This document shows positions 1-64,000 of a stretch of DNA of 64,000 nucleotides, piece by piece. Position numbers and translations under genes: made by a program. Source of the stretch: Clostridia bacterium (GTDB lineage Bacteria; Bacillota; Clostridia; RUG12999). Position 1 is the first letter of the stretch. Every line of letters starts with the position of its first letter. Below the pieces are notes generated by a model, which ran no database searches, had not been told where the DNA came from, and worked only from the letters and a program-made list of their open reading frames with translations. Where the stretch lies: contig JAAWTG010000012.1 of assembly GCA_022801925.1 (NCBI GenBank), positions 1,397-65,396 of the forward strand. Reading direction: 5' to 3'.

Positions 1-527
1 TCACAAGAAAAAGGATGTTGCTTTTCCATTTTAGGCGGTAATTCGTAGGGGAGACCGGGTAGAACCAACCGCATGGAAGTGATCGTATCATCGACATGGC
101 GAATACAGTCCGCTATTTTTCCGTTTTCATGTACCAGCAAAATGTTGCTATATTTCCCAAGCAGTTCCACCACCAGCTTTTTCACTACAATATCGCCAAG
201 TTCGCTTCGCACTTCAACTGCAAATTCGATGATACGTTCCAAATCGTATTGCCGGACAGATAAAATCTTGCCGCCGCTTAAAAACTTGCGCAGCAACATA
301 CAAAAATTGGGCGGAGTCATAGGATTTTCGCGTGTCGTCTCTGTTAAATAGACGCGCGGAAACGAAGCGTTGCAGCTTAAAAGTAATTTTCTGTTTTGTC
401 CTTTCGCGCGCACATGCATAATAATATCATAGGAATCCGGCATATAAATTTTATCAATACGTCCTTCTGTTAAAAGAGCGTCCAATTCCTGTGCAACGCA
501 GGTTGTTGTAATCGAATCAAATGGCAT
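1..527 (-). CDS. RqcH / NFACT-family (fibronectin-binding FbpA-like) protein, N-terminal part. The gene continues beyond the window start.
   Basis: The reverse-strand translation starting at the ATG (complement of 525-527) reads MPFDSITTTCVAQELDALLTEGRIDKIYMPDSYDIIMHVRAKGQNRKLLLSCNASFPRVYLTE..., a typical NFACT-N/RqcH N-terminus. It is open to the window edge, so it does not appear in the ORF track, which lists only complete ORFs. Confidence 0.55.
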   Translation of the reverse strand, partial: MPFDSITTTCVAQELDALLTEGRIDKIYMPDSYDIIMHVRAKGQNRKLLLSCNASFPRVYLTETTRENPMTPPNFCMLLRKFLSGGKILSVRQYDLERIIEFAVEVRSELGDIVVKKLVVELLGKYSNILLVHENGKIADCIRHVDDTITSMRLVLPGLPYELPPKMEKQHPFSC

Positions 528-715
528 AATTTTTTCCTCCAGTCTACAACTAGTAGTATACCAATATTTACAGAATTTTTCAACCAAAAGACAAGATTAT
601 TTTTAGAAATTACGGAAAAACCTGACAAAAGACCTATTCTATCATATAGATAAACAAGCGCCGCCGATATATCATATTAGAATCCATATAAAATGCTGAA
701 AAAGCGAAAAAAGGT

Positions 716-744
716 TTGACATTGCCGCGGAATAAAGGTAAAAT
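716..744 (+). promoter_or_regulatory. Sigma-A type promoter for yicC: TTGACA, a 17-nt spacer, then TAAAAT.
   Basis: ttgaca at 716-721, a 17-nt spacer, and taaaat at 739-744, about 85 nt upstream of the yicC start. It lies in the divergent intergenic region between rqcH (-) and yicC (+). Confidence 0.5.
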
Positions 745-829
745 ATATAATGGAATGTTAGCATTTGGAATTCTGTACATATCGCTACAATGGCAGAGGA
801 ACCAAATAGAAATGCGGAGGAATAATCAT

Positions 830-1708
830 ATGCTTAAAAGCATGACAGGTTACGGAAGAGCAGAAGTTTTGTTTGATACCAAACGCGTGGTTGTGGAAAT
901 GAAATCGGTGAACCACCGTTTTGCAGATATTAACATCAAGCTGCCGCGTATTTATTCTTTTCTGGAAGAGAAAATCAGAGAAGAAGTGAAGCGGTTTGCA
1001 GCGCGCGGCAAGATAGATGTATTTATCATCATTGATGATTTTCGGGAAGATGGGAAACAAATTCAAGTAGATATGGCGCTTGCCAGTCAATACAAAAAAG
1101 CAGTGGATGCGTTATCGGAAACATTTTCTTTGCAAAATGATTTGACAGCAGGACAGTTGGCGCGCTTTCCTGATATTTTTCAAATTGATAAGACAGAAGA
1201 GGATCATGCGGTGATTTGGCAAGAAGTGAAACAGGCACTTGATGAGGCCGGTGAAAACTTTTTGCAAATGCGTCAGCGGGAAGGAGAACGGATTGGCAGT
1301 GCGCTTTTGGAATGCGGAACCCGTATCCGTACAGTTGTAGAGCAAATTGAACAGTTGGCACCGGCGGCAGTGGAAGATTATCGGCAGCGGCTGCGGGAAA
1401 AAATTGTGGAGTTCACACAGCAACAGGATATTGATGAAACGCGGCTACTGACAGAAGTGGCAATTTTTGCAGACAAAGTGTGTACGGATGAGGAACTGAC
1501 GCGTCTTGGTTCCCATTTGAAAGAATTAGACCATTTGCTGCATTTGGAGGAACCTGTCGGACGAAAACTGGATTTTTTGATTCAGGAAATGAATCGCGAA
1601 GTAAATACTATTGGTTCCAAATGTAATCAGATTGAAATTGCGAAGTTGGTGGTTGATACAAAAGCGGAAATCGAAAAACTGCGGGAACAGGTTCAAAATA
1701 TTGAATAA
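830..1708 (+). CDS. yicC: YicC/YloC family protein (stress-induced; RNase YloC-like).
   Basis: The translation starts MLKSMTGYGRAEV...VNHRFADINIKLPR, characteristic of the YicC N-terminus. A GGAGG lies 8 nt before the ATG at 830. The ORF track's earlier start at 716 is actually the promoter -35 box. Confidence 0.85.
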   Translation: MLKSMTGYGRAEVLFDTKRVVVEMKSVNHRFADINIKLPRIYSFLEEKIREEVKRFAARGKIDVFIIIDDFREDGKQIQVDMALASQYKKAVDALSETFSLQNDLTAGQLARFPDIFQIDKTEEDHAVIWQEVKQALDEAGENFLQMRQREGERIGSALLECGTRIRTVVEQIEQLAPAAVEDYRQRLREKIVEFTQQQDIDETRLLTEVAIFADKVCTDEELTRLGSHLKELDHLLHLEEPVGRKLDFLIQEMNREVNTIGSKCNQIEIAKLVVDTKAEIEKLREQVQNIE

Positions 1709-1764
1709 CCGCGTTATGAATTGCAAAAATATGGAAATACTATAGGAATAGGAGTTTTTGACTT

Positions 1765-2040
1765 ATGAAACTAATCAATATCGGATTCGGCAACTTTGTA
1801 TCAGCAGGAAGATTGGTGGCAATTGTCAGTCCTGAATCTGCGCCGATTAAACGAATTGTACAAGAAGCGCGTGACCGTGGTATGTTAATAGATGCAACCT
1901 ATGGACGCAGAACGCGCGCTGTACTGATTACAGATAGCGACCATATTATTTTGTCGGCAGTGCAGCCGGAAACGGTTGCGCACCGTCTTGGCGGAAAAGA
2001 CGCGGCAGCGATATTGGAGGATGATTTGGATGAAGAATAG
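1765..2040 (+). CDS. remA: RemA/YlzA family regulator (DUF370).
   Basis: The translation [30 protein letters not shown]... is the conserved RemA signature. The gene sits just before gmk, as in B. subtilis. Confidence 0.85.
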
Positions 2041-2638
2041 GGGACTCCTTTTGGTGGTATCAGGACCTGCCGGAGCCGGAAAAGGAACGATTTGCGGCAC
2101 ATTCATGCAGCGCCATCCGCAGGTGCATCTGTCGGTTTCGGCAACAACGCGTGCGCCGCGCGCCATGGAACAGGAAGGTATCCATTACTATTTTTTGCAG
2201 CAACAGCAATTTGAGCAAATGATTGCACAAGATGCGTTTATTGAATGGGCAAATTTTTGTGGCAATTATTATGGAACGCCGCGGGCAAAGGTGGAAGAAA
2301 AACTGGCTGCGGGACAAGACGTATTGCTTGAAATTGAAGTACAAGGAGCGATGCAGGTCAAAAAGAAGTTTCCGGAAGCAGTGCTCATTTTTATTCTTCC
2401 GCCTTCCATGGAAGAACTGCGCAGCCGTATTATAGGACGCGGTACAGAGACCATGGAAGTCATTGACCGGCGTATGGCGCGTGCGGCGGAAGAAGTGGAA
2501 TTAGCACAGCAGTATGATTATTTTATATTAAATGATACCGTGGAAGAAGCAACTGACCGGTTTGAATCTATTGTTCAAGCCGAAAAGATAAAAGTATCCA
2601 GAAATTTGACATTATTAAAGGAGGTTCGTGGACAATGA
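2030..2638 (+). CDS. gmk: Guanylate kinase.
   Basis: The ATG at 2030 gives [21 protein letters not shown]..., a P-loop guanylate kinase. Its start overlaps the end of remA. Confidence 0.9.
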
Positions 2639-2970
2639 TTTATCCACCCATAAAAGAATTAATTGACAAAGTTGGTAACCGCTATAGCTTGGTGGTTGTA
2701 ACAGCAAAACGAGCACGCGAAATTGCGCAGCAAGAACGTGCATTAGAAAAAGAACGGGAGTTGGCGCCGGAACCGACGACGCTGGAAAGCCGTCTGAAAC
2801 GGCTGGAACGTGCTTCCAACAAAAAAATCATAAAACCAATTATCCGTTCTGTACAGGAAGTATATGAAGGAAAAGTATATTTTGTTCAGCACGATTCGGG
2901 TCAGCCGGAGGAACAAAACCCTGAATTGCAGCAGCCTGTGGCTAGTCAGGAAGAACTACCGGCTGAATAA
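2635..2970 (+). CDS. rpoZ: DNA-directed RNA polymerase subunit omega, with an unusually long C-terminal tail.
   Basis: [32 protein letters not shown]... is the RpoZ core. At 111 aa it is longer than the typical ~70 aa. An ATGA overlap joins it to the gmk stop. Confidence 0.85.
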   Translation: MIYPPIKELIDKVGNRYSLVVVTAKRAREIAQQERALEKERELAPEPTTLESRLKRLERASNKKIIKPIIRSVQEVYEGKVYFVQHDSGQPEEQNPELQQPVASQEELPAE

Positions 2971-2985
2971 AGGGGGCTATGCCAT

Positions 2986-4179
2986 ATGTTGCAGGGGAAA
3001 TGCATTGTTTTGGGCGTATGCGGCGGAATTGCTGCCTATAAAGCGGCGGATTTGGCAAGTAAACTGGTGAAAGCTGGTGCACGTGTACCTGTTATTATGA
3101 CGGAACATGCGACCAAATTTATTGCCCCTTTAACCTTTCAAACGTTGACCAATCAGCCGGTTACGACGCAAATGTTTGATGCGCCCATTCATTGGAATGT
3201 GGAGCATATTTCATTGGCAAAACAGGCAGATGCGTTTGTCATTGTTCCGGCAACTGCAAATATCATCGGGAAAATTGCCGGCGGTATTGCGGACGATATG
3301 TTGTCAACAACCGTTATGGCGGCAAAATGTCCCATTATTTTAGCGCCGGCAATGAATACGAATATGTATGAAAACTCCATTGTACAGAAAAATATGGATA
3401 CGCTGAAAAACTTAGGCTATCATATTATCGCACCTGCTGCAGGGCGGCTGGCGTGTGGCGACGTAGGCGCCGGAAAACTGCCGGAACCGCAAATTCTATT
3501 GGAGCAGATTGAAAATATTCTCTATCCGCAAAAGGATTTAACCGGTAAACGGGTACTGGTAACGGCCGGGCCAACGCGGGAGTTCGTTGATCCGGTTCGC
3601 TATATTTCTAACCCCTCTTCGGGAAAAATGGGATATGCATTGGCGCGTGCTGCTCATATGCGCGGTGCGGAGGTAACGCTGGTTTCAGGCCCTGTTGCCT
3701 TGCAGCCACCGCACGGCGTGCAGGTACGTTCTGTTTGCAGTGCAGACGAAATGTATAGAGATGTCATGCAGCAATATCAAACGCATGATATTATCATCAA
3801 AGCTGCCGCTGTAGGGGATTTTAAATCCAAACAACACTATGAACATAAATGCAAAAAAGACCAGCTGCAAACGATTGAACTGGAGAAAAACGAAGATATT
3901 TTGCGTGCAGTATGCAAGAGCAAAGGGAAACGACTTGTGGTTGGATTTTGTATGGAAACGCGTGATTTATTGCAATATGCTTATCAGAAATTATTAGATA
4001 AAGGCGCTGATATGATTGTTGCAAATGACTTAACAGCGCGGGACGCAGGGTTTCAGTCCGACAACAACACCGTGACAATTGTCTATCGGGATGGTCGGAA
4101 GGAGGCGTTAAATAACATGCCAAAATTGACATTGGCACATGCTATTTTGGATCGCTGCGTGAATGATTGCGGCGGATAA
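2986..4179 (+). CDS. coaBC: Bifunctional phosphopantothenoylcysteine decarboxylase / phosphopantothenate-cysteine ligase.
   Basis: It has a flavoprotein N-domain (CGGIAAYKAADLASKL) followed by a DFP ligase C-domain, at 397 aa. Confidence 0.9.
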   Translation: MLQGKCIVLGVCGGIAAYKAADLASKLVKAGARVPVIMTEHATKFIAPLTFQTLTNQPVTTQMFDAPIHWNVEHISLAKQADAFVIVPATANIIGKIAGGIADDMLSTTVMAAKCPIILAPAMNTNMYENSIVQKNMDTLKNLGYHIIAPAAGRLACGDVGAGKLPEPQILLEQIENILYPQKDLTGKRVLVTAGPTREFVDPVRYISNPSSGKMGYALARAAHMRGAEVTLVSGPVALQPPHGVQVRSVCSADEMYRDVMQQYQTHDIIIKAAAVGDFKSKQHYEHKCKKDQLQTIELEKNEDILRAVCKSKGKRLVVGFCMETRDLLQYAYQKLLDKGADMIVANDLTARDAGFQSDNNTVTIVYRDGRKEALNNMPKLTLAHAILDRCVNDCGG

Positions 4180-4206
4180 AACAGAAGAAAGGGACGGTTC
4201 ACGGCG

Positions 4207-6639
4207 ATGAGAGCGGCTTGTATTATTGTGAATACAACATTAAAAAAACTGGACCGTGTTTTTCATTATCTTGTGCCGGAAGGAATGAACCTTCAAACCG
4301 GTCACCGTGTGTTGGTGCCGTTTGGGGCAGGCAACCGGAAACTGGAAGGATACTGCTTGGGATTTGAAGAAGTGGACGCTGCAGCGGCGCTGAAACCTGT
4401 TGCAAGATGTCTGGATGAACAGCCTATGCTCTCACCCTCCAGAGTTGCATTGGCGCAGTTTATGAAACGGCGTTATATTTGTTCCATGACAGAAGCGCTG
4501 CATTTACTGTTGCCGCCGGCAGTTCATTTTCAAATGGAGGAACGCGTTTCTTTGCGCGGAGATATTGAGGCGCAGAAGCTGACGGCAAAACAACAACTGG
4601 TTGCCGCTTATTTACAGGAAAAACAGGAACCTGTGGCATTGACGCAACTTAAAGAAGCGTGTGGTCTTGCAAACCGCAGTGTCATTGACACGCTGCAAAA
4701 AAAAGGTATTGTAGCGGTGACGGAACACGCAGTATATGGGCAGCAAGAAAAATATCAAAAGGTTGTACGGCTGAATGTGGAAGAAGAAATTGCGGAAGAA
4801 GCCATAGAACAAATGCAGCGGCGGGCGCCGGCAGCGGCGGGCGCACTTGGTATTTTGGTGCAGCAGAAAAACTTGCTGCTTACAGAATTGCTGCAAGCAG
4901 CAAACTGTTCCAGACAATCTGTTGAAGTTTTATGCCGCCATGGTTATGCTGTGGTGACGGAGGAAGAACAATACCGCCGCCCCACGCAATGCTCTCCAGC
5001 GCAGCAGTCGAAAAAATATGTACCGACAGTGGAACAGCAAACGGCAATTGAACAAATTACTGCTTCGCTGGAGCGCGGATATGAAGAATTTTTGCTCTAT
5101 GGCGTGACAGGGAGCGGCAAAACAGAAGTGTTTTTGCAAGCGGTAGAAACCTGTTTGCAGCAGGGAAAAAATGCCGTTGTGCTGGTGCCGGAAATTGCCC
5201 TAACGCCGCAAATGACGAACCGCTTTTTAAGCAGGTTTCAGAATCAAGTGGCGGTGTTACACAGCGGTTTATCCTTGGGCGAACGCTATGACGAATGGCG
5301 GCGTATCCGTGAAGGGCGTGTTTCTGTGGTGATTGGGGCGCGCAGCGCTATTTTTGCGCCGTTTGACGATATTGGATTGTTGATTTTAGACGAAGAACAC
5401 GAAACCTCTTATAAATCAGAATCCAATCCGCGCTACCATGCGCGGGAAATTGCAAAATATCGCGCCATGCAGTATGGCGCAACCGTGGTATATGCCTCGG
5501 CAACGCCAAGCATAGAAAGTTTTTACCGCGCGCAGCAGGGTGAATATAAGCTGCTGGAATTGACAAAACGCTATAACGACCAATCGCTTCCTGACGTGCA
5601 AATTGTGGATTTGGCGCAGGAACTACAGCGCGGAAACCGCAGTGTGGTCAGCAGTGTGTTGCAGCGGGAAATTGAGGAGAATTTAAAGAACCGTCAACAG
5701 ACCATTTTGCTCATGAACCGACGGGGACATTCCACGTTTGTTTCATGCAGAAGCTGCGGATATGCGGTAAAATGTCCGCATTGCAGCATTACATTAACCT
5801 ATCATTTTAAAGAAAATCAGTTGATATGTCACTATTGCGGCTATACACAGAACAATATAACAGTCTGTCCCGAATGCGGAAGCAAGCATGTGAAACAGTT
5901 TGGGACGGGAACGCAGAAAGTGGAACAGCAGCTTCAGGAACTTTTTCCGACAGCGCGTATCTGCCGTATGGATGGCGATACTACCGGTCGCAAATCAGCA
6001 CATGAGAAAATCCTGAATGCTGTAGAACAAAAGGAAATTGATATTTTGTTGGGAACCCAAATGGTGGCAAAAGGATTGGATTTCCCCAATGTGACACTGG
6101 TTGGCGTCATCGCGGCAGACACCATGCTGAATGTCAATGACTTTAGGGCGTCTGAGCGTGCTTTTGCACTGTTGGCGCAGGTTTGCGGACGGGCAGGGCG
6201 GGGAGATATTGCCGGTAGAGCGGTGATTCAAACCTATATGCCAACCGATAAAACGTTGTTATTTGCCGCCCGTCATGATTATTTGGGATTTTACCAAAAC
6301 GAAATTCGTTTGCGGCAATTTTTGCGTTATCCGCCTTTTTCGGAAATGGTATATATTATTGCCAGCGGGGAAGAACAGGAGCAGACGCAGCGTTATATGG
6401 CGGATTTAGCCCGCAGACTAACGGCGGAATTGCACAGTGGAAACGGAACAACAGAACTTCTTGGACCGGGTCCTGCCGGCATTTTGAAAGTGAAAAATCG
6501 GTACCGTTATGGTCTTTTGATAAAAACAAGTCATGTAAAAGATATTATTCCGATGCTGGAAAAAATGTATTATTATCATCTATCGTTGAAGAATAATTTT
6601 ACACTTGGTATTGATACAAACCCTAACCATATTTTTTAA
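4207..6639 (+). CDS. priA: Primosomal protein N' (replication restart helicase PriA).
   Basis: It carries a Walker A motif (GVTGSGKTE), a DEEH box, and a Cys-rich zinc region (CRSCGY...CPHC...CHYCGY...CPECG). It is 810 aa. Confidence 0.9.
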   Translation: MRAACIIVNTTLKKLDRVFHYLVPEGMNLQTGHRVLVPFGAGNRKLEGYCLGFEEVDAAAALKPVARCLDEQPMLSPSRVALAQFMKRRYICSMTEALHLLLPPAVHFQMEERVSLRGDIEAQKLTAKQQLVAAYLQEKQEPVALTQLKEACGLANRSVIDTLQKKGIVAVTEHAVYGQQEKYQKVVRLNVEEEIAEEAIEQMQRRAPAAAGALGILVQQKNLLLTELLQAANCSRQSVEVLCRHGYAVVTEEEQYRRPTQCSPAQQSKKYVPTVEQQTAIEQITASLERGYEEFLLYGVTGSGKTEVFLQAVETCLQQGKNAVVLVPEIALTPQMTNRFLSRFQNQVAVLHSGLSLGERYDEWRRIREGRVSVVIGARSAIFAPFDDIGLLILDEEHETSYKSESNPRYHAREIAKYRAMQYGATVVYASATPSIESFYRAQQGEYKLLELTKRYNDQSLPDVQIVDLAQELQRGNRSVVSSVLQREIEENLKNRQQTILLMNRRGHSTFVSCRSCGYAVKCPHCSITLTYHFKENQLICHYCGYTQNNITVCPECGSKHVKQFGTGTQKVEQQLQELFPTARICRMDGDTTGRKSAHEKILNAVEQKEIDILLGTQMVAKGLDFPNVTLVGVIAADTMLNVNDFRASERAFALLAQVCGRAGRGDIAGRAVIQTYMPTDKTLLFAARHDYLGFYQNEIRLRQFLRYPPFSEMVYIIASGEEQEQTQRYMADLARRLTAELHSGNGTTELLGPGPAGILKVKNRYRYGLLIKTSHVKDIIPMLEKMYYYHLSLKNNFTLGIDTNPNHIF

Positions 6640-6667
6640 ATCGCGTGAGAAAGGATGGAATAAGAGT

Positions 6668-7108
6668 ATGGCGATTCGTAAGGTTGTGTTATATGGAGAT
6701 GATATTTTGCGGAAAAGAAGCCGCGAAGTAGATAAATTTGACGAACGGCTGCACCAATTACTTGACGATATGGCGGAAACCATGTATCAACAAAACGGCG
6801 CCGGGTTGGCGGCGGTTCAGATTGGCATTCTCAAACGCGTCATTACCATTGATGCAGGACAAGGCTTGATTGAATTGGTAAATCCGGTGATAGTGGAGAC
6901 CTCCGGCATGCAAAACGGCCCCGAGGGCTGTTTGAGTATACCTGAAAAATTTGTTGATATCAAACGTCCTTATAAAGTAAAAGTGCGTGCGTTTGACCGA
7001 CATGGCAAACCATTCACCATGGAAGGAACTGAACTGTTGGCACGGGCATTTTGTCACGAGATTGACCATTTGGAAGGAAAACTGTTTATAGATTTGATTG
7101 AAAAATAA
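6668..7108 (+). CDS. def: Peptide deformylase.
   Basis: The translation MAIRKVVLYGDDILRKRSREV...GCLSIPE...HEIDHLEGKLF contains the def motifs GxGxAAxQ, EGCLS and HEIDH. The ATG at 6668 is in frame with the longer ORF-track entry. Confidence 0.9.
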   Translation: MAIRKVVLYGDDILRKRSREVDKFDERLHQLLDDMAETMYQQNGAGLAAVQIGILKRVITIDAGQGLIELVNPVIVETSGMQNGPEGCLSIPEKFVDIKRPYKVKVRAFDRHGKPFTMEGTELLARAFCHEIDHLEGKLFIDLIEK

Positions 7109-7192
7109 CAGATTGGAATTTTCCTATTTTTAGGAACCGATTGATGAAATTGTTGAAGTGAAGATGACGATATCCGGGAGGAAAAAACAAAC

Positions 7193-8110
7193 ATGAAAAT
7201 TGTATTTATGGGAACGCCTGATTTTGCGCTCTATAGTCTTAAAAAGCTGGTGGAAAGCCCACATGAAATTTGCGCTGTGTTTTGTCAGCCTGATAAACCG
7301 GTCGGCAGAAATCAAAAACTGCAAAAGCCGCCGGTAAAAGAATTTGCGGATGAACAGGGCATACCGGTATTCCAGCCGGAATCTTTGAAACTGGACATGG
7401 TGAAAAATTGCATAGAAGCGCTGGAACCGGATCTCATTGCCGTTGTTGCGTATGGGAAAATGCTGCCCAAAGCTATTCTGGATTATCCGCGCTATGGCTG
7501 CATTAATGTGCACGGTTCCTTATTGCCAAAATACCGCGGCAGCGCGCCGGTACATTGGGCGGTTATGAATGGAGAAACCAAGACAGGCGTCACGACGATG
7601 TATATGGCGGAAGAAATGGACGCGGGCGATATTTTACTCGCAAAGGAAACGCCGATTGGCGAAACGGAAATTGCAGGCGATGTATATGACCGCTTGGCAG
7701 AAATGGGAGCGGATTTATTACTGGAAACCATTGAAAAGCTGGAAGCCGGTGCATTGAATCCTGTTCCGCAGGACGCCGCACAGGTATCGTTTGCACCCAT
7801 GCTGAAAAAAGAAATGGGAAAAATTGACTGGACAAAAACCTCCGAAGAAATTATCAATTTGATTCGCGGATTGAACCCATGGCCTGTCGCATATACCAAT
7901 ACGAATAAGGGTATACTGAAAATATATAGAGCAGAGAAAGAACAAATTCCTTCCGATTTGCCTCCGGGGACAGTGATTGAAAATCCTACGTCATTAATCG
8001 TAAAAACAGGAAACGGCTGCATTAGTCTCAAAGAAGTACAATTACAAGGCAAACGGAAAATGGATATTGTTGATTTCATTCGCGGAAACACGGTTTCCAT
8101 TGTGTTGTAG
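7193..8110 (+). CDS. fmt: Methionyl-tRNA formyltransferase.
   Basis: It starts MKIVFMGTPDFA...VHGSLLPKYRGSAPV. Def followed by fmt is the conserved arrangement. Confidence 0.9.
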   Translation: MKIVFMGTPDFALYSLKKLVESPHEICAVFCQPDKPVGRNQKLQKPPVKEFADEQGIPVFQPESLKLDMVKNCIEALEPDLIAVVAYGKMLPKAILDYPRYGCINVHGSLLPKYRGSAPVHWAVMNGETKTGVTTMYMAEEMDAGDILLAKETPIGETEIAGDVYDRLAEMGADLLLETIEKLEAGALNPVPQDAAQVSFAPMLKKEMGKIDWTKTSEEIINLIRGLNPWPVAYTNTNKGILKIYRAEKEQIPSDLPPGTVIENPTSLIVKTGNGCISLKEVQLQGKRKMDIVDFIRGNTVSIVL

Positions 8111-8187
8111 GCAAAACAAGTGTTTTGGATAAGAGCGGTGTTGAGAACTTGCCCCAGAGACCGCAGGGCAAATAAAGGAGAACGGCT

Positions 8188-9525
8188 ATGCAAACGCCAC
8201 GAATGGCTGCCTTGCAGCTTTGTTGTAAAATGGAACAGGACGACGCATATTCTAATCTGTTGCTGCAAGAATATTTGCGGCAGCAGCCTATGCAGGAGAA
8301 CGATAAACATTTGTTGGTTCGTCTGGTCTATGGCGTAACCCAACAGCGTCTACGTCTGGACTACATCATCGCGCAGTTTTCCAGCATGAAACCGTCCCGC
8401 ATGAAACCTATGATTTTGAATATTTTGCGACTTGCAGTCTATCAGTCAGAATGTTTAGACCGCATTCCTGATTATGCATTGGTAAACGAAAGTGTGGAAT
8501 TGGCAAAGCGAAACGGGTTAGGACATCTAAGCGGATTTGTCAATGGTGTTTTACGCGCTTATTTACGCGGTCGGGAGACTGTCGAATATCCCAAAGCAGC
8601 GCTGCATTATATGAGTACATACTATTCTTATCCGCAGTGGCTTGTAAAACTAATACGCGATAAATATAAAGAAAAAACAGAATGGATATTGCAGCAGGGA
8701 AATTGTGCGCCGACGGCAAGTGTTCGAGTAAACCGGACGAAATTATCGCCGAAAGCGTTGCAGGAGCAGTTTCGGCAGGAAAACATAGAAAGCTATGTGA
8801 GCGCGGTGCTGGAGGAGGCTTTGATACTAAAGCAGGGAATGGATTATGAAAAAAACAGTTCATTTCAAAAGGGATATTTTACGCCGCAGGACACCAGTTC
8901 CATGCTGGCAGCGCGTATCTTAGCGCCTCAATCGGGTCAAACTGTGATTGACGTATGCAGCGCGCCGGGCGGCAAAACGACTTATTTAGCAGAACAAATG
9001 CAAAACAGCGGCAAAATAATTGCCTGTGATATTTATCCGCATAAACTGAAACTGGTGCAGCAAGCGGCTAAGCGGCTTGATATCACTATCATCGAGACAA
9101 AACAGCAGGACGCGGCGGAATGCGTTGCTGCATGGAAGGGACGGGCAGACCGCGTTTTGGTTGACGCGCCTTGTTCCGGACTTGGTATCATCAGACGAAA
9201 ACCGGAAATCAAATGGACAAAAAGTTTGACGGATATCCGGCAATTAAGCATATTACAGTATCAAATTCTGCAAATGGCATCAAACTATGTAAAGCTGGGG
9301 GGAGAACTGGTATATTCCACCTGTACGCTGACCAATGAAGAAAACAATGATATTTTTTACCGATTTTTGCGAGAACATCCTCAGTTTGAAGCCGTAGATT
9401 TCAGCAATCTGGTGGCGGAAGAATGGAAACCGGCGGCAGCACTGGGCAATTTGCAAATTCTGCCTGGAGAACTGGACTGCGACGGATTTTATATTGCGAA
9501 AATGAAGCGAATCAAGGAATCATAA
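8188..9525 (+). CDS. rsmB: 16S rRNA m5C967 methyltransferase RsmB (Sun).
   Basis: It has a NusB-like N-domain and a SAM-dependent methyltransferase domain (DVCSAPGGKT...DAPCSG). An AGGAGA lies 6 nt before the ATG. Confidence 0.85.
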   Translation: MQTPRMAALQLCCKMEQDDAYSNLLLQEYLRQQPMQENDKHLLVRLVYGVTQQRLRLDYIIAQFSSMKPSRMKPMILNILRLAVYQSECLDRIPDYALVNESVELAKRNGLGHLSGFVNGVLRAYLRGRETVEYPKAALHYMSTYYSYPQWLVKLIRDKYKEKTEWILQQGNCAPTASVRVNRTKLSPKALQEQFRQENIESYVSAVLEEALILKQGMDYEKNSSFQKGYFTPQDTSSMLAARILAPQSGQTVIDVCSAPGGKTTYLAEQMQNSGKIIACDIYPHKLKLVQQAAKRLDITIIETKQQDAAECVAAWKGRADRVLVDAPCSGLGIIRRKPEIKWTKSLTDIRQLSILQYQILQMASNYVKLGGELVYSTCTLTNEENNDIFYRFLREHPQFEAVDFSNLVAEEWKPAAALGNLQILPGELDCDGFYIAKMKRIKES

Positions 9526-9539
9526 GGGGCAAAATACAG

Positions 9540-10565
9540 ATGATAGATATAAAAAGTTTGCGCTACGAGGCGTTGGAACAATTTTTGAAAGATTTGGGAG
9601 AACCCTCCTACCGCGCCAAACAGGTTTTTTCTTGGCTTGGCAGCGGCGTATCCTCCTATGATGAAATGACAAATATTCCGAAATCTCTGCGCGAAAAATT
9701 GAAAGAGACAGCACTGCTTTCCGCAGTGGAACGCGCCGCGCGTTATGACTCCAAAGACGGAACGGTAAAATATATTTGGGAATTGCAGGACGGACAGTGC
9801 GTTGAAAGCGTTGTGATGCAGTATCATCATGGGCGCAGTATTTGTATTTCAACACAAGTAGGCTGCCGAATGGGATGTAAATTTTGTGCTTCCACATTGG
9901 GTGGGAAAATACGAAATCTCACAGCGGGAGAATTGTTGGATCAAGTTTTATTCGCTGAAAAAGATTTGGGCGGGCGAATCTCTAATGTTGTGTTGATGGG
10001 AATTGGGGAGCCGTTTGATAATTATGAACAGGTACTCTCTTTTTTGAAAAACATTTCGCATCCAGCCGGACGCAATCTCGGTTTGCGGCATATTTCCGTT
10101 TCTACTTGTGGAATCGTAGACAAAATAGCAGCGCTGGCAGAAGAAAATCTTCCGATTACACTGCTTATATCGCTGCACGCGCCGAATGATGAATTACGAA
10201 ATGAACTCATGCCGGTCAATCATAAGTATCCTATGGAGACGCTATTACAGGCGTGCCGCGCCTATATCAGCAAAACAGGGCGCAGAATCAGTTTTGAATA
10301 TACCATGATTCGCGGCGTAAATGATTTTGATTGGTGTGCGAAGATGTTAGCGCAAAAACTGCACGGAATGCTCTGTCATGTCAATTTAATTCCAGTAAAT
10401 CACGTGGAAGAAAACGGGCTGCATCGCAGCGAACCAGCGACTGTGGAGCGGTTTCAGAAATATTTACAACAACACCATATTAATACGACTGTCCGCCGTG
10501 AACTTGGAAGCGATATCAGCGCATCCTGTGGACAGTTGCGCAGAAAGTTCTTAAAAGAAAGGTGA
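9540..10565 (+). CDS. rlmN: 23S rRNA / tRNA m2A methyltransferase RlmN (radical SAM).
   Basis: MIDIKSLRYEALEQF... with a CxxxCxxC radical-SAM motif (GCRMGCKFCAS). The ATG at 9540 is preceded by AAGGGG. The ORF-track start at 9423 overlaps the tail of rsmB. Confidence 0.9.
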   Translation: MIDIKSLRYEALEQFLKDLGEPSYRAKQVFSWLGSGVSSYDEMTNIPKSLREKLKETALLSAVERAARYDSKDGTVKYIWELQDGQCVESVVMQYHHGRSICISTQVGCRMGCKFCASTLGGKIRNLTAGELLDQVLFAEKDLGGRISNVVLMGIGEPFDNYEQVLSFLKNISHPAGRNLGLRHISVSTCGIVDKIAALAEENLPITLLISLHAPNDELRNELMPVNHKYPMETLLQACRAYISKTGRRISFEYTMIRGVNDFDWCAKMLAQKLHGMLCHVNLIPVNHVEENGLHRSEPATVERFQKYLQQHHINTTVRRELGSDISASCGQLRRKFLKER

Positions 10566-10573
10566 TGAAACAG

Positions 10574-11281
10574 ATGCTAAAGGCACAAGGCTATTCGCTG
10601 CAAGGCGAGCGACATGGAACAAACCAAGACAGTTATGCGGTTGCGCTGGAAGATAGCGGCGGTTTAGTGATAGTAGCAGATGGTATGGGCGGGCACCGTG
10701 CCGGTGATACTGCTAGTAAAATGGCAATTGAAATGATTCTGGATGGCTGCAAAGGAGATGGACCGGACGCAATCCGCCGCGCAATTGATACCGCAAACCA
10801 TGAAATATGGCGCAAAGGAATGTCTGAAGATGCATATGCCGGTATGGGCACTACCATTGTCCTGTGCATGATACAGAATAATAAAGGATATATTGCCCAT
10901 GTCGGAGACAGCCGTGCTTATTTGCTGCATAACGGCGAACTGACACGTTTGACAAAAGACCATTCATTGGTAGAAGAATTGATTCGTCATGGAGAAATCA
11001 CCGCAGAACAAGCACAGTCTCATCCTATGAAAAATATTATTACCATGGCATTGGGTGTGGAAGACCGTATCAAACCTGATTTTACAGAAATTTCACTACA
11101 GGCGGGCGACAGTCTGCTACTTTGTTCTGATGGTTTTTCTAACGTGGTGCCGGAAACGGTTATCAAAGAAACATTGTCGGCAAAAGCACCGGAGGAGAGC
11201 GTACAATTTTTGTGTGAAGAAGCGAAGCGTTGTGGGAGTACGGATGATATAACAGTCATAGTTTTGCAAAAATCCGAATGA
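10574..11281 (+). CDS. stp: PP2C-family Ser/Thr phosphatase (Stp/PrpC).
   Basis: MLKAQGYSLQGERHGTNQDSY...DGMGGH...DG are PP2C motifs. An AAAGGTG lies 11 nt upstream of the ATG at 10574. It sits directly upstream of prkC. Confidence 0.85.
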   Translation: MLKAQGYSLQGERHGTNQDSYAVALEDSGGLVIVADGMGGHRAGDTASKMAIEMILDGCKGDGPDAIRRAIDTANHEIWRKGMSEDAYAGMGTTIVLCMIQNNKGYIAHVGDSRAYLLHNGELTRLTKDHSLVEELIRHGEITAEQAQSHPMKNIITMALGVEDRIKPDFTEISLQAGDSLLLCSDGFSNVVPETVIKETLSAKAPEESVQFLCEEAKRCGSTDDITVIVLQKSE

Positions 11282-11297
11282 GAGGGAAGGGTGAATC

Positions 11298-13196
11298 ATG
11301 GAAATGATTGGTAAAATTCTGGCGAACCGATATGAGATTCTGGAAAAACGTGGCAGCGGCGGAATGGCGGACGTATTTAAAGCCCGCGACCGGCTGCTGA
11401 ACCGTTATGTAGCAGTGAAAGTATTGAAAGATGAACTTCGTGACGATAAAGAGTTTGTGGAACGGTTTAAAATAGAGGCGCAATCAGCCGCAGGACTTTC
11501 CCATCCCAACATTGTATCTGTCCATGATGTGGGTGTGGAAGATGGGATTCACTATTTCATTATGGAATATGTGGACGGCATGTCGCTAAAAGATTATATT
11601 AAACATGTTGGCGCATTGGATTGGCGTGAAGCAACAGAGTTTGCCATTGCCATTTGCGGTGCAATTGACCATGCACATAAAAAGAATATTATACATCGGG
11701 ATATTAAATCCCATAACATTCTGCTCACGCGGGAAGGTGTAGTGAAAGTAGCAGATTTTGGCATTGCGCGTGCTGTCACATCTTCTACAGTAGTTAATGG
11801 CGGCAAAAATGTCGTGGGTTCTGTGCATTATTTTTCACCGGAGCAGGCGCTGGGAAAAGCGATTGATTTTAAATCTGATATATATTCTATCGGCGTAGTA
11901 TTATATGAAATGCTGACAGGTCATTTGCCTTTTATAGGAGACAATGCATTTCAAGTGGCGCGCATGCAGATTGAAACGCCGCCGCAGCCGCCTATTGCGC
12001 AAAACAATACAATTCCGCAAGCGGTCAATGATATTACGCTGAAAGCACTGCAAAAACAACCGCAAAAACGTTATCAGAATGCGGCGGAAATGCAAACAGA
12101 CCTTAAAGCAGTTCTGCATAACCCAGCTTTTGCACTGGCGAAAGATTTGGACGCAACGCAGTTTATGAGCAGCACGCAGACGGCAACAATGCTGTCAGAG
12201 AACCCTGAAGATACCATGATAAACGGGAATCCTTTTGCTAATATGATATCGCAGGAAAATACAGCCGGTCAGCCTTATTATCAGACGTCCGGATATGCGA
12301 ATCCAATCCCGCCGCAGCAAGCTGAAGACGGTACCGGAAAGAAAAAGAAGTCAAAAAAGCCGCTTTGGATTACTTTGCTCGTGATTGTTGCACTGGGCGC
12401 AGGAATCGGGTCTTACTTTGTATTTGGCGGAGATGGAAAAACTGTGAGCGTGCCCAGTCTGTTAGGTATGACATTTGACGAAGCAGCCAAAAAATATGAA
12501 AATGAAGACATTATTCTCATCAAAGAAGGCGAAGATTTCAGCGATGAATATGACGAAGGAAAAATCATGGAACAGACCCCCAAGGAACGGGAACGCGTTA
12601 ATAAACCGGTTGAAATCAGAGTGAAAATCAGTTTGGGAAAACAAGAATTGGTACTGGAAGAATATAAAAACCGCGACTACCATGAAGTCGAAGAAGAATT
12701 GATTCAAAAAGGGTTGAGTGTGAAGAAAGTCTTTGAAAAAAACGATGAATATCCCAAAGACACGATTTTTGACCAGTCACCAGCAAGCGGCAGCCAAATG
12801 CAAAAAGGCGAACGGATTACATTATATATTAGCAATGGTCCCAGTATCGCAAAGGTGAAAGTACCTAATTTGGTCGGACGTTCGGAAGAAGAGGCTAAAG
12901 CACTGTTAAAAGCCAAAAATTTGTTTACCGGAAATATTCGCAGTGAGGAAAGCGACAAACCAAAAGGAACGGTTTTATCACAAGCAATTGAAGCCGACAC
13001 GGAAGTAAATGAAAATACAGAGATTTCGTTTACCATCAGCACAGGACAAAAAGCAACGCCGACCCCAACGGAGCCGCCGGCAAAAACACCAGAGGAAACA
13101 GAAAAGCCAACGCCGACGCATGTGCCGGAACAAACACCTGCAAATCCAAACGGGGCTGTGGGTGCAAGCGGGGCTGTTGCAGGGACAAACAACTGA
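11298..13196 (+). CDS. prkC: Ser/Thr protein kinase PrkC with extracellular PASTA repeats.
   Basis: It has a Hanks kinase domain (HRDIKSHNIL, DFGIA), then a TM segment, three PASTA-like repeats and a Pro/Thr-rich C-terminal tail. Confidence 0.9.
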   Translation: MEMIGKILANRYEILEKRGSGGMADVFKARDRLLNRYVAVKVLKDELRDDKEFVERFKIEAQSAAGLSHPNIVSVHDVGVEDGIHYFIMEYVDGMSLKDYIKHVGALDWREATEFAIAICGAIDHAHKKNIIHRDIKSHNILLTREGVVKVADFGIARAVTSSTVVNGGKNVVGSVHYFSPEQALGKAIDFKSDIYSIGVVLYEMLTGHLPFIGDNAFQVARMQIETPPQPPIAQNNTIPQAVNDITLKALQKQPQKRYQNAAEMQTDLKAVLHNPAFALAKDLDATQFMSSTQTATMLSENPEDTMINGNPFANMISQENTAGQPYYQTSGYANPIPPQQAEDGTGKKKKSKKPLWITLLVIVALGAGIGSYFVFGGDGKTVSVPSLLGMTFDEAAKKYENEDIILIKEGEDFSDEYDEGKIMEQTPKERERVNKPVEIRVKISLGKQELVLEEYKNRDYHEVEEELIQKGLSVKKVFEKNDEYPKDTIFDQSPASGSQMQKGERITLYISNGPSIAKVKVPNLVGRSEEEAKALLKAKNLFTGNIRSEESDKPKGTVLSQAIEADTEVNENTEISFTISTGQKATPTPTEPPAKTPEETEKPTPTHVPEQTPANPNGAVGASGAVAGTNN

Positions 13197-13218
13197 GTTT
13201 TCGGATAAAGGTGAAACT

Positions 13219-14103
13219 ATGATATTAACAGGAACGATTGTAAAAGCTGTTTCCGGATTCTATTATGTAGAGACAAACGGCAGTGTTTATGAATGCAGGG
13301 CACGCGGCGTTTTTCGCAACAATAAACTAACGCCGCTTGTAGGCGATCACTGTGAAATGGAAGTGTTGGATAATTCGGAACAAAAAGGGAATGTAGTAAA
13401 ACTTCTGGAACGAAAAAACGCGTTTGTGCGTCCGCCCGTTGCAAATATTGACCAAATGGGAATTGTATTTGCCGCGGCGGCGCCTGACCCCATTCCATTT
13501 TTGATTGATAAATTAACGGTGGTAGCAGAACATCACCAGATTAAGCCGTTTTTAGTCATGAATAAAACGGATCTATCATCGGAAATTGCAGAACAATTGC
13601 CGCAGACTTATCAATTGGCAGGGTACCAGGTGTTTTGTGTTTCGGCTGTAGAAGGAAAAGGTATGGAAGCATTAAAAGAACAACTGCAAAATCAGGTAAC
13701 GGTGTTTGCCGGTTGTTCCGGTGTTGGGAAATCCAGTCTGCTGAATCTGCTGCATGATGACATTTGTTTGGAAACCGGCGGCGTTAGCCGTAAGATACAA
13801 CGTGGACGGCATACAACCCGAACAGTGGAGCTTTTTTCACTTGGGTCGAATACTTTTGTTGCAGATTCTCCTGGATTTAGCAACTTGGATATTCAGGATA
13901 TCCGTGTAACGGAATTAGAAGCATGTTTTCCTGAACTGCGCGAATATATAGGAAATTGCCGCTTTCGGGGCTGCAGCCATGTCAGTGAACCGGACTGCGC
14001 GGTACGCGCGGCGCTGGAACAAGGGCAAATTGCAAGGTCGCGTTATGAAAGTTATGTGCAGATGTATCAAACTTTAAAAGAGATTAAGGAGTGGCAAAGA
14101 TGA
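13219..14103 (+). CDS. rsgA: Ribosome small-subunit-dependent GTPase A (RsgA/CpgA).
   Basis: MILTGTIVKAVSGFYYVE... is an OB fold. It carries a circularly permuted GTPase (NKTDL...GCSGVGKSSL) and a C-terminal zinc knuckle (CRFRGCSHVSEPDC). Confidence 0.85.
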   Translation: MILTGTIVKAVSGFYYVETNGSVYECRARGVFRNNKLTPLVGDHCEMEVLDNSEQKGNVVKLLERKNAFVRPPVANIDQMGIVFAAAAPDPIPFLIDKLTVVAEHHQIKPFLVMNKTDLSSEIAEQLPQTYQLAGYQVFCVSAVEGKGMEALKEQLQNQVTVFAGCSGVGKSSLLNLLHDDICLETGGVSRKIQRGRHTTRTVELFSLGSNTFVADSPGFSNLDIQDIRVTELEACFPELREYIGNCRFRGCSHVSEPDCAVRAALEQGQIARSRYESYVQMYQTLKEIKEWQR

Positions 14104-14747
14104 TTCAAATAGCGCCGTCTCTATTGGCGGCAGATATATTACATATGGCAGATGAGGTGCGGAAGGTAGAAACGGCAGGATCAGATTTACTGCACGTGGA
14201 TATCATGGACGGACATTTTGTGCCAAACTTGTCTTTCGGACCTCATTTAGTAGCTGCTTTGAAAAAAATAACCACCTTGCCGCTGGATGTTCACCTCATG
14301 TTGACAAATCCGCTGCAATATATCGATTCTTTTGCGCAGAGCGGGGCAGATATCATTACCGTTCATGCGGAATGTCAAGATGATGTAGAAACATGTTTTG
14401 ATAAGATTAGGGCGCATGGCCTACGCTGCGGAATTGTTTTGAGTCCGGATACGCAGCCGGAGGCATATTTCCCATTGATTGATAAAGCTGATATGACGCT
14501 TGTGATGTCTGTTTATCCAGGTTTTGGCGGACAATCGTTTATTCCGGAAAGCTTAGAAAAAATCAAAACCATTCGTAGTCATACCGGTGCAGATTACCAG
14601 ATAGAAATTGACGGCGGTGTTTCAACTCAAAATATTGAGCGTATTATAGCGGCGGGGGCAAATGTCATTGTGGCAGGATCCGGTATTTTTCAATCGGTAG
14701 ATCCACGGAAAACCATAGAACAAATGAAGCAGGGAAGAACAGGGTGA
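14100..14747 (+). CDS. rpe: Ribulose-phosphate 3-epimerase.
   Basis: MIQIAPSLLAADILHM...HVDIMDGHFVPN is the Rpe signature. An ATGA overlap joins it to the rsgA stop. The ORF-track GTG start at 14091 lies inside the RBS. Confidence 0.9.
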   Translation: MIQIAPSLLAADILHMADEVRKVETAGSDLLHVDIMDGHFVPNLSFGPHLVAALKKITTLPLDVHLMLTNPLQYIDSFAQSGADIITVHAECQDDVETCFDKIRAHGLRCGIVLSPDTQPEAYFPLIDKADMTLVMSVYPGFGGQSFIPESLEKIKTIRSHTGADYQIEIDGGVSTQNIERIIAAGANVIVAGSGIFQSVDPRKTIEQMKQGRTG

Positions 14748-14751
14748 TACG

Positions 14752-15399
14752 GTGAGGGCGATTATTATTGCAAGCGGCGATATTGGGAATGAACGCTGGC
14801 TAAAAGAGTATATTCAGCCAGATGATGTTGTTATCTGTGCAGACGGAGGCTATAATCATCTCGCACGAATTGGATGTATGCCGGAGATTATCATTGGAGA
14901 TATGGATTCTATTCGTGAGGAATATCGCGCGGATTGCCGGCATTTGATACATCCGCGTAAAAAAGATGAAACGGATGCACAACTGGCGCTGGATTATGCG
15001 ATAGAAAACGGATTTCATGATGTGAAATTTTTGGGCGCATTGGGCGGTAAGCGCATAGAACATGCACTGGCGAATGTGTTGATGCTGCAATACGCATCAG
15101 TGCACGGTGTAAAACTAACAATAGAAACGCCCGTTTCTTCCATAACCATCCATCAAGGACCAACGATAGCCATGTTACAAGGACATACAGGAGATTATTT
15201 GTCACTTGTACCTATTGGCGGAGATGTTACCGGCATCACAACGCATCATTTGGAATACCCTCTGCATGACGGGACATTATATTTTGGCGTACCCATGGGA
15301 ATCAGTAATGTCCTGCTGGCGGATACTTGTTCGGTAGAATTACAGGAAGGAATATTACTTGCCATATTAACCAAAGCGGATGAGGTGGATGAAGATTGA
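14752..15399 (+). CDS. thiN: Thiamine diphosphokinase.
   Basis: MRAIIIASGDIG...VICADGGYNHL... is typical of TPK (YloS). It has a GTG start and sits next to rpe, as in B. subtilis. Confidence 0.8.
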   Translation: MRAIIIASGDIGNERWLKEYIQPDDVVICADGGYNHLARIGCMPEIIIGDMDSIREEYRADCRHLIHPRKKDETDAQLALDYAIENGFHDVKFLGALGGKRIEHALANVLMLQYASVHGVKLTIETPVSSITIHQGPTIAMLQGHTGDYLSLVPIGGDVTGITTHHLEYPLHDGTLYFGVPMGISNVLLADTCSVELQEGILLAILTKADEVDED

Positions 15400-16568
15400 A
15401 ACAGAAAGAAAAGAAAAAACATCATATCATGCCATGGGTCATTTTGATTATTGTCATTTTTGGCGCAACCTTTCTTATTACATATGCGAAACAAACAGGA
15501 ACCCTAGACCAAATAATGGTCATGGTACAACAGTATATTGGTACGCAGCAGCCTTCTGAAACAGAAGGTTTACCACAGGAAAGCCAAAATAAGGTCAAAA
15601 CGTTGGAAAATTCCGGCAACTATGGGTTTGCTGCATGGAAAGAACGTATTATTATGACCGGCAGCAGCAGTGTATCTCTGTTGGATCATAAGTTAAATGA
15701 AGTTTGGTATCAAAGTATTTCTGGAAAAAATCCATCGTTAGATACATCTACTTATGGAATGGTTGTTTATGATAAAGACGGAACCAACTTTTCCGTTATT
15801 ACAGAAGATGGAAAGCAAAACAGTGTAGCCACAGAGGCGATGATTGCCGCATCCATTAATGAAAAAGGATATGTGACAACCATTACAAAACAGCCTGGTT
15901 ATAAAGGCGGCGTCTGCGTTTACGATAATACCGGACAGGCACTATTTAAATGGAACTCCGGAAATTGGAATATTTTAGATGCCAAACTCTCGAATGATGG
16001 GAAAACGCTGGCAGTTTCCCTGCTTGACACTTCGGCAGGGCGCGCGAGCGGGAATGTGATGCTGTTTGATATTGCCGTTTCGGAAAAACCATTTGCCGGT
16101 ACGACCTATCCGGACAATATGGTGGCGGCGCTGAAATGGATGAATGGTCAAACATTATATTGTGTGGGGGATACTTCTGCTTTTGCGCTTTCCGCCAAAG
16201 GCGATAAGCTGTGGGAATATACCTATACAGGTACATTGACACAATTTGCAGTGGGGGATAACGGTATTTTGGCGTTAAATCTACAGGCATATTCTGCGGA
16301 ACCAGGAAAGCATGGTTTAATACAGATTATTAGTGCCAGCGGAAAGAAAACAGGTGAATGCACTATTTCTGATGAAGTGAAAAAAATCGAAGTTTTTAAA
16401 AATGACATATACGCCATGACATTGCGTGACATACATATTATCAATCAGTCAGGAAAAGAAAAATCAAATACATCGCTGGACAAAGATATGCGCAGCGCGT
16501 ATATTTTAAAGCAAGATGAGGCATTGATATTTTATGGAACAAAACTGGAGGTTGTCCCGCTGAACTAA
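15396..16568 (+). CDS. Hypothetical membrane-anchored protein. An N-terminal TM helix is followed by a repeat-rich, beta-propeller-like extracytoplasmic domain.
   Basis: A TTG start has GAGGTGG 5 nt upstream and overlaps the thiN stop. The N-terminus is KKKHH then IMPWVILIIVIFGATFLI (TM), followed by repeated G-rich, W/Y-containing segments. No family was recognised. Confidence 0.55.
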   Translation: MKQKEKKKHHIMPWVILIIVIFGATFLITYAKQTGTLDQIMVMVQQYIGTQQPSETEGLPQESQNKVKTLENSGNYGFAAWKERIIMTGSSSVSLLDHKLNEVWYQSISGKNPSLDTSTYGMVVYDKDGTNFSVITEDGKQNSVATEAMIAASINEKGYVTTITKQPGYKGGVCVYDNTGQALFKWNSGNWNILDAKLSNDGKTLAVSLLDTSAGRASGNVMLFDIAVSEKPFAGTTYPDNMVAALKWMNGQTLYCVGDTSAFALSAKGDKLWEYTYTGTLTQFAVGDNGILALNLQAYSAEPGKHGLIQIISASGKKTGECTISDEVKKIEVFKNDIYAMTLRDIHIINQSGKEKSNTSLDKDMRSAYILKQDEALIFYGTKLEVVPLN

Positions 16569-16630
16569 CGAAAAACTGGCATGATAGGAGTACTCATTTC
16601 CGTGGATGTGAAAGAAAGGGGAGAACTTTC

Positions 16631-17263
16631 ATGATTTTAGATGCCATATTTATTGCGGTACTGGTATGTGCCGTATGGATTGGTGTGAAACGTGGATTTA
16701 TTCGTTCCATTATCGGATTTATCACACTGCTGTTGTCCATTGTTTTGGCAATGTTTTTCTACCAACGTTTTTTGGATTTTGTACAAACTGTCCCGTTCCT
16801 GCGTCAGTTGCAGGAACAAATTTCTTTGACGATTGCACAGACGGCAGCGCCTATGCTGGCGGATAATCTTGACACGCTGCCTCCATTTATTATGCGTTTC
16901 ATTCCACAGGAAATGGTTATGAGCGGCGTACAAAATGTCTGTGATTGGATTGCACAGTCTTTGACGCAAGTATTGCTGTTTTTGATATTTACTATTTTAT
17001 TACATATTGTTATCCGGCTATGTGCAATGCTTCTTTTAGCACTAACGCATCTGCCGGTCATTCGCCAGTGTAACAGACTGCTTGGCGGTGGCTTTGGAGC
17101 AGTTACCGGAATTTTATTATGTTATTTATTAGCGGCGGTAATATTTATTATTAGTATGAATCCTGCCTATTCTTGGCTTTCGGATGAACTTTCCCGCTCT
17201 ATTATTTGCAGCTATTTTTATACAAACAACCTCATTGTCAATTTGGTGTTGGGGTTTCGATAA
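16631..17263 (+). CDS. CvpA-family membrane protein (colicin V production protein-like).
   Basis: MILDAIFIAVLVCAVWIGVKRGFIRSIIGFITLL... is the typical CvpA N-terminus. It has multiple TM segments, and an AAAGGGGAG RBS. Confidence 0.65.
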   Translation: MILDAIFIAVLVCAVWIGVKRGFIRSIIGFITLLLSIVLAMFFYQRFLDFVQTVPFLRQLQEQISLTIAQTAAPMLADNLDTLPPFIMRFIPQEMVMSGVQNVCDWIAQSLTQVLLFLIFTILLHIVIRLCAMLLLALTHLPVIRQCNRLLGGGFGAVTGILLCYLLAAVIFIISMNPAYSWLSDELSRSIICSYFYTNNLIVNLVLGFR

Positions 17264-17280
17264 AGAAAGGATGAAAAATT

Positions 17281-18345
17281 ATGGCTGGTATTTTTGGATT
17301 TTTTGATTACACAAAGCCTGGAAAAGGCGTTGAGAAAGGGGAACCGGAAAAGAAAGGAATCGCGCGCTTCGGTCAGTTATATTTCCGCAAATTTTGGAAA
17401 TATCTACAGCTTAATGTGCTATATTTTATTACTTGTATTCCTGCACTCTTGCTCTATTGGTTCATGTTTGTTTCCTATTTTGCGCCGATGTTCGAGTCGC
17501 TTATTACAACGCAGCAGGTTACGGCAGAACAAGTATATATGTCCGTGAACATATTGGCGATTGCCAGTGCAATTATCATTGTTTTGCTGTTTGGCGGAAG
17601 CCCTTGCGCGGCAGGGTTTCACTATATTTTACGCAATTATGTGCGGGAAGAACATTCTTGGCTTTGGAGCGATTTTTGGCGTCGGACAGGAAAAAATTTA
17701 AAACAGGCTTTCGCTATGTTTGTGATTGATTTGGTAGTTGTCAATTTATTACTGTTTGGAATCCGTTTTTACCATCAAATGGCCGCAAGCGCCAGTCCCA
17801 TGCATTTGCTTTATGTCTTTTTGTTGGCGCTAATCGTATTTGTGTTCGTGATTTATGCAGTGATGCATCAATATATCTGGACTATGATAGTCACGTTTGA
17901 ATTGAAATTGAAGCAAATTGTTAAAAATGCATTTCTATTAACGGTTATGGCATTTCCGCGCAATATCTTATTCATTATTGTGTCCGCCCTTTTTGCAGTT
18001 GGCGTTTATTTGTTGTATTTCTATCTATCGCCGTTGATTGGTGCGATTGTAACCTTCTTCTTGCTGATGTCGATTTATGGTCTGACGATGCAAATGTTTT
18101 CTTATCCGGTTATCCGCAAGTTTATGCTGGATCCATTAGAAGAAACAGAAGAAGAATATCATGTGGATGATGTACCGGAAAGTCCTACCGAACAAAAACA
18201 AGAGGAAGAAGTGAAATGGAACCGCATTGAGGAGCCGGATGAAAGCGTACTCACTTCCAGAAATGACGTTGCAAGCCTGTTTAACAAACGGCTGGAGGAA
18301 GATGATGTTAAAACATCAGACGAAAAAGATGCGAAAGACGAATAA
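17281..18345 (+). CDS. YesL-family (DUF624) membrane protein with an acidic C-terminal tail.
   Basis: MAGIFGFFDYTKPGKGVEKGEPEKKGIARFGQLYFRKFWKYLQLNVLYFITCIP... matches the DUF624/YesL N-terminus. Several TM helices follow, then an E/D-rich tail. Confidence 0.6.
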   Translation: MAGIFGFFDYTKPGKGVEKGEPEKKGIARFGQLYFRKFWKYLQLNVLYFITCIPALLLYWFMFVSYFAPMFESLITTQQVTAEQVYMSVNILAIASAIIIVLLFGGSPCAAGFHYILRNYVREEHSWLWSDFWRRTGKNLKQAFAMFVIDLVVVNLLLFGIRFYHQMAASASPMHLLYVFLLALIVFVFVIYAVMHQYIWTMIVTFELKLKQIVKNAFLLTVMAFPRNILFIIVSALFAVGVYLLYFYLSPLIGAIVTFFLLMSIYGLTMQMFSYPVIRKFMLDPLEETEEEYHVDDVPESPTEQKQEEEVKWNRIEEPDESVLTSRNDVASLFNKRLEEDDVKTSDEKDAKDE

Positions 18346-18419
18346 TCCGCTGAAATTCACTTACAATAATATAGTATCAATAACATTCATGGCTTTATGA
18401 GGTAGGGAGGTAGGATACA

Positions 18420-19676
18420 ATGGAGACCTATTCACTTCCGGGTGGTGTACAACTGCACTATCTGAAGACAGAACAATTCAAACATTTTTCGCTTGGCATC
18501 TATCTGGCGCGCCCGCTTTGCAAAGAAGAAGCATCCTATAACGCATTGCTCACACAGGTGCTAAAATCAGGCTGTACGGCATTTTCCACAAAACAGAAAA
18601 TTGCAGCGCATTTGGAATGGCTCTATGGCGCTTCTATGAATGCAGGCGTACAAAAAAAAGGTGAAGCACAGATTTTGACATTCCATTTTTCAGGAATTAA
18701 TGATAACTATGCACAAGGCGAAGCTGTTTCATCAAAGCTGGCGGCATTTGCAAAAGAAATTTTGTTTGCGCCACTGGTGCAAAACGGTGCATTTGATAAA
18801 GCGATTTTTCAAATTGAAAAAGAAGATTTGAAAAACGAAATTATGGCGCTGCAAAATGATAAACGTGATTATGCCAATCAACGTTGTTTAGAACTGATGT
18901 GCGACCAAGAAGCCTATGGCATTCATGAATTTGGTACATTGGAAGGGCTGGAAGAAATTACGCCGCAGTCGCTCTATCAACACTATCAGAAAATGATTGG
19001 AAACAGTCCGATTCATGTTTTTGTGACAGGTAATCTAGATGTTGCGCCCATTAAACAGCTATTTGAAACCGTGTCTGCTGCGCAGACGCTTCCACAGACA
19101 AAGCAGGGATCTATGCCGCAGCAAGTGAGAACCATTACAGAACCCATGGATGTAGCACAAGGGAAGCTGGTGCTTGGTATGCGCAGCAGTCTGCCGGATT
19201 CTTTGGAACAGTTTTGTCAAATGCAGGTATTCAATTCCGTATATGGCAGCGGTACGCATTCTAAATTATTTAATCATGTCCGTGAAAAATTGAGTTTGGC
19301 ATATTATGCTTATTCCAGATTCGTGCGCCAAAAAAACATTATTCTAGTTGCCACTGGAATTGAATTTCAAAATTACGAGCAAGCAAAATCGGAAATTTTG
19401 CTGCAATTAGAGGAAATCAAACAAGGAAATGTCACAGAAAAAGAAATGGATGCGGCAAAAGAATTTTTGAAAAACCGTTATTTATCTTGCTATGATGAAC
19501 CGGTTATGCTGGAAGATTTCTATTTGAGCAGCATTTTGGCAGGAGATGAGCAGGTCTCTATCAGCGATATTATCCAAGGCGTAGAGCGTGTCACAAAAGA
19601 CCAAGTGGTTGCAGCAGCAAAAAGTGTGGCGCTGGATTTGATTTATTTTATTTGCGGAAAGGATGAGACGGAATGA
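18420..19676 (+). CDS. M16-family peptidase homologue lacking the HxxEH zinc motif, so a likely non-catalytic partner subunit.
   Basis: It has an insulinase-like fold (GxxN..GxSxxL patterns) at 418 aa. The N-terminal region shows no HxxEH. It is translationally coupled (ATGA) to the next gene. Confidence 0.7.
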   Translation: METYSLPGGVQLHYLKTEQFKHFSLGIYLARPLCKEEASYNALLTQVLKSGCTAFSTKQKIAAHLEWLYGASMNAGVQKKGEAQILTFHFSGINDNYAQGEAVSSKLAAFAKEILFAPLVQNGAFDKAIFQIEKEDLKNEIMALQNDKRDYANQRCLELMCDQEAYGIHEFGTLEGLEEITPQSLYQHYQKMIGNSPIHVFVTGNLDVAPIKQLFETVSAAQTLPQTKQGSMPQQVRTITEPMDVAQGKLVLGMRSSLPDSLEQFCQMQVFNSVYGSGTHSKLFNHVREKLSLAYYAYSRFVRQKNIILVATGIEFQNYEQAKSEILLQLEEIKQGNVTEKEMDAAKEFLKNRYLSCYDEPVMLEDFYLSSILAGDEQVSISDIIQGVERVTKDQVVAAAKSVALDLIYFICGKDETE

Positions 19677-20944
19677 TGCAGAAAAAAGACTATTCAGATT
19701 TAAAAGAAACCGTTTATTCTTACCGGCATTCCAGCGGACTGCATATTTATATTGCCCCAAAACCGGAATTCCAGAAAAGCTGCGCCTATTTTGCAACGCA
19801 TTTTGGTTCCATCGACAACCATTTTGTTCCGCTGCAGTCGGAGCAATATATAAGGGTACCAGATGGTGTTGCACATTTTTTGGAACATAAAATGTTTGAG
19901 CAGCCGGACGGTGAAAATGTGTTCGATACATTTAGCAAATATGGCGCTTCCGCCAATGCATTTACTTCTTCGGATATTACGGCGTATTATTTTTGGTGTA
20001 CCAATGCATTTGAAGAAAACTTAAAAACATTGCTGCATTATGTACAAACGCCATATTTCACAGCGGAAAACGTGGCGAAAGAACAAGGTATTATCGGGCA
20101 AGAAATTCGTATGTATGATGATGACCCTAATTGGCGCGCCTTTTTTAACATGTTGGGCTGTTTGTATCACAATCATCCTGTAAAAGTGGATATTGCAGGA
20201 ACCGTGGAAAGTATTGCAAAAATCACAGAAGATACCTTATATACCTGCTATCATACATTTTACCATCCGTCTAACATGGCGCTTTGCATTGTAGCAAATG
20301 TCAGTGCAGAAAAAGTGAGAGAAACAATTGATAACACGCTGAAAGAAATGGAACCGGCGAAACCGGTTGCCCGAAAATATCCGGAGGAGCCGAAAACAAT
20401 TCATAAACCATATCAGGAAGCGGCGCTCAGCGTTTCTAAACCGTTATTTTATATTGGCTTTAAGGATTCGCAATTATATGAAGGAAAAGCATTGTTAAAA
20501 CATAAATTATGCTGCAAAATTGCACTGGATTTATTGCTTGGCAAGAGTTCGGAATTGTATAACGCGTTATATGAACAAGGATTGATTTCCAGCAGCTTTT
20601 CTTATGCATATACCGGCGGATTGGAATTTGCCTATACGGAAATTGCCGGAGAAAGCGATGACCCAAAACAAGTTGCCAAGCGGATACAGGAAGCGATTCA
20701 GGGATTTTCATTTTCTGATGAAGCGCTGGAACGAATGAAACGGATGCGCATGGGACGCTTTTTACGCGTGCTGGACGACGCAGAAGAATATACCAATATG
20801 TTTGCGCGTAATATTTTGCAAAATATTGATATGCTGGATAGCATACAGGTCTATCAGGAAATTACCAGAGCGGATATTGAAGCGATTTTTCAGTCACATT
20901 TAACGGCTGATAACATGGTTTTATCTGTTGTGAATCCGTTATAG
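19673..20944 (+). CDS. M16-family zinc metallopeptidase (insulinase/pitrilysin-like), the active subunit.
   Basis: HFLEHKMFE is the inverted zinc-binding HxxEH motif. It is 423 aa and paired with the upstream inactive homologue, as in YmfF/YmfH or AlbE/AlbF-type pairs. Confidence 0.8.
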   Translation: MMQKKDYSDLKETVYSYRHSSGLHIYIAPKPEFQKSCAYFATHFGSIDNHFVPLQSEQYIRVPDGVAHFLEHKMFEQPDGENVFDTFSKYGASANAFTSSDITAYYFWCTNAFEENLKTLLHYVQTPYFTAENVAKEQGIIGQEIRMYDDDPNWRAFFNMLGCLYHNHPVKVDIAGTVESIAKITEDTLYTCYHTFYHPSNMALCIVANVSAEKVRETIDNTLKEMEPAKPVARKYPEEPKTIHKPYQEAALSVSKPLFYIGFKDSQLYEGKALLKHKLCCKIALDLLLGKSSELYNALYEQGLISSSFSYAYTGGLEFAYTEIAGESDDPKQVAKRIQEAIQGFSFSDEALERMKRMRMGRFLRVLDDAEEYTNMFARNILQNIDMLDSIQVYQEITRADIEAIFQSHLTADNMVLSVVNPL

Positions 20945-20970
20945 AAATTGCATAATAGGTACAAAAGTGG

Positions 20971-21018
20971 CGTAATACGACAATTGTGATGGTTTGTGCT
21001 TACAATTGTCGTATTACG
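20971..21018. repeat. Perfect 17-bp inverted repeat (cgtaatacgacaattgt / acaattgtcgtattacg) around a 14-nt loop.
   Basis: Read directly: arm 1 is 20971-20987, the loop is gatggtttgtgctt, and arm 2 is 21002-21018. It starts 25 nt after the stop of the M16 operon. No U-tract follows on either strand. Confidence 0.5.
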
Positions 21019-21064
21019 ATAATTCCGGGGCAATTATTACATAGGAAAGGAATGTGGTATACAC

Positions 21065-21526
21065 ATGAAAAAATATATTTTGATTGCTGTCTGTTTGCTG
21101 TTATTGGGCTGTTTTACCAGCTGTGGGACACAAACACAGGAACAGCCTTCTCAAAACTATGAAAACGAGACATTAGGCTTCAGTTTTGAAGTGCCTAGTT
21201 CTTGGGCAGATGATTATGAAGTGAAAGAACATACTGAGAATGGAATCACATACACAGATTTTTATTATGTCTATGGTTGGCCGCAGCAAAAAACAACGTT
21301 GTTGGTTTCTATCATTGCAACAGATGAAAACACTTGGACAAACGGGCAGTTGGAAAATGAATATTATTTAATGGCAATCAATAAAGAAGGCGTTTATTTT
21401 GCAAACAAAGTGCCGAAGGTTCCTGAAGAAGTTCCATTTAAAGAAGGTTCTAAAAAGGCAAAAGAATTTCAAAAATTATTATTATCTGTTCAGGAAGCCG
21501 GAAAAATGTTTTCCTTAATAAAATAA
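21065..21526 (+). CDS. Small lipoprotein of unknown function.
   Basis: MKKYILIAVCLLLLGCFTSCG is a signal peptide plus lipobox (LLGC). It is 153 aa with an AGGAAAGGA RBS. Confidence 0.7.
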   Translation: MKKYILIAVCLLLLGCFTSCGTQTQEQPSQNYENETLGFSFEVPSSWADDYEVKEHTENGITYTDFYYVYGWPQQKTTLLVSIIATDENTWTNGQLENEYYLMAINKEGVYFANKVPKVPEEVPFKEGSKKAKEFQKLLLSVQEAGKMFSLIK

Positions 21527-21588
21527 AGCAACCACTATCCATTATACATTGCAGAAATATTACAATTTCATGAAATAGCTTCATTTTG

Positions 21589-21621
21589 GAGCCTGTTTGC
21601 TTGACAAACGGCTCCATTTTT
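21589..21621 (+). terminator. Rho-independent terminator for the lipoprotein gene.
   Basis: ggagcctgtttg-cttga-caaacggctcc has a one-base bulge and is followed by attttt. Its descending arm contains the -35 box of the next promoter. Confidence 0.5.
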
Positions 21622-21629
21622 GTTAAAAT
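21601..21629 (+). promoter_or_regulatory. Sigma-A type promoter of the recombinase gene (TTGACA-17-TAAAAT).
   Basis: ttgaca at 21601-21606, a 17-nt spacer (aacggctccatttttgt), and taaaat at 21624-21629. The ATG at 21689 is about 52 nt after the predicted start site. Confidence 0.6.
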
Positions 21630-21663
21630 CTAATTAGACAAAATATTAATTTTGTCTAATTAG
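21630..21663. promoter_or_regulatory. Perfect 34-bp palindrome with 11-6-11 architecture (attagacaaaa-tattaa-ttttgtctaat), abutting the -10 box and covering the predicted +1. It is an operator and/or a dif-like core recombination site.
   Basis: ctaattagacaaaat-atta-attttgtctaattag read directly. The two 15-bp arms are exact reverse complements. It lies immediately upstream of the tyrosine recombinase gene at the strand-switch region. Confidence 0.6.
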
Positions 21664-21688
21664 AAGAAAAAAGAATGAGGTGAACGAA

Positions 21689-22648
21689 ATGTCTACATAT
21701 GTGGATAGCCCTCCTATCTTACGCGACTTTTTAAATTATCTTTCTGTTATTAAAGGAAAATCAGATGGCACTGTAAAAGAATATTATTATGACCTTCGTA
21801 CATTTTTTCGCTTTATGAAGATATACCGGAATTTAGCAACGCAAAATTATGATGAATTAGACCGAGTGATAATTGCAGATATTGACACAGCGTTTCTGCA
21901 AACAATTACGCTGAGTGATTTATATGAATTTTTATCTTTTGTAAACCGCTATAAAAAAAATGCAGCGCCGGCGCGCGCACGTAAGGTTGCAAGCTTGCGT
22001 TCCTTTTTTCACTACGTTACCAGCAAAGCAGGTATTTTAAAAGAAAATCCGGCAGCAGACCTAGAAACGCCTAAACTCAAAAAAACACAGCCCAGATACC
22101 TCACCTTGGAAGAATCCAGAAAACTCGTTGGTGTTGTGAGCCAAACCATGAATGAGCGTGATATTTGTATCATTACGTTGTTTCTAAACTGCGGCGTTCG
22201 TTTATCAGAATTATTGAATATCAATATCAGCGATATCCACGGCGACAGTATACGGATTTTGGGAAAAGGAAACAAAGAACGGTTTATTTATCTGAATGCA
22301 CCTTGTACAACTGCGCTGCAAAACTATCTGCGCGTCCGTCCTGTGGAGGGCGTGATAGACCGCGATGCATTGTTTATTTCCAAACAAAAACGGCGTATCA
22401 GTACAAAAATGGTGGGTGTGATTGTGAAAAAATATATTGAGCAGTCCGGTCTTGACCCTACAAAATATTCTCCGCACAAACTACGGCATACGGCTGCCAC
22501 GCTGATGCACCGCTACGGTCATGTAGACGTCCGTATTCTCCAAGAAATTTTAGGTCACCAAAATCTTTCCACAACGCAAATATATACGCATTTGGAAAAT
22601 GAACAGATTCGCGATGCTATGAAGCACAATCCGCTGAACGAAGGATAG
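21689..22648 (+). CDS. Tyrosine-type site-specific recombinase (XerC/XerD-like).
   Basis: It has a SAM-like N-domain and a catalytic domain with the residues R (GVRLSEL), HxxR (KLRHTAAT), H (LGHQNLSTT) and the Y nucleophile (IYTHL). A GAGGTG RBS lies 6 nt before the ATG at 21689. The ORF-track GTG start at 21680 is inside the RBS. Confidence 0.85.
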   Translation: MSTYVDSPPILRDFLNYLSVIKGKSDGTVKEYYYDLRTFFRFMKIYRNLATQNYDELDRVIIADIDTAFLQTITLSDLYEFLSFVNRYKKNAAPARARKVASLRSFFHYVTSKAGILKENPAADLETPKLKKTQPRYLTLEESRKLVGVVSQTMNERDICIITLFLNCGVRLSELLNINISDIHGDSIRILGKGNKERFIYLNAPCTTALQNYLRVRPVEGVIDRDALFISKQKRRISTKMVGVIVKKYIEQSGLDPTKYSPHKLRHTAATLMHRYGHVDVRILQEILGHQNLSTTQIYTHLENEQIRDAMKHNPLNEG

Positions 22649-22656
22649 AAACAACC

Positions 22657-22869
22657 CTATTCCCTATATTTTATCTGAATAAATTGAACCAATGCGTTAA
22701 AACCATATTCCAATGTAACAAAAAATGTTGTACGATTGCTATTGCCACTAAAATAATAACCGGCGTTCGTTTTCGCAATATTACTAAAATCAATATGGCG
22801 ATTAAACATAAAAACAAAAGATACCATTCCAATAGAATAATATTCATAACCAAAGACCCCCTTTTTCAT
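22657..22869 (-). CDS. Possible small protein of 70 aa with unknown function. Doubtful.
   Basis: MKKGVFGYEYYSIGMVSFVFMFNRHIDFSNIAKTNAGYYFSGNSNRTTFFVTLEYGFNALVQ... has non-biased composition, but the RBS is weak. It lies in the AT-rich islet, convergent on the recombinase with a 9-bp gap. It conflicts with an overlapping hydrophobic 60-aa frame. Confidence 0.25.
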   Translation of the reverse strand: MKKGVFGYEYYSIGMVSFVFMFNRHIDFSNIAKTNAGYYFSGNSNRTTFFVTLEYGFNALVQFIQIKYRE

Positions 22870-22874
22870 TTGTC

Positions 22875-22904
22875 AGACACATTCCAGCCAGATGGAATGT
22901 GTCT
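22875..22904. terminator. Hairpin (12-bp perfect arms, 6-nt loop) at the point where + and - transcription units converge. A likely bidirectional terminator.
   Basis: agacacattcca-gccaga-tggaatgtgtct. On the + strand it is followed by ctatgttcttttttt. It abuts the stop codon (22905-22907) of the minus-strand 97-aa ORF. Confidence 0.45.
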
Positions 22905-23198
22905 CTATGTTCTTTTTTTACTCCGGATAAGTAAAATGAAATCAATCAGATATCCTACCATAGCCCCGAGTGTCAATGTGCTAATGAACAGCAGCATAAA
23001 TTCCAACATATAATTCGTGCGCAGATTGGACAGCAATTCACAAATGATATAGACACACAAAGAAATACCAATATGAATGGCAATTTTCTTTGTGTGTTTT
23101 ATTCGTAGTCCAATCACAATAAAAACAATCAGTCCGATTGCAAAAAAGATAAAGGTGTCTGATTCAAACAATTCCTGTAAAATTGGTAAATACCGCAT
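22905..23198 (-). CDS. Small hydrophobic membrane protein of 97 aa with about 3 TM segments and unknown function.
   Basis: An AGAGAGGGA RBS lies about 7 nt before the ATG. It sits 44 nt after the scrK stop, so it is probably the last gene of the sucrose operon transcript. The Ile/Leu-rich composition could partly reflect the AT-rich DNA. Confidence 0.45.
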   Translation of the reverse strand: MRYLPILQELFESDTFIFFAIGLIVFIVIGLRIKHTKKIAIHIGISLCVYIICELLSNLRTNYMLEFMLLFISTLTLGAMVGYLIDFILLIRSKKRT

Positions 23199-23242
23199 TG
23201 TGATTCCCTCTCTATTGCGGTTTCGTATTCTTTCCTAAAATT

Positions 23243-24208
23243 CTATTGTTCACTACGCATCAATGCTTCAATTTCAGCGCGTTCCGGCATGACTTTCAGC
23301 GCGCCTTTTTTGGTAGTAATCAAGGCAGCGCCGGCGTTTGCAAAAAGAAGTGTTTTTCGCAAATTTTCTGCTGTTATATGTTCTATCCCATAAGTCAGAA
23401 CAGAGTGCAGTGCACAGCCTGTAAAGGTATCTCCTGCCCCCGTTTTTTCGATTGTATGCACATTCATAAACGGTTTTGCTTCAACTATAATATCACGATA
23501 ATATGCTCTGCTTCCATCTTTGCCAAGTGTCACAAATACCAATGGCAGGCCATAATTCTCACGGAGCATACGCACCCCTTCTGTATAATCTGTGGTTCCG
23601 GTCATGAATTCCAGTTCATTATCAGAAATTTTTAGGATATCGCACTTTGACAATCCATATGCAATTGCCTTTTTTGCGTCCTCCAGCGAATCCCAAAGCG
23701 GTTCGCGCAGATTGGGATCAAAGGAAACAAGCAATCCATTTTCTTTGGCAATGTCAACTGCATGGTGTGTAGCTTCACGCACACACTCGTGTGTCATAGA
23801 AAGCGTACCAAAGTGAAATATTTTTGCGGCTTTTATGACGTCCTTCTGCACTTCATCCTGGCGGAGCATCATATCAGCACCCGGATTGCGGTAGAAACTA
23901 AACGCACGTTCACCCTCCAGAAACGTATGTACAAATGCCAGTGTCGTATGAACTTCGCCGTCCATTAAAAGATTGGTTACATCAATTCCACTTTCAGCCG
24001 CAGCTGTTTTTAGCATAGCACCAAAGTGGTCGTCCCCTACCTTGCCCATAAACGCTGTTTTTCTGCCGAGCTTACTTAACATAGCAAGTACATTGCAGGG
24101 CGCACCGCCCGGATTCGCTTCCAAAATCGGATTTCCCTGCGTGCTGATACCATTTTCTGTAAAATCCACCAACAATTCGCCAAGCGCAACAACATCGAAT
24201 TTTTTCAA
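23243..24208 (-). CDS. scrK: PfkB-family carbohydrate kinase, probably a fructokinase.
   Basis: MKKFDVVALGELLVDFT...GGAPCNV... carries the PfkB signature. It also has the C-terminal motif TGAGDTF. It lies downstream of a GH32 gene. Confidence 0.8.
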   Translation of the reverse strand: MKKFDVVALGELLVDFTENGISTQGNPILEANPGGAPCNVLAMLSKLGRKTAFMGKVGDDHFGAMLKTAAAESGIDVTNLLMDGEVHTTLAFVHTFLEGERAFSFYRNPGADMMLRQDEVQKDVIKAAKIFHFGTLSMTHECVREATHHAVDIAKENGLLVSFDPNLREPLWDSLEDAKKAIAYGLSKCDILKISDNELEFMTGTTDYTEGVRMLRENYGLPLVFVTLGKDGSRAYYRDIIVEAKPFMNVHTIEKTGAGDTFTGCALHSVLTYGIEHITAENLRKTLLFANAGAALITTKKGALKVMPERAEIEALMRSEQ

Positions 24209-24222
24209 TGGTTTCTCCCCCT

Positions 24223-25533
24223 CTATTCAATTGCATATAGTACCGGTGCATTTTCAGTATTTGTAGTCATATATTCGCCAAGCTGATATACAACATTGGT
24301 AATCACATATTCCCCGTTGTTGATATAAGTTTCTATTAAATTTTGGTCTACATAAATATCCAAATGAATTTTACCGCGTATTTCCGGTGAAGAAAACTTC
24401 GTTTTGATGTCCGTATGTCCGTGAAATACCGCTGTACGGTCAGTATAAATTTTGTTGCCGGCCCTAGAAATCATATATCCGCCAATGTTTATCTGTTCGC
24501 CATCATTGATATCAAGACATACACGGTATCCGGCAGCATTCGCTTCCTGCACTGCATTGATTTTTTTCGTATATTGTTTTTGAATATTGGGGTGAACCGC
24601 AAAGCAAATATGTCCGTTTCGTACACTCACTACGCGTGGAATGCAAAACATGCCACTCCACTCATGATTAACCGGCTGTGGCATTCTTGCCCACGCGACG
24701 ACAACGCGGCGACCTTCAGCATCTGTGGTACTTTGTGGCGCATATAAATCTAGTCCGTAATCCAACATCTGGTATTCATTTGGTATGTCCATGGTGCAGT
24801 CTGTTTCATCAAACGTAACTTTTGTACATATTGACACATGCTGATATTTTTGTTTGTCTGCCCGCAACCCCATAGGAGAAAAAATAAGTATCTTTTCGCC
24901 GTCCAGCTCAAAATAGTCAGGGCATTCCCACATATAACCCAATCCTTTTTTGGATACGCTGTTGACATAGTCCCAATTCATTAAATCATCACTGCGATAG
25001 AACAGCAGTTTTCCGGCATTTTCCGGTGTCTTGCTCCCCAACACCATATACCATGCATCTTTGCCGCGCCAAACCTTGGGGTCCCGCGTATCCGTCATAC
25101 AGCCGATTTCCGGATTCGTCAGCGTTTCTATAACAGTCGTTTTATTTTTGCTATTGTCAAAATGTATACCATCTTCGGAAATCAGCATCATCTGTGCGGA
25201 AACAAGTTGTTCATTCAAAAAAACATGAATATCCTCCGGATTTTCTTCCAGATAACGGACACCGGTATAATACAAGTACATTTTCCCATCATGTTCAATA
25301 GCGCTGCCGGAATAGCAACCGTTTCTGTCATTCCATTTGGAAGGAAATAAAGCGATTGGCAGGTGTTCCCAATGCACTAAATCTTTGCTTACAGCATGTC
25401 CCCAGTGCATCGTCCCCCAGCGCGGTTCATAAGGGAAATGCTGATAAAACAAATGATATTGACCTTTATAATAAATAAATCCATTGGGATCGTTTATCCA
25501 ATTTGCCGGCGATTTTAAGTGTATTTTTTGCAT
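24223..25533 (-). CDS. Glycoside hydrolase family 32: sucrose-6-phosphate hydrolase or beta-fructofuranosidase. It is intracellular, with no signal peptide.
   Basis: WINDPNG (the catalytic Asp motif), RDP and EC motif regions are present (MWECPD), at 436 aa. Confidence 0.85.
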   Translation of the reverse strand: MQKIHLKSPANWINDPNGFIYYKGQYHLFYQHFPYEPRWGTMHWGHAVSKDLVHWEHLPIALFPSKWNDRNGCYSGSAIEHDGKMYLYYTGVRYLEENPEDIHVFLNEQLVSAQMMLISEDGIHFDNSKNKTTVIETLTNPEIGCMTDTRDPKVWRGKDAWYMVLGSKTPENAGKLLFYRSDDLMNWDYVNSVSKKGLGYMWECPDYFELDGEKILIFSPMGLRADKQKYQHVSICTKVTFDETDCTMDIPNEYQMLDYGLDLYAPQSTTDAEGRRVVVAWARMPQPVNHEWSGMFCIPRVVSVRNGHICFAVHPNIQKQYTKKINAVQEANAAGYRVCLDINDGEQINIGGYMISRAGNKIYTDRTAVFHGHTDIKTKFSSPEIRGKIHLDIYVDQNLIETYINNGEYVITNVVYQLGEYMTTNTENAPVLYAIE

Positions 25534-25578
25534 GACAGCGTCTCCTAGCGTTTGTTCATGAAAAGAAATTTAATTTTA

Positions 25579-25617
25579 AAATGGCGGAAATCTTTTCCTA
25601 TGAGAGATTCCCGCCAT
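25579..25617 (-). terminator. Hairpin downstream of the PrsA-like gene, a putative terminator.
   Basis: aatggcggaaatc / gattcccgccatt form a 13-bp stem with one mismatch and an 13-nt loop. On the - strand it is followed by uuuaaaauuaaauuucuuuuc. Confidence 0.4.
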
Positions 25618-25630
25618 TAGTCGTTGTTTA

Positions 25631-26680
25631 TTATTTTGAAGAAGATGTTTTAAATTCCAGTTTTGATAGTTCTTTTTCGTTGCGTTCAACCGTCATTGCC
25701 GCTGCTGCATCTTTTAATACTTTATCAAATTTTTCGGACAACAATGCATTTTCCACATGCATAGCACCTGTCACATTTTGCTGAATCTGTTCTGCTTTAA
25801 ATGTTTCATAATCTGCATCCGTCAGTTCGACTCGTTTCAAAATATGATAACCATAGGCGCCTTTCACAATGTCGCTGACAGCACCAGGTTCCAGCGCATA
25901 TGCGGCAGCTTCAAACGGCGGGTCCATCATATTTTTACCAAAGACATATCCGTTCGGATTGCTCGCCAAGCCCGGGTCTTCACAGCGTTCATTCATCAGC
26001 GTATCGAAATCAGCACCGCCCTGTAACTCTGCCAATGTATCTTTGGCGCTCTGCTCCTTCTGTGCCGCGGTCGCTTCGTCCAAAGGCTGACGATTATCAT
26101 CTACAGTGGAGAACAATATATGTTTTGCTTTGACATAATGCTCAAAGAAATAGGTTTTCAGCGTTTCATCGTCTGGCTGGTATTCCGGATTTTCCTGCGT
26201 ATATTTATTAAAAAGCATATTCATTAGATAGCTTTTCTCATAAACACTTTTTACAGCCTCATCTGTTGTACCGATTTCCTTTAAATAGGCTTTATATTTA
26301 TCTTCACCGCCTGCACTTTGCACCAATTGATTGCGGACATTGTTGACATATTGATTGCTTTGATTATCTGGTTTGATACCGGCTTCTTCCGCTTTTTGTG
26401 CTCCGACATACAACTGCACCAATTGTTCCATTGCTTCATCATGGACAGCTTCTTTTGCATTTTTACCTTCATATGTCGCTGTTTCCCAGTCCACGTTCCC
26501 ATCGGTACTGATTTTCTGTGAAACCATACTCTTGCTGCTTTCAAAAATATACTTATACTCCGCAAGCGGTACTTGTTGCCCATTAATTGTTGCTGCATAA
26601 GCAATATTTTCGATAGTACAGCCCGAAAGCAGTAACATTGCTGCCAGCAGCACCCCTGTCATTTTCGCAATATGTTTCAT
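25631..26680 (-). CDS. prsA: PrsA-like foldase lipoprotein (parvulin-type peptidyl-prolyl isomerase).
   Basis: MKHIAKMTGVLLAAMLLLSGC is a lipoprotein signal. The parvulin domain is ...KAKHILF...GAVSDIVKGAYGYHILK. Confidence 0.8.
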   Translation of the reverse strand: MKHIAKMTGVLLAAMLLLSGCTIENIAYAATINGQQVPLAEYKYIFESSKSMVSQKISTDGNVDWETATYEGKNAKEAVHDEAMEQLVQLYVGAQKAEEAGIKPDNQSNQYVNNVRNQLVQSAGGEDKYKAYLKEIGTTDEAVKSVYEKSYLMNMLFNKYTQENPEYQPDDETLKTYFFEHYVKAKHILFSTVDDNRQPLDEATAAQKEQSAKDTLAELQGGADFDTLMNERCEDPGLASNPNGYVFGKNMMDPPFEAAAYALEPGAVSDIVKGAYGYHILKRVELTDADYETFKAEQIQQNVTGAMHVENALLSEKFDKVLKDAAAAMTVERNEKELSKLEFKTSSSK

Positions 26681-26757
26681 TTGTTTATCCTCTCTTTCGT
26701 GTCTGATAAATATTTTTTAATATACCTTATTATACACTATTTTAAGTCTCAATGCAA

Positions 26758-29700
26758 TCATTTCATTGAATTTAATAGTTCCGCAATGGTATCTAATATT
26801 TTTTCTTCATTTGTCTCCTGCATTAAATAGGTTAAATAAGGTTTTTCGCCGTTGGAAAACAACAGTTTTCCGAGATGTGTTTTCGCAAGTTCTTTGATTT
26901 TTTCCGGCTGCAACGTACAGTTTGGCGCAAGATAAAACAACAAACGGTCGTTTCTCTGCATAATATCTGTGATGCCGCAGGCGGATGCTTGATGTTTTAA
27001 AAGCGCAATCCGAATCAAATGCGTGACGGGCACCGGCGGTTCCCCGAAGCGGTCAATCACTTCATCTGTCACATCTCGGGCATCCTGGAGCGTTGTCACA
27101 GACGCAATCCGCTTATAGAGTTCAATCCGCAGCGCATGGCTGTCAATAAATTCATCAGGGATATAGGCGTTGACATTCAATTCAATGGACGTCATAATGT
27201 CTTCTTCTACCACTTTTCCCTGCTGCTGTGCAATTGCTTTTTGCAGCAGATTGCAATACATATCATATCCGACGGCTTCCATAGCGCCGTGCTGCTGTGC
27301 GCCAAGCAGGTTACCGGCGCCGCGAATTTCCAAATCCCGCATGGCAATTTTAAAACCGGAACCGAATTCCGTAAATTCTTTGATTGCCATAAGCCGTTTT
27401 ACTGCCACCTCTTGCAGGGATTTATCTTTCCGATAGGTAAGATAACAATAGGCTAATCGGTTGGAGCGCCCTACCCTGCCGCGCAGTTGGTAAAGCTGGG
27501 ATAGTCCCATGCAGTCCGCATTTTCTATGATAATGGTATTGATGTTTGGAATATCCAGTCCGGTTTCAATAATGGTGGTGCAGACCAGAATATCAATATC
27601 GCCCGCTAAGGTGTCCATCATGATTTCTTCCAGTTCCCGCTCGCTCATTTTTCCGTGACCGACTGCGATGCGGGCTTCCGGTACCATTTTGGAAATTTCA
27701 TCCGCAATCCGCTCAATCCCCTCCACACGGTTGTGGACATAGTAGACCTGTCCGCCGCGTCCCAGTTCCTTTTGAATGGCTTCCCGCAAAACGTCGCGGT
27801 CATATTCCAAAATGAACGTTTGCACAGGATGACGGTTTTCCGGCGGATTGGATATCACACTCATGTCTCGAATACCAATCATTGCCATGTGCAATGTGCG
27901 TGGAATAGGCGTTGCTGTTAATGTTAAAACATCAATATTTTGTTTCAATGCTTTGATTTTTTCTTTATCTTTGACGCCAAAACGCTGTTCTTCATCAATA
28001 ATCAACAGACCTAAATCCTGAAAAGATACATCCTTTTGCAGCAATCGATGCGTACCGATAATGATATTAACGCTGCCATTTGCCACTTTTTGAACAATTT
28101 GCTTTTGTTGTTTTGGCGTGCGGAACCGACACAGCATTTCAATCTGAATCGGATAGTCTTTCATTCTCTGCTGGAACGTATTATATTGCTGTTGTGCCAA
28201 AATGGTAGTCGGCACCAAATATGCCACTTGCTTATTTTCCATGACCGCTTTAAATGCCGCGCGGATAGCAACTTCTGTTTTTCCAAATCCAACGTCGCCG
28301 CAAAGCAAACGGTCCATAGGTTTTGAGGATTCCATGTCCTGTTTAATCTCTGCAATACAGGAAAGCTGGTCTTCCGTTTCTTCATATTCAAACGCTTGCT
28401 CAAAAGCGTTTTGCCAATCGGTATCCGGCGCAAATGCAAAGCCTTTTGTGGTTTGACGCTGCGCATAGAGTTCCACTAGTTGTTTTGCAATGTCCTCCGC
28501 ATTTTTCTGCACCCGCGCTTTTGCCTTTGCAAATTCATTGCCGCCCATTTTGTTCAGTTTCACACCTGTTGCGTCTGCTCCGAGATATTTGTTGATACTG
28601 TCGAGCTGCGTCGCAGGAACATAGAGAATATCATTTCCTTTATAGACAATTTTTAAGTAGTCCTTAATTTTTCCGTCTACTTCAATACGGTTGATGCCAA
28701 GATACCGCCCAATTCCGTGCACTTGATGAACAACATAATCCCCTTCTTCAAGGTCTTGATAGGAACGGATACGCTCCCCTTTCATTTTCCGTTTCCGTAC
28801 TTTTTTCCGCTGCCCGCCAAACAATTCACGGCTACTGATAAACACATGTCCCAGTAGCGGATATTCAAATCCTCGAGAATAAGAGCCTTCGTGCAGCACA
28901 ACTTGCCCTGCTTCGGCGGGCGTTCCGTCTTCACAAATGGTGGAAGAAATACCATGCTCCAGCAACGTCTGCGCGAATGTTTGCGCGCGGCTCAGTGTGC
29001 CAACCAAGACATCTACGGCATATTGTTTCCCATACCAATACGCCATATCCTCCAGTATTAAGTTCATATTCCCCTGATACGCCTGTAGATTTCGTGCTGT
29101 GATATTGACAGAGCAAGTGGGGCGGATATATTCATTTTGCGTATGAATACCGCTTATACAAACGACTGTTTTTGTTTTCAACAGCCCTGCAATATCATAG
29201 CTGTCCAGCATATAACTTCCCTTCAACTGCGGCATTTTATTATGCTCAATCAATTCCGCAAGCTGGCTGTGAAATTCTTTCATAAGCGTATCACAGCGGT
29301 CAAACAGCCCGTTGGGATAGTCCAAAAAGATGAGGTCGTCTGCACCAAAATAGGAAAACAGAGTTGGCAACTGCTGATATAGCAGTGGAATATATTTGTC
29401 TACTGCCGGAAAATAGTGCTGCTGACGGAATGCTTCAATATCTTGCCGGATATCGCTGCTCAAATTCAAATGTTTCATTTGTTCCAACGCTGCGGCTACA
29501 TTTTCAGCCATTTCTTTATCGTAAACAGCTTCCCGGCAGCAAATAATTTGAATTTCATCTGTAAGCGGCTGGGAACGCTGCGTTTCAGGGTCAAAGCAGC
29601 GAACCGTATCCACTTCATCATCAAAAAATTCTATACGCAGCGGCTGGTCGCCTGCCGGAGAATAGATATCTAAAATCCCTCCACGAATACTGAATTGTCC

Positions 29701-30231
29701 AATCCCCTCTACTGTATCGCAACGCTTATAGCCCATCAATGCCAACCGCTGCGTTAATATTTTTAAATCATAGCGTTCACCCGGACGGAATGCAAACGTT
29801 ACCTCTTCCCAAAGAGCTGCGGGAAGCGTATACTGCATGAATGCTTCTATGGTTGTCACAACAACCATAGGTGATTTTCCCGCGCGAATTTCCCGCAAAA
29901 CATTTAAACGCCCATGAACCACCTGCATATCGCTGGCTTCAATATGATGAAAAATATAGTCCTTGGGTGCATATAACAATACGCGTTCACGTCCAAAACC
30001 CATGCTGAGGTCCTCGGCAAGACTGCGGGCATCCATCATATTATCAACAACGACCAGTCCTGTCTTTTGTGTTTTCAGCAAAAGTTCCGTAATAAAATGT
30101 GCGCGTGCGCTTTCCGTGATACCGCTGACCATGGTTTTGGAACCGTTTTTTTGTATAGACGAAAGGACCGTCTGATACTCTGCCAGGCGGTCTAAAATTC
30201 CTGTCAATCCTGCCATGGAACTATCCTCCAT
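26758..30231 (-). CDS. mfd: Transcription-repair coupling factor.
   Basis: It is 1157 aa with a UvrB-homology N-region, an RNAP-interaction domain and a superfamily 2 helicase (GDVGFGKTEVA, DEEQRFG). The true start is probably the internal MAGLTG codon at 30216, which has GGAGGA 9 nt upstream. Either way it overlaps or abuts the pth stop. Confidence 0.9.
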   Translation of the reverse strand: MEDSSMAGLTGILDRLAEYQTVLSSIQKNGSKTMVSGITESARAHFITELLLKTQKTGLVVVDNMMDARSLAEDLSMGFGRERVLLYAPKDYIFHHIEASDMQVVHGRLNVLREIRAGKSPMVVVTTIEAFMQYTLPAALWEEVTFAFRPGERYDLKILTQRLALMGYKRCDTVEGIGQFSIRGGILDIYSPAGDQPLRIEFFDDEVDTVRCFDPETQRSQPLTDEIQIICCREAVYDKEMAENVAAALEQMKHLNLSSDIRQDIEAFRQQHYFPAVDKYIPLLYQQLPTLFSYFGADDLIFLDYPNGLFDRCDTLMKEFHSQLAELIEHNKMPQLKGSYMLDSYDIAGLLKTKTVVCISGIHTQNEYIRPTCSVNITARNLQAYQGNMNLILEDMAYWYGKQYAVDVLVGTLSRAQTFAQTLLEHGISSTICEDGTPAEAGQVVLHEGSYSRGFEYPLLGHVFISSRELFGGQRKKVRKRKMKGERIRSYQDLEEGDYVVHQVHGIGRYLGINRIEVDGKIKDYLKIVYKGNDILYVPATQLDSINKYLGADATGVKLNKMGGNEFAKAKARVQKNAEDIAKQLVELYAQRQTTKGFAFAPDTDWQNAFEQAFEYEETEDQLSCIAEIKQDMESSKPMDRLLCGDVGFGKTEVAIRAAFKAVMENKQVAYLVPTTILAQQQYNTFQQRMKDYPIQIEMLCRFRTPKQQKQIVQKVANGSVNIIIGTHRLLQKDVSFQDLGLLIIDEEQRFGVKDKEKIKALKQNIDVLTLTATPIPRTLHMAMIGIRDMSVISNPPENRHPVQTFILEYDRDVLREAIQKELGRGGQVYYVHNRVEGIERIADEISKMVPEARIAVGHGKMSERELEEIMMDTLAGDIDILVCTTIIETGLDIPNINTIIIENADCMGLSQLYQLRGRVGRSNRLAYCYLTYRKDKSLQEVAVKRLMAIKEFTEFGSGFKIAMRDLEIRGAGNLLGAQQHGAMEAVGYDMYCNLLQKAIAQQQGKVVEEDIMTSIELNVNAYIPDEFIDSHALRIELYKRIASVTTLQDARDVTDEVIDRFGEPPVPVTHLIRIALLKHQASACGITDIMQRNDRLLFYLAPNCTLQPEKIKELAKTHLGKLLFSNGEKPYLTYLMQETNEEKILDTIAELLNSMK

Positions 30232-30784
30232 TTACTTCATTCATTGCATAGGGAACGCCGAATTTCATGAGCAGTGGAAGAACATGTTCCACCCGCTTGC
30301 GCGTATCTTCCAGCAATTTCCTGTCCTCCTGCGTGAAATGTCCTAATACATAGTCCGCTAAATCCATTTGCGGCGGGCGATTTCCAACACCAATGCGCAC
30401 CCGCGGAAATGTGTCGGAATTCAACTGATATATAATGCTTTTCATGCCGTTATGTCCGCCGTCACTGCCTTTGGGACGAATACGAATACGTCCAACGTCC
30501 AAACTGACATCATCATATATTACTATGATATTCTCATCTTCCAATTTATAGTAATGCTTTAATTCACGCACACTCTCACCGCTGAGATTCATAAATGTCT
30601 GCGGTTTTACAAGAATCACTTTTTCTCCCTGTATCATACCTTCGCCGCAAAGCGCTTTAAATTTCAGTTGTTTAACCCTGATTTGATAACTTTCCGCCAA
30701 CGCGTCAATCATATCAAACCCAATATTATGGCGTGTTCCTTCAAATTTGTTTCCTGGATTGCCCAGTCCTATAATTGCATACAT
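30221..30784 (-). CDS. pth: Peptidyl-tRNA hydrolase.
   Basis: MYAIIGLGNPGNKFEGTRHNIGF is the Pth signature. An AGGAGA RBS is present. Confidence 0.9.
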   Translation of the reverse strand: MYAIIGLGNPGNKFEGTRHNIGFDMIDALAESYQIRVKQLKFKALCGEGMIQGEKVILVKPQTFMNLSGESVRELKHYYKLEDENIIVIYDDVSLDVGRIRIRPKGSDGGHNGMKSIIYQLNSDTFPRVRIGVGNRPPQMDLADYVLGHFTQEDRKLLEDTRKRVEHVLPLLMKFGVPYAMNEVNGG

Positions 30785-30840
30785 ACGTAGTGTCTCTCCT
30801 TTTCTGAGGAGTTTTGATTTTCAGCTTTCAGCTATACAAC

Positions 30841-30875
30841 AAATACACCCCCTACACGTTGTAAGGGGTGTATTT
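30841..30875 (-). terminator. Hairpin between serA and pth, probably the serC-serA terminator. Its U-tract is weak.
   Basis: aaatacacccc-ctacacgttgtaa-ggggtgtattt has perfect 11-bp arms. It starts 28 nt after the serA stop. Confidence 0.4.
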
Positions 30876-30903
30876 ATCATTCCCTGAATACTCGCATATG
30901 ATG

Positions 30904-32073
30904 TTATTTAATAATGCGGACGGATAAAATATTATCCATTGATTCGATAGATTGAATATTCGCTTCTGATACATCCGTATTGGTATCAATCAGTGTTACC
31001 GCCAAATCGCCTTTGGATTTATTAATCATATTTTCAATATTAATACCTTTATCCGCAAATGCCTGCGTAAACGCACTAATCATTTTGGGAACATTTTTAT
31101 GCGCAATAAACAGACGTTCTTTTGCACTGCGCGGCATCACACATTCTGGAAAATTGACAGAATTGACAACGTTTCCGTTTTCCAGAAAATCAATCAACTG
31201 GCTGCATGCCATGGTTGCACAGTTGTCCTCAGATTCCGGCGTAGAAGCGCCCAAATGCGGAATGGCCACCACGTTTTTCATCTTCAAAACGGCTTCATCC
31301 GGAAAATCAGTCACATAGCAGGATACTTTTCCTGATTCCAACGCTTCCGCCATTGCACCATTGTCTACTAAACCGCCGCGTGCAAAGTTCAAGATACGAA
31401 TGCCCTCTTTTGCGCCGTCTAAAATATCTTTATTTATCATGCCTTTTGTTTTGTCATTTTGCGGCACGTGCAATGTGATATAGTCGCATTTTGCCATCAT
31501 TGCCTGCAAATCGTCTTCACGTTCAATGTGGCGAGAAAGGTTCCATGCAGCGTTAATGGAAATATACGGGTCATATCCGATTACTTTCATACCCAGATGA
31601 TATGCCGTATTAGCAACCATAACGCCGATTGCACCCAAACCGACAACGCCAAGTGTTTTACCTGAAATTTCTGGACCTGCAAAATTGGATTTTCCCTTTT
31701 CTACCAGTTTTGCAACCCCTTCTTCCCCATCTAAGGTCTTTGCCCAAGTAACAGCGTCCGTAATCTTACGGGAAGCCATGAGCAAACCGGCAATCACCAG
31801 TTCTTTCACTGCGTTTGCATTTGCACCAGGCGTATTGAACACAACAATACCCTTTTCACTGCATTTATCAATCGGAATATTATTAACGCCTGCGCCTGCA
31901 CGTGCAACCCCTTTCAAGTTAGAAGGAAGCTCCATTTCATGCATGTTGAAACTGCGCAACACAATTCCATCAGGATTAGTTTCGCCGTCGGAAACCTGAT
32001 ATCCTGCGCCAAACTGCTGGGTACCGCAAGCTGCGATTTTATTTAATGTTTTAATACTGAACATTGATTCCAC
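30904..32073 (-). CDS. serA: D-3-phosphoglycerate dehydrogenase with a C-terminal ACT domain.
   Basis: It has a 2-hydroxyacid dehydrogenase fold and an NAD site (GVVGLGAIGVMVA) at 389 aa. It follows serC with a 6-nt gap. Confidence 0.85.
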   Translation of the reverse strand: MESMFSIKTLNKIAACGTQQFGAGYQVSDGETNPDGIVLRSFNMHEMELPSNLKGVARAGAGVNNIPIDKCSEKGIVVFNTPGANANAVKELVIAGLLMASRKITDAVTWAKTLDGEEGVAKLVEKGKSNFAGPEISGKTLGVVGLGAIGVMVANTAYHLGMKVIGYDPYISINAAWNLSRHIEREDDLQAMMAKCDYITLHVPQNDKTKGMINKDILDGAKEGIRILNFARGGLVDNGAMAEALESGKVSCYVTDFPDEAVLKMKNVVAIPHLGASTPESEDNCATMACSQLIDFLENGNVVNSVNFPECVMPRSAKERLFIAHKNVPKMISAFTQAFADKGINIENMINKSKGDLAVTLIDTNTDVSEANIQSIESMDNILSVRIIK

Positions 32074-32079
32074 CTGCTT

Positions 32080-33168
32080 TTATTTATTTTTCGCTTCAAA
32101 GTCTTTCATAAAGTCTACCAATGACTTCACGCCTTCTACCGGCATTGCATTATAAATGCTGGCACGCATACCGCCAACGGTGCGGTGACCTTTCAGGTTC
32201 ACAAATCCTTTTGCAGCAGCTTCTGCAATGAATTTCTGGTTCAATTCGTCTGAATCCGTTACAAACGGTATGTTCATCAGCGAACGGTCTTCTTTGACGA
32301 CTGTTCCGCGGAACATCGCCGATTCATCCAGATAGTTATACAGCAGATTTGCTTTTTCTGTATTGATTTCTTTCAGCGCTGCGGTACCACCCATTTTTTT
32401 CACCCATTCCAGCACCAATTTACAAATATAAATTGCGTAGGTCGGCGGTGTGTTATACATAGAGCGGTCTTTCACATGCGTTTCATATTTCAACATGGTC
32501 GGCGTACAATCCATCGCATTACCAATCAAATCTTTTTTCATAATAACAACCGTAACCCCTGCCGGTCCCATGTTTTTCTGTGCGCCTGCATAGAGCAGTC
32601 CAAATTTATTTACATCAATCGGTTCAGACAAAACCATGGAAGAAATATCTGCAACCAACGGAACATTGCCTGTTTCCGGCAGTGTGTGGAACATTGTACC
32701 ATAAATGGTATTGTTCAATGTAATATGAACATAATCGCTGTCCTGATGAATCATGGACGCGTCCACTTTGGGAATATAGTTAAACACTTGATCTTCACTG
32801 GACGCAATTTTACGCGCTTCCCCATAACGGGACGCTTCTGCGAACGCTTTTTTTGCCCACTGACCGGTAATGATATAGTCCGCTTTGTTGTTTTTGTTCA
32901 TCAAATTAAGCGGAATCATCGCAAACTGTGTAGACGCACCGCCCTGCAAGAAAAAAACTTCATAGTCATCGCTGATGTTCATGACTTCACGAAGCAAATC
33001 CTGCGCGCCATAAATAATGCTTTCATACACTTTGGAACGGTGGCTCATTTCCATCACGCTCATGCCGCTGTCGCCATAGCAAAGCATTTCTTGCTGTGCG
33101 GTTTTCAATACCTCTTCCGGCAACATCGAAGGACCGGCAGAGAAATTATACACTCTGTTCATAATCAC
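32080..33168 (-). CDS. serC: Phosphoserine aminotransferase.
   Basis: MIMNRVYNFSAGPSMLPEEVL is the SerC N-terminus. It is a class V aminotransferase. An upstream TTGACT-18-TATAAT promoter and a GGAGTG RBS are present. Confidence 0.9.
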   Translation of the reverse strand: MIMNRVYNFSAGPSMLPEEVLKTAQQEMLCYGDSGMSVMEMSHRSKVYESIIYGAQDLLREVMNISDDYEVFFLQGGASTQFAMIPLNLMNKNNKADYIITGQWAKKAFAEASRYGEARKIASSEDQVFNYIPKVDASMIHQDSDYVHITLNNTIYGTMFHTLPETGNVPLVADISSMVLSEPIDVNKFGLLYAGAQKNMGPAGVTVVIMKKDLIGNAMDCTPTMLKYETHVKDRSMYNTPPTYAIYICKLVLEWVKKMGGTAALKEINTEKANLLYNYLDESAMFRGTVVKEDRSLMNIPFVTDSDELNQKFIAEAAAKGFVNLKGHRTVGGMRASIYNAMPVEGVKSLVDFMKDFEAKNK

Positions 33169-33269
33169 TCACTCCAATTAAAAATTTCATCTATCCTTTA
33201 TTATATAAGAATTCTTTGGTAAAAGTCAAGTTTTTCCTGTGATTTTTTTAACATTTTAACAATAATGTA

Positions 33270-34571
33270 TTACAAAATGTCATTACGCAGCAAATCTTCA
33301 TAGCTTTCTCGACGTACAATTTCTTTTGCCTGACCGTCTTTTACCATAATCACAGGCGGATTTGGAATGCGGTTGTAATGACTCGCCATAGAATAATTAT
33401 ACGCTCCGGTTGCAAGCACTGCTAAGGTATCGCCTACTTCAATATGCGGCATTTTGATATCCTTAATCAGCAAATCACCGGATTCGCAGCATTTTCCGGC
33501 AATGGTGACAACGTTTTCCCGCGGTGCAGTCGCTTTATTTGCCAATACTGCGTCATATTTTGATTCATACAAAATATAACGCGGATTGTCAATCATACCG
33601 CCGTCCACGGAGACATAGGTGCGGACATCTTTGATTTCTTTCACGCCGCCCACTGTATATAGTGTAATACCGGCAGGCGCCACAATGGAACGACCAGGCT
33701 CCATCATAATTTTCGGCAGGTTTACACCGCGTTCCTGCGCCATTTGTTTTACAACTTCAGAGACTGCCTGAATATATGCGTCATAGTTAATTGGTTGATC
33801 CTCTTCGGTATATTTGATACCATATCCACCGCCGAGGTTCAATTCTTCTATTTCAATATTCAATTTATCATGTAAATCACCGATGAAATTCATCATCACT
33901 TTTGCCGCCAATTTGAATGGTTCCAAATCAAAAATCTGAGAACCAATATGGCAGTGAACACCCATCACTTTTAAATGGGAGTATTCTACTGCGCGCCGGT
34001 ATGCTTCAATCGCTTCGCCGTTTTCCAGCGCCACACCGAATTTAGAATCAATTTGTCCTGTCTGAATAAAGCTGTGTGTATGTGCATCAATACCCGGTTT
34101 GATACGGAACATAATGCGAACAACAACATCTTTTTCAGAAGCAATGCGGTTCAACCGTTCCAATTCATCTACGTTGTCCACTACAATGGTTCCAACCTTG
34201 TGCTCTACTGCCAGTTTTAATTCATCATCCGTTTTGTTATTTCCGTGGAAATAGACACGACTCATGTCAAATCCGGCTTTCCAAGCAGTATATAACTCAC
34301 CGCCGGAAACGACGTCCAGCCCCATGCCAAGGTCGTTCATCAGCTTGCACATATACATACAGGAAAATGCTTTACTCGCATAGAGAACCAAACCGTTTCC
34401 GTCATAATAACGATTCAGCGACTCCTGATAGAGTTTACAATTTTTAATAATGTCACTTTCATCCATCACATAAAGCGGCGTTCCAAATTGTTTTGCCAGT
34501 TCTACCGTATCGCAGCCGCCAATCATGAGATGTCCGTTCTCGTTTGCCGATAAACACTCTGATACAAACAT
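33270..34571 (-). CDS. lysA: Diaminopimelate decarboxylase.
   Basis: ...GHLMIGGCDTVELAKQFGTPLYVMDE... is a PLP-dependent decarboxylase. The likely start is MFVSE at 34571, with AAAGGA about 11 nt upstream. The ORF-track start is at 34583. Confidence 0.85.
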   Translation of the reverse strand: MFVSECLSANENGHLMIGGCDTVELAKQFGTPLYVMDESDIIKNCKLYQESLNRYYDGNGLVLYASKAFSCMYMCKLMNDLGMGLDVVSGGELYTAWKAGFDMSRVYFHGNNKTDDELKLAVEHKVGTIVVDNVDELERLNRIASEKDVVVRIMFRIKPGIDAHTHSFIQTGQIDSKFGVALENGEAIEAYRRAVEYSHLKVMGVHCHIGSQIFDLEPFKLAAKVMMNFIGDLHDKLNIEIEELNLGGGYGIKYTEEDQPINYDAYIQAVSEVVKQMAQERGVNLPKIMMEPGRSIVAPAGITLYTVGGVKEIKDVRTYVSVDGGMIDNPRYILYESKYDAVLANKATAPRENVVTIAGKCCESGDLLIKDIKMPHIEVGDTLAVLATGAYNYSMASHYNRIPNPPVIMVKDGQAKEIVRRESYEDLLRNDIL

Positions 34572-34598
34572 AAACACACCCATCCTTTCTTCTGTCTT

Positions 34599-37500
34599 TT
34601 ATTTAAAATATGCAACCCCTGCTTTAAATATTGGTTGTTCCTTGTTGCCGTCTATATTTTTATACAAATTCGCGCCTTTCCGTTCACTGTGACCCATTTT
34701 CCCAAGCACGCGCCCATCGGGACTGGTGATGCCTTCCACAGCTTCGTAAGAGCCGTTGGGATTGAAATAGATATCATAGGTCGGATTGCCGTCAAAATCC
34801 ACATACTGCGTTGCAATCTGTCCATTTTCGTATAGCTGACAGTATAAGTCAGACGGACAGATAAACCGTCCTTCCCCATGAGAAATCGCAATGGTATGTT
34901 CATCTCCCACTTCGCTAAATTGGAACCATGGAGATTTCACAGATGATACCCTCGTGCGAATCAGACTTGATGCGTGGCGTCCAATGGTATTAAAAGTCAA
35001 TGTCGGACTTGTTTCATCCAAGTCACGGATTTCACCATATGGTACCAACCCGAGTTTGATAAGTGCCTGGAAACCGTTACAAATTCCCAGCATCAATCCA
35101 TCGCGTTGTTTTAATAGTTCATGTACCGCGTCTTTCACATAAGGATTGCGGAACGCTGCCGCAATAAATTTACCGGAACCTTCCGGTTCATCTCCGGCAC
35201 TAAAGCCGCCCGGAACCATGATGATTTGAGACTGTCCAATCCGTTTTGCCATTTCCTGCAGAGAATCTTCAATTTCTTTTGCAGAACTGTTGCGTACGAC
35301 AAAAATATCCGCCCGGGCGCCTTCTTTTTCAAACGCGCGCGCGCTGTCATATTCACAGTTGGTTCCCGGGAACACCGGAATAAATACCTTCGGCTTTGCA
35401 ATCCCTTGCGGTTTTATCACTGTCCGCTGTCCATATGCCGCTTTTTCAGGCATTTTTTGATATTCACAATCAGCCTGTGTTGGGAAAATGGGTTCCAGCG
35501 GCGCTTCCCATTTTGCAATCAGTGTATCCAACTCATAGGACTTTCCGCCTAATGTAATTACCGGCTGCGGCGTTGTTTCACCAAGCAATTCAAAACCGTC
35601 TAGCGGCTGTGCGGATTCTACAATGAAGGAGCCATAATATGGTACATACCATTCTTTGCTGAATGTATTGTTTTGTGAAAAACCGATTTTGTTTCCCAAA
35701 CTCATATTTGCAACAGCACCGGCAATACCACCGGCGCGTACTGTGCCGACTGCCAATGCCTTTCCGCTTTCTATCAACCGGTGTATAATATCATAGTTTG
35801 TTTTCAGTGCATCCCAATCCGGCAGACCGTCCGCTGTAGACGGCGTATGTAAATACCAAACTTTATGCCCCGCATCTTTCCATTCCGGCGAAACAACTTT
35901 GGAAGCACGCACTGCGTCAATTGCAAAAGAAACCAAGGTCGGCGGCACATCCATATCCTCAAAACTACCGGACATACTGTCTTTTCCGCCGATTGCGGCA
36001 ATTCCAAGCTTTGTCTGCGCCAAATATGCGCCCAAAAGCGCTGCCAACGGTTTTCCCCAACGGGAAGGTTCCTGATAGAGTTTTTCAAAATATTCCTGCA
36101 ATGTTAAATAGGTTGTTTTATAATTTCCGCCGCCCGCGACGACTTTTGTAACAGACTCTACAATCGCAAGCGCTGCGCCATGGAACGGACTGGAAGCAGA
36201 AAGATATGGATGGAATCCAAATCCCATAATGCTGGCGGTATCCGTTTCGCCATGCAGCACCGGAATTTTTGCCGCCATAACTTCCGGTCTTGTTAACTGA
36301 TATTTTCCGCCCAGCGGCATGAGTACCGTACCAGCGCCAATGGTGGAATCAAACCGCTCTATCAAACCTTTTTGACTACATTGCGACAAATCTTCCATCA
36401 GTTCATATAAATCATTTTTGACGTTCATATCCAGTTCTTTCACGCTGTCCACAACCGCTGTCATTTGTTTTTTTGCACCGTTGGAATTCAAAAATTCACG
36501 GCTGATATCCACAATGGTTTTGCTGCGCCATTCCATCACCAAACGCGGCGTTTCGGTCACCTTCGCAACAATGGTGGCTTCAATGTTTTCCAGATTTGCC
36601 TGCTGCACCATATAGTCAGCGTCTTCTTTTGCAACAACAACCGCCATACGTTCCTGCGATTCGGAAATCGCCAACTCCGTACCGTCCAAGCCTTCATATT
36701 TTTTCGGTACTTTATCTAAATTGATATGTAAACCGTCCGCCAATTCACCAATCGCAACAGAAACGCCGCCTGCACCAAAATCATTACAGCGTTTGATGCG
36801 GCGCGTCACTTCTGGTTTGCGGAACAACCGCTGTATTTTTCTCTCTTCCGGCGGATTCCCTTTTTGCACTTCCGCACCGCATTGGTCTAAGGAGTCCGCT
36901 GTATGCGCTTTGGAGGAACCGGTCGCACCGCCGCAGCCGTCCCGACCCGTCCGTCCGCCCAGCAATACCACAACGTCTCCCGGCTGCGGTCGTTCGCGCA
37001 CAACAGAATCCTTTGGAACAGCGCCGACCACTGCGCCAATTTCCATATGTTTTGCTACATAGCCAGGATGATAAATTTCCTCCACCTGCCCTGTTGCAAG
37101 TCCAATCTGGTTTCCGTAGGAACTATATCCGCTGGCGGCAACCGTGGAAATTTTCCGCTGCGGAAGTTTTCCGGACAACGTATCTTTCACCTTTTGACGC
37201 GGGTCACCGCAACCAGTAACGCGCATTGCTTGGTAGACATAACTCCGCCCTGACAATGGGTCGCGAATCGCTCCGCCCAAACAGGTTGCCGCGCCGCCAA
37301 ACGGTTCAATTTCCGTCGGGTGATTATGTGTTTCGTTTTTAAACATCAACAGCCATGTTTCCGTCTTTCCGTCAACATCAACCTGAATTTCAATGCTGCA
37401 TGCATTGATTTCTTCACTTTCGTCCAATTGCTGCAATTTGCCTTCGCGTTTCAATTTTTTGGCAGCAATTGTCGCAAGATCCATTAAGCATAGGTCTTTT

Positions 37501-38297
37501 TGTTTCCCGACATATAACGTTTCGCGCGTTTTCTGATAGTCCTGCCAAACGCCGCGAATGGTATCGCTCGCAAGACCCTCTTTGATTTCCACCTCCGTCA
37601 GTTCAGTCATAAACGTAGTATGACGGCAATGATCCGACCAATAGGTATCAATCATACGGATTTCTGTCAGCGTCGGATTGCGTTTTTCCGTTTCTTTAAA
37701 ATAGTTTTGGCAGAATAGAATATCTTCATGGTCCATGGCAAGTCCAAGTTCTGTACGGCAGCCTTCAAGCGCAGCATCGTCCATGGCAATAAAGCCGTCA
37801 AGAACAGCAACATCTTCCGGCACTTCCGCCTCTTCACGCAAATTCTCTGCCGGTACAAGACTCGCTTCCCGCGCTTCCACAGGGTTAATCAAATATTGAC
37901 GGATTGCCGCAAATTCTTCTTCTGAAAGCGTTCCACACAAGGCAACAATTTTCGCATAACGAATATTGGGACGCGCTTCGCAGGTCAAAATCTGCATACA
38001 TTGTTCCGCGGAATCAGCACGCTGGTCAAACTGTCCCGGCAAAAATTCAATGCCGAATATCCGACTGTTTTCCAGTTCCGGCAATTGTTCATAACAGTTG
38101 TCAACCGGCGGCTCCGAAAAAACAGAATATACCGCCTGACGGTACTGCTCTTCACTTAAGCCTTCCACGTCATAGCGGTAAAAAATTCTAACATTTTCCA
38201 GTCCTTGAATCAACAGATTTTTCTTCAAATCTGCATAAATCCCCTGTGCTTCCACGTCAAATCCACTTTTTTTCTCCACATAGATTCGTCTTACCAT
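34599..38297 (-). CDS. purL: Phosphoribosylformylglycinamidine synthase, the large single-chain form.
   Basis: It is 1232 aa with an FGAM synthase domain followed by a C-terminal glutamine amidotransferase. An AGGAGG RBS lies 7 nt before the ATG. Confidence 0.9.
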   Translation of the reverse strand: MVRRIYVEKKSGFDVEAQGIYADLKKNLLIQGLENVRIFYRYDVEGLSEEQYRQAVYSVFSEPPVDNCYEQLPELENSRIFGIEFLPGQFDQRADSAEQCMQILTCEARPNIRYAKIVALCGTLSEEEFAAIRQYLINPVEAREASLVPAENLREEAEVPEDVAVLDGFIAMDDAALEGCRTELGLAMDHEDILFCQNYFKETEKRNPTLTEIRMIDTYWSDHCRHTTFMTELTEVEIKEGLASDTIRGVWQDYQKTRETLYVGKQKDLCLMDLATIAAKKLKREGKLQQLDESEEINACSIEIQVDVDGKTETWLLMFKNETHNHPTEIEPFGGAATCLGGAIRDPLSGRSYVYQAMRVTGCGDPRQKVKDTLSGKLPQRKISTVAASGYSSYGNQIGLATGQVEEIYHPGYVAKHMEIGAVVGAVPKDSVVRERPQPGDVVVLLGGRTGRDGCGGATGSSKAHTADSLDQCGAEVQKGNPPEERKIQRLFRKPEVTRRIKRCNDFGAGGVSVAIGELADGLHINLDKVPKKYEGLDGTELAISESQERMAVVVAKEDADYMVQQANLENIEATIVAKVTETPRLVMEWRSKTIVDISREFLNSNGAKKQMTAVVDSVKELDMNVKNDLYELMEDLSQCSQKGLIERFDSTIGAGTVLMPLGGKYQLTRPEVMAAKIPVLHGETDTASIMGFGFHPYLSASSPFHGAALAIVESVTKVVAGGGNYKTTYLTLQEYFEKLYQEPSRWGKPLAALLGAYLAQTKLGIAAIGGKDSMSGSFEDMDVPPTLVSFAIDAVRASKVVSPEWKDAGHKVWYLHTPSTADGLPDWDALKTNYDIIHRLIESGKALAVGTVRAGGIAGAVANMSLGNKIGFSQNNTFSKEWYVPYYGSFIVESAQPLDGFELLGETTPQPVITLGGKSYELDTLIAKWEAPLEPIFPTQADCEYQKMPEKAAYGQRTVIKPQGIAKPKVFIPVFPGTNCEYDSARAFEKEGARADIFVVRNSSAKEIEDSLQEMAKRIGQSQIIMVPGGFSAGDEPEGSGKFIAAAFRNPYVKDAVHELLKQRDGLMLGICNGFQALIKLGLVPYGEIRDLDETSPTLTFNTIGRHASSLIRTRVSSVKSPWFQFSEVGDEHTIAISHGEGRFICPSDLYCQLYENGQIATQYVDFDGNPTYDIYFNPNGSYEAVEGITSPDGRVLGKMGHSERKGANLYKNIDGNKEQPIFKAGVAYFK

Positions 38298-38345
38298 TTT
38301 TCTGCCTCCTATAGAATGAAACGCAATAAAAAAATTGCATTTACT

Positions 38346-39149
38346 TTAATTTGCCACAAAAAGAGTGCCTGTTTCCTTGCCGTCCAAAATATCATATAAG
38401 ATTTCAGGATGTTTTCCATTATTAATACAAGTATGTATTCCGGCACTTGTTGCAATTTTTGCTGCTGATAATTTTGTAATCATGCCGCCGGTTCCGTTTT
38501 TAGTACCTGCGCCGCTGGCGGTCTGTAAAATATTTTCATCAATATCTTTCACAATACGAATCATTTTGGCATGTTCATTTTTGCGTGGGTCGCTGTCAAA
38601 CAGACCGTCAATGTCGCTGAGCATAATTAATATATCAGCTTCCACCAGCGTTGCAACAATGGCAGAAAGCGTATCATTATCGCCGCAGTCCGTCTCCTCG
38701 GTAGAAACCGTATCATTTGCGTTCACAATGGGTAAAACGCCATAATCCAGCAGTGTCTGAAAGGTATTTCTTGCATTTTCTTTGCTTTTCGCCACATCAA
38801 TTGTGTCTTTTGTCAAAAGAATTTGGGCAACATTGTGACCATATTTATGAAACAACTGCCCATAATAATTCATTAATTCACATTGTCCCACCGCTGCCGC
38901 CGCTTGTCTGTCTTTTGTATCAGAAGGACGGTTCATCATTCCCAAAACACCGGCGCCAACGCCAATTGCGCCGGAGGATACCAATATAACCTCTCTGCCG
39001 GAATTTTTGATGTCCGAGATCACCTCCGCCAGTCGCTCAATACGCCGCAGGTTTAAACCGCCCGTACCATATGCCAACGTTGACGTGCCCACTTTTACAA
39101 CAATTCTTTTGGCTTGTTTGATAGTTTGGTAAATCACAAAAGCCCCCAC
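38346..39149 (-). CDS. proB: Glutamate 5-kinase, the short form without a PUA domain.
   Basis: ...KRIVVKVGTSTLAYGTGGLNL... is an amino-acid kinase fold. The start is uncertain: GTG at 39149 or GTG at 39137, the latter with GGTGGGGG upstream. No proA is present in the window. Confidence 0.8.
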   Translation of the reverse strand: MGAFVIYQTIKQAKRIVVKVGTSTLAYGTGGLNLRRIERLAEVISDIKNSGREVILVSSGAIGVGAGVLGMMNRPSDTKDRQAAAAVGQCELMNYYGQLFHKYGHNVAQILLTKDTIDVAKSKENARNTFQTLLDYGVLPIVNANDTVSTEETDCGDNDTLSAIVATLVEADILIMLSDIDGLFDSDPRKNEHAKMIRIVKDIDENILQTASGAGTKNGTGGMITKLSAAKIATSAGIHTCINNGKHPEILYDILDGKETGTLFVAN

Positions 39150-39152
39150 CTT

Positions 39153-39779
39153 TTATTTCTTTAATTTTTGTTTAATTTTTAGGACTGCTATTATAATCGG
39201 AATGGAAATCACCACTGCAAAAACTGCTTCAATACTGCCATTGATAAGACAAACGGAAGCAATCACACCGCCTGCCGCCGCAGGGTCAACCCCTTTATTC
39301 ATGGCAAATTCACCAACATAGAGCAAATAAATCATGCCCATCACGCCGCATGTATTGACAAGCGAGCCGACAGCAGCGCCTGTTCCCACTGCTAAATATT
39401 GATTGCGGTCACGGAAAATTCGATATCCATAGTAGGAAAGTATGCCAATCAAAATTCTGGGCAACACAGAGACCAATGGATTTATCAAGGCAAATGACAG
39501 TGCAGAAGGCGCCGTCATATTCTGAAAAATGCTAAATAATCCAAAAATCAGTCCTAAAATGCCGCCAACAATAGGGCCTTCCAAAATAGCGCCTATCACA
39601 ACTGGAATCTGCATGGTTGTTGCTTTGATGGTCGGAAGCTGAATAAACCCAAGCGGTGTTGTCCCCATCACAACGGTAATAGCCGAAAGTAACCCAATTG
39701 TTGCCAAACGCTGCGCTGAAAAGAAATGTTTTTGCTGTTTCATTGTTATTTTTGTCATCCCTTTCCTAGACACGTCCAC
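39153..39779 (-). CDS. Integral membrane protein. It may be an ECF-transporter S component (BioY-like P.T.Q...G...G pattern).
   Basis: Five or six TM helices. A segment GFIQLPTIKATTMQIPVVIGAILEGPIVGGILG resembles the substrate-binding loop of ECF S components. The true start is probably the internal ATG near 39758. Confidence 0.45.
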   Translation of the reverse strand: MDVSRKGMTKITMKQQKHFFSAQRLATIGLLSAITVVMGTTPLGFIQLPTIKATTMQIPVVIGAILEGPIVGGILGLIFGLFSIFQNMTAPSALSFALINPLVSVLPRILIGILSYYGYRIFRDRNQYLAVGTGAAVGSLVNTCGVMGMIYLLYVGEFAMNKGVDPAAAGGVIASVCLINGSIEAVFAVVISIPIIIAVLKIKQKLKK

Positions 39780-39785
39780 GCAGAT

Positions 39786-41219
39786 CTATTGTTTCATTTC
39801 CAATAGCAAGTTTTTCGCTGCTGCATATTGGTCGTCTATCACAACTTGTTTATCCTTACAAACATTTTCAAGACGAATCTGTGTGGTAACATCACAGACA
39901 CCGGTCTGCGGCAGTCCCATTTCAGCCTGAAATTGTTTTAAAGCATAAACGGTATTTCCGTTCCAAGACTTATCTTGATAATCTCCTGTATAATAACCAA
40001 GCAAATCCAAACGTTCTTTCACAGCTTTTATCTCTGGTTCTGTGCTTGCTGTACCGATTTCCTTTTTCCCTTCCAGCGGCGTACGCTCCGGATGCTGTTC
40101 ATAAGAAACCACTCTGTTTTCCACCACAATATCCGGCGTGATACCGACATGGTTCACTTCATTTTTATGTGGTGTTACATAGGTACCTACCGTTAATTTA
40201 ATACCGCCGCCATAGCGCAACGTTTGCGTAATTTGCATACTGCCCTTTCCAAAGGTTTTCATACCTATGATGGTTCCTGAATCTGTGTCTTGAATCGCAC
40301 CGGCAAACATTTCTGATGCGCTGGCACTGTTTTCATTGACCAAAACCGCCAATTGATATTTCTCTGGCGTTTCATTTACCACCGTATAGGTTTCGTTCAG
40401 TTCCGGATTGATAAATTCCAAATGCGTCACCGGTCCCGATGGGATAAACAGCGATGCCATCCGCATGACAACATCTGTTCCGCCCGGATTGTTGCGGATA
40501 TCAAAAATAATTTTATCTACTTTTGCTTCATCAAATTTTTTCAGCGCCTCTTGCAGCGCAGGATAAGACATTTCATTGAAGGAATTCAAAACAATTACGC
40601 CAATTCCATCTTCCATATGGCTATATAAATCCGGCGAATTGACAGGCGCTTTTGTCAAATCGAATTTCAGCAACTGCTCCCCCGCTGTCCCGAATCGTTT
40701 CACAACAAGTGAAACATTAGGGCGATCTGCTTTCAAAAGTGCTGTCACCTCGTCAAAGGTCTTTCCACTGATAAGCGTACCGTCTACTGCCCATAACATA
40801 TCACCCACCTGAATACCTGCTTTTTCTGCCGGAGAATCCGGAAAGATTTCGCTGGCAAAAAAATCTGAATAGGACAGTGTAACCCCCACGCCAATACCGC
40901 CATAGGAACCTTCGCTTGACTCGTTCCATTGCTGGTAGATTTCCGGTGCAAGGTAGGCGCTATAGGGGTCTAATATACTGGTCATACCGGTTACTGCGGC
41001 TTCAAACGTCGTATCGCCGGTTTGCGCCATATATTTTTTCGCTGCATTAATTAACTCTGTTTTTGTCACGCCGTAGCGGTAGTTTTCCGATATAAAATCC
41101 ACAACACTGTAAAAATAGGAATCTTGAATCTGCACATTGCGTGCAAATCCTTGCAGCGGAGCAAACAATAAAGCTGCCGCAAAAAAAGGTAAGATTCGTC
41201 TATATAATTTTGTTTTCAA
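39786..41219 (-). CDS. ctpA: S41-family C-terminal processing peptidase with a C-terminal peptidoglycan-binding domain.
   Basis: It has a signal peptide, a PDZ domain and an S41 catalytic region (FGKGSMQ). The C-terminus LKQFQAEMGLPQTGVCDVTT is a PG_binding_1-like repeat. It uses a TTG start. Confidence 0.8.
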   Translation of the reverse strand: MKTKLYRRILPFFAAALLFAPLQGFARNVQIQDSYFYSVVDFISENYRYGVTKTELINAAKKYMAQTGDTTFEAAVTGMTSILDPYSAYLAPEIYQQWNESSEGSYGGIGVGVTLSYSDFFASEIFPDSPAEKAGIQVGDMLWAVDGTLISGKTFDEVTALLKADRPNVSLVVKRFGTAGEQLLKFDLTKAPVNSPDLYSHMEDGIGVIVLNSFNEMSYPALQEALKKFDEAKVDKIIFDIRNNPGGTDVVMRMASLFIPSGPVTHLEFINPELNETYTVVNETPEKYQLAVLVNENSASASEMFAGAIQDTDSGTIIGMKTFGKGSMQITQTLRYGGGIKLTVGTYVTPHKNEVNHVGITPDIVVENRVVSYEQHPERTPLEGKKEIGTASTEPEIKAVKERLDLLGYYTGDYQDKSWNGNTVYALKQFQAEMGLPQTGVCDVTTQIRLENVCKDKQVVIDDQYAAAKNLLLEMKQ

Positions 41220-41259
41220 CGCAGCGTCATTCCTTTCTAATCATTTCCCAAAACTTTTT

Positions 41260-42480
41260 TTAATCAAAGACATGACAAGATTTTGCTGTCAGCAAATCCT
41301 TTTCATAGCGCATAATCGCTGATACTTGTATTGTTTTTCCATAATATTGACATAAATCAACGGCAGCAATCGCCATATCATCTTTTGTAATAGATACATT
41401 TTCTGTCAAAAAAACAGGTATGTAACCGGACGGCGTTTGTATCGCTGCCATCCGCATATCAGGGTCGTAATAATATAATGTCCCCTCCACTTGTATTTCC
41501 GTATTTACTAAAGATTTCGGTAATGCATTTTTCACTACGATAAACGAGACTTTAGCACTTTTGATATAATAAGAAATGGTTTCGCCCGCAGTCAGACACG
41601 CTGTAATTTGACGACCGCCTGCCCCCAGCACCGCAATATCTTCTGCCAATTGATTTTGTGTTTTGGACAGCGGTACTTCAATCACATCTTGTCCGCCACC
41701 GGAAGTCTCCACAACAATTTTCCGTATTGCTTCGTCCTGCAACACTTCTATGACGGTGCCCTCTCGTTTTTGATAGCCCAATGTTTCGATAAAATATGGC
41801 TCCATGCGCTCCAATGTATTCAAAAACCATTCACGCGATACCGGAAAATATAAGCCGAGTGACGTTTTTTCTTCCACAAGTCCCTGATTTATCAACGCCG
41901 CAAAATATGGCTTGTCCGCTGTCTGAATCCTGTTACCGTCCGAAAATCTGATCAGTTTCCCCAAATCTGATTCCGGTTGAATACCAAATAGCTTTGCCAT
42001 CCACAAATATACATCATACCGCATTGCCACCGTGTTGCGCGATAACGCATATGTAAAGAAATAGCCGTCAAACTGTTCTTTGGAAATCAAGCCACTTTGA
42101 TATGCATATAGATATAAACCATCGCTATTAGAGGCTGCATCACGTTCACCGAGACCCATTTCCGTTCGGTAAGCATTGTTTTCGCCCATTTGGTCGGCTT
42201 TATCACGTACGCCGGCGGCATAATACAGTATCCGCAGCACTTCATCTTCTGTCATATACTGCTGCAAATGTACTCGATTATCTGAAAACGTCATAAGCTG
42301 CAGCGCCGCCATAGTTTGCAGCCGGTTTACATTAGAAAACTGTGTCGGTACATCTGTAAATGTTGTCCGCATCAAAATTTCCTGTGCCATATCCGGCTGC
42401 GGCGTAAACATTTGCGCTGAAACAGCCGATACAGATAAACTCAAGATAACTGTGAGTAACAAACAAACTCTCTTTTGCAT
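41260..42480 (-). CDS. Secreted hypothetical protein of 406 aa.
   Basis: MQKRVCLLLTVILSLSVSAVSA is a signal peptide, and a GAGAGGA RBS is present. I recognised no family. Confidence 0.55.
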   Translation of the reverse strand: MQKRVCLLLTVILSLSVSAVSAQMFTPQPDMAQEILMRTTFTDVPTQFSNVNRLQTMAALQLMTFSDNRVHLQQYMTEDEVLRILYYAAGVRDKADQMGENNAYRTEMGLGERDAASNSDGLYLYAYQSGLISKEQFDGYFFTYALSRNTVAMRYDVYLWMAKLFGIQPESDLGKLIRFSDGNRIQTADKPYFAALINQGLVEEKTSLGLYFPVSREWFLNTLERMEPYFIETLGYQKREGTVIEVLQDEAIRKIVVETSGGGQDVIEVPLSKTQNQLAEDIAVLGAGGRQITACLTAGETISYYIKSAKVSFIVVKNALPKSLVNTEIQVEGTLYYYDPDMRMAAIQTPSGYIPVFLTENVSITKDDMAIAAVDLCQYYGKTIQVSAIMRYEKDLLTAKSCHVFD

Positions 42481-42495
42481 AGTCCTCTCAAACTC

Positions 42496-44196
42496 CTACA
42501 TTTTTTCCGGCGCGCTCACGCCTAAAATCTTCAGTGCGGAAGCGATAACGCCACGAGTCAAATCTATCAGTTTTAAACGCGCAAACATGAGCGGACGCTC
42601 CTCGCAGCGAACGCGGCACGCATTATAAAAACTGTGAAACAACGATGCCAAATCCATTGCATAGTGCGTCATACGCGTTGGGTCTGTTGTTTCCGCTGCT
42701 GTTACAATCTCCTCCGGGAAATAGGCTAATTTTTCAATCAACTCTTTTTCTGCCGGTTCCTGAAGCAAGGTCATATCAATTTGGTCATATGCCGGAAGTG
42801 TCACATGATCTTCCTCCTGCAATAAACGGAGAATACTGCAAATCCGTGCATAAGCATATTGGACATAGTAGACCGGATTTTCGTTGGTTTGTGTCAACGC
42901 CAATTCCAAATCAAAATCAAAATGACTGTCCGCTTGACGCAAATTGAAGAAAAACCGCGCCGCATCAATACCAATATCCTCAATCAATTCACCCAGCGTC
43001 ACCATTTCGCCGGTTCGTTTGCTCATGCGCACTACTTCATTGCCGTTCATCAAGCGTACTAACTGAATCGTGATGACCTGTAACCGTTCGGGGTCAATAC
43101 CCAGTGCCTGCATTGCGCCTTTCATACGCGCAATATGTCCATGATGGTCTGCTCCCCAAATATTAATTACTTTATCAAATCCACGCACAATAAATTTATT
43201 GCGATGATAGGCAATATCAACGGCAAAATAAGTTGGGATTCCGCTTTGACGAATTAAAACATCGTCTTTTTCCGAACCAAACTGTGAAGATTTAAACCAT
43301 ACAGCACCGCCTTCTTCATAGGCATAGCCGCTTTCCTTCAGCGCCGTAATGGTATCTTCCACTTCGCCTGATTCATATAAATTCGTTTCCGGAAACCAAA
43401 CGTCATAGTGAATGCGATACTTGCCAAGGTCTGTTTCAATCTTCTGAATGTTACGTTTTAAAACATATTCAATAAAGATTTTTTTGCGTTCTTCTTCCGG
43501 CATGTCCAAATGACCGGTACCGAATTCATCGATAAATGCTTCCATGTGCGTACGAATATCTTTCCCATGATAACCGTCCTCCGGAAACTCAATTGCATCA
43601 TCGCCTTTTAATATCTGAATATATCTTGCATTGAGGGATTTTCCCAATTTTTCAATTTGCGCACCGGCGTTGTTCAGATAAAACTCACGGGTCACGTCAT
43701 TCCCTGCCCATTTCAACACCTCCGCCAAACTGTCGCCCAGGGCGCCGCCGCGGGCGTTCCCCATATGCATCGGACCTGTCGGATTAGCGCTTACGAATTC
43801 CACCATGATTTTTTGTTTCTGTGCACAGGCACTTTTTCCGTAATCAGCGCCTTTACTGTTCATAGCGTCCATCGCATCATATAACCACTGACTTTTCAGA
43901 AAAACGTTCATGAATCCGGCGCCCGCTACTTCCATGTGGTCTATATAAGTATCGTTTGTATCTATTCTGGCAATTAATTCTTCTGCAATCGTGCGCGGCG
44001 GCTTTTTAGCTGCTTTTGCCATTTGCATCGCCAAATTCAATGCAAAGTCGCCATGTGCCTTTTCACGTGGTTTCTGTACTGTTATTTCCGGTAGTTTTAC
44101 ATCTGCCGGGAAGACGCCCTCGGCGACTGCACGCTCTAGCGCTTTTTGCATACACCCTGCAATTTGCTGTTTTATTTCATGAATCATGTTATCCAT
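42496..44196 (-). CDS. argS: Arginine-tRNA ligase.
   Basis: SANPTGPMHMGNARGGALGD is the class I HIGH region. It also has the DALR anticodon-binding C-terminus. The start is MDNMIHE at 44196 with AAAGGTGGGA upstream. The ORF-track GTG start at 44208 is inside the RBS. Confidence 0.9.
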   Translation of the reverse strand: MDNMIHEIKQQIAGCMQKALERAVAEGVFPADVKLPEITVQKPREKAHGDFALNLAMQMAKAAKKPPRTIAEELIARIDTNDTYIDHMEVAGAGFMNVFLKSQWLYDAMDAMNSKGADYGKSACAQKQKIMVEFVSANPTGPMHMGNARGGALGDSLAEVLKWAGNDVTREFYLNNAGAQIEKLGKSLNARYIQILKGDDAIEFPEDGYHGKDIRTHMEAFIDEFGTGHLDMPEEERKKIFIEYVLKRNIQKIETDLGKYRIHYDVWFPETNLYESGEVEDTITALKESGYAYEEGGAVWFKSSQFGSEKDDVLIRQSGIPTYFAVDIAYHRNKFIVRGFDKVINIWGADHHGHIARMKGAMQALGIDPERLQVITIQLVRLMNGNEVVRMSKRTGEMVTLGELIEDIGIDAARFFFNLRQADSHFDFDLELALTQTNENPVYYVQYAYARICSILRLLQEEDHVTLPAYDQIDMTLLQEPAEKELIEKLAYFPEEIVTAAETTDPTRMTHYAMDLASLFHSFYNACRVRCEERPLMFARLKLIDLTRGVIASALKILGVSAPEKM

Positions 44197-44647
44197 TTTC
44201 TGTCCCACCTTTATTTTTTTCTGTTATTTTAATATGAAATTGATGCCGGCTCGCCGGATTTCCGCCGAAACGTAAATGATACTCTATTTGAATATCTCCT
44301 TGCCCATTCTGCATGGAAATTTGCAGCGTATTGGTTGTCACATTTACTTCAAATGCGCCATACGGCGTATGATAGATTCCTGATGTGCATTGGTTTGGCT
44401 GAAAAACAAACTGCGTGTTGGAAGGACCAAAGCGCAGCATTGTCAAAAGGCCACCGTCGATTTTGAGCGTCGTAGTGCAGCCTGCAAAACCGGTAAGTTC
44501 ACTTTCCTGATAAGTTATGTATTGCTTTCCGTTTTTTTCTGTCAATGTACCTTCCGTCACCATCGAAATGGTGTCTTGTTCCCCATCACTGCTTGTCTGA
44601 ACACTATCAATTGAAATCAATATTTCTTTTTCCATATGTGAATTCAC
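44189..44647 (-). CDS. ywiB: DUF1934 (YwiB-like) protein.
   Basis: It is a 152-aa beta-rich protein. It sits immediately upstream of argS and overlaps it, the same arrangement as ywiB-argS in B. subtilis. Confidence 0.7.
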   Translation of the reverse strand: MNSHMEKEILISIDSVQTSSDGEQDTISMVTEGTLTEKNGKQYITYQESELTGFAGCTTTLKIDGGLLTMLRFGPSNTQFVFQPNQCTSGIYHTPYGAFEVNVTTNTLQISMQNGQGDIQIEYHLRFGGNPASRHQFHIKITEKNKGGTENG

Positions 44648-44684
44648 CTTTCAGATTTGTGAATGTCCAATCTATATTGTTATA

Positions 44685-44714
44685 CTTTGAGGACAAGCTG
44701 GCTTGTCCTCAAAG
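44685..44714. terminator. Hairpin between the SEDS gene and ywiB, a possible attenuator or partial terminator.
   Basis: ctttgaggacaagc-tg-gcttgtcctcaaag has perfect 14-bp arms. It starts 4 nt after the SEDS stop and has no strong U-tract. Confidence 0.4.
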
Positions 44715-44718
44715 ACGT

Positions 44719-45831
44719 TTATGCAAAATTCAGCGTTTTTCGCCTTATCCAAATGTTTGTGACTAATCCGATTGCTATCATGGACGTTAAAATAGAGGAA
44801 CCACCCGCACTGAAAAACGGCAACGGAATCCCTGTTACCGGCAGGATTCCCATACACATACCGACATTTTCAAACACTTGGAACAAAAACATCGCCGCAA
44901 CGCCGATACAAATATACCGACCATATTCGCTTTTGGCTTCCCGCGCAATATATATACAGCGGAAAATGATAAAAAACAGTAAACAAATTGCAACAACACA
45001 GCCGATAAATCCAAGTTCTTCTCCCGTCACAGCGAAAATAAAGTCTGTTTCCTTCGCTGGTAAAATATTGAGTTGTGTTTGCGGTCCCTGATACAGCCCT
45101 CTTCCTGTCAATTCTCCGGAGCCAATCGCAAGTTTGGACTGAAGCACTTGATAACCGGAGCCGGAAGGGTCATATTCCGGATTGAAAAATGTTAAGAATC
45201 GTCGTTTTTGATATGGCTTGAGTACAAAAAACCACGCAACAGGCGCAAATACTAAAAAACCGCCCGCCGCTATAGCAAAATAACGGTAATGCAGTCCCGC
45301 TATAAATACCATACAAATAAAAATGAAAATATAAACCATTGCCGTTCCATAATCCGGCTGCAAAAGAACCAACCCTATCAAAACGCCGGCATGAAGCAAC
45401 AATCCCAAAAATGGAAGCAATTTGTTCATATCATCATGCACTTTTTCCAAATGCTTGGCAAACGTTAAAATGAATCCAACTTTGACAAGTTCCGAAGGCT
45501 GCAACCCAACAGGTCCAATACGAATCCAGCTTCTTCCGCCAATCTCATCGCCCACACCTAAAATTAATACCACTGCCAACAGCATGATGTTAATAGCATA
45601 GATAAAAGTCCATTTGTGTCCAAAACTTTCATAATCCAATACCATAACAACAATCATGGCAATGACGCCGGCGACAAATGCACACCCCTGAATAATAGCC
45701 GTTCTGGTGCCTCCATCCAATGAACGCGTTGCGCTATAGACAACAACCAGCCCCAGAATAGCTGCAGCAAAAGCGGCTAACATAAACCATTTATCTATTG
45801 CCTTAAAGATTTTTTTTAACTCTTGAAACAT
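44719..45831 (-). CDS. SEDS-family peptidoglycan glycosyltransferase (FtsW/RodA/SpoVE).
   Basis: It is 370 aa with about 10 TM segments and conserved SEDS motifs (GDEIGG, PFFSAGGSS). An AGGGAG RBS is present. Confidence 0.85.
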   Translation of the reverse strand: MFQELKKIFKAIDKWFMLAAFAAAILGLVVVYSATRSLDGGTRTAIIQGCAFVAGVIAMIVVMVLDYESFGHKWTFIYAINIMLLAVVLILGVGDEIGGRSWIRIGPVGLQPSELVKVGFILTFAKHLEKVHDDMNKLLPFLGLLLHAGVLIGLVLLQPDYGTAMVYIFIFICMVFIAGLHYRYFAIAAGGFLVFAPVAWFFVLKPYQKRRFLTFFNPEYDPSGSGYQVLQSKLAIGSGELTGRGLYQGPQTQLNILPAKETDFIFAVTGEELGFIGCVVAICLLFFIIFRCIYIAREAKSEYGRYICIGVAAMFLFQVFENVGMCMGILPVTGIPLPFFSAGGSSILTSMIAIGLVTNIWIRRKTLNFA

Positions 45832-45971
45832 GTTGTAACTCCCTATTGATTCTTATGTAACTACGTTTTTTAAGCGAACTTTTCATAAAGTCTCACTATC
45901 TGATATTTCAATACAGGCACGTATAGACTCGCCTATACGTTATTATATCATAATTTTTGCGTAATTACAAG

Positions 45972-46003
45972 AAAAAAGCACGGTGAAAACTGTGCTTTTT
46001 TTT
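45972..46003. terminator. Bidirectional rho-independent terminator downstream of the M23 peptidase gene.
   Basis: aaaaaagcacggtgaaaactgtgctttttttt is a 6-bp stem flanked by an A-tract and a T-tract. Confidence 0.5.
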
Positions 46004-46047
46004 GTATATTTTTTTGTAATTTGAAAATTTTTAGCATCGCCGGCACA

Positions 46048-46761
46048 TTATGCTTTTAATATCTCTACAGGGTCAACCGGTTTTTCATCTTGATACAATT
46101 CAAAATGCAGATGCGGTTGTTGTTTGCTTTCAAACGCACCGCTATCGCCTACGCCACTGATAACATCACCTACTTTTACTTCACTGCCTACCTGTACCAT
46201 GTTATCCGTAGACAGATTGGTATATATACTACGCATAGAACCATGAGAAATTTCAATCACAATTCCTTTCAGCGGGTCGGTGTATACTTTTTCAACAGTA
46301 CCATCGGCAACCGCTTTCACCGGCGTCCCCTTTTCACAATTGATATCAATACCCGTATGCGTCCGCCAGTCCTCATAGGTTTTAGAATAGACTAATGCTT
46401 CTTGAGAGTGAGCAACCACAATTTCACCCTCCGCCGGCATGGAAAATTTCACAGACTGAGAATTTGCCGGCTTTGCCGCGCCGCTTTCCGTTTGTGTTTT
46501 TGCCGGTTTTACAGCCGGTTTTTCTGTTGGTTTTGCGGTCGGCGTTGGTACCACCTTTGCCGTTTCTTCCGGCAGAACAGGTGTTTTTGGTTCATTGACA
46601 ACACTTTGTGTCATTTGTCCGCCGTCATTTTGATTGGTATTGCTTTTCGTTGTAACGAAATAGGCTGTTAAAAATACTGCTACAATACAAAGGCTTAAGG
46701 CTATGTAGAAGCCTTTCTGCCCGCGTCGTGAATTGTTATTGTTTTTCATAAATTGCACCAC
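46048..46761 (-). CDS. M23-family peptidoglycan endopeptidase, membrane-anchored.
   Basis: An N-terminal TM segment, a Pro/Thr/Lys-rich linker and a LytM domain (HTGIDI...HLHFELY) are present. Confidence 0.85.
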   Translation of the reverse strand: MVQFMKNNNNSRRGQKGFYIALSLCIVAVFLTAYFVTTKSNTNQNDGGQMTQSVVNEPKTPVLPEETAKVVPTPTAKPTEKPAVKPAKTQTESGAAKPANSQSVKFSMPAEGEIVVAHSQEALVYSKTYEDWRTHTGIDINCEKGTPVKAVADGTVEKVYTDPLKGIVIEISHGSMRSIYTNLSTDNMVQVGSEVKVGDVISGVGDSGAFESKQQPHLHFELYQDEKPVDPVEILKA

Positions 46762-46841
46762 CTAATTGAATTTGTTACTTCTATCTTTACCAATTGATTT
46801 GCTTTTATACAAAAATCTAGTAATTTCTATGTGGTGCAATC

Positions 46842-46875
46842 AAAAAAGGACTGGTCACGGTAACCAGCCCTTTTT
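46842..46875 (-). terminator. Rho-independent terminator downstream of rho.
   Basis: On the - strand the sequence reads caaaaagggctggttaccgtgaccagtccttttttga. It starts 4 nt after the rho stop. Confidence 0.55.
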
Positions 46876-46878
46876 GAT

Positions 46879-48285
46879 TTAATAGGGGTTATGATGTGTC
46901 GGTTTAAAATTAAATTTATCGTTTTTCAGTTCTCTGTTCATTTTTTCCACAAACTCTACATTTGTTTTTGTTGTAACCAAATTACTGATGATATATTCGG
47001 TTACATCCGCGGTATTCGCATTGCCGAAGGCGCGGCGAATGTGATATACCGCATTCAATTCCTCATATTCAAGAAGTAGTTCTTCCTTGCGTGTCCCTGA
47101 TTTATAGATATCAATTGCCGGAAAAATACGGCGTTCTGACAATTTACGATCTAAATGAAGTTCCATATTCCCAGTGCCTTTAAATTCTTCAAAAATAACG
47201 TCATCCATCCGACTACCTGTTTCCACCAGCGCGGTTGCTAGAATGGTTAAACTGCCGCCATGTTCAATTTTTCTTGCCGCTCCAAAAAATTTCTTGGGCA
47301 AATGCAGTGCGCCCACTTCCAGACCACCGGAAAGCGTTCTGCCGCTAGGCGGCACCGTCATATTATAGGCACGCGCCAATCTAGTAATGCTGTCCAGCAA
47401 AATCACAACGTCCTGTCCGTGTTCCACAAGCCGTTTTGCGCGTTCCAAAACCAGTTCTGCCACTTTTGTGTGGTTTTCCGGCGGCATATCAAATGTGGAA
47501 TATACCACATCTGCGCCTTCAATGGAACGAATCATGTCTGTCACTTCTTCAGGCCGTTCATCAATCAGAAGGACAATCATTTTCACATCATTTTGATTTG
47601 CTAAAATGCTTTTCGCAATGTTTTTCAAAAGCGTCGTTTTTCCTGCCTTGGGCGGCGCGACAATCAGCCCGCGCTGTCCCCTGCCAATCGGCGAAATCAA
47701 ATCAATAATCCGCATGGCATAGTTGCGGGGATCGTTTTCTAAACGTAGTTGCTGATCCGGATAGGTTGGTGCAAGCGATTCAAAAGAACGGCGTGTTCGC
47801 GCAAGGTCGGGACGCTGCCCGTTGACGCTTTTAATAAAAATCAACGCTTCAAATTTTTCGTTTTCTCGTTTAACAGCAAAGCCAACAATATTATCTCCCG
47901 TTTTCAATTGATACCGGCGAATCATCTGCGGCGGCGTATATACGTCCTCATGTCCTGACGCCAAATATGTTTTACTGCTGCGGATAAATCCATATCCGTC
48001 CGGCAATACTTCCAAAATACCATCAACATTAGCATCGCTTTTTTGCAAATCAAAAAGAGGTTTTTTTGTGTCAGCTTCCTCTCTCATCCGCTCTTGTCTC
48101 AACGGCTCTTGGTGCATAGGGGGCGCAGATTGCTGTTCCTGTGAAGTGTGCACCGGCTCCGTTTTGGCATCTTGTTCCTGCAGCAAAACCGCCAACTCCT
48201 GTTTTTTATATTTTTGTAAATTTTTTAGTCCGCGTTCTTTCGCAATCTCCACAAGATTCACCCGTGTCATTTTTTGATAATCCAT
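46879..48285 (-). CDS. rho: Transcription termination factor Rho, with a Q/E-rich N-terminal insertion.
   Basis: It has a Walker A ([10 protein letters not shown]) and the RecA-like core. The start is MDYQKM at 48285, with AGAGGTGAG upstream. Confidence 0.9.
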
Positions 48286-48290
48286 TTTTC

Positions 48291-48800
48291 TCACCTCTGT
48301 TTATTTCTTTTTCTCAGATAAAAATGAATGCCTAGCGATAAAAGAATATCCATTAGCACAAATACAATGACCAAAGCCGGCCACAACAACCAAATGGGAA
48401 TTTGTAATGTTAAAATATTAATGTGAAACAAACTATAAAACAATATGCCGCCTATTCCGAGCGCAAGATGAAATCCTATCAATTTTGCAAGCCATTCAAT
48501 CCACCTGCTTTTTCGTGTTTCCGCAAATAGTTTCAACAAAGGATACCAACCGAAAAATAAAGCATACAGCGCCACTGTCTGTTTGTCAGGCACCAGCAAG
48601 GTTGCCAGCAGCACAGTTGCAACAAAGCCGGTCGCGGCATATTTAACATTTACTTCCAACAGGATAATTGCAGTCAGCAATGCACATAAAAATAAAAATG
48701 CTCCGGTATTCACACGAATATAAGTTGCTAAAACCATCATCACCACATTAAGTCCACAGGCAAGTCCCGCTATGGCAATATTACGGCTCTTTTCATTCAT
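48291..48800 (-). CDS. Hypothetical integral membrane protein of 169 aa with 4-5 TM segments.
   Basis: It is hydrophobic throughout. It overlaps the thpR stop by 8 nt and ends 6 nt before the rho start, so it is wedged into the dxs...rho operon. Confidence 0.5.
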   Translation of the reverse strand: MNEKSRNIAIAGLACGLNVVMMVLATYIRVNTGAFLFLCALLTAIILLEVNVKYAATGFVATVLLATLLVPDKQTVALYALFFGWYPLLKLFAETRKSRWIEWLAKLIGFHLALGIGGILFYSLFHINILTLQIPIWLLWPALVIVFVLMDILLSLGIHFYLRKRNKQR

Positions 48801-49356
48801 TATTGATTGCCTCCTTTGCGGAAAATCCCTGATAGAATAACGGTAAATAACATAATTTCCCGTCTATCCGCGTACTTTCCATCAATGACAGCCCCTCCGC
48901 ACGAATCGAAATCGAATTCTCTTGCAACTGTTCAAAAACCTGCACATAGGGCTCTTTCCAGACAACCTCCCGCGCAAGCGTGATGTGCGGCGTATACGTT
49001 TCTTTTTGAGAAATGAGCCGTTCGTGCCATAAGGCATCTTGCAATGTACGATACACGGATAGTAGTGCAGGAGTTGTTTCCACTGCTGCATAACAGATAT
49101 CGCGTTTTTTATGAAAACAGCCAAGTCCGCAGCTTTCAAATGAAAACGCCGTATGGGACATTACGGTACGCTCTATACAGCGCATCACCGCATCTATTTC
49201 CTGTGGCGTTCGTTCTCCTAAAAACCGCAGGGTAATATGAAAATTTTCAGGTCTTGAAAAATTCCCCTTTAATATATATGGTTTTAGCTGTGTTTGGAGC
49301 ATGGAAAAATGCTCCCGTACAGCTTGTTCTAATTCAATCGCAATAAACACTCTCAT
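48793..49356 (-). CDS. thpR: RNA 2',3'-cyclic phosphodiesterase (2H phosphoesterase, ThpR/LigT).
   Basis: It has the two H-x-T-x motifs FHITLRF and PHITLAR. Confidence 0.8.
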   Translation of the reverse strand: MRVFIAIELEQAVREHFSMLQTQLKPYILKGNFSRPENFHITLRFLGERTPQEIDAVMRCIERTVMSHTAFSFESCGLGCFHKKRDICYAAVETTPALLSVYRTLQDALWHERLISQKETYTPHITLAREVVWKEPYVQVFEQLQENSISIRAEGLSLMESTRIDGKLCYLPLFYQGFSAKEAINNE

Positions 49357-50153
49357 GACTCTAGTTCCTCGTGCGACAAGCGGACTGTCTGCGCTATGAT
49401 ATCATGCGGAACTGCCTCTGCGTCCTGTTGTTTGATGTAGATAAGATATTCAATGTTCCCCTCCGGCCCGCGGATAGGCGAATAAGTCAGTCCTGCCGGA
49501 ATCCACCCCAACTCCAGAACAAAATCATAAATGGTCTGAATTACTTCTTCGTGTACATTCGGGTCGCGGACAACACCTTTTTTACCAACTTTTTCGCGCC
49601 CTGCTTCAAATTGCGGCTTAATCAGTGCGGCAACTGCGCCCTCCTGTTTTAAAAAAGGTTTTACTGCCGGCAGTACCAGCCGCAAAGAAATAAAAGATAC
49701 ATCTATCGACATAAAATCTACCGGCTGCGGAATTTGTTCTTCCGTGATATACCGAATGTTGGTGCGTTCCAGATTCACAACGCGTTCATCTGTCCGCAGT
49801 TTCCAAGCTAATTGTCCATATCCGACGTCCACTGCATATACTTTCGCGGCGCCGTTTTGCAGCATACAGTCCGTAAATCCGCCTGTAGACGCGCCAATGT
49901 CCATACATTTTTTTCCCTGCAAGGTAATCGGAAACGCCTGCATTGCTTTTTCCAGCTTGAATCCGCCGCGGCTGACGTACGGCATTTGCCGCCGCACTGT
50001 GATGTCGCTTTCCACATCAACAAGCTGACCCGCTTTATCATATTTTACTTCTTTGATGTAGACATCGCCTGCCATAATCAATGCTTTTGCTTTTTCACGG
50101 CTAGGCGCAAGTCCTTTTTCCACCATCAGTATATCTAATCGTTGTTTTTCCAT
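49353..50153 (-). CDS. tlyA: TlyA-family rRNA 2'-O-methyltransferase (hemolysin A-like).
   Basis: An S4 RNA-binding N-domain (RLDILMVEKGL) is followed by an FtsJ-like methyltransferase domain (DIGASTGGFTD). Confidence 0.85.
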   Translation of the reverse strand: MEKQRLDILMVEKGLAPSREKAKALIMAGDVYIKEVKYDKAGQLVDVESDITVRRQMPYVSRGGFKLEKAMQAFPITLQGKKCMDIGASTGGFTDCMLQNGAAKVYAVDVGYGQLAWKLRTDERVVNLERTNIRYITEEQIPQPVDFMSIDVSFISLRLVLPAVKPFLKQEGAVAALIKPQFEAGREKVGKKGVVRDPNVHEEVIQTIYDFVLELGWIPAGLTYSPIRGPEGNIEYLIYIKQQDAEAVPHDIIAQTVRLSHEELES

Positions 50154-52000
50154 TGTCTTACAATATCTCCAATCTTTTCGGCAACCGAAGCGCCGTCCAT
50201 TTCGTTTTCACGAATCAATTCAGCACGTTTCCCCTGCTGGATAGGCTGGTCGGGATAAGCGATTTGTAAAACCTGCCGGCTAATTTGCCGCTGCTCCATA
50301 CATGCGCAGATTTGTTCTCCAACGCCGCCCATTGCTGCGCCGTCCTCCATGGTAACCACCAATTTGCTTTGCATGGCTTCCTTTAAAATCACAGCTTCCG
50401 GTAATGGTTTTGCCAGTCGTAAATCCACAACAGTAATATGTATTCCCTGTTTCTCCAGCAATTCAGCGGCTTTCACTGCCTCCGGCACCATAGCGCCCAA
50501 TGCCAGTATGACAATATTCTTGCCTTGTTTTAACACTTCCGGCTCCATGCCCTCCGTCCGGTGCGGCAGCGGCATTGTTTCCCCGCCGCGCGGATAACGA
50601 ATCGCAATCGGCCCCTTATGCTGCATGAGTGCATATTCCAGCATATGCTCCAGTTCACTGAAACAGGACGGAGCGGCAATTGTCATGTTGGGGATATGCG
50701 ATAAATAGGCAATATCATAAATGCCCTGATGTGTTTCACCGTCCTCGCCTACCACGCCCGCACGATCCAGACAAAACACCACATGCAGATTTTGCAGTGC
50801 CACATCATGCAGCACTTGGTCATATGCACGCTGCAAAAAAGTGGAATACACTGCCACAACCGGTTTTAACCCGCCCATACTGAGACCGGCCGCCAGCGTT
50901 ACGGCATGTTGTTCCGCAATACCAACGTCAATCAGTCGCTGCGGAAATTGCCGCTGAAACGGCAGCAGCCCTGTTCCCGCCGGCATTGCAGCAGTAACCG
51001 CCGTAATAGATTTATCCTGTTTTGCCAATCGAATCATGGTATCGCCAAACACGGCTGAATAATTTTTTCCGGAAGCGGAACAAAATTCTCCGCTTTCAGG
51101 GTCAAATTTCGGCACACCGTGAAATTTTCCGGGATTTTCCTGCGCCGGAAGATAGCCTTTTCCCTTCACTGTTTTCACATGCAGCACAATTTGGTCGTCT
51201 ACTTCTTTTAACTTTGTGAAAATCTGAATCAGCAGTTTTAAATTGTGCCCGTCTACCGGCCCGATATAGTTAAATCCAAACATCTCAAAAGGTGCAGCAT
51301 GAAGCAGCGTATATTTTAACGTATTTTTCACGTTGCGTATCACGCGGTGCAGCGTTTTTCCTTTTTGGCTGCCCACCAAACGGTTAGAAATTTTCGTTTT
51401 CAGCCGCGTATAGGTGGAAGCCGTCCGCAAACGGTTCAAATGCGCCGCCACACCGCCGACATTTTCGGAAATAGACATTTCATTATCGTTTAAAATCACC
51501 AGCATAGGGATGTTTTCGTGTCCACAGTGATTCAACGCTTCAAATGCCATGCCGCCCGTCATGGAACCATCGCCGATTACTGCCGCAATATGGCTTTTCT
51601 TTCCGCCTTGCAGCTGCTGCGCTTTTGCATATCCCACCGCCGCCGAAATGGAGGTGCTGCTATGCCCTGTATTGAAGGCGTCATAGACGCTTTCAGACGT
51701 TTTAGGAAATCCTGAGATACCGCCGCTTTGCCGCAGGGTTGCAAACTGCTGCTGCCGCCCTGTTAAAATTTTGTGGACATACGCCTGATGACCTACATCC
51801 CAAATGACTTTATCTTCCGGCATATCATAGACATAGTGCAGCGCCAGCGTCAATTCCACAATTCCCAAATTGGAAGCGAGATGTCCTCCTGTCTGCGCAA
51901 CGTTTTGAATCAGAAATTCCCGAATTTCCGCCGCCAACTGCGTCAACTGGTCCATATTCAATTGTTTAATATCTTTGGGGGAATGAATTGTTTCCAGCAT
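50135..52000 (-). CDS. dxs: 1-deoxy-D-xylulose-5-phosphate synthase.
   Basis: It has a TPP-binding motif (GDGSMTGGMAFEALN) and a transketolase-like fold, at 621 aa. Confidence 0.9.
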   Translation of the reverse strand: MLETIHSPKDIKQLNMDQLTQLAAEIREFLIQNVAQTGGHLASNLGIVELTLALHYVYDMPEDKVIWDVGHQAYVHKILTGRQQQFATLRQSGGISGFPKTSESVYDAFNTGHSSTSISAAVGYAKAQQLQGGKKSHIAAVIGDGSMTGGMAFEALNHCGHENIPMLVILNDNEMSISENVGGVAAHLNRLRTASTYTRLKTKISNRLVGSQKGKTLHRVIRNVKNTLKYTLLHAAPFEMFGFNYIGPVDGHNLKLLIQIFTKLKEVDDQIVLHVKTVKGKGYLPAQENPGKFHGVPKFDPESGEFCSASGKNYSAVFGDTMIRLAKQDKSITAVTAAMPAGTGLLPFQRQFPQRLIDVGIAEQHAVTLAAGLSMGGLKPVVAVYSTFLQRAYDQVLHDVALQNLHVVFCLDRAGVVGEDGETHQGIYDIAYLSHIPNMTIAAPSCFSELEHMLEYALMQHKGPIAIRYPRGGETMPLPHRTEGMEPEVLKQGKNIVILALGAMVPEAVKAAELLEKQGIHITVVDLRLAKPLPEAVILKEAMQSKLVVTMEDGAAMGGVGEQICACMEQRQISRQVLQIAYPDQPIQQGKRAELIRENEMDGASVAEKIGDIVRQWKNND

Positions 52001-52059
52001 ATATCCGCCTCTTTATCATGGAATAATAAGAGCAACCACGTTTGCTCTTCATCAAATAT

Positions 52060-53226
52060 TTAGTTTAATTCTATAATTTCTGTTTCATCAACCGCTTTTT
52101 GAATTAGTGCATCCATCTCTAACTTGGATTCGGAAAGCCGTATTTTTTCCAGCTTTGGTTTGGTTTCCGGATGTTTCGGCACAAAAATAGTGCAGCAGTC
52201 TTCATATGGCAGAATTGACGTTTCGTAGGTATCAATTCTTCTGGCATATTGAATAATTTCCTCTTTGTCCAGTCCAATCAGTGGACGGAGTACAGGAATC
52301 TCCGCCACTTCGTTTGTCACGACAAGGCTGTGCAGCGTTTGACTTGCCACTTGCCCCAAACTTTCTCCTGTAATGAGCGCCAAACTTCCCGTTGCGGTGC
52401 AAATTTTCTGTGCAATACGGCTCATCGCGCGGCGAATCAAAATTGTAATTTGGTCGCCCGGACATTTCTCCACCATTGCAAGCTGTAATTCCGTAAACGG
52501 CACAATATGAAGCTTTATCGCCCCTGTATATTGCGTTAAAATTTTTGCTAGGTCAATGACTTTTTCTTTGGCGCGCTCCGAGGTATAGGGATAACTGAAA
52601 AAGTGAATTGCTTCCAGTTCCATACCGCGTTTTGCCATCATCCAGCCTGCCACCGGAGAATCAATGCCGCCGGATAAAAGCAGCATACCCTTCCCGCTTG
52701 TTCCTGTCGGAATGCCGCCGGAACCGCGGTATTCACGGCTGTAGACATAAGCGGCGTCATGGCGCACATCTACATGAATCACTATGTCAGGGCGGTGCAA
52801 ATCAACCTTCAAGTGCGGATATGCAGCCAACAAATGTCCGCCCGCCTCCATGCATATTTCCGGTGATTTGAGTTCAAATTTTTTATCTGCCCGCTTAGCA
52901 TCGACTTTAAACGTTTTTGCGTCCCGCAATTCCGTACACCGCGTGACTGCGGTTTGTACAATACTGTCTATATTTTTTTCGGCGCGCCATGCAGGAGACA
53001 GTTTAATGATTCCAAATACCTTTTGAATCGGTTCAATTACCGTTTCAAGGTCTGCAGTTTCATCTGCTCCTTCTACAAACATAGTCGCCTGTTCTTTCCA
53101 AACATGAAAATTCCCAAACTTGCTAACAGCGCTCTTGATATTTTTAACCAGACGATCTTCAAATTTTGCACGGTTATTTCCCTTCAAAATCAATTCGCCG
53201 CATTTTATCAGAATAATATCTGCCAT
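52060..53226 (-). CDS. thiI: tRNA 4-thiouridine synthase.
   Basis: It has a THUMP domain and a PP-loop (SGGIDSPVA) at 388 aa, with no rhodanese domain. It sits next to a cysteine desulfurase. Confidence 0.9.
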   Translation of the reverse strand: MADIILIKCGELILKGNNRAKFEDRLVKNIKSAVSKFGNFHVWKEQATMFVEGADETADLETVIEPIQKVFGIIKLSPAWRAEKNIDSIVQTAVTRCTELRDAKTFKVDAKRADKKFELKSPEICMEAGGHLLAAYPHLKVDLHRPDIVIHVDVRHDAAYVYSREYRGSGGIPTGTSGKGMLLLSGGIDSPVAGWMMAKRGMELEAIHFFSYPYTSERAKEKVIDLAKILTQYTGAIKLHIVPFTELQLAMVEKCPGDQITILIRRAMSRIAQKICTATGSLALITGESLGQVASQTLHSLVVTNEVAEIPVLRPLIGLDKEEIIQYARRIDTYETSILPYEDCCTIFVPKHPETKPKLEKIRLSESKLEMDALIQKAVDETEIIELN

Positions 53227-53299
53227 ATCTGTTGTTCAAGCCTTCCTGCCCACAAATTTTCTAAAATAGTCTGCTTACCCGTAGGCTGGTAAGCAAATG

Positions 53300-54448
53300 T
53301 TATCTTGCTTTTGCCGCAAATTTTCGCAGCAACGGCACCTCGCGCCGCAAAACCTCCAGACACGTTTGAATCTCCTCCTGTGTGTTAAAACGTGAAAAAC
53401 TGAACCGAATAGCGCCTTCAATTTCCGCACGGCTGCATCCCATAGCAAGCAGCGTCGGCGAGGGCGCCGGATGGTTGGATGAACATGCCGAACCAGAGGA
53501 AACCATGATGCCATGTGATTCCAGCGTATGCAGCAATACTTCGGCACGCAGACCCGGAAAAGATATATTCAGCACATAAGGCGAAGTATCTGTTCCATGC
53601 ACTACCGCGTTATCAATCGTTTGTACAATTCCGTTCTGCAATGTTTGCTTTAATTCTGATATATAACCGCTGTCTGCATTTGCAGCCAATTCTGCCGCTA
53701 TCCCCAATGCGCAAATACCGGGCGTATTTTCTGTGCCGGAACGCATATTTTTTTCCTGCCCGCCGCCATATATGAGCGGCGTAATACCATTTGCGTCTTT
53801 GACATATAATGCGCCGATTCCTTTGGGTGCATGAATTTTATGCCCGCTTAGTGTTGCCATGTCAATATCAGGGCTTAGTTTCACTGAAAGTTTTCCGAAA
53901 CTTTGCACCATGTCTGTATGAAAAAGAGCGCGGGAATGTTGTTTCACCAAATGCGCAATTGTATTGATATCTTGCATAACGCCGGTTTCGTTATTGACAT
54001 GCATAATACTGACCAGAGAAACCTTATCATTTAGCATTGTACGCAATTGCTCTAAATCTATTTTCCCTTCTCCGTCTACATCTAATTGCAGTACACGGAA
54101 TCCATCCTGTTCCGCAGCTTTAACCGTCCGCATCACACTGGGATGCTCTATTTTAGAGGTAATCACTACGTTTCCGCGTGCGCGGTTTCGTGATAATGCG
54201 CCTCTGATTGCCATGTTATTTCCTTCACTTCCGCCCGAAGTAAAATAAATCTGTTCCGGCCGCACCTGCCATATATTCGCAATCTTTTGCCGTGCAGCTT
54301 TTACCTGTTTTTCCGCGTCCAATCCGGCGCGGTGCAGCGAAGAAGGGTTTCCATAACAAGTTTGCATGAGTTCCGCCGCTTTTTCCGCTGCCTCACGGCA
54401 TACCATGGTGGTTGCAGCGTTATCTAAATAGATATACATGTTTTTCAT
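53300..54448 (-). CDS. Cysteine desulfurase (NifS/IscS family).
   Basis: It is class V PLP-dependent. It has the conserved Lys region (SGHKIHAPKGIGALYV) and the active-site Cys loop (SSGSACSS). Confidence 0.9.
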   Translation of the reverse strand: MKNMYIYLDNAATTMVCREAAEKAAELMQTCYGNPSSLHRAGLDAEKQVKAARQKIANIWQVRPEQIYFTSGGSEGNNMAIRGALSRNRARGNVVITSKIEHPSVMRTVKAAEQDGFRVLQLDVDGEGKIDLEQLRTMLNDKVSLVSIMHVNNETGVMQDINTIAHLVKQHSRALFHTDMVQSFGKLSVKLSPDIDMATLSGHKIHAPKGIGALYVKDANGITPLIYGGGQEKNMRSGTENTPGICALGIAAELAANADSGYISELKQTLQNGIVQTIDNAVVHGTDTSPYVLNISFPGLRAEVLLHTLESHGIMVSSGSACSSNHPAPSPTLLAMGCSRAEIEGAIRFSFSRFNTQEEIQTCLEVLRREVPLLRKFAAKAR

Positions 54449-55260
54449 TCCTCAATAAAATAAGATTCATCCGTAAATTGTTCAAACAGCCAACCGCTGC
54501 AAAGGTCTTTCCAGCTTTCCGTCCCAAAGATACCGTCCGCCAGCCCAATCCCGTGACCGCCTTTAGGGAAAATATGCAGCGCATACGGCACTTTATGAGC
54601 GGATAACGCCTGCGCAAAACACAAGGAGTTTTGTACAGGAACATCTTTATCATCTGCGCAATGCCAAATAAAACAAGGCGGCGTATCAGCGGTTACATGC
54701 TGTGTTAAATCTTGTTTTTGCAGCATATCCTCCGCAGGATTTCTGCCCAGCAACGAACGCTGCGTCACGCGGTGGTGATATTCGCCGTCCATAAATATAA
54801 CAGGATAACATAGAATGCAGGCGTTCGGACGGGCAGAGTAGTTGTCCACTTCATCATGAAACGGCGCTTCCTCTTCCATCAACGCACATGACCCTGCCAG
54901 ATGACCACCCGCAGAGAATCCCAGTATCGCAATTTTATTTGCCGCAATGCCATATTCTTCCGCATGACAGCGTAAGAACCGCACCGCCCGCTGCGCATCT
55001 AAAAGCCCTGCCGGATACCGGTATGGACTAACGCGGTAATTAAGTACCGCTGCATGAAATCCGCATTCATTAAAAAATTCCGCAACTACGCCTGCCTCGT
55101 GCGGCGCACGGTTCATATATGCCCCGCCGGCACATACCAAAACACAAGCGGTATCTTTTGTATCTTCCAAAAAATACGGTGTAATAGTCGGTACCGGCTG
55201 GTCAATGGTTTCGTCATGAAGCGGTGGTGTCTGTTCTCCGTATATTTTTATTTTTTCCAT
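54445..55260 (-). CDS. Alpha/beta-hydrolase (esterase/lipase-like).
   Basis: It has the GFSAGGHLAG nucleophile elbow (GxSxG) and a HGGG-like oxyanion region (VCAGGAY). It overlaps the nifS start by 4 nt. Confidence 0.7.
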   Translation of the reverse strand: MEKIKIYGEQTPPLHDETIDQPVPTITPYFLEDTKDTACVLVCAGGAYMNRAPHEAGVVAEFFNECGFHAAVLNYRVSPYRYPAGLLDAQRAVRFLRCHAEEYGIAANKIAILGFSAGGHLAGSCALMEEEAPFHDEVDNYSARPNACILCYPVIFMDGEYHHRVTQRSLLGRNPAEDMLQKQDLTQHVTADTPPCFIWHCADDKDVPVQNSLCFAQALSAHKVPYALHIFPKGGHGIGLADGIFGTESWKDLCSGWLFEQFTDESYFIEE

Positions 55261-55263
55261 GAT

Positions 55264-58200
55264 TTATGCTTCCTTTCCCTGTTTTAACCTGACACAGGCA
55301 TCTCCCAGCAATCCGCCAAGTTCTTGCAGCAATGCTTCTGACGGTTCTATCGGCGTGTTGGAAACCAGCGTTTTTTGTTTGTCCTCAAAATACATATAAA
55401 GTCTGTCTTCGCCAGGATATCTTGCCGCAATTTCTTTGATACGGTCCAGCAGATATTCTTTTCCGATTTCCAGTTTGATATAGACTCTTGCCGCCTGCGC
55501 CTGTTTTTCTTTTAACACCTGCATTGCGTCCAGCAACGAGATATTGGCTGCAACAATTTTACTCTGCATACCACCCTGTGCGTCCTCCTGAATATCCAGT
55601 CGTCCTGTGATATAAACAGCCGTTTCTTCTTTTAGTAAATACTTTAATCCGGCAAACACACCCGAAAATACAACAACCTCCAAGCTGCCAAATTGATCCG
55701 ACAACTGCAAAAACGCCATCTGGTCGCCGCGTTTTGTTGTCTTGACATTGATATGCTCCACAATGCCGCACACGGAAATCTCCATGCCTTCGCGCACACC
55801 TGCCAGCTTTAAATCCTCCTGCTTTTCAAACTGTAAATCGCCAATTGTGAAATAGTCCAGTGTTTGGAGCAGCTGTGTATAATCTTCCAGCGGGTGACCG
55901 GATATATAAATTCCCATCATTTCTTTTTCAAACGCCAGCATTTGCCGCTTTGACAGTTCCGGTACATCGCCGCGCAAATAATCGTCAATACCGTTCGTTT
56001 CCTCATCGAGTTCACCAAAAAGCGATAATTGACCTTCCACATTCTTTTTTGCGCTGGAAGTGATGTCGTCCAGCATTGCTTCGTAGACTTCCAGCAGTTC
56101 TGCACGTTTGTTGCCAAAACAGTCCATTGCGCCGCTCTTAATTAGGCATTCTACTCCTTTTTTGTTGATGACGCGTGATTTCAAGCGGCTGCAAAAATCA
56201 TATAAATCCGTATATGTCCCATTTTCACTACGTTCGTCAATGATTGCCTGCACAAAGTTCGTGCCAACATGTTTCACGCCCTCCAGTCCAAAACGGATGT
56301 CTCCTTGGTCTACACGAAAGCCGTTATAACTGCGGTTTACGTCCGGCGGCAAAAGCCGGATTCCCATGCGTTTGCTGTCCACGATATATTGCGATATTTT
56401 GGTGCTGTCCGACAATACGCAGGAAAGCAGCGCCGCCATAAACTCAGATGGATAGAGTGTTTTTAAATAGGCTGTTTGATAGGCAATGATGGCATATGCC
56501 GCCGCATGGGATTTGTTAAAAGCGTAGTTTGCAAAGTCCATCATTTCATCAAAAATAGAGTTTGAGATATCTTCTGGCACGCCGCGGCGCACTGCGCCTT
56601 CTACTAAGATATTGCCGTTTTCGTCCTGCTGACCATGAATAAAATATTCCCGTTCTTTTTGCATGACTTCAAATTTCTTTTTACTCATAGCACGGCGCAC
56701 CACATCTGCGCGTCCAAACGAATAGCCCGCAAGTTCACGCACAATCTGCATGACTTGCTCCTGATATACCATACAGCCATAGCTGACATCTAAAATCGGT
56801 TTTAACAGCGGGTGTTTATATTTTACTTTTTCAGGATGGTTTTTGTTGTAGATATAGGTCGGAATCTGATCCATTGGACCCGGTCGGAACAGAGAAATTC
56901 CCGCAATCAAATCCTCCAAGCACTGCGGCTGAAGTTCCATAATAAACTGTTTCATGCCGCGGGATTCCAATTGGAATACGCCATCGGTATTGCCTGTGGA
57001 AAGCATGTCATAAACTTCTTTTATATTATAATCAATTGTGCTTAAATCAATGTCCAGACCTCTTGACTGTTTGATAAACTCGAGTGCATAGCGGATAATG
57101 GTCAAATTACGCAGCCCCAAAAAGTCCATCTTCAGCAGACCCATTTCCTGCACGGTATCCATATCAAACTGCGTAGTCACCACGTCACCGTTGAGCGACA
57201 GCGGCATATAGTCCGTGACCGGCTGTCCGCAAATCACCACGCCTGCCGCATGTGTACCGCTGTGGCGCGGCATTCCCTCCAGCGCTTTTGCAACATCTAC
57301 TGCGTTTTTAATTTCCGGGTCGTTTTCATACATCGCGCGCAATTCCGAACTTCCCTGCATCGCCTTGTCTATCGTCATTTTAAGTTCCTGCGGCACCAGT
57401 TTTGCTAAACGGTCTGCCGTCGAATACGGAATATCAAAAACACGCGCTGCGTCACGCAGTACCAATTTAGCGCCAAAGGTACCGAATGTAATAATTTGCG
57501 AAACATTATCCTTGCCATATTTGGAAATAACATAATCAATTACTTCCTGTCGACGTTCAATACAAAAATCAATATCAATATCCGGCATACTGACGCGCTC
57601 GGGATTGAGAAAACGTTCAAACAAAAGCCCATATTTGATGGGGTCAATATCTGTGATTTTCAGCGCATAGGAAACAATACTCCCCGCCGCCGAACCACGA
57701 CCTGGACCCACCATGATACCATGGTCTTTTGCATATTTGATAAAATCCCATACAATCAGAAAATAATCGGTATATCCCATACCGTGAATGGTATTTAATT
57801 CATAATCCAGCCGTTCTGTTAGTTCCGTATCAACATTTTCCCCATAACGGTCCTTTAATCCGGCATAACATAGTTCCTGCAAATAGGCAAATGCATCTTT
57901 GCCTTCCGGCACGTCAAATTTAGGCAGATGAAATTTTCCAAATTCAATTTCTACATTACACCGCTCGGCAATTTTTACCGTATTTTCCAGCAATTCCGGA
58001 AACTGCGGAAACAACGCTGCCATTTCATCAGCATTTTTCAAATAAAATTCTTCTGTGGCAAACTGCATACGGTCTGTATCGGCAAATTTCTTTCCTGTTT
58101 GGATACAAAGAAGCGCATCTTGTACGCGCGCATCCTGCTTTTCTATGTAGTGAATATCATTTGTCACAACCATGGGGATATTCATATCCCGTGCCAATTT

Positions 58201-58773
58201 TATCAGTTTGGGCGCCACTTCCCGCTGCTCCGCAATGCCATGGTCTTGGAGTTCAATGAAGAAATTGTTTTCTCCGAAAATATCCAAAAAGCGCTGCGCA
58301 CTGCGGTAGGCAGCTTCATCATCATGCGCCAGAAAATTTTGCGGAATTTCGCCCGCCAGACAGGCAGAAAGCGCAATAATTCCCTCGCTGTATTGCTGCA
58401 GCACCTCCATATCAACGCGTGGTTTATAATAGAAACCTTCTGTATATCCAATAGACACAATTTTGATTAAATTGTGCCATCCGGTATCATTTTCTGCCAG
58501 CAATACCAGATGATTATATTCGCTGTCCTGTCGTCCTTCCTTGTCAAAACGGCTGCGCGGCGCGGTATAGACCTCACATCCAATAATTGGCTTTAGTCCG
58601 GCTTCTTTTGCCGCTTTATAAAATTCCACCACACCAAACATACAGCCATGGTCCGTGATGGCAAGCGAATGCATACCAAGTTCCTTTGCCTTGCTAACCA
58701 ATTGTTCAACGCGGCAGGCACCGTCCAGCAAACTATATTCCGTATGGGTGTGCAAATGTACAAAATCACGCAT
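55264..58773 (-). CDS. dnaE: DNA polymerase III alpha subunit.
   Basis: It has a PHP N-domain (MRDFVHLHTHTEYSLLDGA) and is 1169 aa. Confidence 0.9.
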   Translation of the reverse strand: MRDFVHLHTHTEYSLLDGACRVEQLVSKAKELGMHSLAITDHGCMFGVVEFYKAAKEAGLKPIIGCEVYTAPRSRFDKEGRQDSEYNHLVLLAENDTGWHNLIKIVSIGYTEGFYYKPRVDMEVLQQYSEGIIALSACLAGEIPQNFLAHDDEAAYRSAQRFLDIFGENNFFIELQDHGIAEQREVAPKLIKLARDMNIPMVVTNDIHYIEKQDARVQDALLCIQTGKKFADTDRMQFATEEFYLKNADEMAALFPQFPELLENTVKIAERCNVEIEFGKFHLPKFDVPEGKDAFAYLQELCYAGLKDRYGENVDTELTERLDYELNTIHGMGYTDYFLIVWDFIKYAKDHGIMVGPGRGSAAGSIVSYALKITDIDPIKYGLLFERFLNPERVSMPDIDIDFCIERRQEVIDYVISKYGKDNVSQIITFGTFGAKLVLRDAARVFDIPYSTADRLAKLVPQELKMTIDKAMQGSSELRAMYENDPEIKNAVDVAKALEGMPRHSGTHAAGVVICGQPVTDYMPLSLNGDVVTTQFDMDTVQEMGLLKMDFLGLRNLTIIRYALEFIKQSRGLDIDLSTIDYNIKEVYDMLSTGNTDGVFQLESRGMKQFIMELQPQCLEDLIAGISLFRPGPMDQIPTYIYNKNHPEKVKYKHPLLKPILDVSYGCMVYQEQVMQIVRELAGYSFGRADVVRRAMSKKKFEVMQKEREYFIHGQQDENGNILVEGAVRRGVPEDISNSIFDEMMDFANYAFNKSHAAAYAIIAYQTAYLKTLYPSEFMAALLSCVLSDSTKISQYIVDSKRMGIRLLPPDVNRSYNGFRVDQGDIRFGLEGVKHVGTNFVQAIIDERSENGTYTDLYDFCSRLKSRVINKKGVECLIKSGAMDCFGNKRAELLEVYEAMLDDITSSAKKNVEGQLSLFGELDEETNGIDDYLRGDVPELSKRQMLAFEKEMMGIYISGHPLEDYTQLLQTLDYFTIGDLQFEKQEDLKLAGVREGMEISVCGIVEHINVKTTKRGDQMAFLQLSDQFGSLEVVVFSGVFAGLKYLLKEETAVYITGRLDIQEDAQGGMQSKIVAANISLLDAMQVLKEKQAQAARVYIKLEIGKEYLLDRIKEIAARYPGEDRLYMYFEDKQKTLVSNTPIEPSEALLQELGGLLGDACVRLKQGKEA

Positions 58774-58780
58774 GGTATTT

Positions 58781-59695
58781 TTACCTCAACTTGTCCGCAA
58801 TATCAATCAATTTTCTCATTCTGTGGTTTACGCCGGATTTACCAATCGCCGGCGTGAGAAGTTGTCCGAGTTCCAACATGGAAATATCAGGGTTTTGCAG
58901 CCGCAGCCGCGCAATTTCTTGCAGCGGCGGATCCAGCGATTCCAGTCCGCGCTGTTGTTCAATTGTCCGAATTGCCTCCACCTGCCGGATAGACGCATCT
59001 ACGACTTTTGTAATGTTTGCGCTTTCAAAATTGGTGACACGGTTCGCCTGATTTTTAATTTCTTTGTAGATTTTTGTGTTATATATATCCAGCACACAGC
59101 TATATGCGCCCATCATTGTCAGCAAATCGCAAATGGTTTCACTGTCTTTCAAATATGTGACATATTTGCTTTGCCGTGTGACATTTTTCGCATGAATATG
59201 AAATGTTTCCAAAATCTGTTTCATATCTTCGCTGATTAAATAATGCGTGGTCACAAATTCAAAATGATACCGTTTTTCAGGGTCGGCAATGGAACCTCCG
59301 CCCAAAAATGCGCCGCGCACAAATGCTTTTCGGCAACATTTTTGACTGGTAATATCGGGCGAAACATGAAACGCAACGCCGTCTGTATCCGTCAACCCCA
59401 CATTTTGCAAGAGCTGCCGGATGTCCGCTACTTTAATCTTATATAGCGTATGTCTCGTACTGTATTGCTTTTTTTCAATGGTGGCAATATTACCAAATAA
59501 TTTCTGAATCAGATTATAACACCGCATTGCAACGTCGGCATTTTCAAACACAATCTGTAAGACAACACCGTCTCTGCTTTCTTTAAAAACGGCGGAATAT
59601 GCTAAAATACCGGCAAGTTCTGCATAATTACAGCAACCTTTTCTATGCACAGATTTTTTGATGATTTCTTCCTTTACCTTAGCTGTGAAAGACAC
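58781..59695 (-). CDS. whiA: DNA-binding protein WhiA.
   Basis: It has LAGLIDADG-like N-domains and a C-terminal HTH (GLESLDPPLQEIARLRLQNPDISMLELGQ). Confidence 0.9.
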   Translation of the reverse strand: MSFTAKVKEEIIKKSVHRKGCCNYAELAGILAYSAVFKESRDGVVLQIVFENADVAMRCYNLIQKLFGNIATIEKKQYSTRHTLYKIKVADIRQLLQNVGLTDTDGVAFHVSPDITSQKCCRKAFVRGAFLGGGSIADPEKRYHFEFVTTHYLISEDMKQILETFHIHAKNVTRQSKYVTYLKDSETICDLLTMMGAYSCVLDIYNTKIYKEIKNQANRVTNFESANITKVVDASIRQVEAIRTIEQQRGLESLDPPLQEIARLRLQNPDISMLELGQLLTPAIGKSGVNHRMRKLIDIADKLR

Positions 59696-59756
59696 CCTGC
59701 ATACTCCTTCCGTCTCAATTTTTCATCTGCTGTTTCAAAGGATATCCACTGCCTGA

Positions 59757-60611
59757 TTATTTCTGGTAATCGCGGTGTTGCAGCACGACTTTATGCCCCA
59801 TTTTTTTGATAAACGCATAAATATCGTTTGCAATGGCAACGCTGCGATGTTTTCCGCCGGTACAGCCAATGGCTATCACGAGTTGACTTTTCCCCTCTTC
59901 AATGTAATACGGAATCAAAAATTCAATCATGTTATCCAGTTGTTTCAAAAACTGGTCTGTTTGTTTATAAGAAAAAACATAGTCGCGTACTTCTTTATCC
60001 TCTCCTGTTTTCGGTCTGAGTTCCGGTACATAGTACGGATTGGGCAGGAAACGAACGTCAAACACCAAATCACTGTCAATCGGAATACCATATTTGAAAC
60101 CAAACGATACAACGTTGATGATAATACCTTTATATTCTGTCTGATTCAATGCAATCTTTTTAATTTCATCTTTCAAATCAGACGGTCTAAGTTTTGTGGT
60201 ATCAATGATATATTTCGCGCGGGTTCTCACCTCAGAGAGCAAGTTGCGTTCTGTTGCAATTCCTTCCAAAACAGTACCCCGTGGCGCTAATGGATGGTTA
60301 CGGCGCGTCTCTTTATAGCGCGTTACAAGCTTGTTATCCGCCGCGTCCAGAAAAATAATTTCATACTTGAAGCCCTTTTCCTGTAGTTCATTCAAACTCT
60401 CAAACAATTGATTAAACAAATCGCCGCCACGCAAGTCGCTTACTAACGCCACATTTTCAATTTTACCGGACGATTGTTTACAGATATCCGCAAACATCGG
60501 AATGAGCGCAGGCGGCATATTGTCCACACAATAATAACCAATATCTTCCATTGCTTTCACCGCACTGCTTTTTCCCGCGCCGGAAAGTCCTGTGATAATA
60601 AAAAATTTCAT
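59757..60611 (-). CDS. rapZ: RNase adapter protein RapZ (YvcJ).
   Basis: MKFFIITGLSGAGKSSA is the P-loop N-terminus. It has AAGGTGTGAG upstream. The ORF-track GTG start at 60620 is inside the RBS. Confidence 0.9.
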   Translation of the reverse strand: MKFFIITGLSGAGKSSAVKAMEDIGYYCVDNMPPALIPMFADICKQSSGKIENVALVSDLRGGDLFNQLFESLNELQEKGFKYEIIFLDAADNKLVTRYKETRRNHPLAPRGTVLEGIATERNLLSEVRTRAKYIIDTTKLRPSDLKDEIKKIALNQTEYKGIIINVVSFGFKYGIPIDSDLVFDVRFLPNPYYVPELRPKTGEDKEVRDYVFSYKQTDQFLKQLDNMIEFLIPYYIEEGKSQLVIAIGCTGGKHRSVAIANDIYAFIKKMGHKVVLQHRDYQK

Positions 60612-60623
60612 GGTTCTCACACC

Positions 60624-61547
60624 TTAATTTATAGAATTTTGTCTTCTGCCTATCATCCGGATTTCTTCCTGGAGTTCTACACCGCTGTTTGCTTTTACCT
60701 TTTCCTTTACTGCCGCAATGAGTTCCATAACATCACGTGCAGTCGCGCCGCCGCAATTGACAATAAAACCGCTATGTTTTTCTGAAACGGCAGCGCCGCC
60801 AATTTGAAATCCTTTTAGCCCTGCCTGTTCAATCAATGCGCCGGCATAATACCCTTCCGGGCGTTTGAATACGCTTCCGGCGCTGGGCATGTCAAGCGGC
60901 TGTTTTTCCTGACGCCGCCGCGCTAAATCTTTCATAGTAGCAGCAATTTGTTCTGCCGCGCCTTTGCGCAGTTTCATAGTAGCATTTAAAATGGTATAAG
61001 CATCCTTCTGAAATACACTGCTACGATATCCAAAACGACATTCCGAACCGGATATTTCTTTCACCTCACGATTGTGGTAAACCGTGACAGAAGTAATAAT
61101 ATCTTTCATTTCTCCGCCATATGCACCAGCATTCATATAAACCGCACCGCCAAAAGAGCCGGGGATTCCCGCTGCAAATTCAAGACCTGCAAGTTCATGC
61201 TCCAGTGCAGTATTTGCTACGCGAGAGAGCATGGCACCTGCCTGTGCCCGCAGCACATCTCCTTCTACTGAGATATCATCCCATCCATGTGTCGATATGA
61301 CTGCACCATCTATACCATAATCCGACACCAGTAAATTTGAGCCGTTTCCAACAACTTGATACGGAATTTGCTCTTTGGAAAGCAACCGCACCACTTCCGG
61401 AAAATATTTTAAATCGGGGGTGATATAAATATCTGCGTTGCCGCCAATTTTAAATGTTGTGTGCAATTTCATCGGTTCGCTGAGTCGTATATTTTCTTCT
61501 CCAGCAATTTTCCTGAGTGTAGCAACAACCTGATCTGTTAATTTCAT
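60624..61547 (-). CDS. murB: UDP-N-acetylenolpyruvoylglucosamine reductase.
   Basis: It has an FAD-binding PCMH domain (TFKIGGNADIY, VGNGSNLL) at 307 aa. Confidence 0.9.
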   Translation of the reverse strand: MKLTDQVVATLRKIAGEENIRLSEPMKLHTTFKIGGNADIYITPDLKYFPEVVRLLSKEQIPYQVVGNGSNLLVSDYGIDGAVISTHGWDDISVEGDVLRAQAGAMLSRVANTALEHELAGLEFAAGIPGSFGGAVYMNAGAYGGEMKDIITSVTVYHNREVKEISGSECRFGYRSSVFQKDAYTILNATMKLRKGAAEQIAATMKDLARRRQEKQPLDMPSAGSVFKRPEGYYAGALIEQAGLKGFQIGGAAVSEKHSGFIVNCGGATARDVMELIAAVKEKVKANSGVELQEEIRMIGRRQNSIN

Positions 61548-61563
61548 GGATGTCCTCCCAACC

Positions 61564-62502
61564 TTATTTTCCTAAAAATGCAGCGCCAATCAATCCTGCA
61601 TCATTTCCGAGTCTGGCGATTTTCAATTCTGTCCTCTTTTTTCCTTGTTTAAATGATTCGCGAATACAGTACTCTTGAATAGGATTTAGCAGATAATCTC
61701 CTTCTTTGGAAATAGCGCCGCCAATGACAATCATATCCGGCTGCAAAATATTAATTAAATTCACAATGCCAATACTAACATTGTTGATATAATTTGTAAC
61801 GACCTTCTGCGCTGCGCTGTCTCCTTTTTTTGCAGCGTCGAATGCTGTTTTTCCACCGACATTCTCTAAATTTCCGCCCACCATTTCATACATCAGAGAT
61901 GTGTTATCCTCCGCCAAACTTTCTTTGGTTTGACGAATCAGTGCAGACACAGATGCATATGCTTCCCAGCAGCCATGCCGACCGCAAGTGCACTCCCGAC
62001 CGCCGGCATGCGTTACCATGTGTCCTATCTCTGCCGCAACGCCATTGGTTCCCGTAAACAATTTGTCGTTCATCACAATCCCGCCGCCGACACCAGTTCC
62101 CAGCGTTACCGCCATAAAACACTCCATTTCTTTGCCCTGCGCATAGTATTCTGCCAATGCCGCAACATTTGCATCATTGCCGAGATAGGATGGTTTTCCT
62201 GTATATTTTGTAATTTTTTCACAAACAGGTACATTTTCAAAATTAATATTTCCTGCATACATCAAAATGCCGTTTTCAGCGTCCACACTGCCCGGACTGC
62301 CCACGCCCACACTCTTAATATCATCTAATGTGAGACCGGCATTTTTGACCGTGTCCAGCGCCAAGTCCGCCATATCTTTTAAAATTTCGTCCGCTGGACG
62401 ATGTGCACCTGTCGGACGTGCATCTTTATATAAAATCTTTCCGCTTTCGTCCACCACACCCGCTTTGATATTTGTTCCGCCCAAATCAATTCCAATATAC
62501 AT
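61564..62502 (-). CDS. glcK: ROK-family glucokinase.
   Basis: MYIGIDLGGTNIKAG is the ROK signature. It also has a Cys-rich zinc site (HAGGRECTCGRHGC). Confidence 0.85.
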   Translation of the reverse strand: MYIGIDLGGTNIKAGVVDESGKILYKDARPTGAHRPADEILKDMADLALDTVKNAGLTLDDIKSVGVGSPGSVDAENGILMYAGNINFENVPVCEKITKYTGKPSYLGNDANVAALAEYYAQGKEMECFMAVTLGTGVGGGIVMNDKLFTGTNGVAAEIGHMVTHAGGRECTCGRHGCWEAYASVSALIRQTKESLAEDNTSLMYEMVGGNLENVGGKTAFDAAKKGDSAAQKVVTNYINNVSIGIVNLINILQPDMIVIGGAISKEGDYLLNPIQEYCIRESFKQGKKRTELKIARLGNDAGLIGAAFLGK

Positions 62503-62518
62503 CTCTTTCTGTCTCCTT

Positions 62519-63238
62519 TTATTTTCTTCTGTTTTCCATATATTTTAATAGCCGGTTAAAATCAGCGTTCACAATGAGTTCAGAGGGGAAATTCACTTCG
62601 TTCAACATTTGCAGCGCCTCGTCCAGCGCCGCAACCCGCCACGGTGTATGTGCGTCGGAATCTACTGAAATATAAGCACCGTATTTTTTGCAAAGCAGTG
62701 CAATTGTTTTACAATTTTCATAGCTGCCGGCACGCACCTTGAACGAGCCATTGTTGATTTCCACCACGGTTCCACTGTGCGCAGCTTCACGAATCACGCG
62801 CTCATAATCATACCTATAACGCGGGTCGCCGCTATGTCCCATCATGTCAATATGCGGATTTTGAATTACCCCGAGCCATGCATTTGTGCATTCTTCCTCT
62901 GTCATATGGAGTCCTGCAACCGGTGGATGAAAACTCGCAACCACCCATTCCATTCGTTCTTTTCGCACATCCTCAAGGTCTGTTTCACCTGCTGCATTTA
63001 AAATATTTGCCTCTATTCCGCGAAAGACGCGTACACCTGCGATTTCGCGCGGTAGCGTTGTCATATTATCAAAATGCCATGGATGCGGCGCATCTTCCAT
63101 TCCTGGACCGTGGTCTGTGATGGCAATGGCGCAAAGTCCAGCCGACTGCGCCGCCTCCGCCATTTCCTTCACCGTTCCATAGGCATGTGAACTGGCAATT
63201 GTATGCATATGCATATCTGCTATGATTGAATACCCCAT
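62519..63238 (-). CDS. PHP-domain metal-dependent phosphoesterase (YcdX-like).
   Basis: MGYSIIADMHMHTIASSHAYG...DHG... and other His/Asp clusters typical of the PHP fold are present. Confidence 0.7.
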   Translation of the reverse strand: MGYSIIADMHMHTIASSHAYGTVKEMAEAAQSAGLCAIAITDHGPGMEDAPHPWHFDNMTTLPREIAGVRVFRGIEANILNAAGETDLEDVRKERMEWVVASFHPPVAGLHMTEEECTNAWLGVIQNPHIDMMGHSGDPRYRYDYERVIREAAHSGTVVEINNGSFKVRAGSYENCKTIALLCKKYGAYISVDSDAHTPWRVAALDEALQMLNEVNFPSELIVNADFNRLLKYMENRRK

Positions 63239-63273
63239 GTTCTTTTTCCTCCGTAGTCACCAAGCACCAATAT

Positions 63274-64000
63274 CTAATTGCTGTTTTTCTCTAAATTTTC
63301 TGTCAGACGGTCATGTAATTCCTGCGCCGCATTGAATCCCATCCGTTTTTGTCTGTTATTCATCGCGGCAACCTCAATAATAACCGCCAAATTTCGTCCT
63401 TGCCGCACAGGAACGGTTAATGATGGAATTTTTACGCCTAATATATCTGTATATGTTGTTTCCATCCCTAAACGGTCGTATTCCTGTCCGTCTTTCCAAT
63501 GCTCCAAATGTACCACCAAATCAATTTTTTCCGTATCTTTTACAGCACCCATACCAAAGATGTTTTTTACATTGATGATACCAATACCACGTAGTTCAAT
63601 AAAATGACGGATAATATCAGGAGAACTGCCGACCAGAGAAGAATTGGAAACCTTTTTGATTTCGACTGCATCGTCCGCAACTAGCCGGTGACCACGCTTG
63701 AGCAACTCAATTGCCGTTTCGCTTTTTCCAACACCGCTGTCGCCCAAAATGAGCAATCCTTCACCGTATACTTCTACTAAAACGCCGTGGCGTGTCACAC
63801 GCGGCGCCAACCACACACTCAAATTCCGAATCAATTCGCTCATGAAACGGCTTGTCACTTCATCTGTTTGCAGCAGCGGCACCTTATATTTTTTGGCAGC
63901 TTCTACCATCTCTGGGAACGGCTCCATCGTCCTTGTGATAACCGCCGCCGGAATCCCTTTTGAAAAGAGCACTTCCATACTTTGCGCCCGCTGCGTAGAA
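63274..64000 (-). CDS. hprK: HPr kinase/phosphorylase, C-terminal part. The gene continues beyond the window end.
   Basis: It has a Walker A (GDSGVGKSE) and the HprK signature ([19 protein letters not shown]). The reading frame stays open upstream of MEVLF to the window edge. Confidence 0.85.

Follow-up and report, generated by a model that had tools for sequence, protein, structure and literature searches.

The 64,000-nucleotide stretch of a Clostridia bacterium analyzed here (GCA_022801925.1, JAAWTG010000012.1:1397-65396; referred to below as the window) probably carries a replication terminus together with a Xer/dif module in which a 28-bp palindrome is the recombination site. Several lines of evidence support the view that the window spans the replication terminus of a Clostridia chromosome, at which two replichores converge. 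The terminus itself is ordinary, and it is its marker that matters. The palindrome is proposed to be a Xer recombination site located at the point of the compositional switch, and the palindrome and the neighboring recombinase gene together resemble, in their sequence features, the dif/Xer system of chromosome-dimer resolution, in what would be a new clostridial form of it; no published description of this palindrome/Xer system was found in the literature. Far from being accessory clutter, the recombinase and the palindrome form the conserved core of the region, and its interpretation draws its best evidence from them.

Compositional and gene-strand switch

GC skew ranged from +0.111 to +0.209 in all 2-kb intervals between positions 1 and 22000 and from -0.102 to -0.230 in all of those between 22001 and 64000, with a value of -0.001 in the 2-kb interval at 21001 to 23000 and a maximum of cumulative GC skew at ~21.6 to 22.4 kb. 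G exceeded C and A exceeded T on the + strand left of the switch and on the - strand right of it; the AT skew flipped in the same direction as the GC skew, with two membrane-protein genes as the exceptions. A census of non-nested open reading frames (ORFs) of at least 100 aa placed every ORF from 716 to 22648 on the + strand (n = 21) and every ORF from 22905 to 63978 on the - strand (n = 33), with no exceptions in either block. The switch of skew and strand claimed in the initial annotation is thus real, with uniform skew of opposite sign over 21 kb on the left and 42 kb on the right and ORF strands that follow it throughout. Its strand pattern was exact, while its tally of 26 + strand and ~36 - strand genes exceeds the number of long ORFs. 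Smaller ORFs are included in that tally.

Intergenic DNA taken alone had a skew of +0.088 in the left block and -0.202 in the right block, and the switch signal is therefore not purely an effect of the coding strand. Many k-mers also flip in polarity at the switch, but since all genes are co-oriented with replication, coding bias is inseparable from signal in this measure. The compositional switch is located at the palindrome, 5' of the recombinase gene, and the gene-strand switch lies ~1.2 kb rightward of it, at 22.65 to 22.9 kb. The GC content of the window has its minimum at the switch (0.368 to 0.371 at 20 to 23 kb), with 0.307 at 21.4 to 21.8 kb versus at least 0.40 outside 20 to 23 kb, in agreement with the earlier description of the ~2.3 kb around the switch as AT rich. 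The contents that had been listed for this interval, namely, a lipoprotein, a recombinase, a palindrome, hairpins, and small ORFs, were all found (Table 1). Its characterization as accessory-looking did not hold, as the order of the lipoprotein and recombinase genes is conserved in relatives whose recombinase is 86 to 97% identical. Comparison with relatives placed the truly variable segment at 22.65 to 25.6 kb, mostly beyond that interval.

Table 1. Positions of predicted features around the switch, counted from the first nucleotide of the window
Feature	Position	Strand	Description
Left replichore end	1..21632	+ (leading strand)	20 long genes co-oriented with replication, yicC to lipoprotein gene
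Hairpin	20971..21018		Perfect 17-bp stem, 14-nt loop, without T-run
Lipoprotein gene, 153 aa	21065..21526	+	Signal peptide with lipobox
Intrinsic terminator of lipoprotein gene	21593..21620	+	Stem (hairpin 21593-21611), then T-run
Predicted sigma-70-type promoter of recombinase gene	21601..21629	+	TTGACA, 17 nt, TAAAAT, TG extension, 11/12
dif-like palindrome	21633..21660		28 bp, 11-6-11; dyad symmetry extends over 21629-21664
Right replichore end	21661..64000	- (leading strand)	33/33 long genes from 22905 co-oriented with replication
Xer-family tyrosine recombinase gene	21689..22648	+	319 aa from ATG 21689; ORF opens GTG 21680
Intrinsic terminator	22875..22920	+	12-bp stem, 6-nt loop (hairpin 22875-22904), then T-run
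Small hydrophobic ORF, 97 aa, putative	22905..23198	-	First - strand ORF, no family match
Variable accessory segment	23243..25533	-	PfkB sugar kinase and GH32 fructosidase (Pfam)

The palindrome and the recombinase

The palindrome (ATTAGACAAAA-TATTAA-TTTTGTCTAAT) consists of 11-bp arms in perfect symmetry around a 6-bp central region and is present as a single copy in the 64-kb window. Its 3' end is 28 nt before the start codon of the recombinase gene, and it overlaps the promoter region of that gene and the 5' end of the mRNA. The predicted promoter is the best promoter match of the region and is kept in four relatives, and its layout recurs in loci L024, L028, L035, and L079; transcription is predicted to start ~7 nt 3' of it, within the left palindrome arm. 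Among the relatives with 86 to 97% identical recombinases, the arms are invariant and the sole substitution is in the central 4 nt, and the intergenic sequence neighboring the palindrome has diverged. This conservation could be partly regulatory because the site overlaps both promoter and mRNA 5' end.

The product of the adjoining gene matched the Pfam families Phage_integrase (1.3e-34) and SAM-like N domain, and alignment to solved structures showed that the catalytic set R-K-HxxR-H-Y is conserved. The closest solved structures were those of XerD (1A0P; 5.5e-33) and XerA (4A8E; 1.8e-32), that of XerH being a distant match (1.6e-15). By these sequence measures the protein is classified as a Xer-family tyrosine recombinase. 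It scored below the NCBIfam cutoffs for XerC (216.6 bits versus 335.15), XerD (195.5 versus 329.6), XerA (191.1 versus 220), and XerS (136.6 versus 267), and so was assigned to none of these equivalogs; the family name given by PGAP is XerC. The alignment, together with a statement in PMC5357621, suggests that the protein lacks the C-terminal patch by which E. coli XerD contacts FtsK. The gene is also unusual in composition, with a coding-strand GC skew of -0.010 versus 0.151 +/- 0.043 (z = -3.8), and it alone among 54 genes has a value at or below 0. No other gene in the window appears to be encoded head-on to replication.

A Bacillus-type dif (with an ATTATGTnAAC-type core) was not found in the window. 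The Firmicutes dif consensus (PMC3025954) gave three matches at 3 mismatches versus 4.5 expected, none of them near the switch. A canonical XerC/XerD pair acting on a Bacillus-type dif does not fit the failed equivalog cutoffs, the lack of an asymmetric dif in the window, and the identity of the two arms of the site.

Related loci across Clostridia

Perfect palindromes related to that of the window accompany the recombinase gene family in ~60 of 88 Clostridia loci. Among 63 related sites, 55 were perfect 11/11 palindromes, and these had 20 different arm sequences; the symmetry counts are partly built in, since selection of the sites required near-palindromy, while ~0.005 perfect sites per 20 kb would be expected by chance. 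Positions 1 to 8 of the arms vary symmetrically, and the last three, which adjoin the central region, are always AAA/TTT. The skew flipped from + to - at the site in 41 of the 45 testable loci, and the left skew was greater than the right in all 45. The median distance from the site to the cumulative-skew maximum was 1.0 kb, compared with 3.8 kb for random positions. In loci where gene and site are apart, the maximum was found nearer to the site than to the gene (L003, 1.3 versus 4.6 kb; L014, 0.24 versus 2.4 kb; L054, 1.4 versus 3.5 kb; L085, 62 bp versus 2.0 kb).

A single site per locus was found in ~200 related stretches, and 120 metagenome stretches had one site each. In 47 of these the sequence extended 1.5 kb or more to either side of the site, and a Xer gene was present near the site in 30 and absent nearby in 17. 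The distance between gene and site is usually 40 to 200 bp. No site was found within 10 kb of the gene in about a quarter of the related loci, and in several of these site-less loci (L005, L010, L012, L018, and L053) the gene does not lie at a skew flip. The recombinase gene is a conserved orthologue across Clostridia that appears to be single copy and has Xer-family rather than phage-integrase affinities. Its orthologues lie at 49.5%, 42.0%, and 42.4% of the complete chromosomes CP013828.1, CP003065.1, and CP021850.1, respectively, percentages which assume that the three Clostridia records begin near oriC. These orthologue positions, the occurrence of the module of recombinase gene and palindrome at other skew flips, and the dif-like layout of the palindrome, dif sites being characteristic of termini, give strong independent support to the terminus reading.

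Phages at the site

Pusillibacter faecalis contains a 5.2-kb gokushovirus-like prophage that is bracketed by a degenerate copy of the site (ATTGAGCAAAA-TAATAC-AATTGTTCAGT) and an intact copy (ATTAAACAAAA-TAAAAA-TTTTGTTCAAT), the latter 57 bp upstream of xerC. Besides Rep and ORF5, the prophage encodes an F capsid protein (579 bits) and a Chp2 scaffold; no integrase was found in its 5.2 kb. Experiments on E. coli have demonstrated that XerCD-dependent integration at dif gives rise to the same bracketed layout (PMC7062461), and Xer-dependent integration has been proposed for microviruses of Bacteroidetes (PMC3091885). By analogy, the layout of the P. faecalis prophage is the one known for Xer-dependent integration. 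Exact copies of the arms were also found on 15 phage-like contigs, in the available stretches of which no tyrosine recombinase was detected.

Alternative explanations

It is possible to accept the terminus and yet regard the palindrome as only an operator or a 5' untranslated region (5'-UTR) hairpin, with the true dif being asymmetric, located elsewhere, and served by a XerD-type partner. We consider this explanation unlikely, although it survives better than the others. The predicted transcription start within the left arm, the position of the site 28 nt ahead of the start codon, and the folding of the palindrome as RNA into a 16-bp hairpin would all fit a regulatory element, as would the commonest arm form, which contains the extended -10 element TGTATAAT and usually has a Shine-Dalgarno-like flank next to it. 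The family name XerC given by PGAP would suit a canonical system. However, the site stays at the skew flip when it is 1.3 to 9 kb from the gene, and in A. clariflavus it is flanked on both sides by the 3' end of a gene, the two genes being convergent, a position in which it can be neither promoter nor leader. Arm variants that are not promoter-like are still perfect palindromes, and the combination of a free central 4 nt with fixed arms is what a recombination core would show, rather than a hairpin loop and stem. The window also lacks a canonical dif, and the two copies that bracket the integrase-less microvirus prophage point to recombination.

We think it very unlikely that a large inversion of the chromosome, or some other local rearrangement, has its edge at the switch. 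The junction of recombinase gene and palindrome coincides with the + to - flip in nearly all testable loci, which belong to many Clostridia families; synteny across the junction is kept in the relatives with 86 to 97% identical recombinases, and the orthologues are at 42 to 50% of the three complete chromosomes. These observations outweigh the fact that an inversion excluding the origin or terminus would also yield a sharp flip of skew and strand and that 64 kb is visible here.

Tyrosine recombinases are typical of mobile elements, and the AT-rich region, the variable adjacent DNA, and the same site on phage-like contigs might be taken to mean that a mobile element has integrated at the switch by chance, with the recombinase as its integrase and the palindrome as its attachment site. 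This would be a highly improbable reading of a locus that has one site, with no flanking pair and no element genes, and whose recombinase has the conservation and affinities described above. The variable DNA is strain dependent and lies on the far side of the gene, whereas the module is fixed.

The initial annotation had allowed that the contig might be plasmid derived or might lie close to dnaA/oriC. The gene content is that of a chromosome, with the housekeeping genes gmk, rpoZ, coaBC, priA, def, fmt, rsmB, rlmN, prkC, rsgA, and rpe in the left block and mfd, pth, purL, argS, rho, dxs, dnaE, whiA, and murB in the right block, and a search of a plasmid collection with the window returned one match only, of 145 bp at 72% identity; together these argue against a plasmid. 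Pfam annotation identified none of dnaA, dnaN, gyrB, and parAB in the 64-kb window, nor did the window contain a DnaA-box cluster (19 near-matches versus 17.3 expected), so that no origin is evident within it. Convergence of the genes and a maximum of cumulative skew indicate the polarity of a terminus and not of an origin, and with the housekeeping genes and the lack of origin markers they uphold the earlier terminus assignment. A replication origin, where sharp switches of skew and strand are also seen and near which pth and mfd are found in Bacillus subtilis, can be dismissed on this opposite polarity, the strand that reads towards the switch being enriched in G and A, and on the missing origin genes and boxes. 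No candidate for a terminator protein of the RTP/Ter or Tus/Ter type was seen among the small ORFs of the region.

Proposed mechanism and comparison with known Xer systems

For the terminus and its Xer/dif module, we infer that the recombinase binds and recombines the palindrome, acting alone, and that it is under FtsK control and regulates its own gene. The recombinase would bind both of the identical arms, probably as a homodimer. Where homologous recombination has produced dimeric sister chromosomes, two copies of the site would meet at the closing septum, with pairing that probably involves the FtsK/SpoIIIE translocase, and strand exchange over the 6-bp central region would add the crossover that converts the dimer to monomers. 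Because the arms of the palindrome are identical, directionality could come only from the non-palindromic central region, perhaps with a contribution from a one-sided G-rich flank. As transcription of the recombinase gene starts within the site, the bound protein probably also represses its own synthesis.

In Cre/loxP of phage P1, the arms are perfectly symmetric and all directionality resides in the asymmetric central region, as is proposed here. Cre/loxP differs in its 13-bp arms and 8-bp spacer and in being phage encoded, whereas the present system would be a chromosomal housekeeping one of the Xer family. The central region of difSL is bordered by A-tracts, a feature in which it resembles the palindrome of the window. 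The XerS/difSL system of streptococci and lactococci (PMC1914069, PMC2965235) is also similar in that a single recombinase gene has its site just upstream and in that both are at a Firmicutes terminus. However, the XerS model has 360 positions compared with the 319 aa of the protein found here, which scores below its cutoff, and difSL is an atypical 31-bp site (PMC5357621) in contrast to the perfectly symmetric 28 bp of the palindrome. Dyad symmetry is only partial in other dif sites, including those of single-recombinase systems (bioRxiv 10.1101/2021.09.12.459815).

The XerL/dif system of Legionellales (bioRxiv 10.1101/2021.09.12.459815) shares long uninterrupted inverted-repeat arms (10 to 12 bp there and 11 to 12 bp here) and a single recombinase, was likewise overlooked by searches based on the dif of E. 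coli or B. subtilis, and likewise came to light, or gained support, through a mobile element carrying a mimic of the site. XerL belongs to another recombinase clade and to Proteobacteria and has been genetically tested, whereas the present system is a prediction from sequence; the L. pneumophila gene is >400 kb from dif, compared with the short distance usual here. The canonical XerC/XerD system with its 28-bp dif (E. coli; CodV/RipX in B. subtilis) has the same 11-6-11 organization, AT richness, and location at the skew shift-point, and its proteins are of the same family, XerC and XerD being the best-scoring named models. In E. coli, too, a gokushovirus prophage lies between one conserved and one degenerate site (PMC7062461). 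Canonical dif has a degenerate XerC arm and a conserved XerD arm, in contrast to the identical arms here, where in addition the recombinase gene adjoins the site and its product probably works without a partner, although a second Xer protein might be encoded elsewhere in the genome. Single-recombinase systems are also found in Helicobacter and Campylobacter (XerH/difH) and in archaea (XerA/dif) (PMC3325230, PMC5241119, PMC5357621), with the gene near the site for XerH and in some archaea, and in sequence XerA is only slightly more distant than XerD. Both differ in host lineage and site sequence, XerH is distant, and the XerA score was below the cutoff.

A wider reading, which may be correct but which we put forward only tentatively, is that much of Clostridia uses an undescribed single-recombinase Xer system in which a loxP-like symmetric 28-bp dif lies on the recombinase promoter, polarity comes from the central region and G-rich flank only, and integrase-less microviruses and tailed phages exploit the site. 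Among the taxa covered by this reading would be Clostridium sensu stricto, the Acetivibrio group, and major gut members of Oscillospiraceae and Ruminococcaceae. If it is true, some integrase-less microviruses or tailed phages integrate at the palindrome, and phages with the site inside their packaging module might use it for genome cyclization or multimer resolution.

Reviews list XerS, XerH, XerA, and, since 2022, XerL as the only single-recombinase systems. The published dif model, which is based on the B. subtilis site, places dif 137 to 176 degrees from the skew shift in four C. botulinum genomes and gives no result for C. perfringens and C. beijerinckii. A symmetric clostridial dif, if real, would be conserved, easy to recognize beside its Xer gene, and thereby a precise 28-bp marker of the terminus in Clostridia genomes and metagenome bins by the thousand, and it would make dimer resolution in Clostridia directly testable. 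Anaerobes that are hard to manipulate genetically would gain a natural tool for marker excision, and gut-bacterial phages without an integrase would be found to have a new attachment site.

Neighboring features

The lipoprotein gene closes the series of leading-strand genes in the left replichore and is beside the recombinase gene in the genus-level relatives L001, L231, L232, and L233, among which synteny was compared; the stem of its terminator shows compensatory changes among relatives. The second intrinsic terminator is predicted to stop rightward transcription where the two gene blocks meet. The 97-aa ORF that follows is missing from L001, and a 63-aa ORF occupies the same position in L233. 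The segment right of the terminus differs among close relatives, L001 having none, L233 having pfkB only, and L231 and L232 having unrelated genes. The hairpin without a T-run lies between a gene for an M16 peptidase and the lipoprotein gene, and the only other match to its 17-nt arm pattern in the 64 kb has 3 mismatches. It is not kept in L001, the relative at 86%, which has a different terminator at that place, and it is probably a local transcript-end or stability element outside the conserved module.

Gene-strand and skew switch

The initial annotation placed a probable replication terminus at 20945-23242, where gene strand and GC skew appeared to change together, and both parts of that switch were borne out. 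All 21 non-nested open reading frames (ORFs) of at least 100 aa up to 22648 lie on the + strand, and all 33 ORFs of at least 100 aa from 22905 on lie on the - strand. GC skew was +0.11 to +0.21 in every 2-kb window up to 22 kb, zero at 21 to 23 kb, and -0.10 to -0.23 in all 2-kb windows beyond 22 kb. The switch is well beyond chance. At 400-bp resolution the cumulative skew is flat from ~21.4 kb and declines from ~22.4 kb, with the maximum of the window at 22441. Intergenic DNA alone also flips (left, +0.088; right, -0.202), and the change in skew is therefore more than a coding-strand effect. The GC minimum of the window lies at the switch as well (0.37 at the 2-kb scale and 0.31 at 21.4-21.8 kb). 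The lipoprotein gene, recombinase gene, palindrome, hairpins, and small ORFs that had been listed for this region were all found.

Features at the switch and gene content of the two flanking blocks
Feature	Position	Strand	Details
Left-block genes		+	yicC, gmk, rpoZ, coaBC, priA, def, fmt, rsmB, rlmN, PP2C phosphatase, PASTA kinase, rsgA, rpe, thiamin pyrophosphokinase, two M16 peptidases
Hairpin	20971-21018		perfect 17-bp inverted repeat, 14-nt loop, without T-run; between M16 peptidase and lipoprotein genes
Lipoprotein gene	21065-21526
Lipoprotein-gene terminator	21593-21620		hairpin and T-run
Promoter	ends at 21629		TTGACA, 17 nt, TAAAAT, with TG extension; best match of the region
Perfect palindrome	21629-21664		core 28-mer ATTAGACAAAA-TATTAA-TTTTGTCTAAT at 21633-21660
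Shine-Dalgarno sequence	between palindrome and recombinase gene
Tyrosine recombinase gene	21689-22648		319 aa
Segment right of recombinase gene	22649-25600		small ORFs, PfkB kinase, GH32 fructosidase
Terminator	22875-22920		12-bp stem and T-run; first - strand ORFs come after
Right-block genes		-	prsA-like, mfd, pth, serA, serC, lysA, purL, argS, ftsW/rodA, rho, dxs, thiI, cysteine desulfurase, dnaE, whiA, rapZ, murB, hprK

Enrichment of G and A, from both sides, on the strand read toward a point at which genes converge is the signature of a replication terminus in Firmicutes, and the switch shows exactly this polarity. A plasmid-derived contig, or dnaA/oriC close by, would speak for another reading, and within the window neither was found. 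The 64 kb contain no dnaA, dnaN, gyrB, recF, or parAB; near matches to the DnaA box occur at chance level (19 versus 17.3 expected); and a plasmid collection gave a single match to the 2.3-kb switch region (145 bp, 72%). Convergent genes, G/A polarity, chromosomal gene content, and the lack of origin genes in the window thus support a chromosome rather than a plasmid and a terminus rather than an origin. In three complete chromosomes, the recombinase gene lies 49.5% (Acetivibrio thermocellus CP013828.1), 42.0% (A. clariflavus CP003065.1), and 42.4% (P. thermosuccinogenes CP021850.1) of the way along the record. The terminus itself is ordinary; of more interest is its marker, the conserved module of palindrome and Xer gene.

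The content of the segment right of the recombinase gene varies among close relatives. One (L233) has the kinase only, the relative with an 86% identical recombinase (L001) has nothing, and two others (L231 and L232) have unrelated genes and an AraC regulator; this segment is an accessory-gene hot spot at the terminus. The hairpin at 20971-21018 is missing from the 86% relative and has no second exact copy in the window. An Rfam scan of 20-24 kb returned two matches only, both at chance level, and the 64-kb window has no tRNA genes. Three conserved-looking ORFs within housekeeping operons, at 17281-18345, 41260-42480, and 48291-48800 (354, 406, and 169 aa), had no Pfam match at the thresholds applied; the counterpart of the first in the 86% relative is a DUF624 protein.

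A Xer-family recombinase below the XerC, XerD, XerA, and XerS cutoffs

The recombinase has Phage_integrase and SAM-like N domains, and its family is large in Clostridia, with more than 8,000 database matches scored, the best 120 of which are 55 to 97% identical. Membership in XerC, XerD, XerA, or XerS was ruled out by the curated score cutoffs, all four of these best named models (216.6, 195.5, 191.1, and 136.6 bits, respectively) falling below them. The closest solved structures are those of Escherichia coli XerD and Pyrococcus XerA, and the alignment with them matches the full catalytic set (Arg, Lys, His-x-x-Arg, His, and Tyr).

Alone among the 54 genes of the window, the recombinase gene lacks a G-rich coding strand (skew of -0.010 versus 0.151 ± 0.043, z = -3.8; GC3 skew of -0.041). 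Such a skew is what a lone gene encoded head-on to replication would show, as this one appears to be, and it puts the compositional switch at the palindrome, upstream of the recombinase gene.

The 28-bp site across Clostridia

We compared 80 loci from species-representative genomes, further loci found by exact-protein look-up, and 120 metagenome stretches. A relative of the 28-mer was found at ~60 of 88 genome loci, usually 43 to 200 bp upstream of the recombinase gene and most commonly in the form ATTATACAAAA-N6-TTTTGTATAAT. Perfect 11/11 palindromes made up 55 of the 63 collected sites, a symmetry that is partly built in, as the sites were chosen for near-palindromy; about 0.005 perfect 11-6-11 palindromes per 20 kb are expected by chance. 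The 63 sites have 20 distinct arm sequences. Arm positions 1 to 8 vary, symmetrically so, the central 4 nt vary freely, and the final three arm positions, bordering the central region, are AAA/TTT without exception. In the genus-level group of the window (recombinases 86 to 97% identical), the arms are invariant, and the only change in the site is one substitution among the central 4 nt (ATTA to ACTA). The promoter, too, is conserved, the terminator stem has compensatory substitutions, and the remaining spacer has diverged or been deleted. Fixed arms around a free center are the pattern expected of a tyrosine-recombinase core site.

Clostridium sensu stricto carries variants of its own at the same position, such as ACGTCGCTAAA-TATACA-TTTAGCGACGT; carriers include Clostridium simiarum (L022), C. 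cadaveris (L070), and C. hydrogeniformans (L072) (e.g., ACTTCGCTAAA-TATACA-TTTAGCGAAGT). The arms of these sites resemble the XerC-side arm and center of Bacillus dif (ACTTCCTAGAA-TATATA-...), a similarity that gives a hint of a possible origin of the symmetric site. At roughly a quarter of related loci no site was found within 10 kb, and in some of these cases the gene does not stand at a skew flip; these loci may represent paralogues or unlinked arrangements. No Xer gene was found near 17 of the 47 well-flanked metagenome sites.

A G-rich motif, T-N-R-GGG-R-GG, stands on one flank of the palindrome at 38 of the 63 sites (L003, L024, L047, L059, L062, L068, and others), with only a weak version in the window at 21661-21688. 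At 34 of 36 informative sites, the orientation of the A-rich center can be predicted from the side on which this flank stands. It is often the Shine-Dalgarno sequence of the recombinase gene, yet it is kept where that gene is kilobases distant, and at 11 loci the whole unit of site and G-rich flank is inverted relative to the gene with the flank retained. At the one such locus examined for ORFs (L068), no ORF follows the inverted unit. Some copies of the flank match KOPS- or SRS-like octamers.

Other roles for the palindrome fared less well. It was rejected as the terminator of the lipoprotein gene, for which a separate hairpin with a T-run stands before the palindrome, and as a known global operator, there being no match to the LexA, CodY, Rex, and Fur boxes. 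In genomes where site and gene are separated, the site cannot act as promoter or leader of the recombinase gene; in A. clariflavus, for example, it is flanked by the 3' ends of two convergent genes. The position of the skew maximum was assessed at the 45 loci with at least 3 kb on either side of the site. Left skew exceeded right skew at all 45, with a flip in sign from + to - at 41, and the cumulative maximum lay a median of 1.0 kb from the site versus 3.8 kb for positions drawn at random from these loci. At loci with gene and site apart, the maximum is closer to the site than to the gene: 1.3 versus 4.6 kb in A. thermocellus (L003), 0.24 versus 2.4 kb at L014, 1.4 versus 3.5 kb at L054, and 62 bp versus 2.0 kb in A. 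clariflavus (L085).

Proposed mechanism and relation to known dif/Xer systems

We propose that in this lineage the site would serve as dif and the recombinase as its Xer. Identical arms point to one protein on both, which would bind, catalyze, and act as a single recombinase, and they leave polarity to the nonpalindromic center alone. A second Xer partner beside this recombinase is possible. The reaction would presumably depend on FtsK. In a search for FtsK-orienting sequences, many 6- to 8-mers were found to change strand at the switch (e.g., GAAAGAA, 22:0, and GAAGAAG, 23:4), a polarity that is inseparable from codon bias because all genes of the window are co-oriented with replication. The site overlaps the transcription start, and the recombinase may therefore also regulate its own expression.

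Like XerS/difSL and XerH/difH, the arrangement would be a single-recombinase module with gene and site linked; it resembles XerL/dif of Legionellales in its uninterrupted inverted arms and Cre/loxP in combining symmetric arms with an asymmetric center. It differs from the Firmicutes dif consensus, which the site does not match, and a search of the window for a Bacillus-type dif gave nothing above chance. A published dif survey fails for Clostridium, and our full-text literature search found no description of the site sequence or of Xer/dif in Clostridia, which is not proof of novelty. Judged from sequence, the palindrome-plus-Xer module is best described as a candidate new form of the known dif/Xer systems.

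Prophage and phage copies of the site

The sole match in the plasmid collection was to Pusillibacter faecalis NZ_AP023421.1 (L235), a 504-kb record labeled plasmid pMM59_01. It carries radA, ruvA, ruvB, ruvC, a sigma-70 factor, and its own xerC and dif-like site at ~46% of its length, and it behaves as part of a chromosome or a chromid, unlike an ordinary plasmid. The order there is radA, a degenerate site (ATTGAGCAAAA-TAATAC-AATTGTTCAGT), a 5.2-kb block, an intact site (ATTAAACAAAA-TAAAAA-TTTTGTTCAAT), and, 57 bp farther on, xerC. The block (2147-7445 of the locus) is a complete gokushovirus-like prophage encoding a Microviridae F capsid protein (579 bits), a Chp2-type scaffold, ORF5, and Rep; no integrase was found in it, and the cumulative skew maximum of the locus coincides with the left prophage junction. 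The same layout is known from E. coli dif, where an integrase-less gokushovirus lies between a conserved site and a degenerate, phage-derived one and integration requires XerC, XerD, and the phage dif motif (PMC7062461); similar Xer-dependent integration had been put forward earlier for Bacteroidetes (PMC3091885). In the 2020 study, gokushovirus prophages were found solely in enterobacteria (PMC7062461). By analogy, the Pusillibacter prophage hints, independently of the site comparisons, at recombination at the site.

Exact copies of both arms, of which chance would yield a negligible number, were present in 18 IMG/VR contigs. Of these contigs, three are host-like, Xer gene included, and the other 15 are phage-like and fall into five sequence groups (L093, L095, L096, and L098 to L109). 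No tyrosine recombinase was detected within the stretches of the phage-like contigs examined, in which the packaging module contains the site, either between terS and terL or directly after the portal gene. The central regions of these copies are private and GC-richer, and they differ from those of the host sites found. Such phages could use the host Xer for cyclization or multimer resolution, in the manner of P1 loxP and plasmid cer. Three short IMG/VR contigs (L093, L104, and L108; 4.7 to 6.3 kb) were rejected as microviruses, as they encode terminase, portal, and primase-like proteins. The 4- to 8-kb GenBank records named "Bacteriophage sp." were likewise rejected, the four examined (MT837697.1, MT837041.1, MT837240.1, and MT837796.1; L236 to L239) having no microvirus genes. 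These four unverified records of 6 to 8 kb from human feces encode close Xer homologues (42 to 45% identity) and are probably fragments of bacterial termini filed as phage.

Follow-up and report, generated by a model that had tools for sequence, protein, structure and literature searches.

A palindromic dif-like site and an adjacent gene for an Xer-type recombinase at a predicted replication terminus in Clostridia

The stretch of DNA analysed here (the window) comprises 64,000 nucleotides from a Clostridia bacterium and contains, at positions 21689-22648 of the + strand, a gene for an Xer-type tyrosine recombinase of 319 amino acids plus stop. The ATG at 21689 was preferred as the start over a GTG at 21680 because a Shine-Dalgarno-like GAGGTG is located at 21677-21682 (+ strand), 6 nt before the ATG; the 322 amino acids given for this open reading frame in an earlier note on the same DNA correspond to a start at the GTG. 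The protein matched Phage_integrase (Pfam PF00589) above the cut-off (1.3e-34), and its N-terminal domain was matched by PF02899; it has the catalytic domain and the predicted two-domain fold of a tyrosine recombinase, in which a core-binding domain at the N-terminus precedes the catalytic one. Alignment to E. coli XerD (PDB 1a0p) gave R171, K196, H263, R266, H290 and Y299 as the catalytic residues, opposite R148, K172, H244, R247, H270 and Y279 of XerD. The catalytic set had been described as complete, and indeed it is: R-K-H-R-H-Y is present, and all six residues are invariant among 15 family members. An AlphaFold model (mean pLDDT, 77) was used for a Foldseek search, in which the top matches, over ~300 columns, were XerA 5hxy (6.6e-13), XerA 4a8e and XerD 1a0p.

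By its sequence, the recombinase is Xer-like. Its nearest solved relatives are E. coli XerD (5.5e-33) and archaeal XerA (1.8e-32), and the best NCBIfam matches were the XerC, XerD and XerA models, each of which was matched under its cut-off. On the XerC equivalog model TIGR02224, the window protein reached 216.7 bits (cut-off, 335.15), and five family members, including a protein of A. thermocellus that is named XerC by NCBI, reached 219 to 238 bits. The corresponding values for the XerD equivalog model TIGR02225 were 195.6 bits (cut-off, 329.6) and 203 to 216 bits in relatives, and those for the archaeal XerA equivalog model NF040815 were 191.2 bits (cut-off, 220) and 195 to 211 bits; on the latter, all six proteins scored were near the cut-off yet under it. 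The XerS model gave 136.9 bits (cut-off, 267). Homologues of the window protein number in the thousands, and the closest named ones, with 55 to 60% identity, are from Clostridia.

Directly upstream of the gene lies a dif-like core site of 28 bp at 21633-21660 (no strand assigned). It consists of a left arm, ATTAGACAAAA, at 21633-21643, an asymmetric centre, TATTAA, at 21644-21649 and a right arm, TTTTGTCTAAT, at 21650-21660. An inverted-repeat search returned arms at 21629-21644 and 21649-21664 with 100% complementarity and so bore out the 11-6-11 form that had been described; the full perfect palindrome at 21629-21664 (no strand assigned), with 16-nt arms TCTAATTAGACAAAAT and ATTTTGTCTAATTAGA and a 4-nt gap, measures 36 bp instead of the 34 bp noted earlier, and it ends 24 nt, not 25, before the ATG of the recombinase gene, so that gene and site are genetically linked. 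With two inverted arms of 11 bp and an asymmetric centre of 6 bp (or 4 bp with the invariant T and A reckoned as arm positions), the site has the make-up of an Xer/dif site, that is, two inverted arms of ~11 bp and an asymmetric centre of 6 to 8 bp. Among perfect inverted repeats with a loop of ≤8 nt, the 36-bp palindrome exceeds every other one in the 64-kb window; in 40 simulated windows (first-order Markov), the longest arm measured 8 to 14 nt and never 16. No other copy of the half-site was found in the window with ≤2 mismatches allowed, and on a position weight matrix trained on 44 sites, the core site scored 35.4 bits and was the sole match above 14 bits in the window. The outer extension TCTAATTAG is lineage specific: the close relatives L051 and L036 have the outer CTAATT in common with the window site, and the palindromic extension of L081 (aatttaATT) is shorter. 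A function of the palindrome as a transcription terminator was rejected, as it is A/T rich and lacks a T-run after it; the upstream gene has terminator-like hairpins at 21578-21611. No RNA family of Rfam was matched anywhere in the window.

A sigma-70-type promoter is predicted immediately upstream of the site at 21601-21629 (+ strand), with TTGACA at 21601-21606, a 17-nt spacer and TAAAAT, preceded by TG, at 21624-21629. It fits the consensus at 11 of 12 positions, is the best match in the scanned 2.5-kb region and is presumably active. The core site starts 4 nt past the -10 box and covers the predicted transcription start and the early leader. The same order of promoter and site, with 11 or 12 of 12 matches, was found at ~15 related loci. 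Since the xer transcript would begin within the site, right behind the -10 box, a protein bound at dif should also repress xer in the lineage of the window, which makes autoregulation likely.

If the site were a dif, it should be located where the two replichores meet. Indeed, the GC skew (2-kb windows) was +0.11 to +0.21 until ~21 kb and -0.10 to -0.23 from ~22 kb, with the cumulative skew maximum of the window at 22441. Long open reading frames occupy the + strand as far as the recombinase gene and the - strand beyond it. The convergence of + and - genes at the recombinase, as previously described, is therefore accompanied by a skew flip in the terminus sense. Right of the site, the recombinase gene itself is the sole gene on the + strand; it points away from the site, against the local direction of replication. 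In related loci, a skew flip of the terminus sense coincided with the site in 23 of 33 testable cases and the opposite flip in none; a clear flip was absent in the other 10 site-bearing loci, most of which have weak skew or + strand genes past the site. Ortholog loci without a site (n = 17) had no skew flip. Loci in which site and gene are 2 to 6 kb apart allow the two to be told apart, and in three of four of these, the cumulative skew maximum was within 250 bp of the site (L008, -23 bp; L044, +35 bp; L050, +244 bp); in L052, it was 1.1 kb from the site versus ~4.7 kb from the gene. On complete chromosomes, the site was found at ~1,753,421 of 3,554,854 bp (49.3%) in A. thermocellus AD2 and at ~2,003,079 of 4,731,216 bp (42.3%) in P. 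thermosuccinogenes, positions that assume that coordinate 1 is near oriC; in one draft assembly of P. thermosuccinogenes, the segment carrying the site is missing. Among 6- to 8-mers, many purine-rich words show a strong skew toward the site, because nearly all genes are co-oriented with replication; as a test for KOPS/SRS-type polar words, this was uninformative.

The earlier note had suggested examining whether palindrome and gene are conserved as a pair, and we found that they are. Eighty ortholog loci from Clostridia with 55 to 60% protein identity were compared (Acetivibrio, Pseudoclostridium, Thermoanaerobacterium, Mahella, Thermohalobacter and many metagenome-assembled genomes [MAGs]). 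Exactly one site with the consensus ATTnnnCrAAA-TnnnnA-TTTyGnnnAAT was present in 52 of them, 41 to 252 bp upstream of the gene in 44 and within 10 kb of it in 8 more. The remaining 28 loci had no site in the sequence examined, some of which was too short to judge; in others, the gene is >10 kb from any site, so linkage is not universal. Although 13 arm sequences occurred, the left and right arms were the same in 46 of 56 sites, and 24 of 33 unique sites were symmetric, compared to a mean of 4.3 and a maximum of 11 in 2,000 shuffles of the arm partners. None of the 15 centre variants was palindromic. The identity of the arms argues for a single binding species; a second, catalytically specialised paralogue of the same DNA specificity would be compatible with it.

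Recombination at the site is suggested by phages of related bacteria. In Pusillibacter faecalis MM59 (L210), a Microviridae prophage of ~5.3 kb lies between a degenerate copy of the site, ATTGAGCAAAA-TAATAC-AATTGTTCAGT, and the intact site, ATTAAACAAAA-TAAAAA-TTTTGTTCAAT, which starts 85 bp ahead of the xer homologue's annotated start. This layout recurs in the viral contig L189, and the VP1 proteins of the two are 73% identical. These bracketed prophages, which were found in relatives and not in the window, are integrase-less elements that exploit the site in the manner of integrative mobile elements exploiting Xer (IMEX), which integrate via the Xer system of the host. Microviruses are known to be devoid of integrases and to use the dimer-resolution system of the host (PMC9753089, PMC7062461). 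Furthermore, 36 of 120 viral-contig matches to the site pattern were perfect palindromes, versus 1.6% expected by chance. An inovirus-like viral contig and a plasmid (L101; L211) carry one gene of the family beside its own palindromic 11-6-11 site, and relatives of the recombinase gene are also present on Clostridium plasmids and small phage contigs; the homologue on L209, a small plasmid of C. botulinum, had no convincing site beside it. The prophages bracketed by site copies argue for real recombination at the site, beyond repression.

We also looked for a canonical Firmicutes dif, as the earlier note had proposed. The dif of B. subtilis (sequence from PMC3025954) had no match in the 64-kb window with ≤3 mismatches, and matches to its XerD half-site occurred at chance level; one of these, at 22801-22811 (- strand) near the terminus, was rejected since it is inside an open reading frame and has no partner arm. 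When 1.38 Mb of related loci were scanned with looser settings, only seven weak, nonpalindromic matches appeared. The likeness to a Firmicutes dif half-site that had been pointed out is moderate in the window (7 of 11 positions) and better in relatives: the commonest arm, TTTTGTATAAT, has 8 of its 11 positions in common with the XerD half-site of B. subtilis, TTATGTAAACT, and the arm of L074 is TTATGTTTAAT. Searches of the literature by topic, organism and site sequence, with subscription journals outside their coverage, returned no description of this Clostridial system. The dif survey of Kono et al. included only genomes with both XerC and XerD in KEGG; its table has no dif prediction for C. 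thermocellum or Thermoanaerobacter, whose genomes are absent from it. The same survey placed dif predictions for Clostridium botulinum 140 to 175 degrees off the skew shift point and found no dif in C. perfringens or C. beijerinckii.

Taken together, pair conservation, arm symmetry, the skew flip and phage integration in relatives speak for the proposal that the terminus carries a dif-like site and, linked to it, an Xer recombinase gene, in the arrangement known from XerS/difSL and XerH/difH. With a probability of roughly 0.7, the 28-bp palindrome at 21633-21660 is the dif of the chromosome and the gene at 21689-22648 encodes the Xer recombinase that acts there, probably as the sole one. One protein species would bind both identical 11-bp arms, and two dif sites of a dimeric chromosome would synapse as a tetramer. 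Tyr299 would cleave at the borders of the asymmetric 6-bp centre, which would also set the direction of the site, and two sequential pairs of strand exchanges via a Holliday junction would yield monomers, possibly under the control of an FtsK/SpoIIIE-type translocase. Catalysis, the sufficiency of one recombinase, translocase control and autoregulation are what we infer from sequence comparisons.

If the palindrome is dif, the protein could still be one of two Xer paralogues (cf. XerC and XerD), with its partner encoded elsewhere in the genome. Most Firmicutes have two Xer proteins (PMC5357621, PMC3025954), and record annotation names the family "XerC." However, the outer arms of XerCD dif sites clearly differ, whereas the arms here are mostly identical across 13 variants; the XerC and XerD models give the protein similar scores, each under its cut-off; and the inovirus-like contig and the plasmid carry one family gene beside a palindromic site of their own. 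The survey of Kono et al. bears on this indirectly, as it required XerC plus XerD and C. thermocellum is missing from its table. We consider a two-recombinase system unlikely. That the palindrome is instead an operator only, bound by the recombinase for autoregulation or by another repressor and without any role in recombination, is favoured by the position of the core just past the -10 box, where a bound protein would block initiation, and by the loci arranged alike. This position makes an operator function probable as a secondary role in the lineage, but as the whole explanation we regard it as quite improbable: at least 10 genomes have the site 0.6 to 8.6 kb from the gene or downstream of it, off the promoter and still at the skew switch, most site-bearing loci have no recognisable promoter before the site, microvirus prophages are inserted exactly at the site and every centre is asymmetric, as a directional recombination site requires.

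The earlier note had also considered the att site of a decayed, IMEX-like integrative element inserted at the terminus; the gene would then be the integrase of the element. A gene beside its site is typical of integration modules (discussed for XerS in PMC1914069), and the relatives on plasmids and small phage contigs fit such an origin. Nevertheless, the order yfmF-yfmH-small ORF on one side of xer and prsA-mfd-pth on the other is common to a relative whose recombinase is 86% identical, so that the strain-specific island expected for a mobile element was not seen; the 64-kb window has no flanking direct repeats and no second site, there are no phage or transfer genes nearby and the family recurs at the skew switch across many genera. 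We therefore do not follow this alternative, which is very improbable. Terminus location and dyad symmetry would finally also suit a Ter-like replication-termination site bound by a terminator protein. In B. subtilis, the gene for the terminus-binding protein RTP adjoins its sites. However, the adjacent gene here encodes a tyrosine recombinase and no RTP or Tus homologue, there is one site per locus and no polar array, the arms resemble the XerD half of dif and phages integrate at the site, which leaves a Ter-like function barely credible.

A Xer/dif system, as the preferred reading has it, extends a known kind of system and introduces no new principle. The odds are even, in our view, that the pair represents a hitherto undescribed, Clostridia-wide family of single-recombinase Xer/dif systems beside XerS, XerH, XerL and XerA, in which a perfectly palindromic dif with XerD-type arms, usually in the leader of its own recombinase gene, would serve as recombination target and autoregulatory operator and as the attachment site of microviruses, inoviruses and possibly integrase-less tailed phages in gut and cellulolytic Clostridia. 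How Clostridia resolve chromosome dimers is poorly defined. A defined site with its recombinase would mark the terminus precisely, as a help in assembling and orienting Clostridial genomes and MAGs, and it would account for the integration sites of integrase-less microviruses and filamentous phages in gut Clostridia. It could also serve as a small, self-contained tool for site-specific recombination in A. thermocellus, Thermoanaerobacterium and other hosts in which genetic engineering is difficult, for example for marker excision in the style of "Xer-cise," and as a simple system in which to study how one protein recombines at a site and regulates itself through the same site.

The system XerS/difSL of streptococci and lactococci likewise has one Xer-type gene adjoining dif at the terminus, with the site perhaps in or after the gene promoter, as Le Bourgeois et al. 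speculated for xerS (PMC1914069). However, the window protein is ~40 amino acids shorter than XerS and far below the cut-off of its model, and difSL has 31 bp, a centre of 11 bp and imperfect arms (PMC5357621), in contrast to 28 bp, a 6-bp centre and perfect arms here. XerH of Helicobacter and Campylobacter is a single recombinase that is linked to difH in most species (PMC2731167, PMC3325230), but the window protein is only weakly similar to XerH (PDB 5jjv; 1.6e-15, versus 5.5e-33 to XerD), the arms of difH are only partly symmetric (PMC9765430) and the phylum differs, too. XerL of Legionella and Coxiella, a system discovered via an integrated mobile element that mimics dif, is a single recombinase as well, and its dif has long, uninterrupted, perfect inverted arms, as found here (PMC9765430). 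In L. pneumophila, however, xerL and dif are >400 kb apart, whereas the site here usually adjoins the gene, and XerL was detectable by HHpred only and is not closely related to XerC/D, whereas the family here is clearly Xer-like by sequence.

Archaea have a single Xer, XerA, with a dif of conventional size, and XerA structures were the top fold matches; relative to its cut-off, the archaeal XerA model came nearest to accepting the family (191 to 211 bits versus 220). FtsK-independent action has been reported for XerA. Unlike XerA, the family described here is bacterial, and its N-terminal domain is ~25 amino acids longer; in the alignment to XerD, window residues 1-91 correspond to XerD residues 1-65. 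XerC/XerD (CodV/RipX) of Bacillus and other Firmicutes share with the window system the superfamily, the catalytic set, the 28-bp 11-6-11 form of dif and the position at the skew switch, and the XerD half-site of the canonical dif resembles the arms here at 7 to 8 of 11 positions. The two arms of an XerC/XerD dif differ from each other, with ~5 of 11 positions in common in B. subtilis, whereas the arms found here are identical and the gene is linked to the site.

The 162-bp spacer between the + strand ORF ending at 21526 and the + strand ORF starting at 21689 carries two terminator-like hairpins (21578-21611), a sigma-70 promoter with 11 of 12 consensus positions and a TG extension (TTGACA at 21601-21606, a 17-nt spacer and TAAAAT at 21624-21629), a perfect inverted repeat with 16-nt arms and a 4-nt gap (21629-21644/21649-21664) and a ribosome-binding site (GAGGTG, 21677-21682), followed by the ATG of xer at 21689 on the + strand. 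Read as a tyrosine recombinase core, the repeat is ATTAGACAAAA-TATTAA-TTTTGTCTAAT (21633-21660). The 64-kb window contains no longer perfect inverted repeat, no repeat in any of 40 Markov simulations had arms as long (simulated maximum, 14 nt), and the window holds no further copy of the half-site. An earlier note had described a palindrome upstream of a recombinase gene at a point of gene convergence, and the repeat, ORF and skew data confirm this observation. Its measures needed correction: the palindrome comprises 36 rather than 34 bp and ends 24 rather than 25 nt before the start codon, and the recombinase has 319 rather than 322 residues counted from the ATG.

The 319-aa protein has Pfam Phage_integrase and SAM-like N-terminal domains, and R171, K196, H263, R266, H290 and Y299 align with the catalytic residues of Escherichia coli XerD; the catalytic set is complete, as had been claimed. 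Membership in XerC, XerD, archaeal XerA and XerS was ruled out by the curated NCBIfam thresholds, since the protein scored only 216.7 bits (cutoff, 335), 195.6 bits (330), 191.2 bits (220) and 136.9 bits (267), respectively. Five relatives likewise fell below all these cutoffs, including an A. thermocellus protein named XerC by NCBI. By sequence, the closest solved structures were E. coli XerD (5.5e-33) and Pyrococcus XerA (1.8e-32), with a much weaker match to XerH (1.6e-15); the AlphaFold model (mean pLDDT, 77) matched XerA best, next XerD, and next lambda Int, XerH, IntI and Cre. A protein search returned 7999 proteins at E < 1e-20: a few close relatives and then top matches at 55 to 65% identity, the named ones from Acetivibrio, Pseudoclostridium, Petroclostridium, Pseudobacteroides and unclassified Clostridia. 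Judged by these scores, the family forms a distinct Xer-like subfamily outside every curated Xer equivalog.

GC skew in the window drops from about +0.13 to about -0.13 between 21 and 23 kb, with a cumulative maximum at 22441, and long ORFs lie on the + strand up to this switch and on the - strand beyond it; the reported convergence of genes at the recombinase thus holds. The neighbors are housekeeping genes: to the left lies an M16 pair of the yfmF/yfmH type, to the right pfkB, a GH32 hydrolase gene and prsA; farther right, synteny with the relative L081 suggests mfd and pth. The ORFs at 26758-30784, with prsA directly to their left, hold the mfd and pth positions of L081 and lie less than 10 kb from the terminus-type skew switch. 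In Bacillus subtilis, mfd and pth are origin proximal. Between xer and prsA (22657-25533) lie two small ORFs of 70 and 97 aa, the pfkB sugar kinase gene and the GH32 sucrose-6-phosphate hydrolase gene, all four of which are missing from the otherwise syntenic L081; this segment is an insertion or deletion of sugar utilization genes beside the terminus.

The association with the skew switch extends to related loci. Thirty-three loci extend 2.5 kb or more to each side of the site; in 23 of these, skew was positive to its left and negative to its right, and the opposite flip occurred in none (0/33). No flip was seen in the 17 ortholog loci lacking a site. Four loci in which site and gene are separated were used to locate the cumulative-skew maximum. 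In three of them it was no more than 250 bp from the site (L008, -23 bp; L044, +35 bp; L050, +244 bp), and in the fourth, L052, it was 1.1 kb from the site and nearer to it than to the gene (distance between site and gene, 5.8 kb). On the complete chromosome of A. thermocellus AD2 (CP013828.1; 3,554,854 bp), a perfect ATTATACAAAA-TAAAAA-TTTTGTATAAT is found at about 1,753,421 bp, 5.9 kb from the gene and at 49.3% of the chromosome, assuming that the record starts near oriC; under the same assumption, the site of P. thermosuccinogenes (CP021850.1) is at about 42.3%, 1.35 kb upstream of the gene. A canonical Firmicutes dif, for which the earlier note had proposed a search, was found neither in the window nor in 1.38 Mb of ortholog loci.

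A 15-member family alignment was used to retrieve 80 loci from genomes of different species, and perfect inverted repeats were sought upstream of each orthologue. The architecture recurs with varying arm sequences, for example, ATTATACAAAA-TAAAAA-TTTTGTATAAT, ATTCAACAAAA-TAAAAA-TTTTGTTGAAT, ATTACGCGAAA-TATAAA-TTTCGCGTAAT and ATTAAACATAA-TGAATA-TTATGTTTAAT. With a position weight matrix built from these upstream sites (threshold, >14 bits), exactly one match was found in 52 of the 80 loci and two in none (0/80). Forty-four of the 52 matches lie 41 to 252 bp upstream of the gene, and the other eight lie at -618, -660, -1360, -5190, -5807, -8617, +2168 and +2219 bp; in those 44 loci, the palindrome is conserved beside an orthologous recombinase. 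The 56 genome sites comprise 13 distinct arm sequences, with identical arms in 46, and 24 of 33 unique sites are symmetric, compared to a mean of 4.3 (maximum, 11) after shuffling of partner arms. All 15 variants of the center (15/15) are nonpalindromic; a directional recombination site needs an asymmetric center. The XerD half-site of B. subtilis dif is TTATGTAAACT (PMC3025954); the commonest arm, TTTTGTATAAT, agrees with it at 8 of 11 positions and the window arm at 7 of 11.

A conserved G-rich motif, approximately tGGGaGGaGG, flanks most sites on one side, the right (e.g., 4125-4136 in the ortholog locus L083, and in L052, L006 and L068). The flank persists at sites kilobases distant from the gene, which gives the otherwise symmetric site a polarity. 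Possible identities of the motif are a relic ribosome-binding site, an accessory element and a translocase-orienting word. It is absent at 21661-21675 of the window, where the window lineage has the palindrome extension TCTAATTAG.

Viral sequences give evidence of recombination at the site. Scanning IMG/VR with the degenerate site pattern identified at least 120 viral contigs; among the 120 listed, 36 are perfect palindromes at the three free arm positions, against a chance expectation of 1.6%. The viral contig L189 (5272 nt) is a Microviridae genome with genes for a major capsid protein (phrog_514, 9e-231), for a replication initiator, for a pilot protein and for another virion structural protein (phrog_1642), and this genome (110-5178) is bracketed by two different dif-like sites 5041 bp apart, one degenerate and one intact. 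The same layout is present in a cultured isolate, Pusillibacter faecalis MM59, on a 504-kb replicon record with radA and ruvABC (NZ_AP023421.1), whose xer homologue shares 52.6% identity with the window protein. There, radA is followed by a degenerate site (ATTGAGCAAAA-TAATAC-AATTGTTCAGT), a microvirus prophage of 5.3 kb (L210, 2626-7925), an intact site (ATTAAACAAAA-TAAAAA-TTTTGTTCAAT) and xer, annotated to start 85 bp beyond the start of the intact site; the VP1 proteins of prophage and L189 are 73% identical. This arrangement, seen in one isolate and one viral contig with an element of 5.0 to 5.3 kb, is that of an element integrating via the host Xer (IMEX). Microviruses have no integrase and integrate via the host dimer resolution system (PMC9753089, PMC7062461).

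Some elements bring their own recombinase. The 6.6-kb inovirus-like contig L101 (Zot-like protein, rolling-circle Rep) encodes an Xer homologue with 42% identity (798-1604) and has a perfectly palindromic site belonging to this family (2189-2216). Homologues with 48 to 55% identity, each with a perfect site, are present on the viral contigs L122, L108/L130 and L141 (7.7 to 9.5 kb), of which only L130 has a Zot match. Tailed-phage contigs (L095, 5444-5471; L164, 3603-3630; about 25 more, of 25 to 57 kb, from IMG/VR) carry asymmetric dif-like sites with one consensus and one degenerate arm, located between the two terminase genes (small and large) in L095 and between a gp3-type packaging gene and an unannotated 568-aa ORF in L164; these are candidate attP sites for Xer-mediated integration. 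Homologues with 45 to 52% identity occur on 31 Clostridium plasmid records, Clostridium botulinum plasmids among them. On the pSOL1-type plasmid of Clostridium acetobutylicum (L211, NC_015686.1), the gene is preceded at 84 nt by its own 11-6-11 near-palindrome, ATAACGACAAA-CATAAA-TTTGTCGTCAT (3886-3913), and the two may form a plasmid multimer resolution module.

The earlier note had named as alternatives that the site is only an operator of xer or that it belongs to a decayed integrative element. The window core begins 4 nt past the -10 box, so a bound recombinase would block the start of transcription. About 15 related loci have a promoter with 11 to 12 of 12 consensus positions at the equivalent place but most others have none, which makes autoregulation a plausible secondary role in the window lineage, as Le Bourgeois et al. 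speculated for xerS and difSL (PMC1914069). It is not the conserved function of the site, and an operator-only role is contradicted by sites far from the gene and by prophages inserted at the site: with microviruses that lack an integrase and use host dimer resolution, the layout in MM59 and L189 speaks against it. Three observations contradict a decayed mobile element: synteny is kept in L081, whose recombinase shares 86% protein identity with that of the window; no flanking repeats are present; and the family recurs at the skew switch across genera. The repeat could also be taken for a Ter-like replication site, but its neighbor encodes a tyrosine recombinase and it is a single, nonpolar copy. 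The only serious rival is a second Xer partner encoded elsewhere in the genome, against which the identical arms argue; one recombinase may suffice for the putative clostridial module.

Conservation, skew and prophages together support the main reading of the earlier note, and we consider the finding real: a probable dif-like terminus site with a linked Xer-type recombinase gene in a XerS/XerH-like arrangement. The known single-recombinase systems are XerS/difSL, XerH/difH, XerL/dif and archaeal XerA/dif (PMC5357621, PMC2731167, PMC3325230, PMC9765430), and these four papers make no mention of Clostridia. The XerS and XerH types share with the window module the linkage of the gene to the terminus site, and XerL shares the perfectly symmetric site. 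Clostridium enters PMC1914069 only as a taxonomic comparison. The dif survey of Kono et al. covered only genomes with both XerC and XerD in KEGG, and C. thermocellum is absent from its table (PMC3025954); its C. botulinum predictions lie 137 to 176 degrees off the GC-skew shift point (Supplement 2, PMC3025954) and are thus unlikely to be real dif sites. Subscription journals aside, searches by topic, organism and literal site sequence found no published description of the clostridial site and xer.

Three minor observations concern sequence changes at the site and another palindrome. In L044 (12220-12247) and L050 (5577-5604), the site has identical arms and is found downstream of the gene at a distance of about 2.2 kb, and the centers, TGAACA and TGTTCA, are mutually reverse complementary, as if the center or the whole site had been inverted. 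The P. thermosuccinogenes draft NIOI01000001.1 (L208, 8327-8944) lacks the 400-bp site-bearing segment of the complete genome (L206, 8533-8933) and has a 176-bp inverted duplication instead, which could be an assembly artifact or a genuine rearrangement at dif. The second-longest perfect palindrome of the window, CTTTGAGGACAAGC-TG-GCTTGTCCTCAAAG with 14-nt arms (44685-44714), is a possible terminator or attenuator, located in the 71 bp that separate two ORFs of the - strand.
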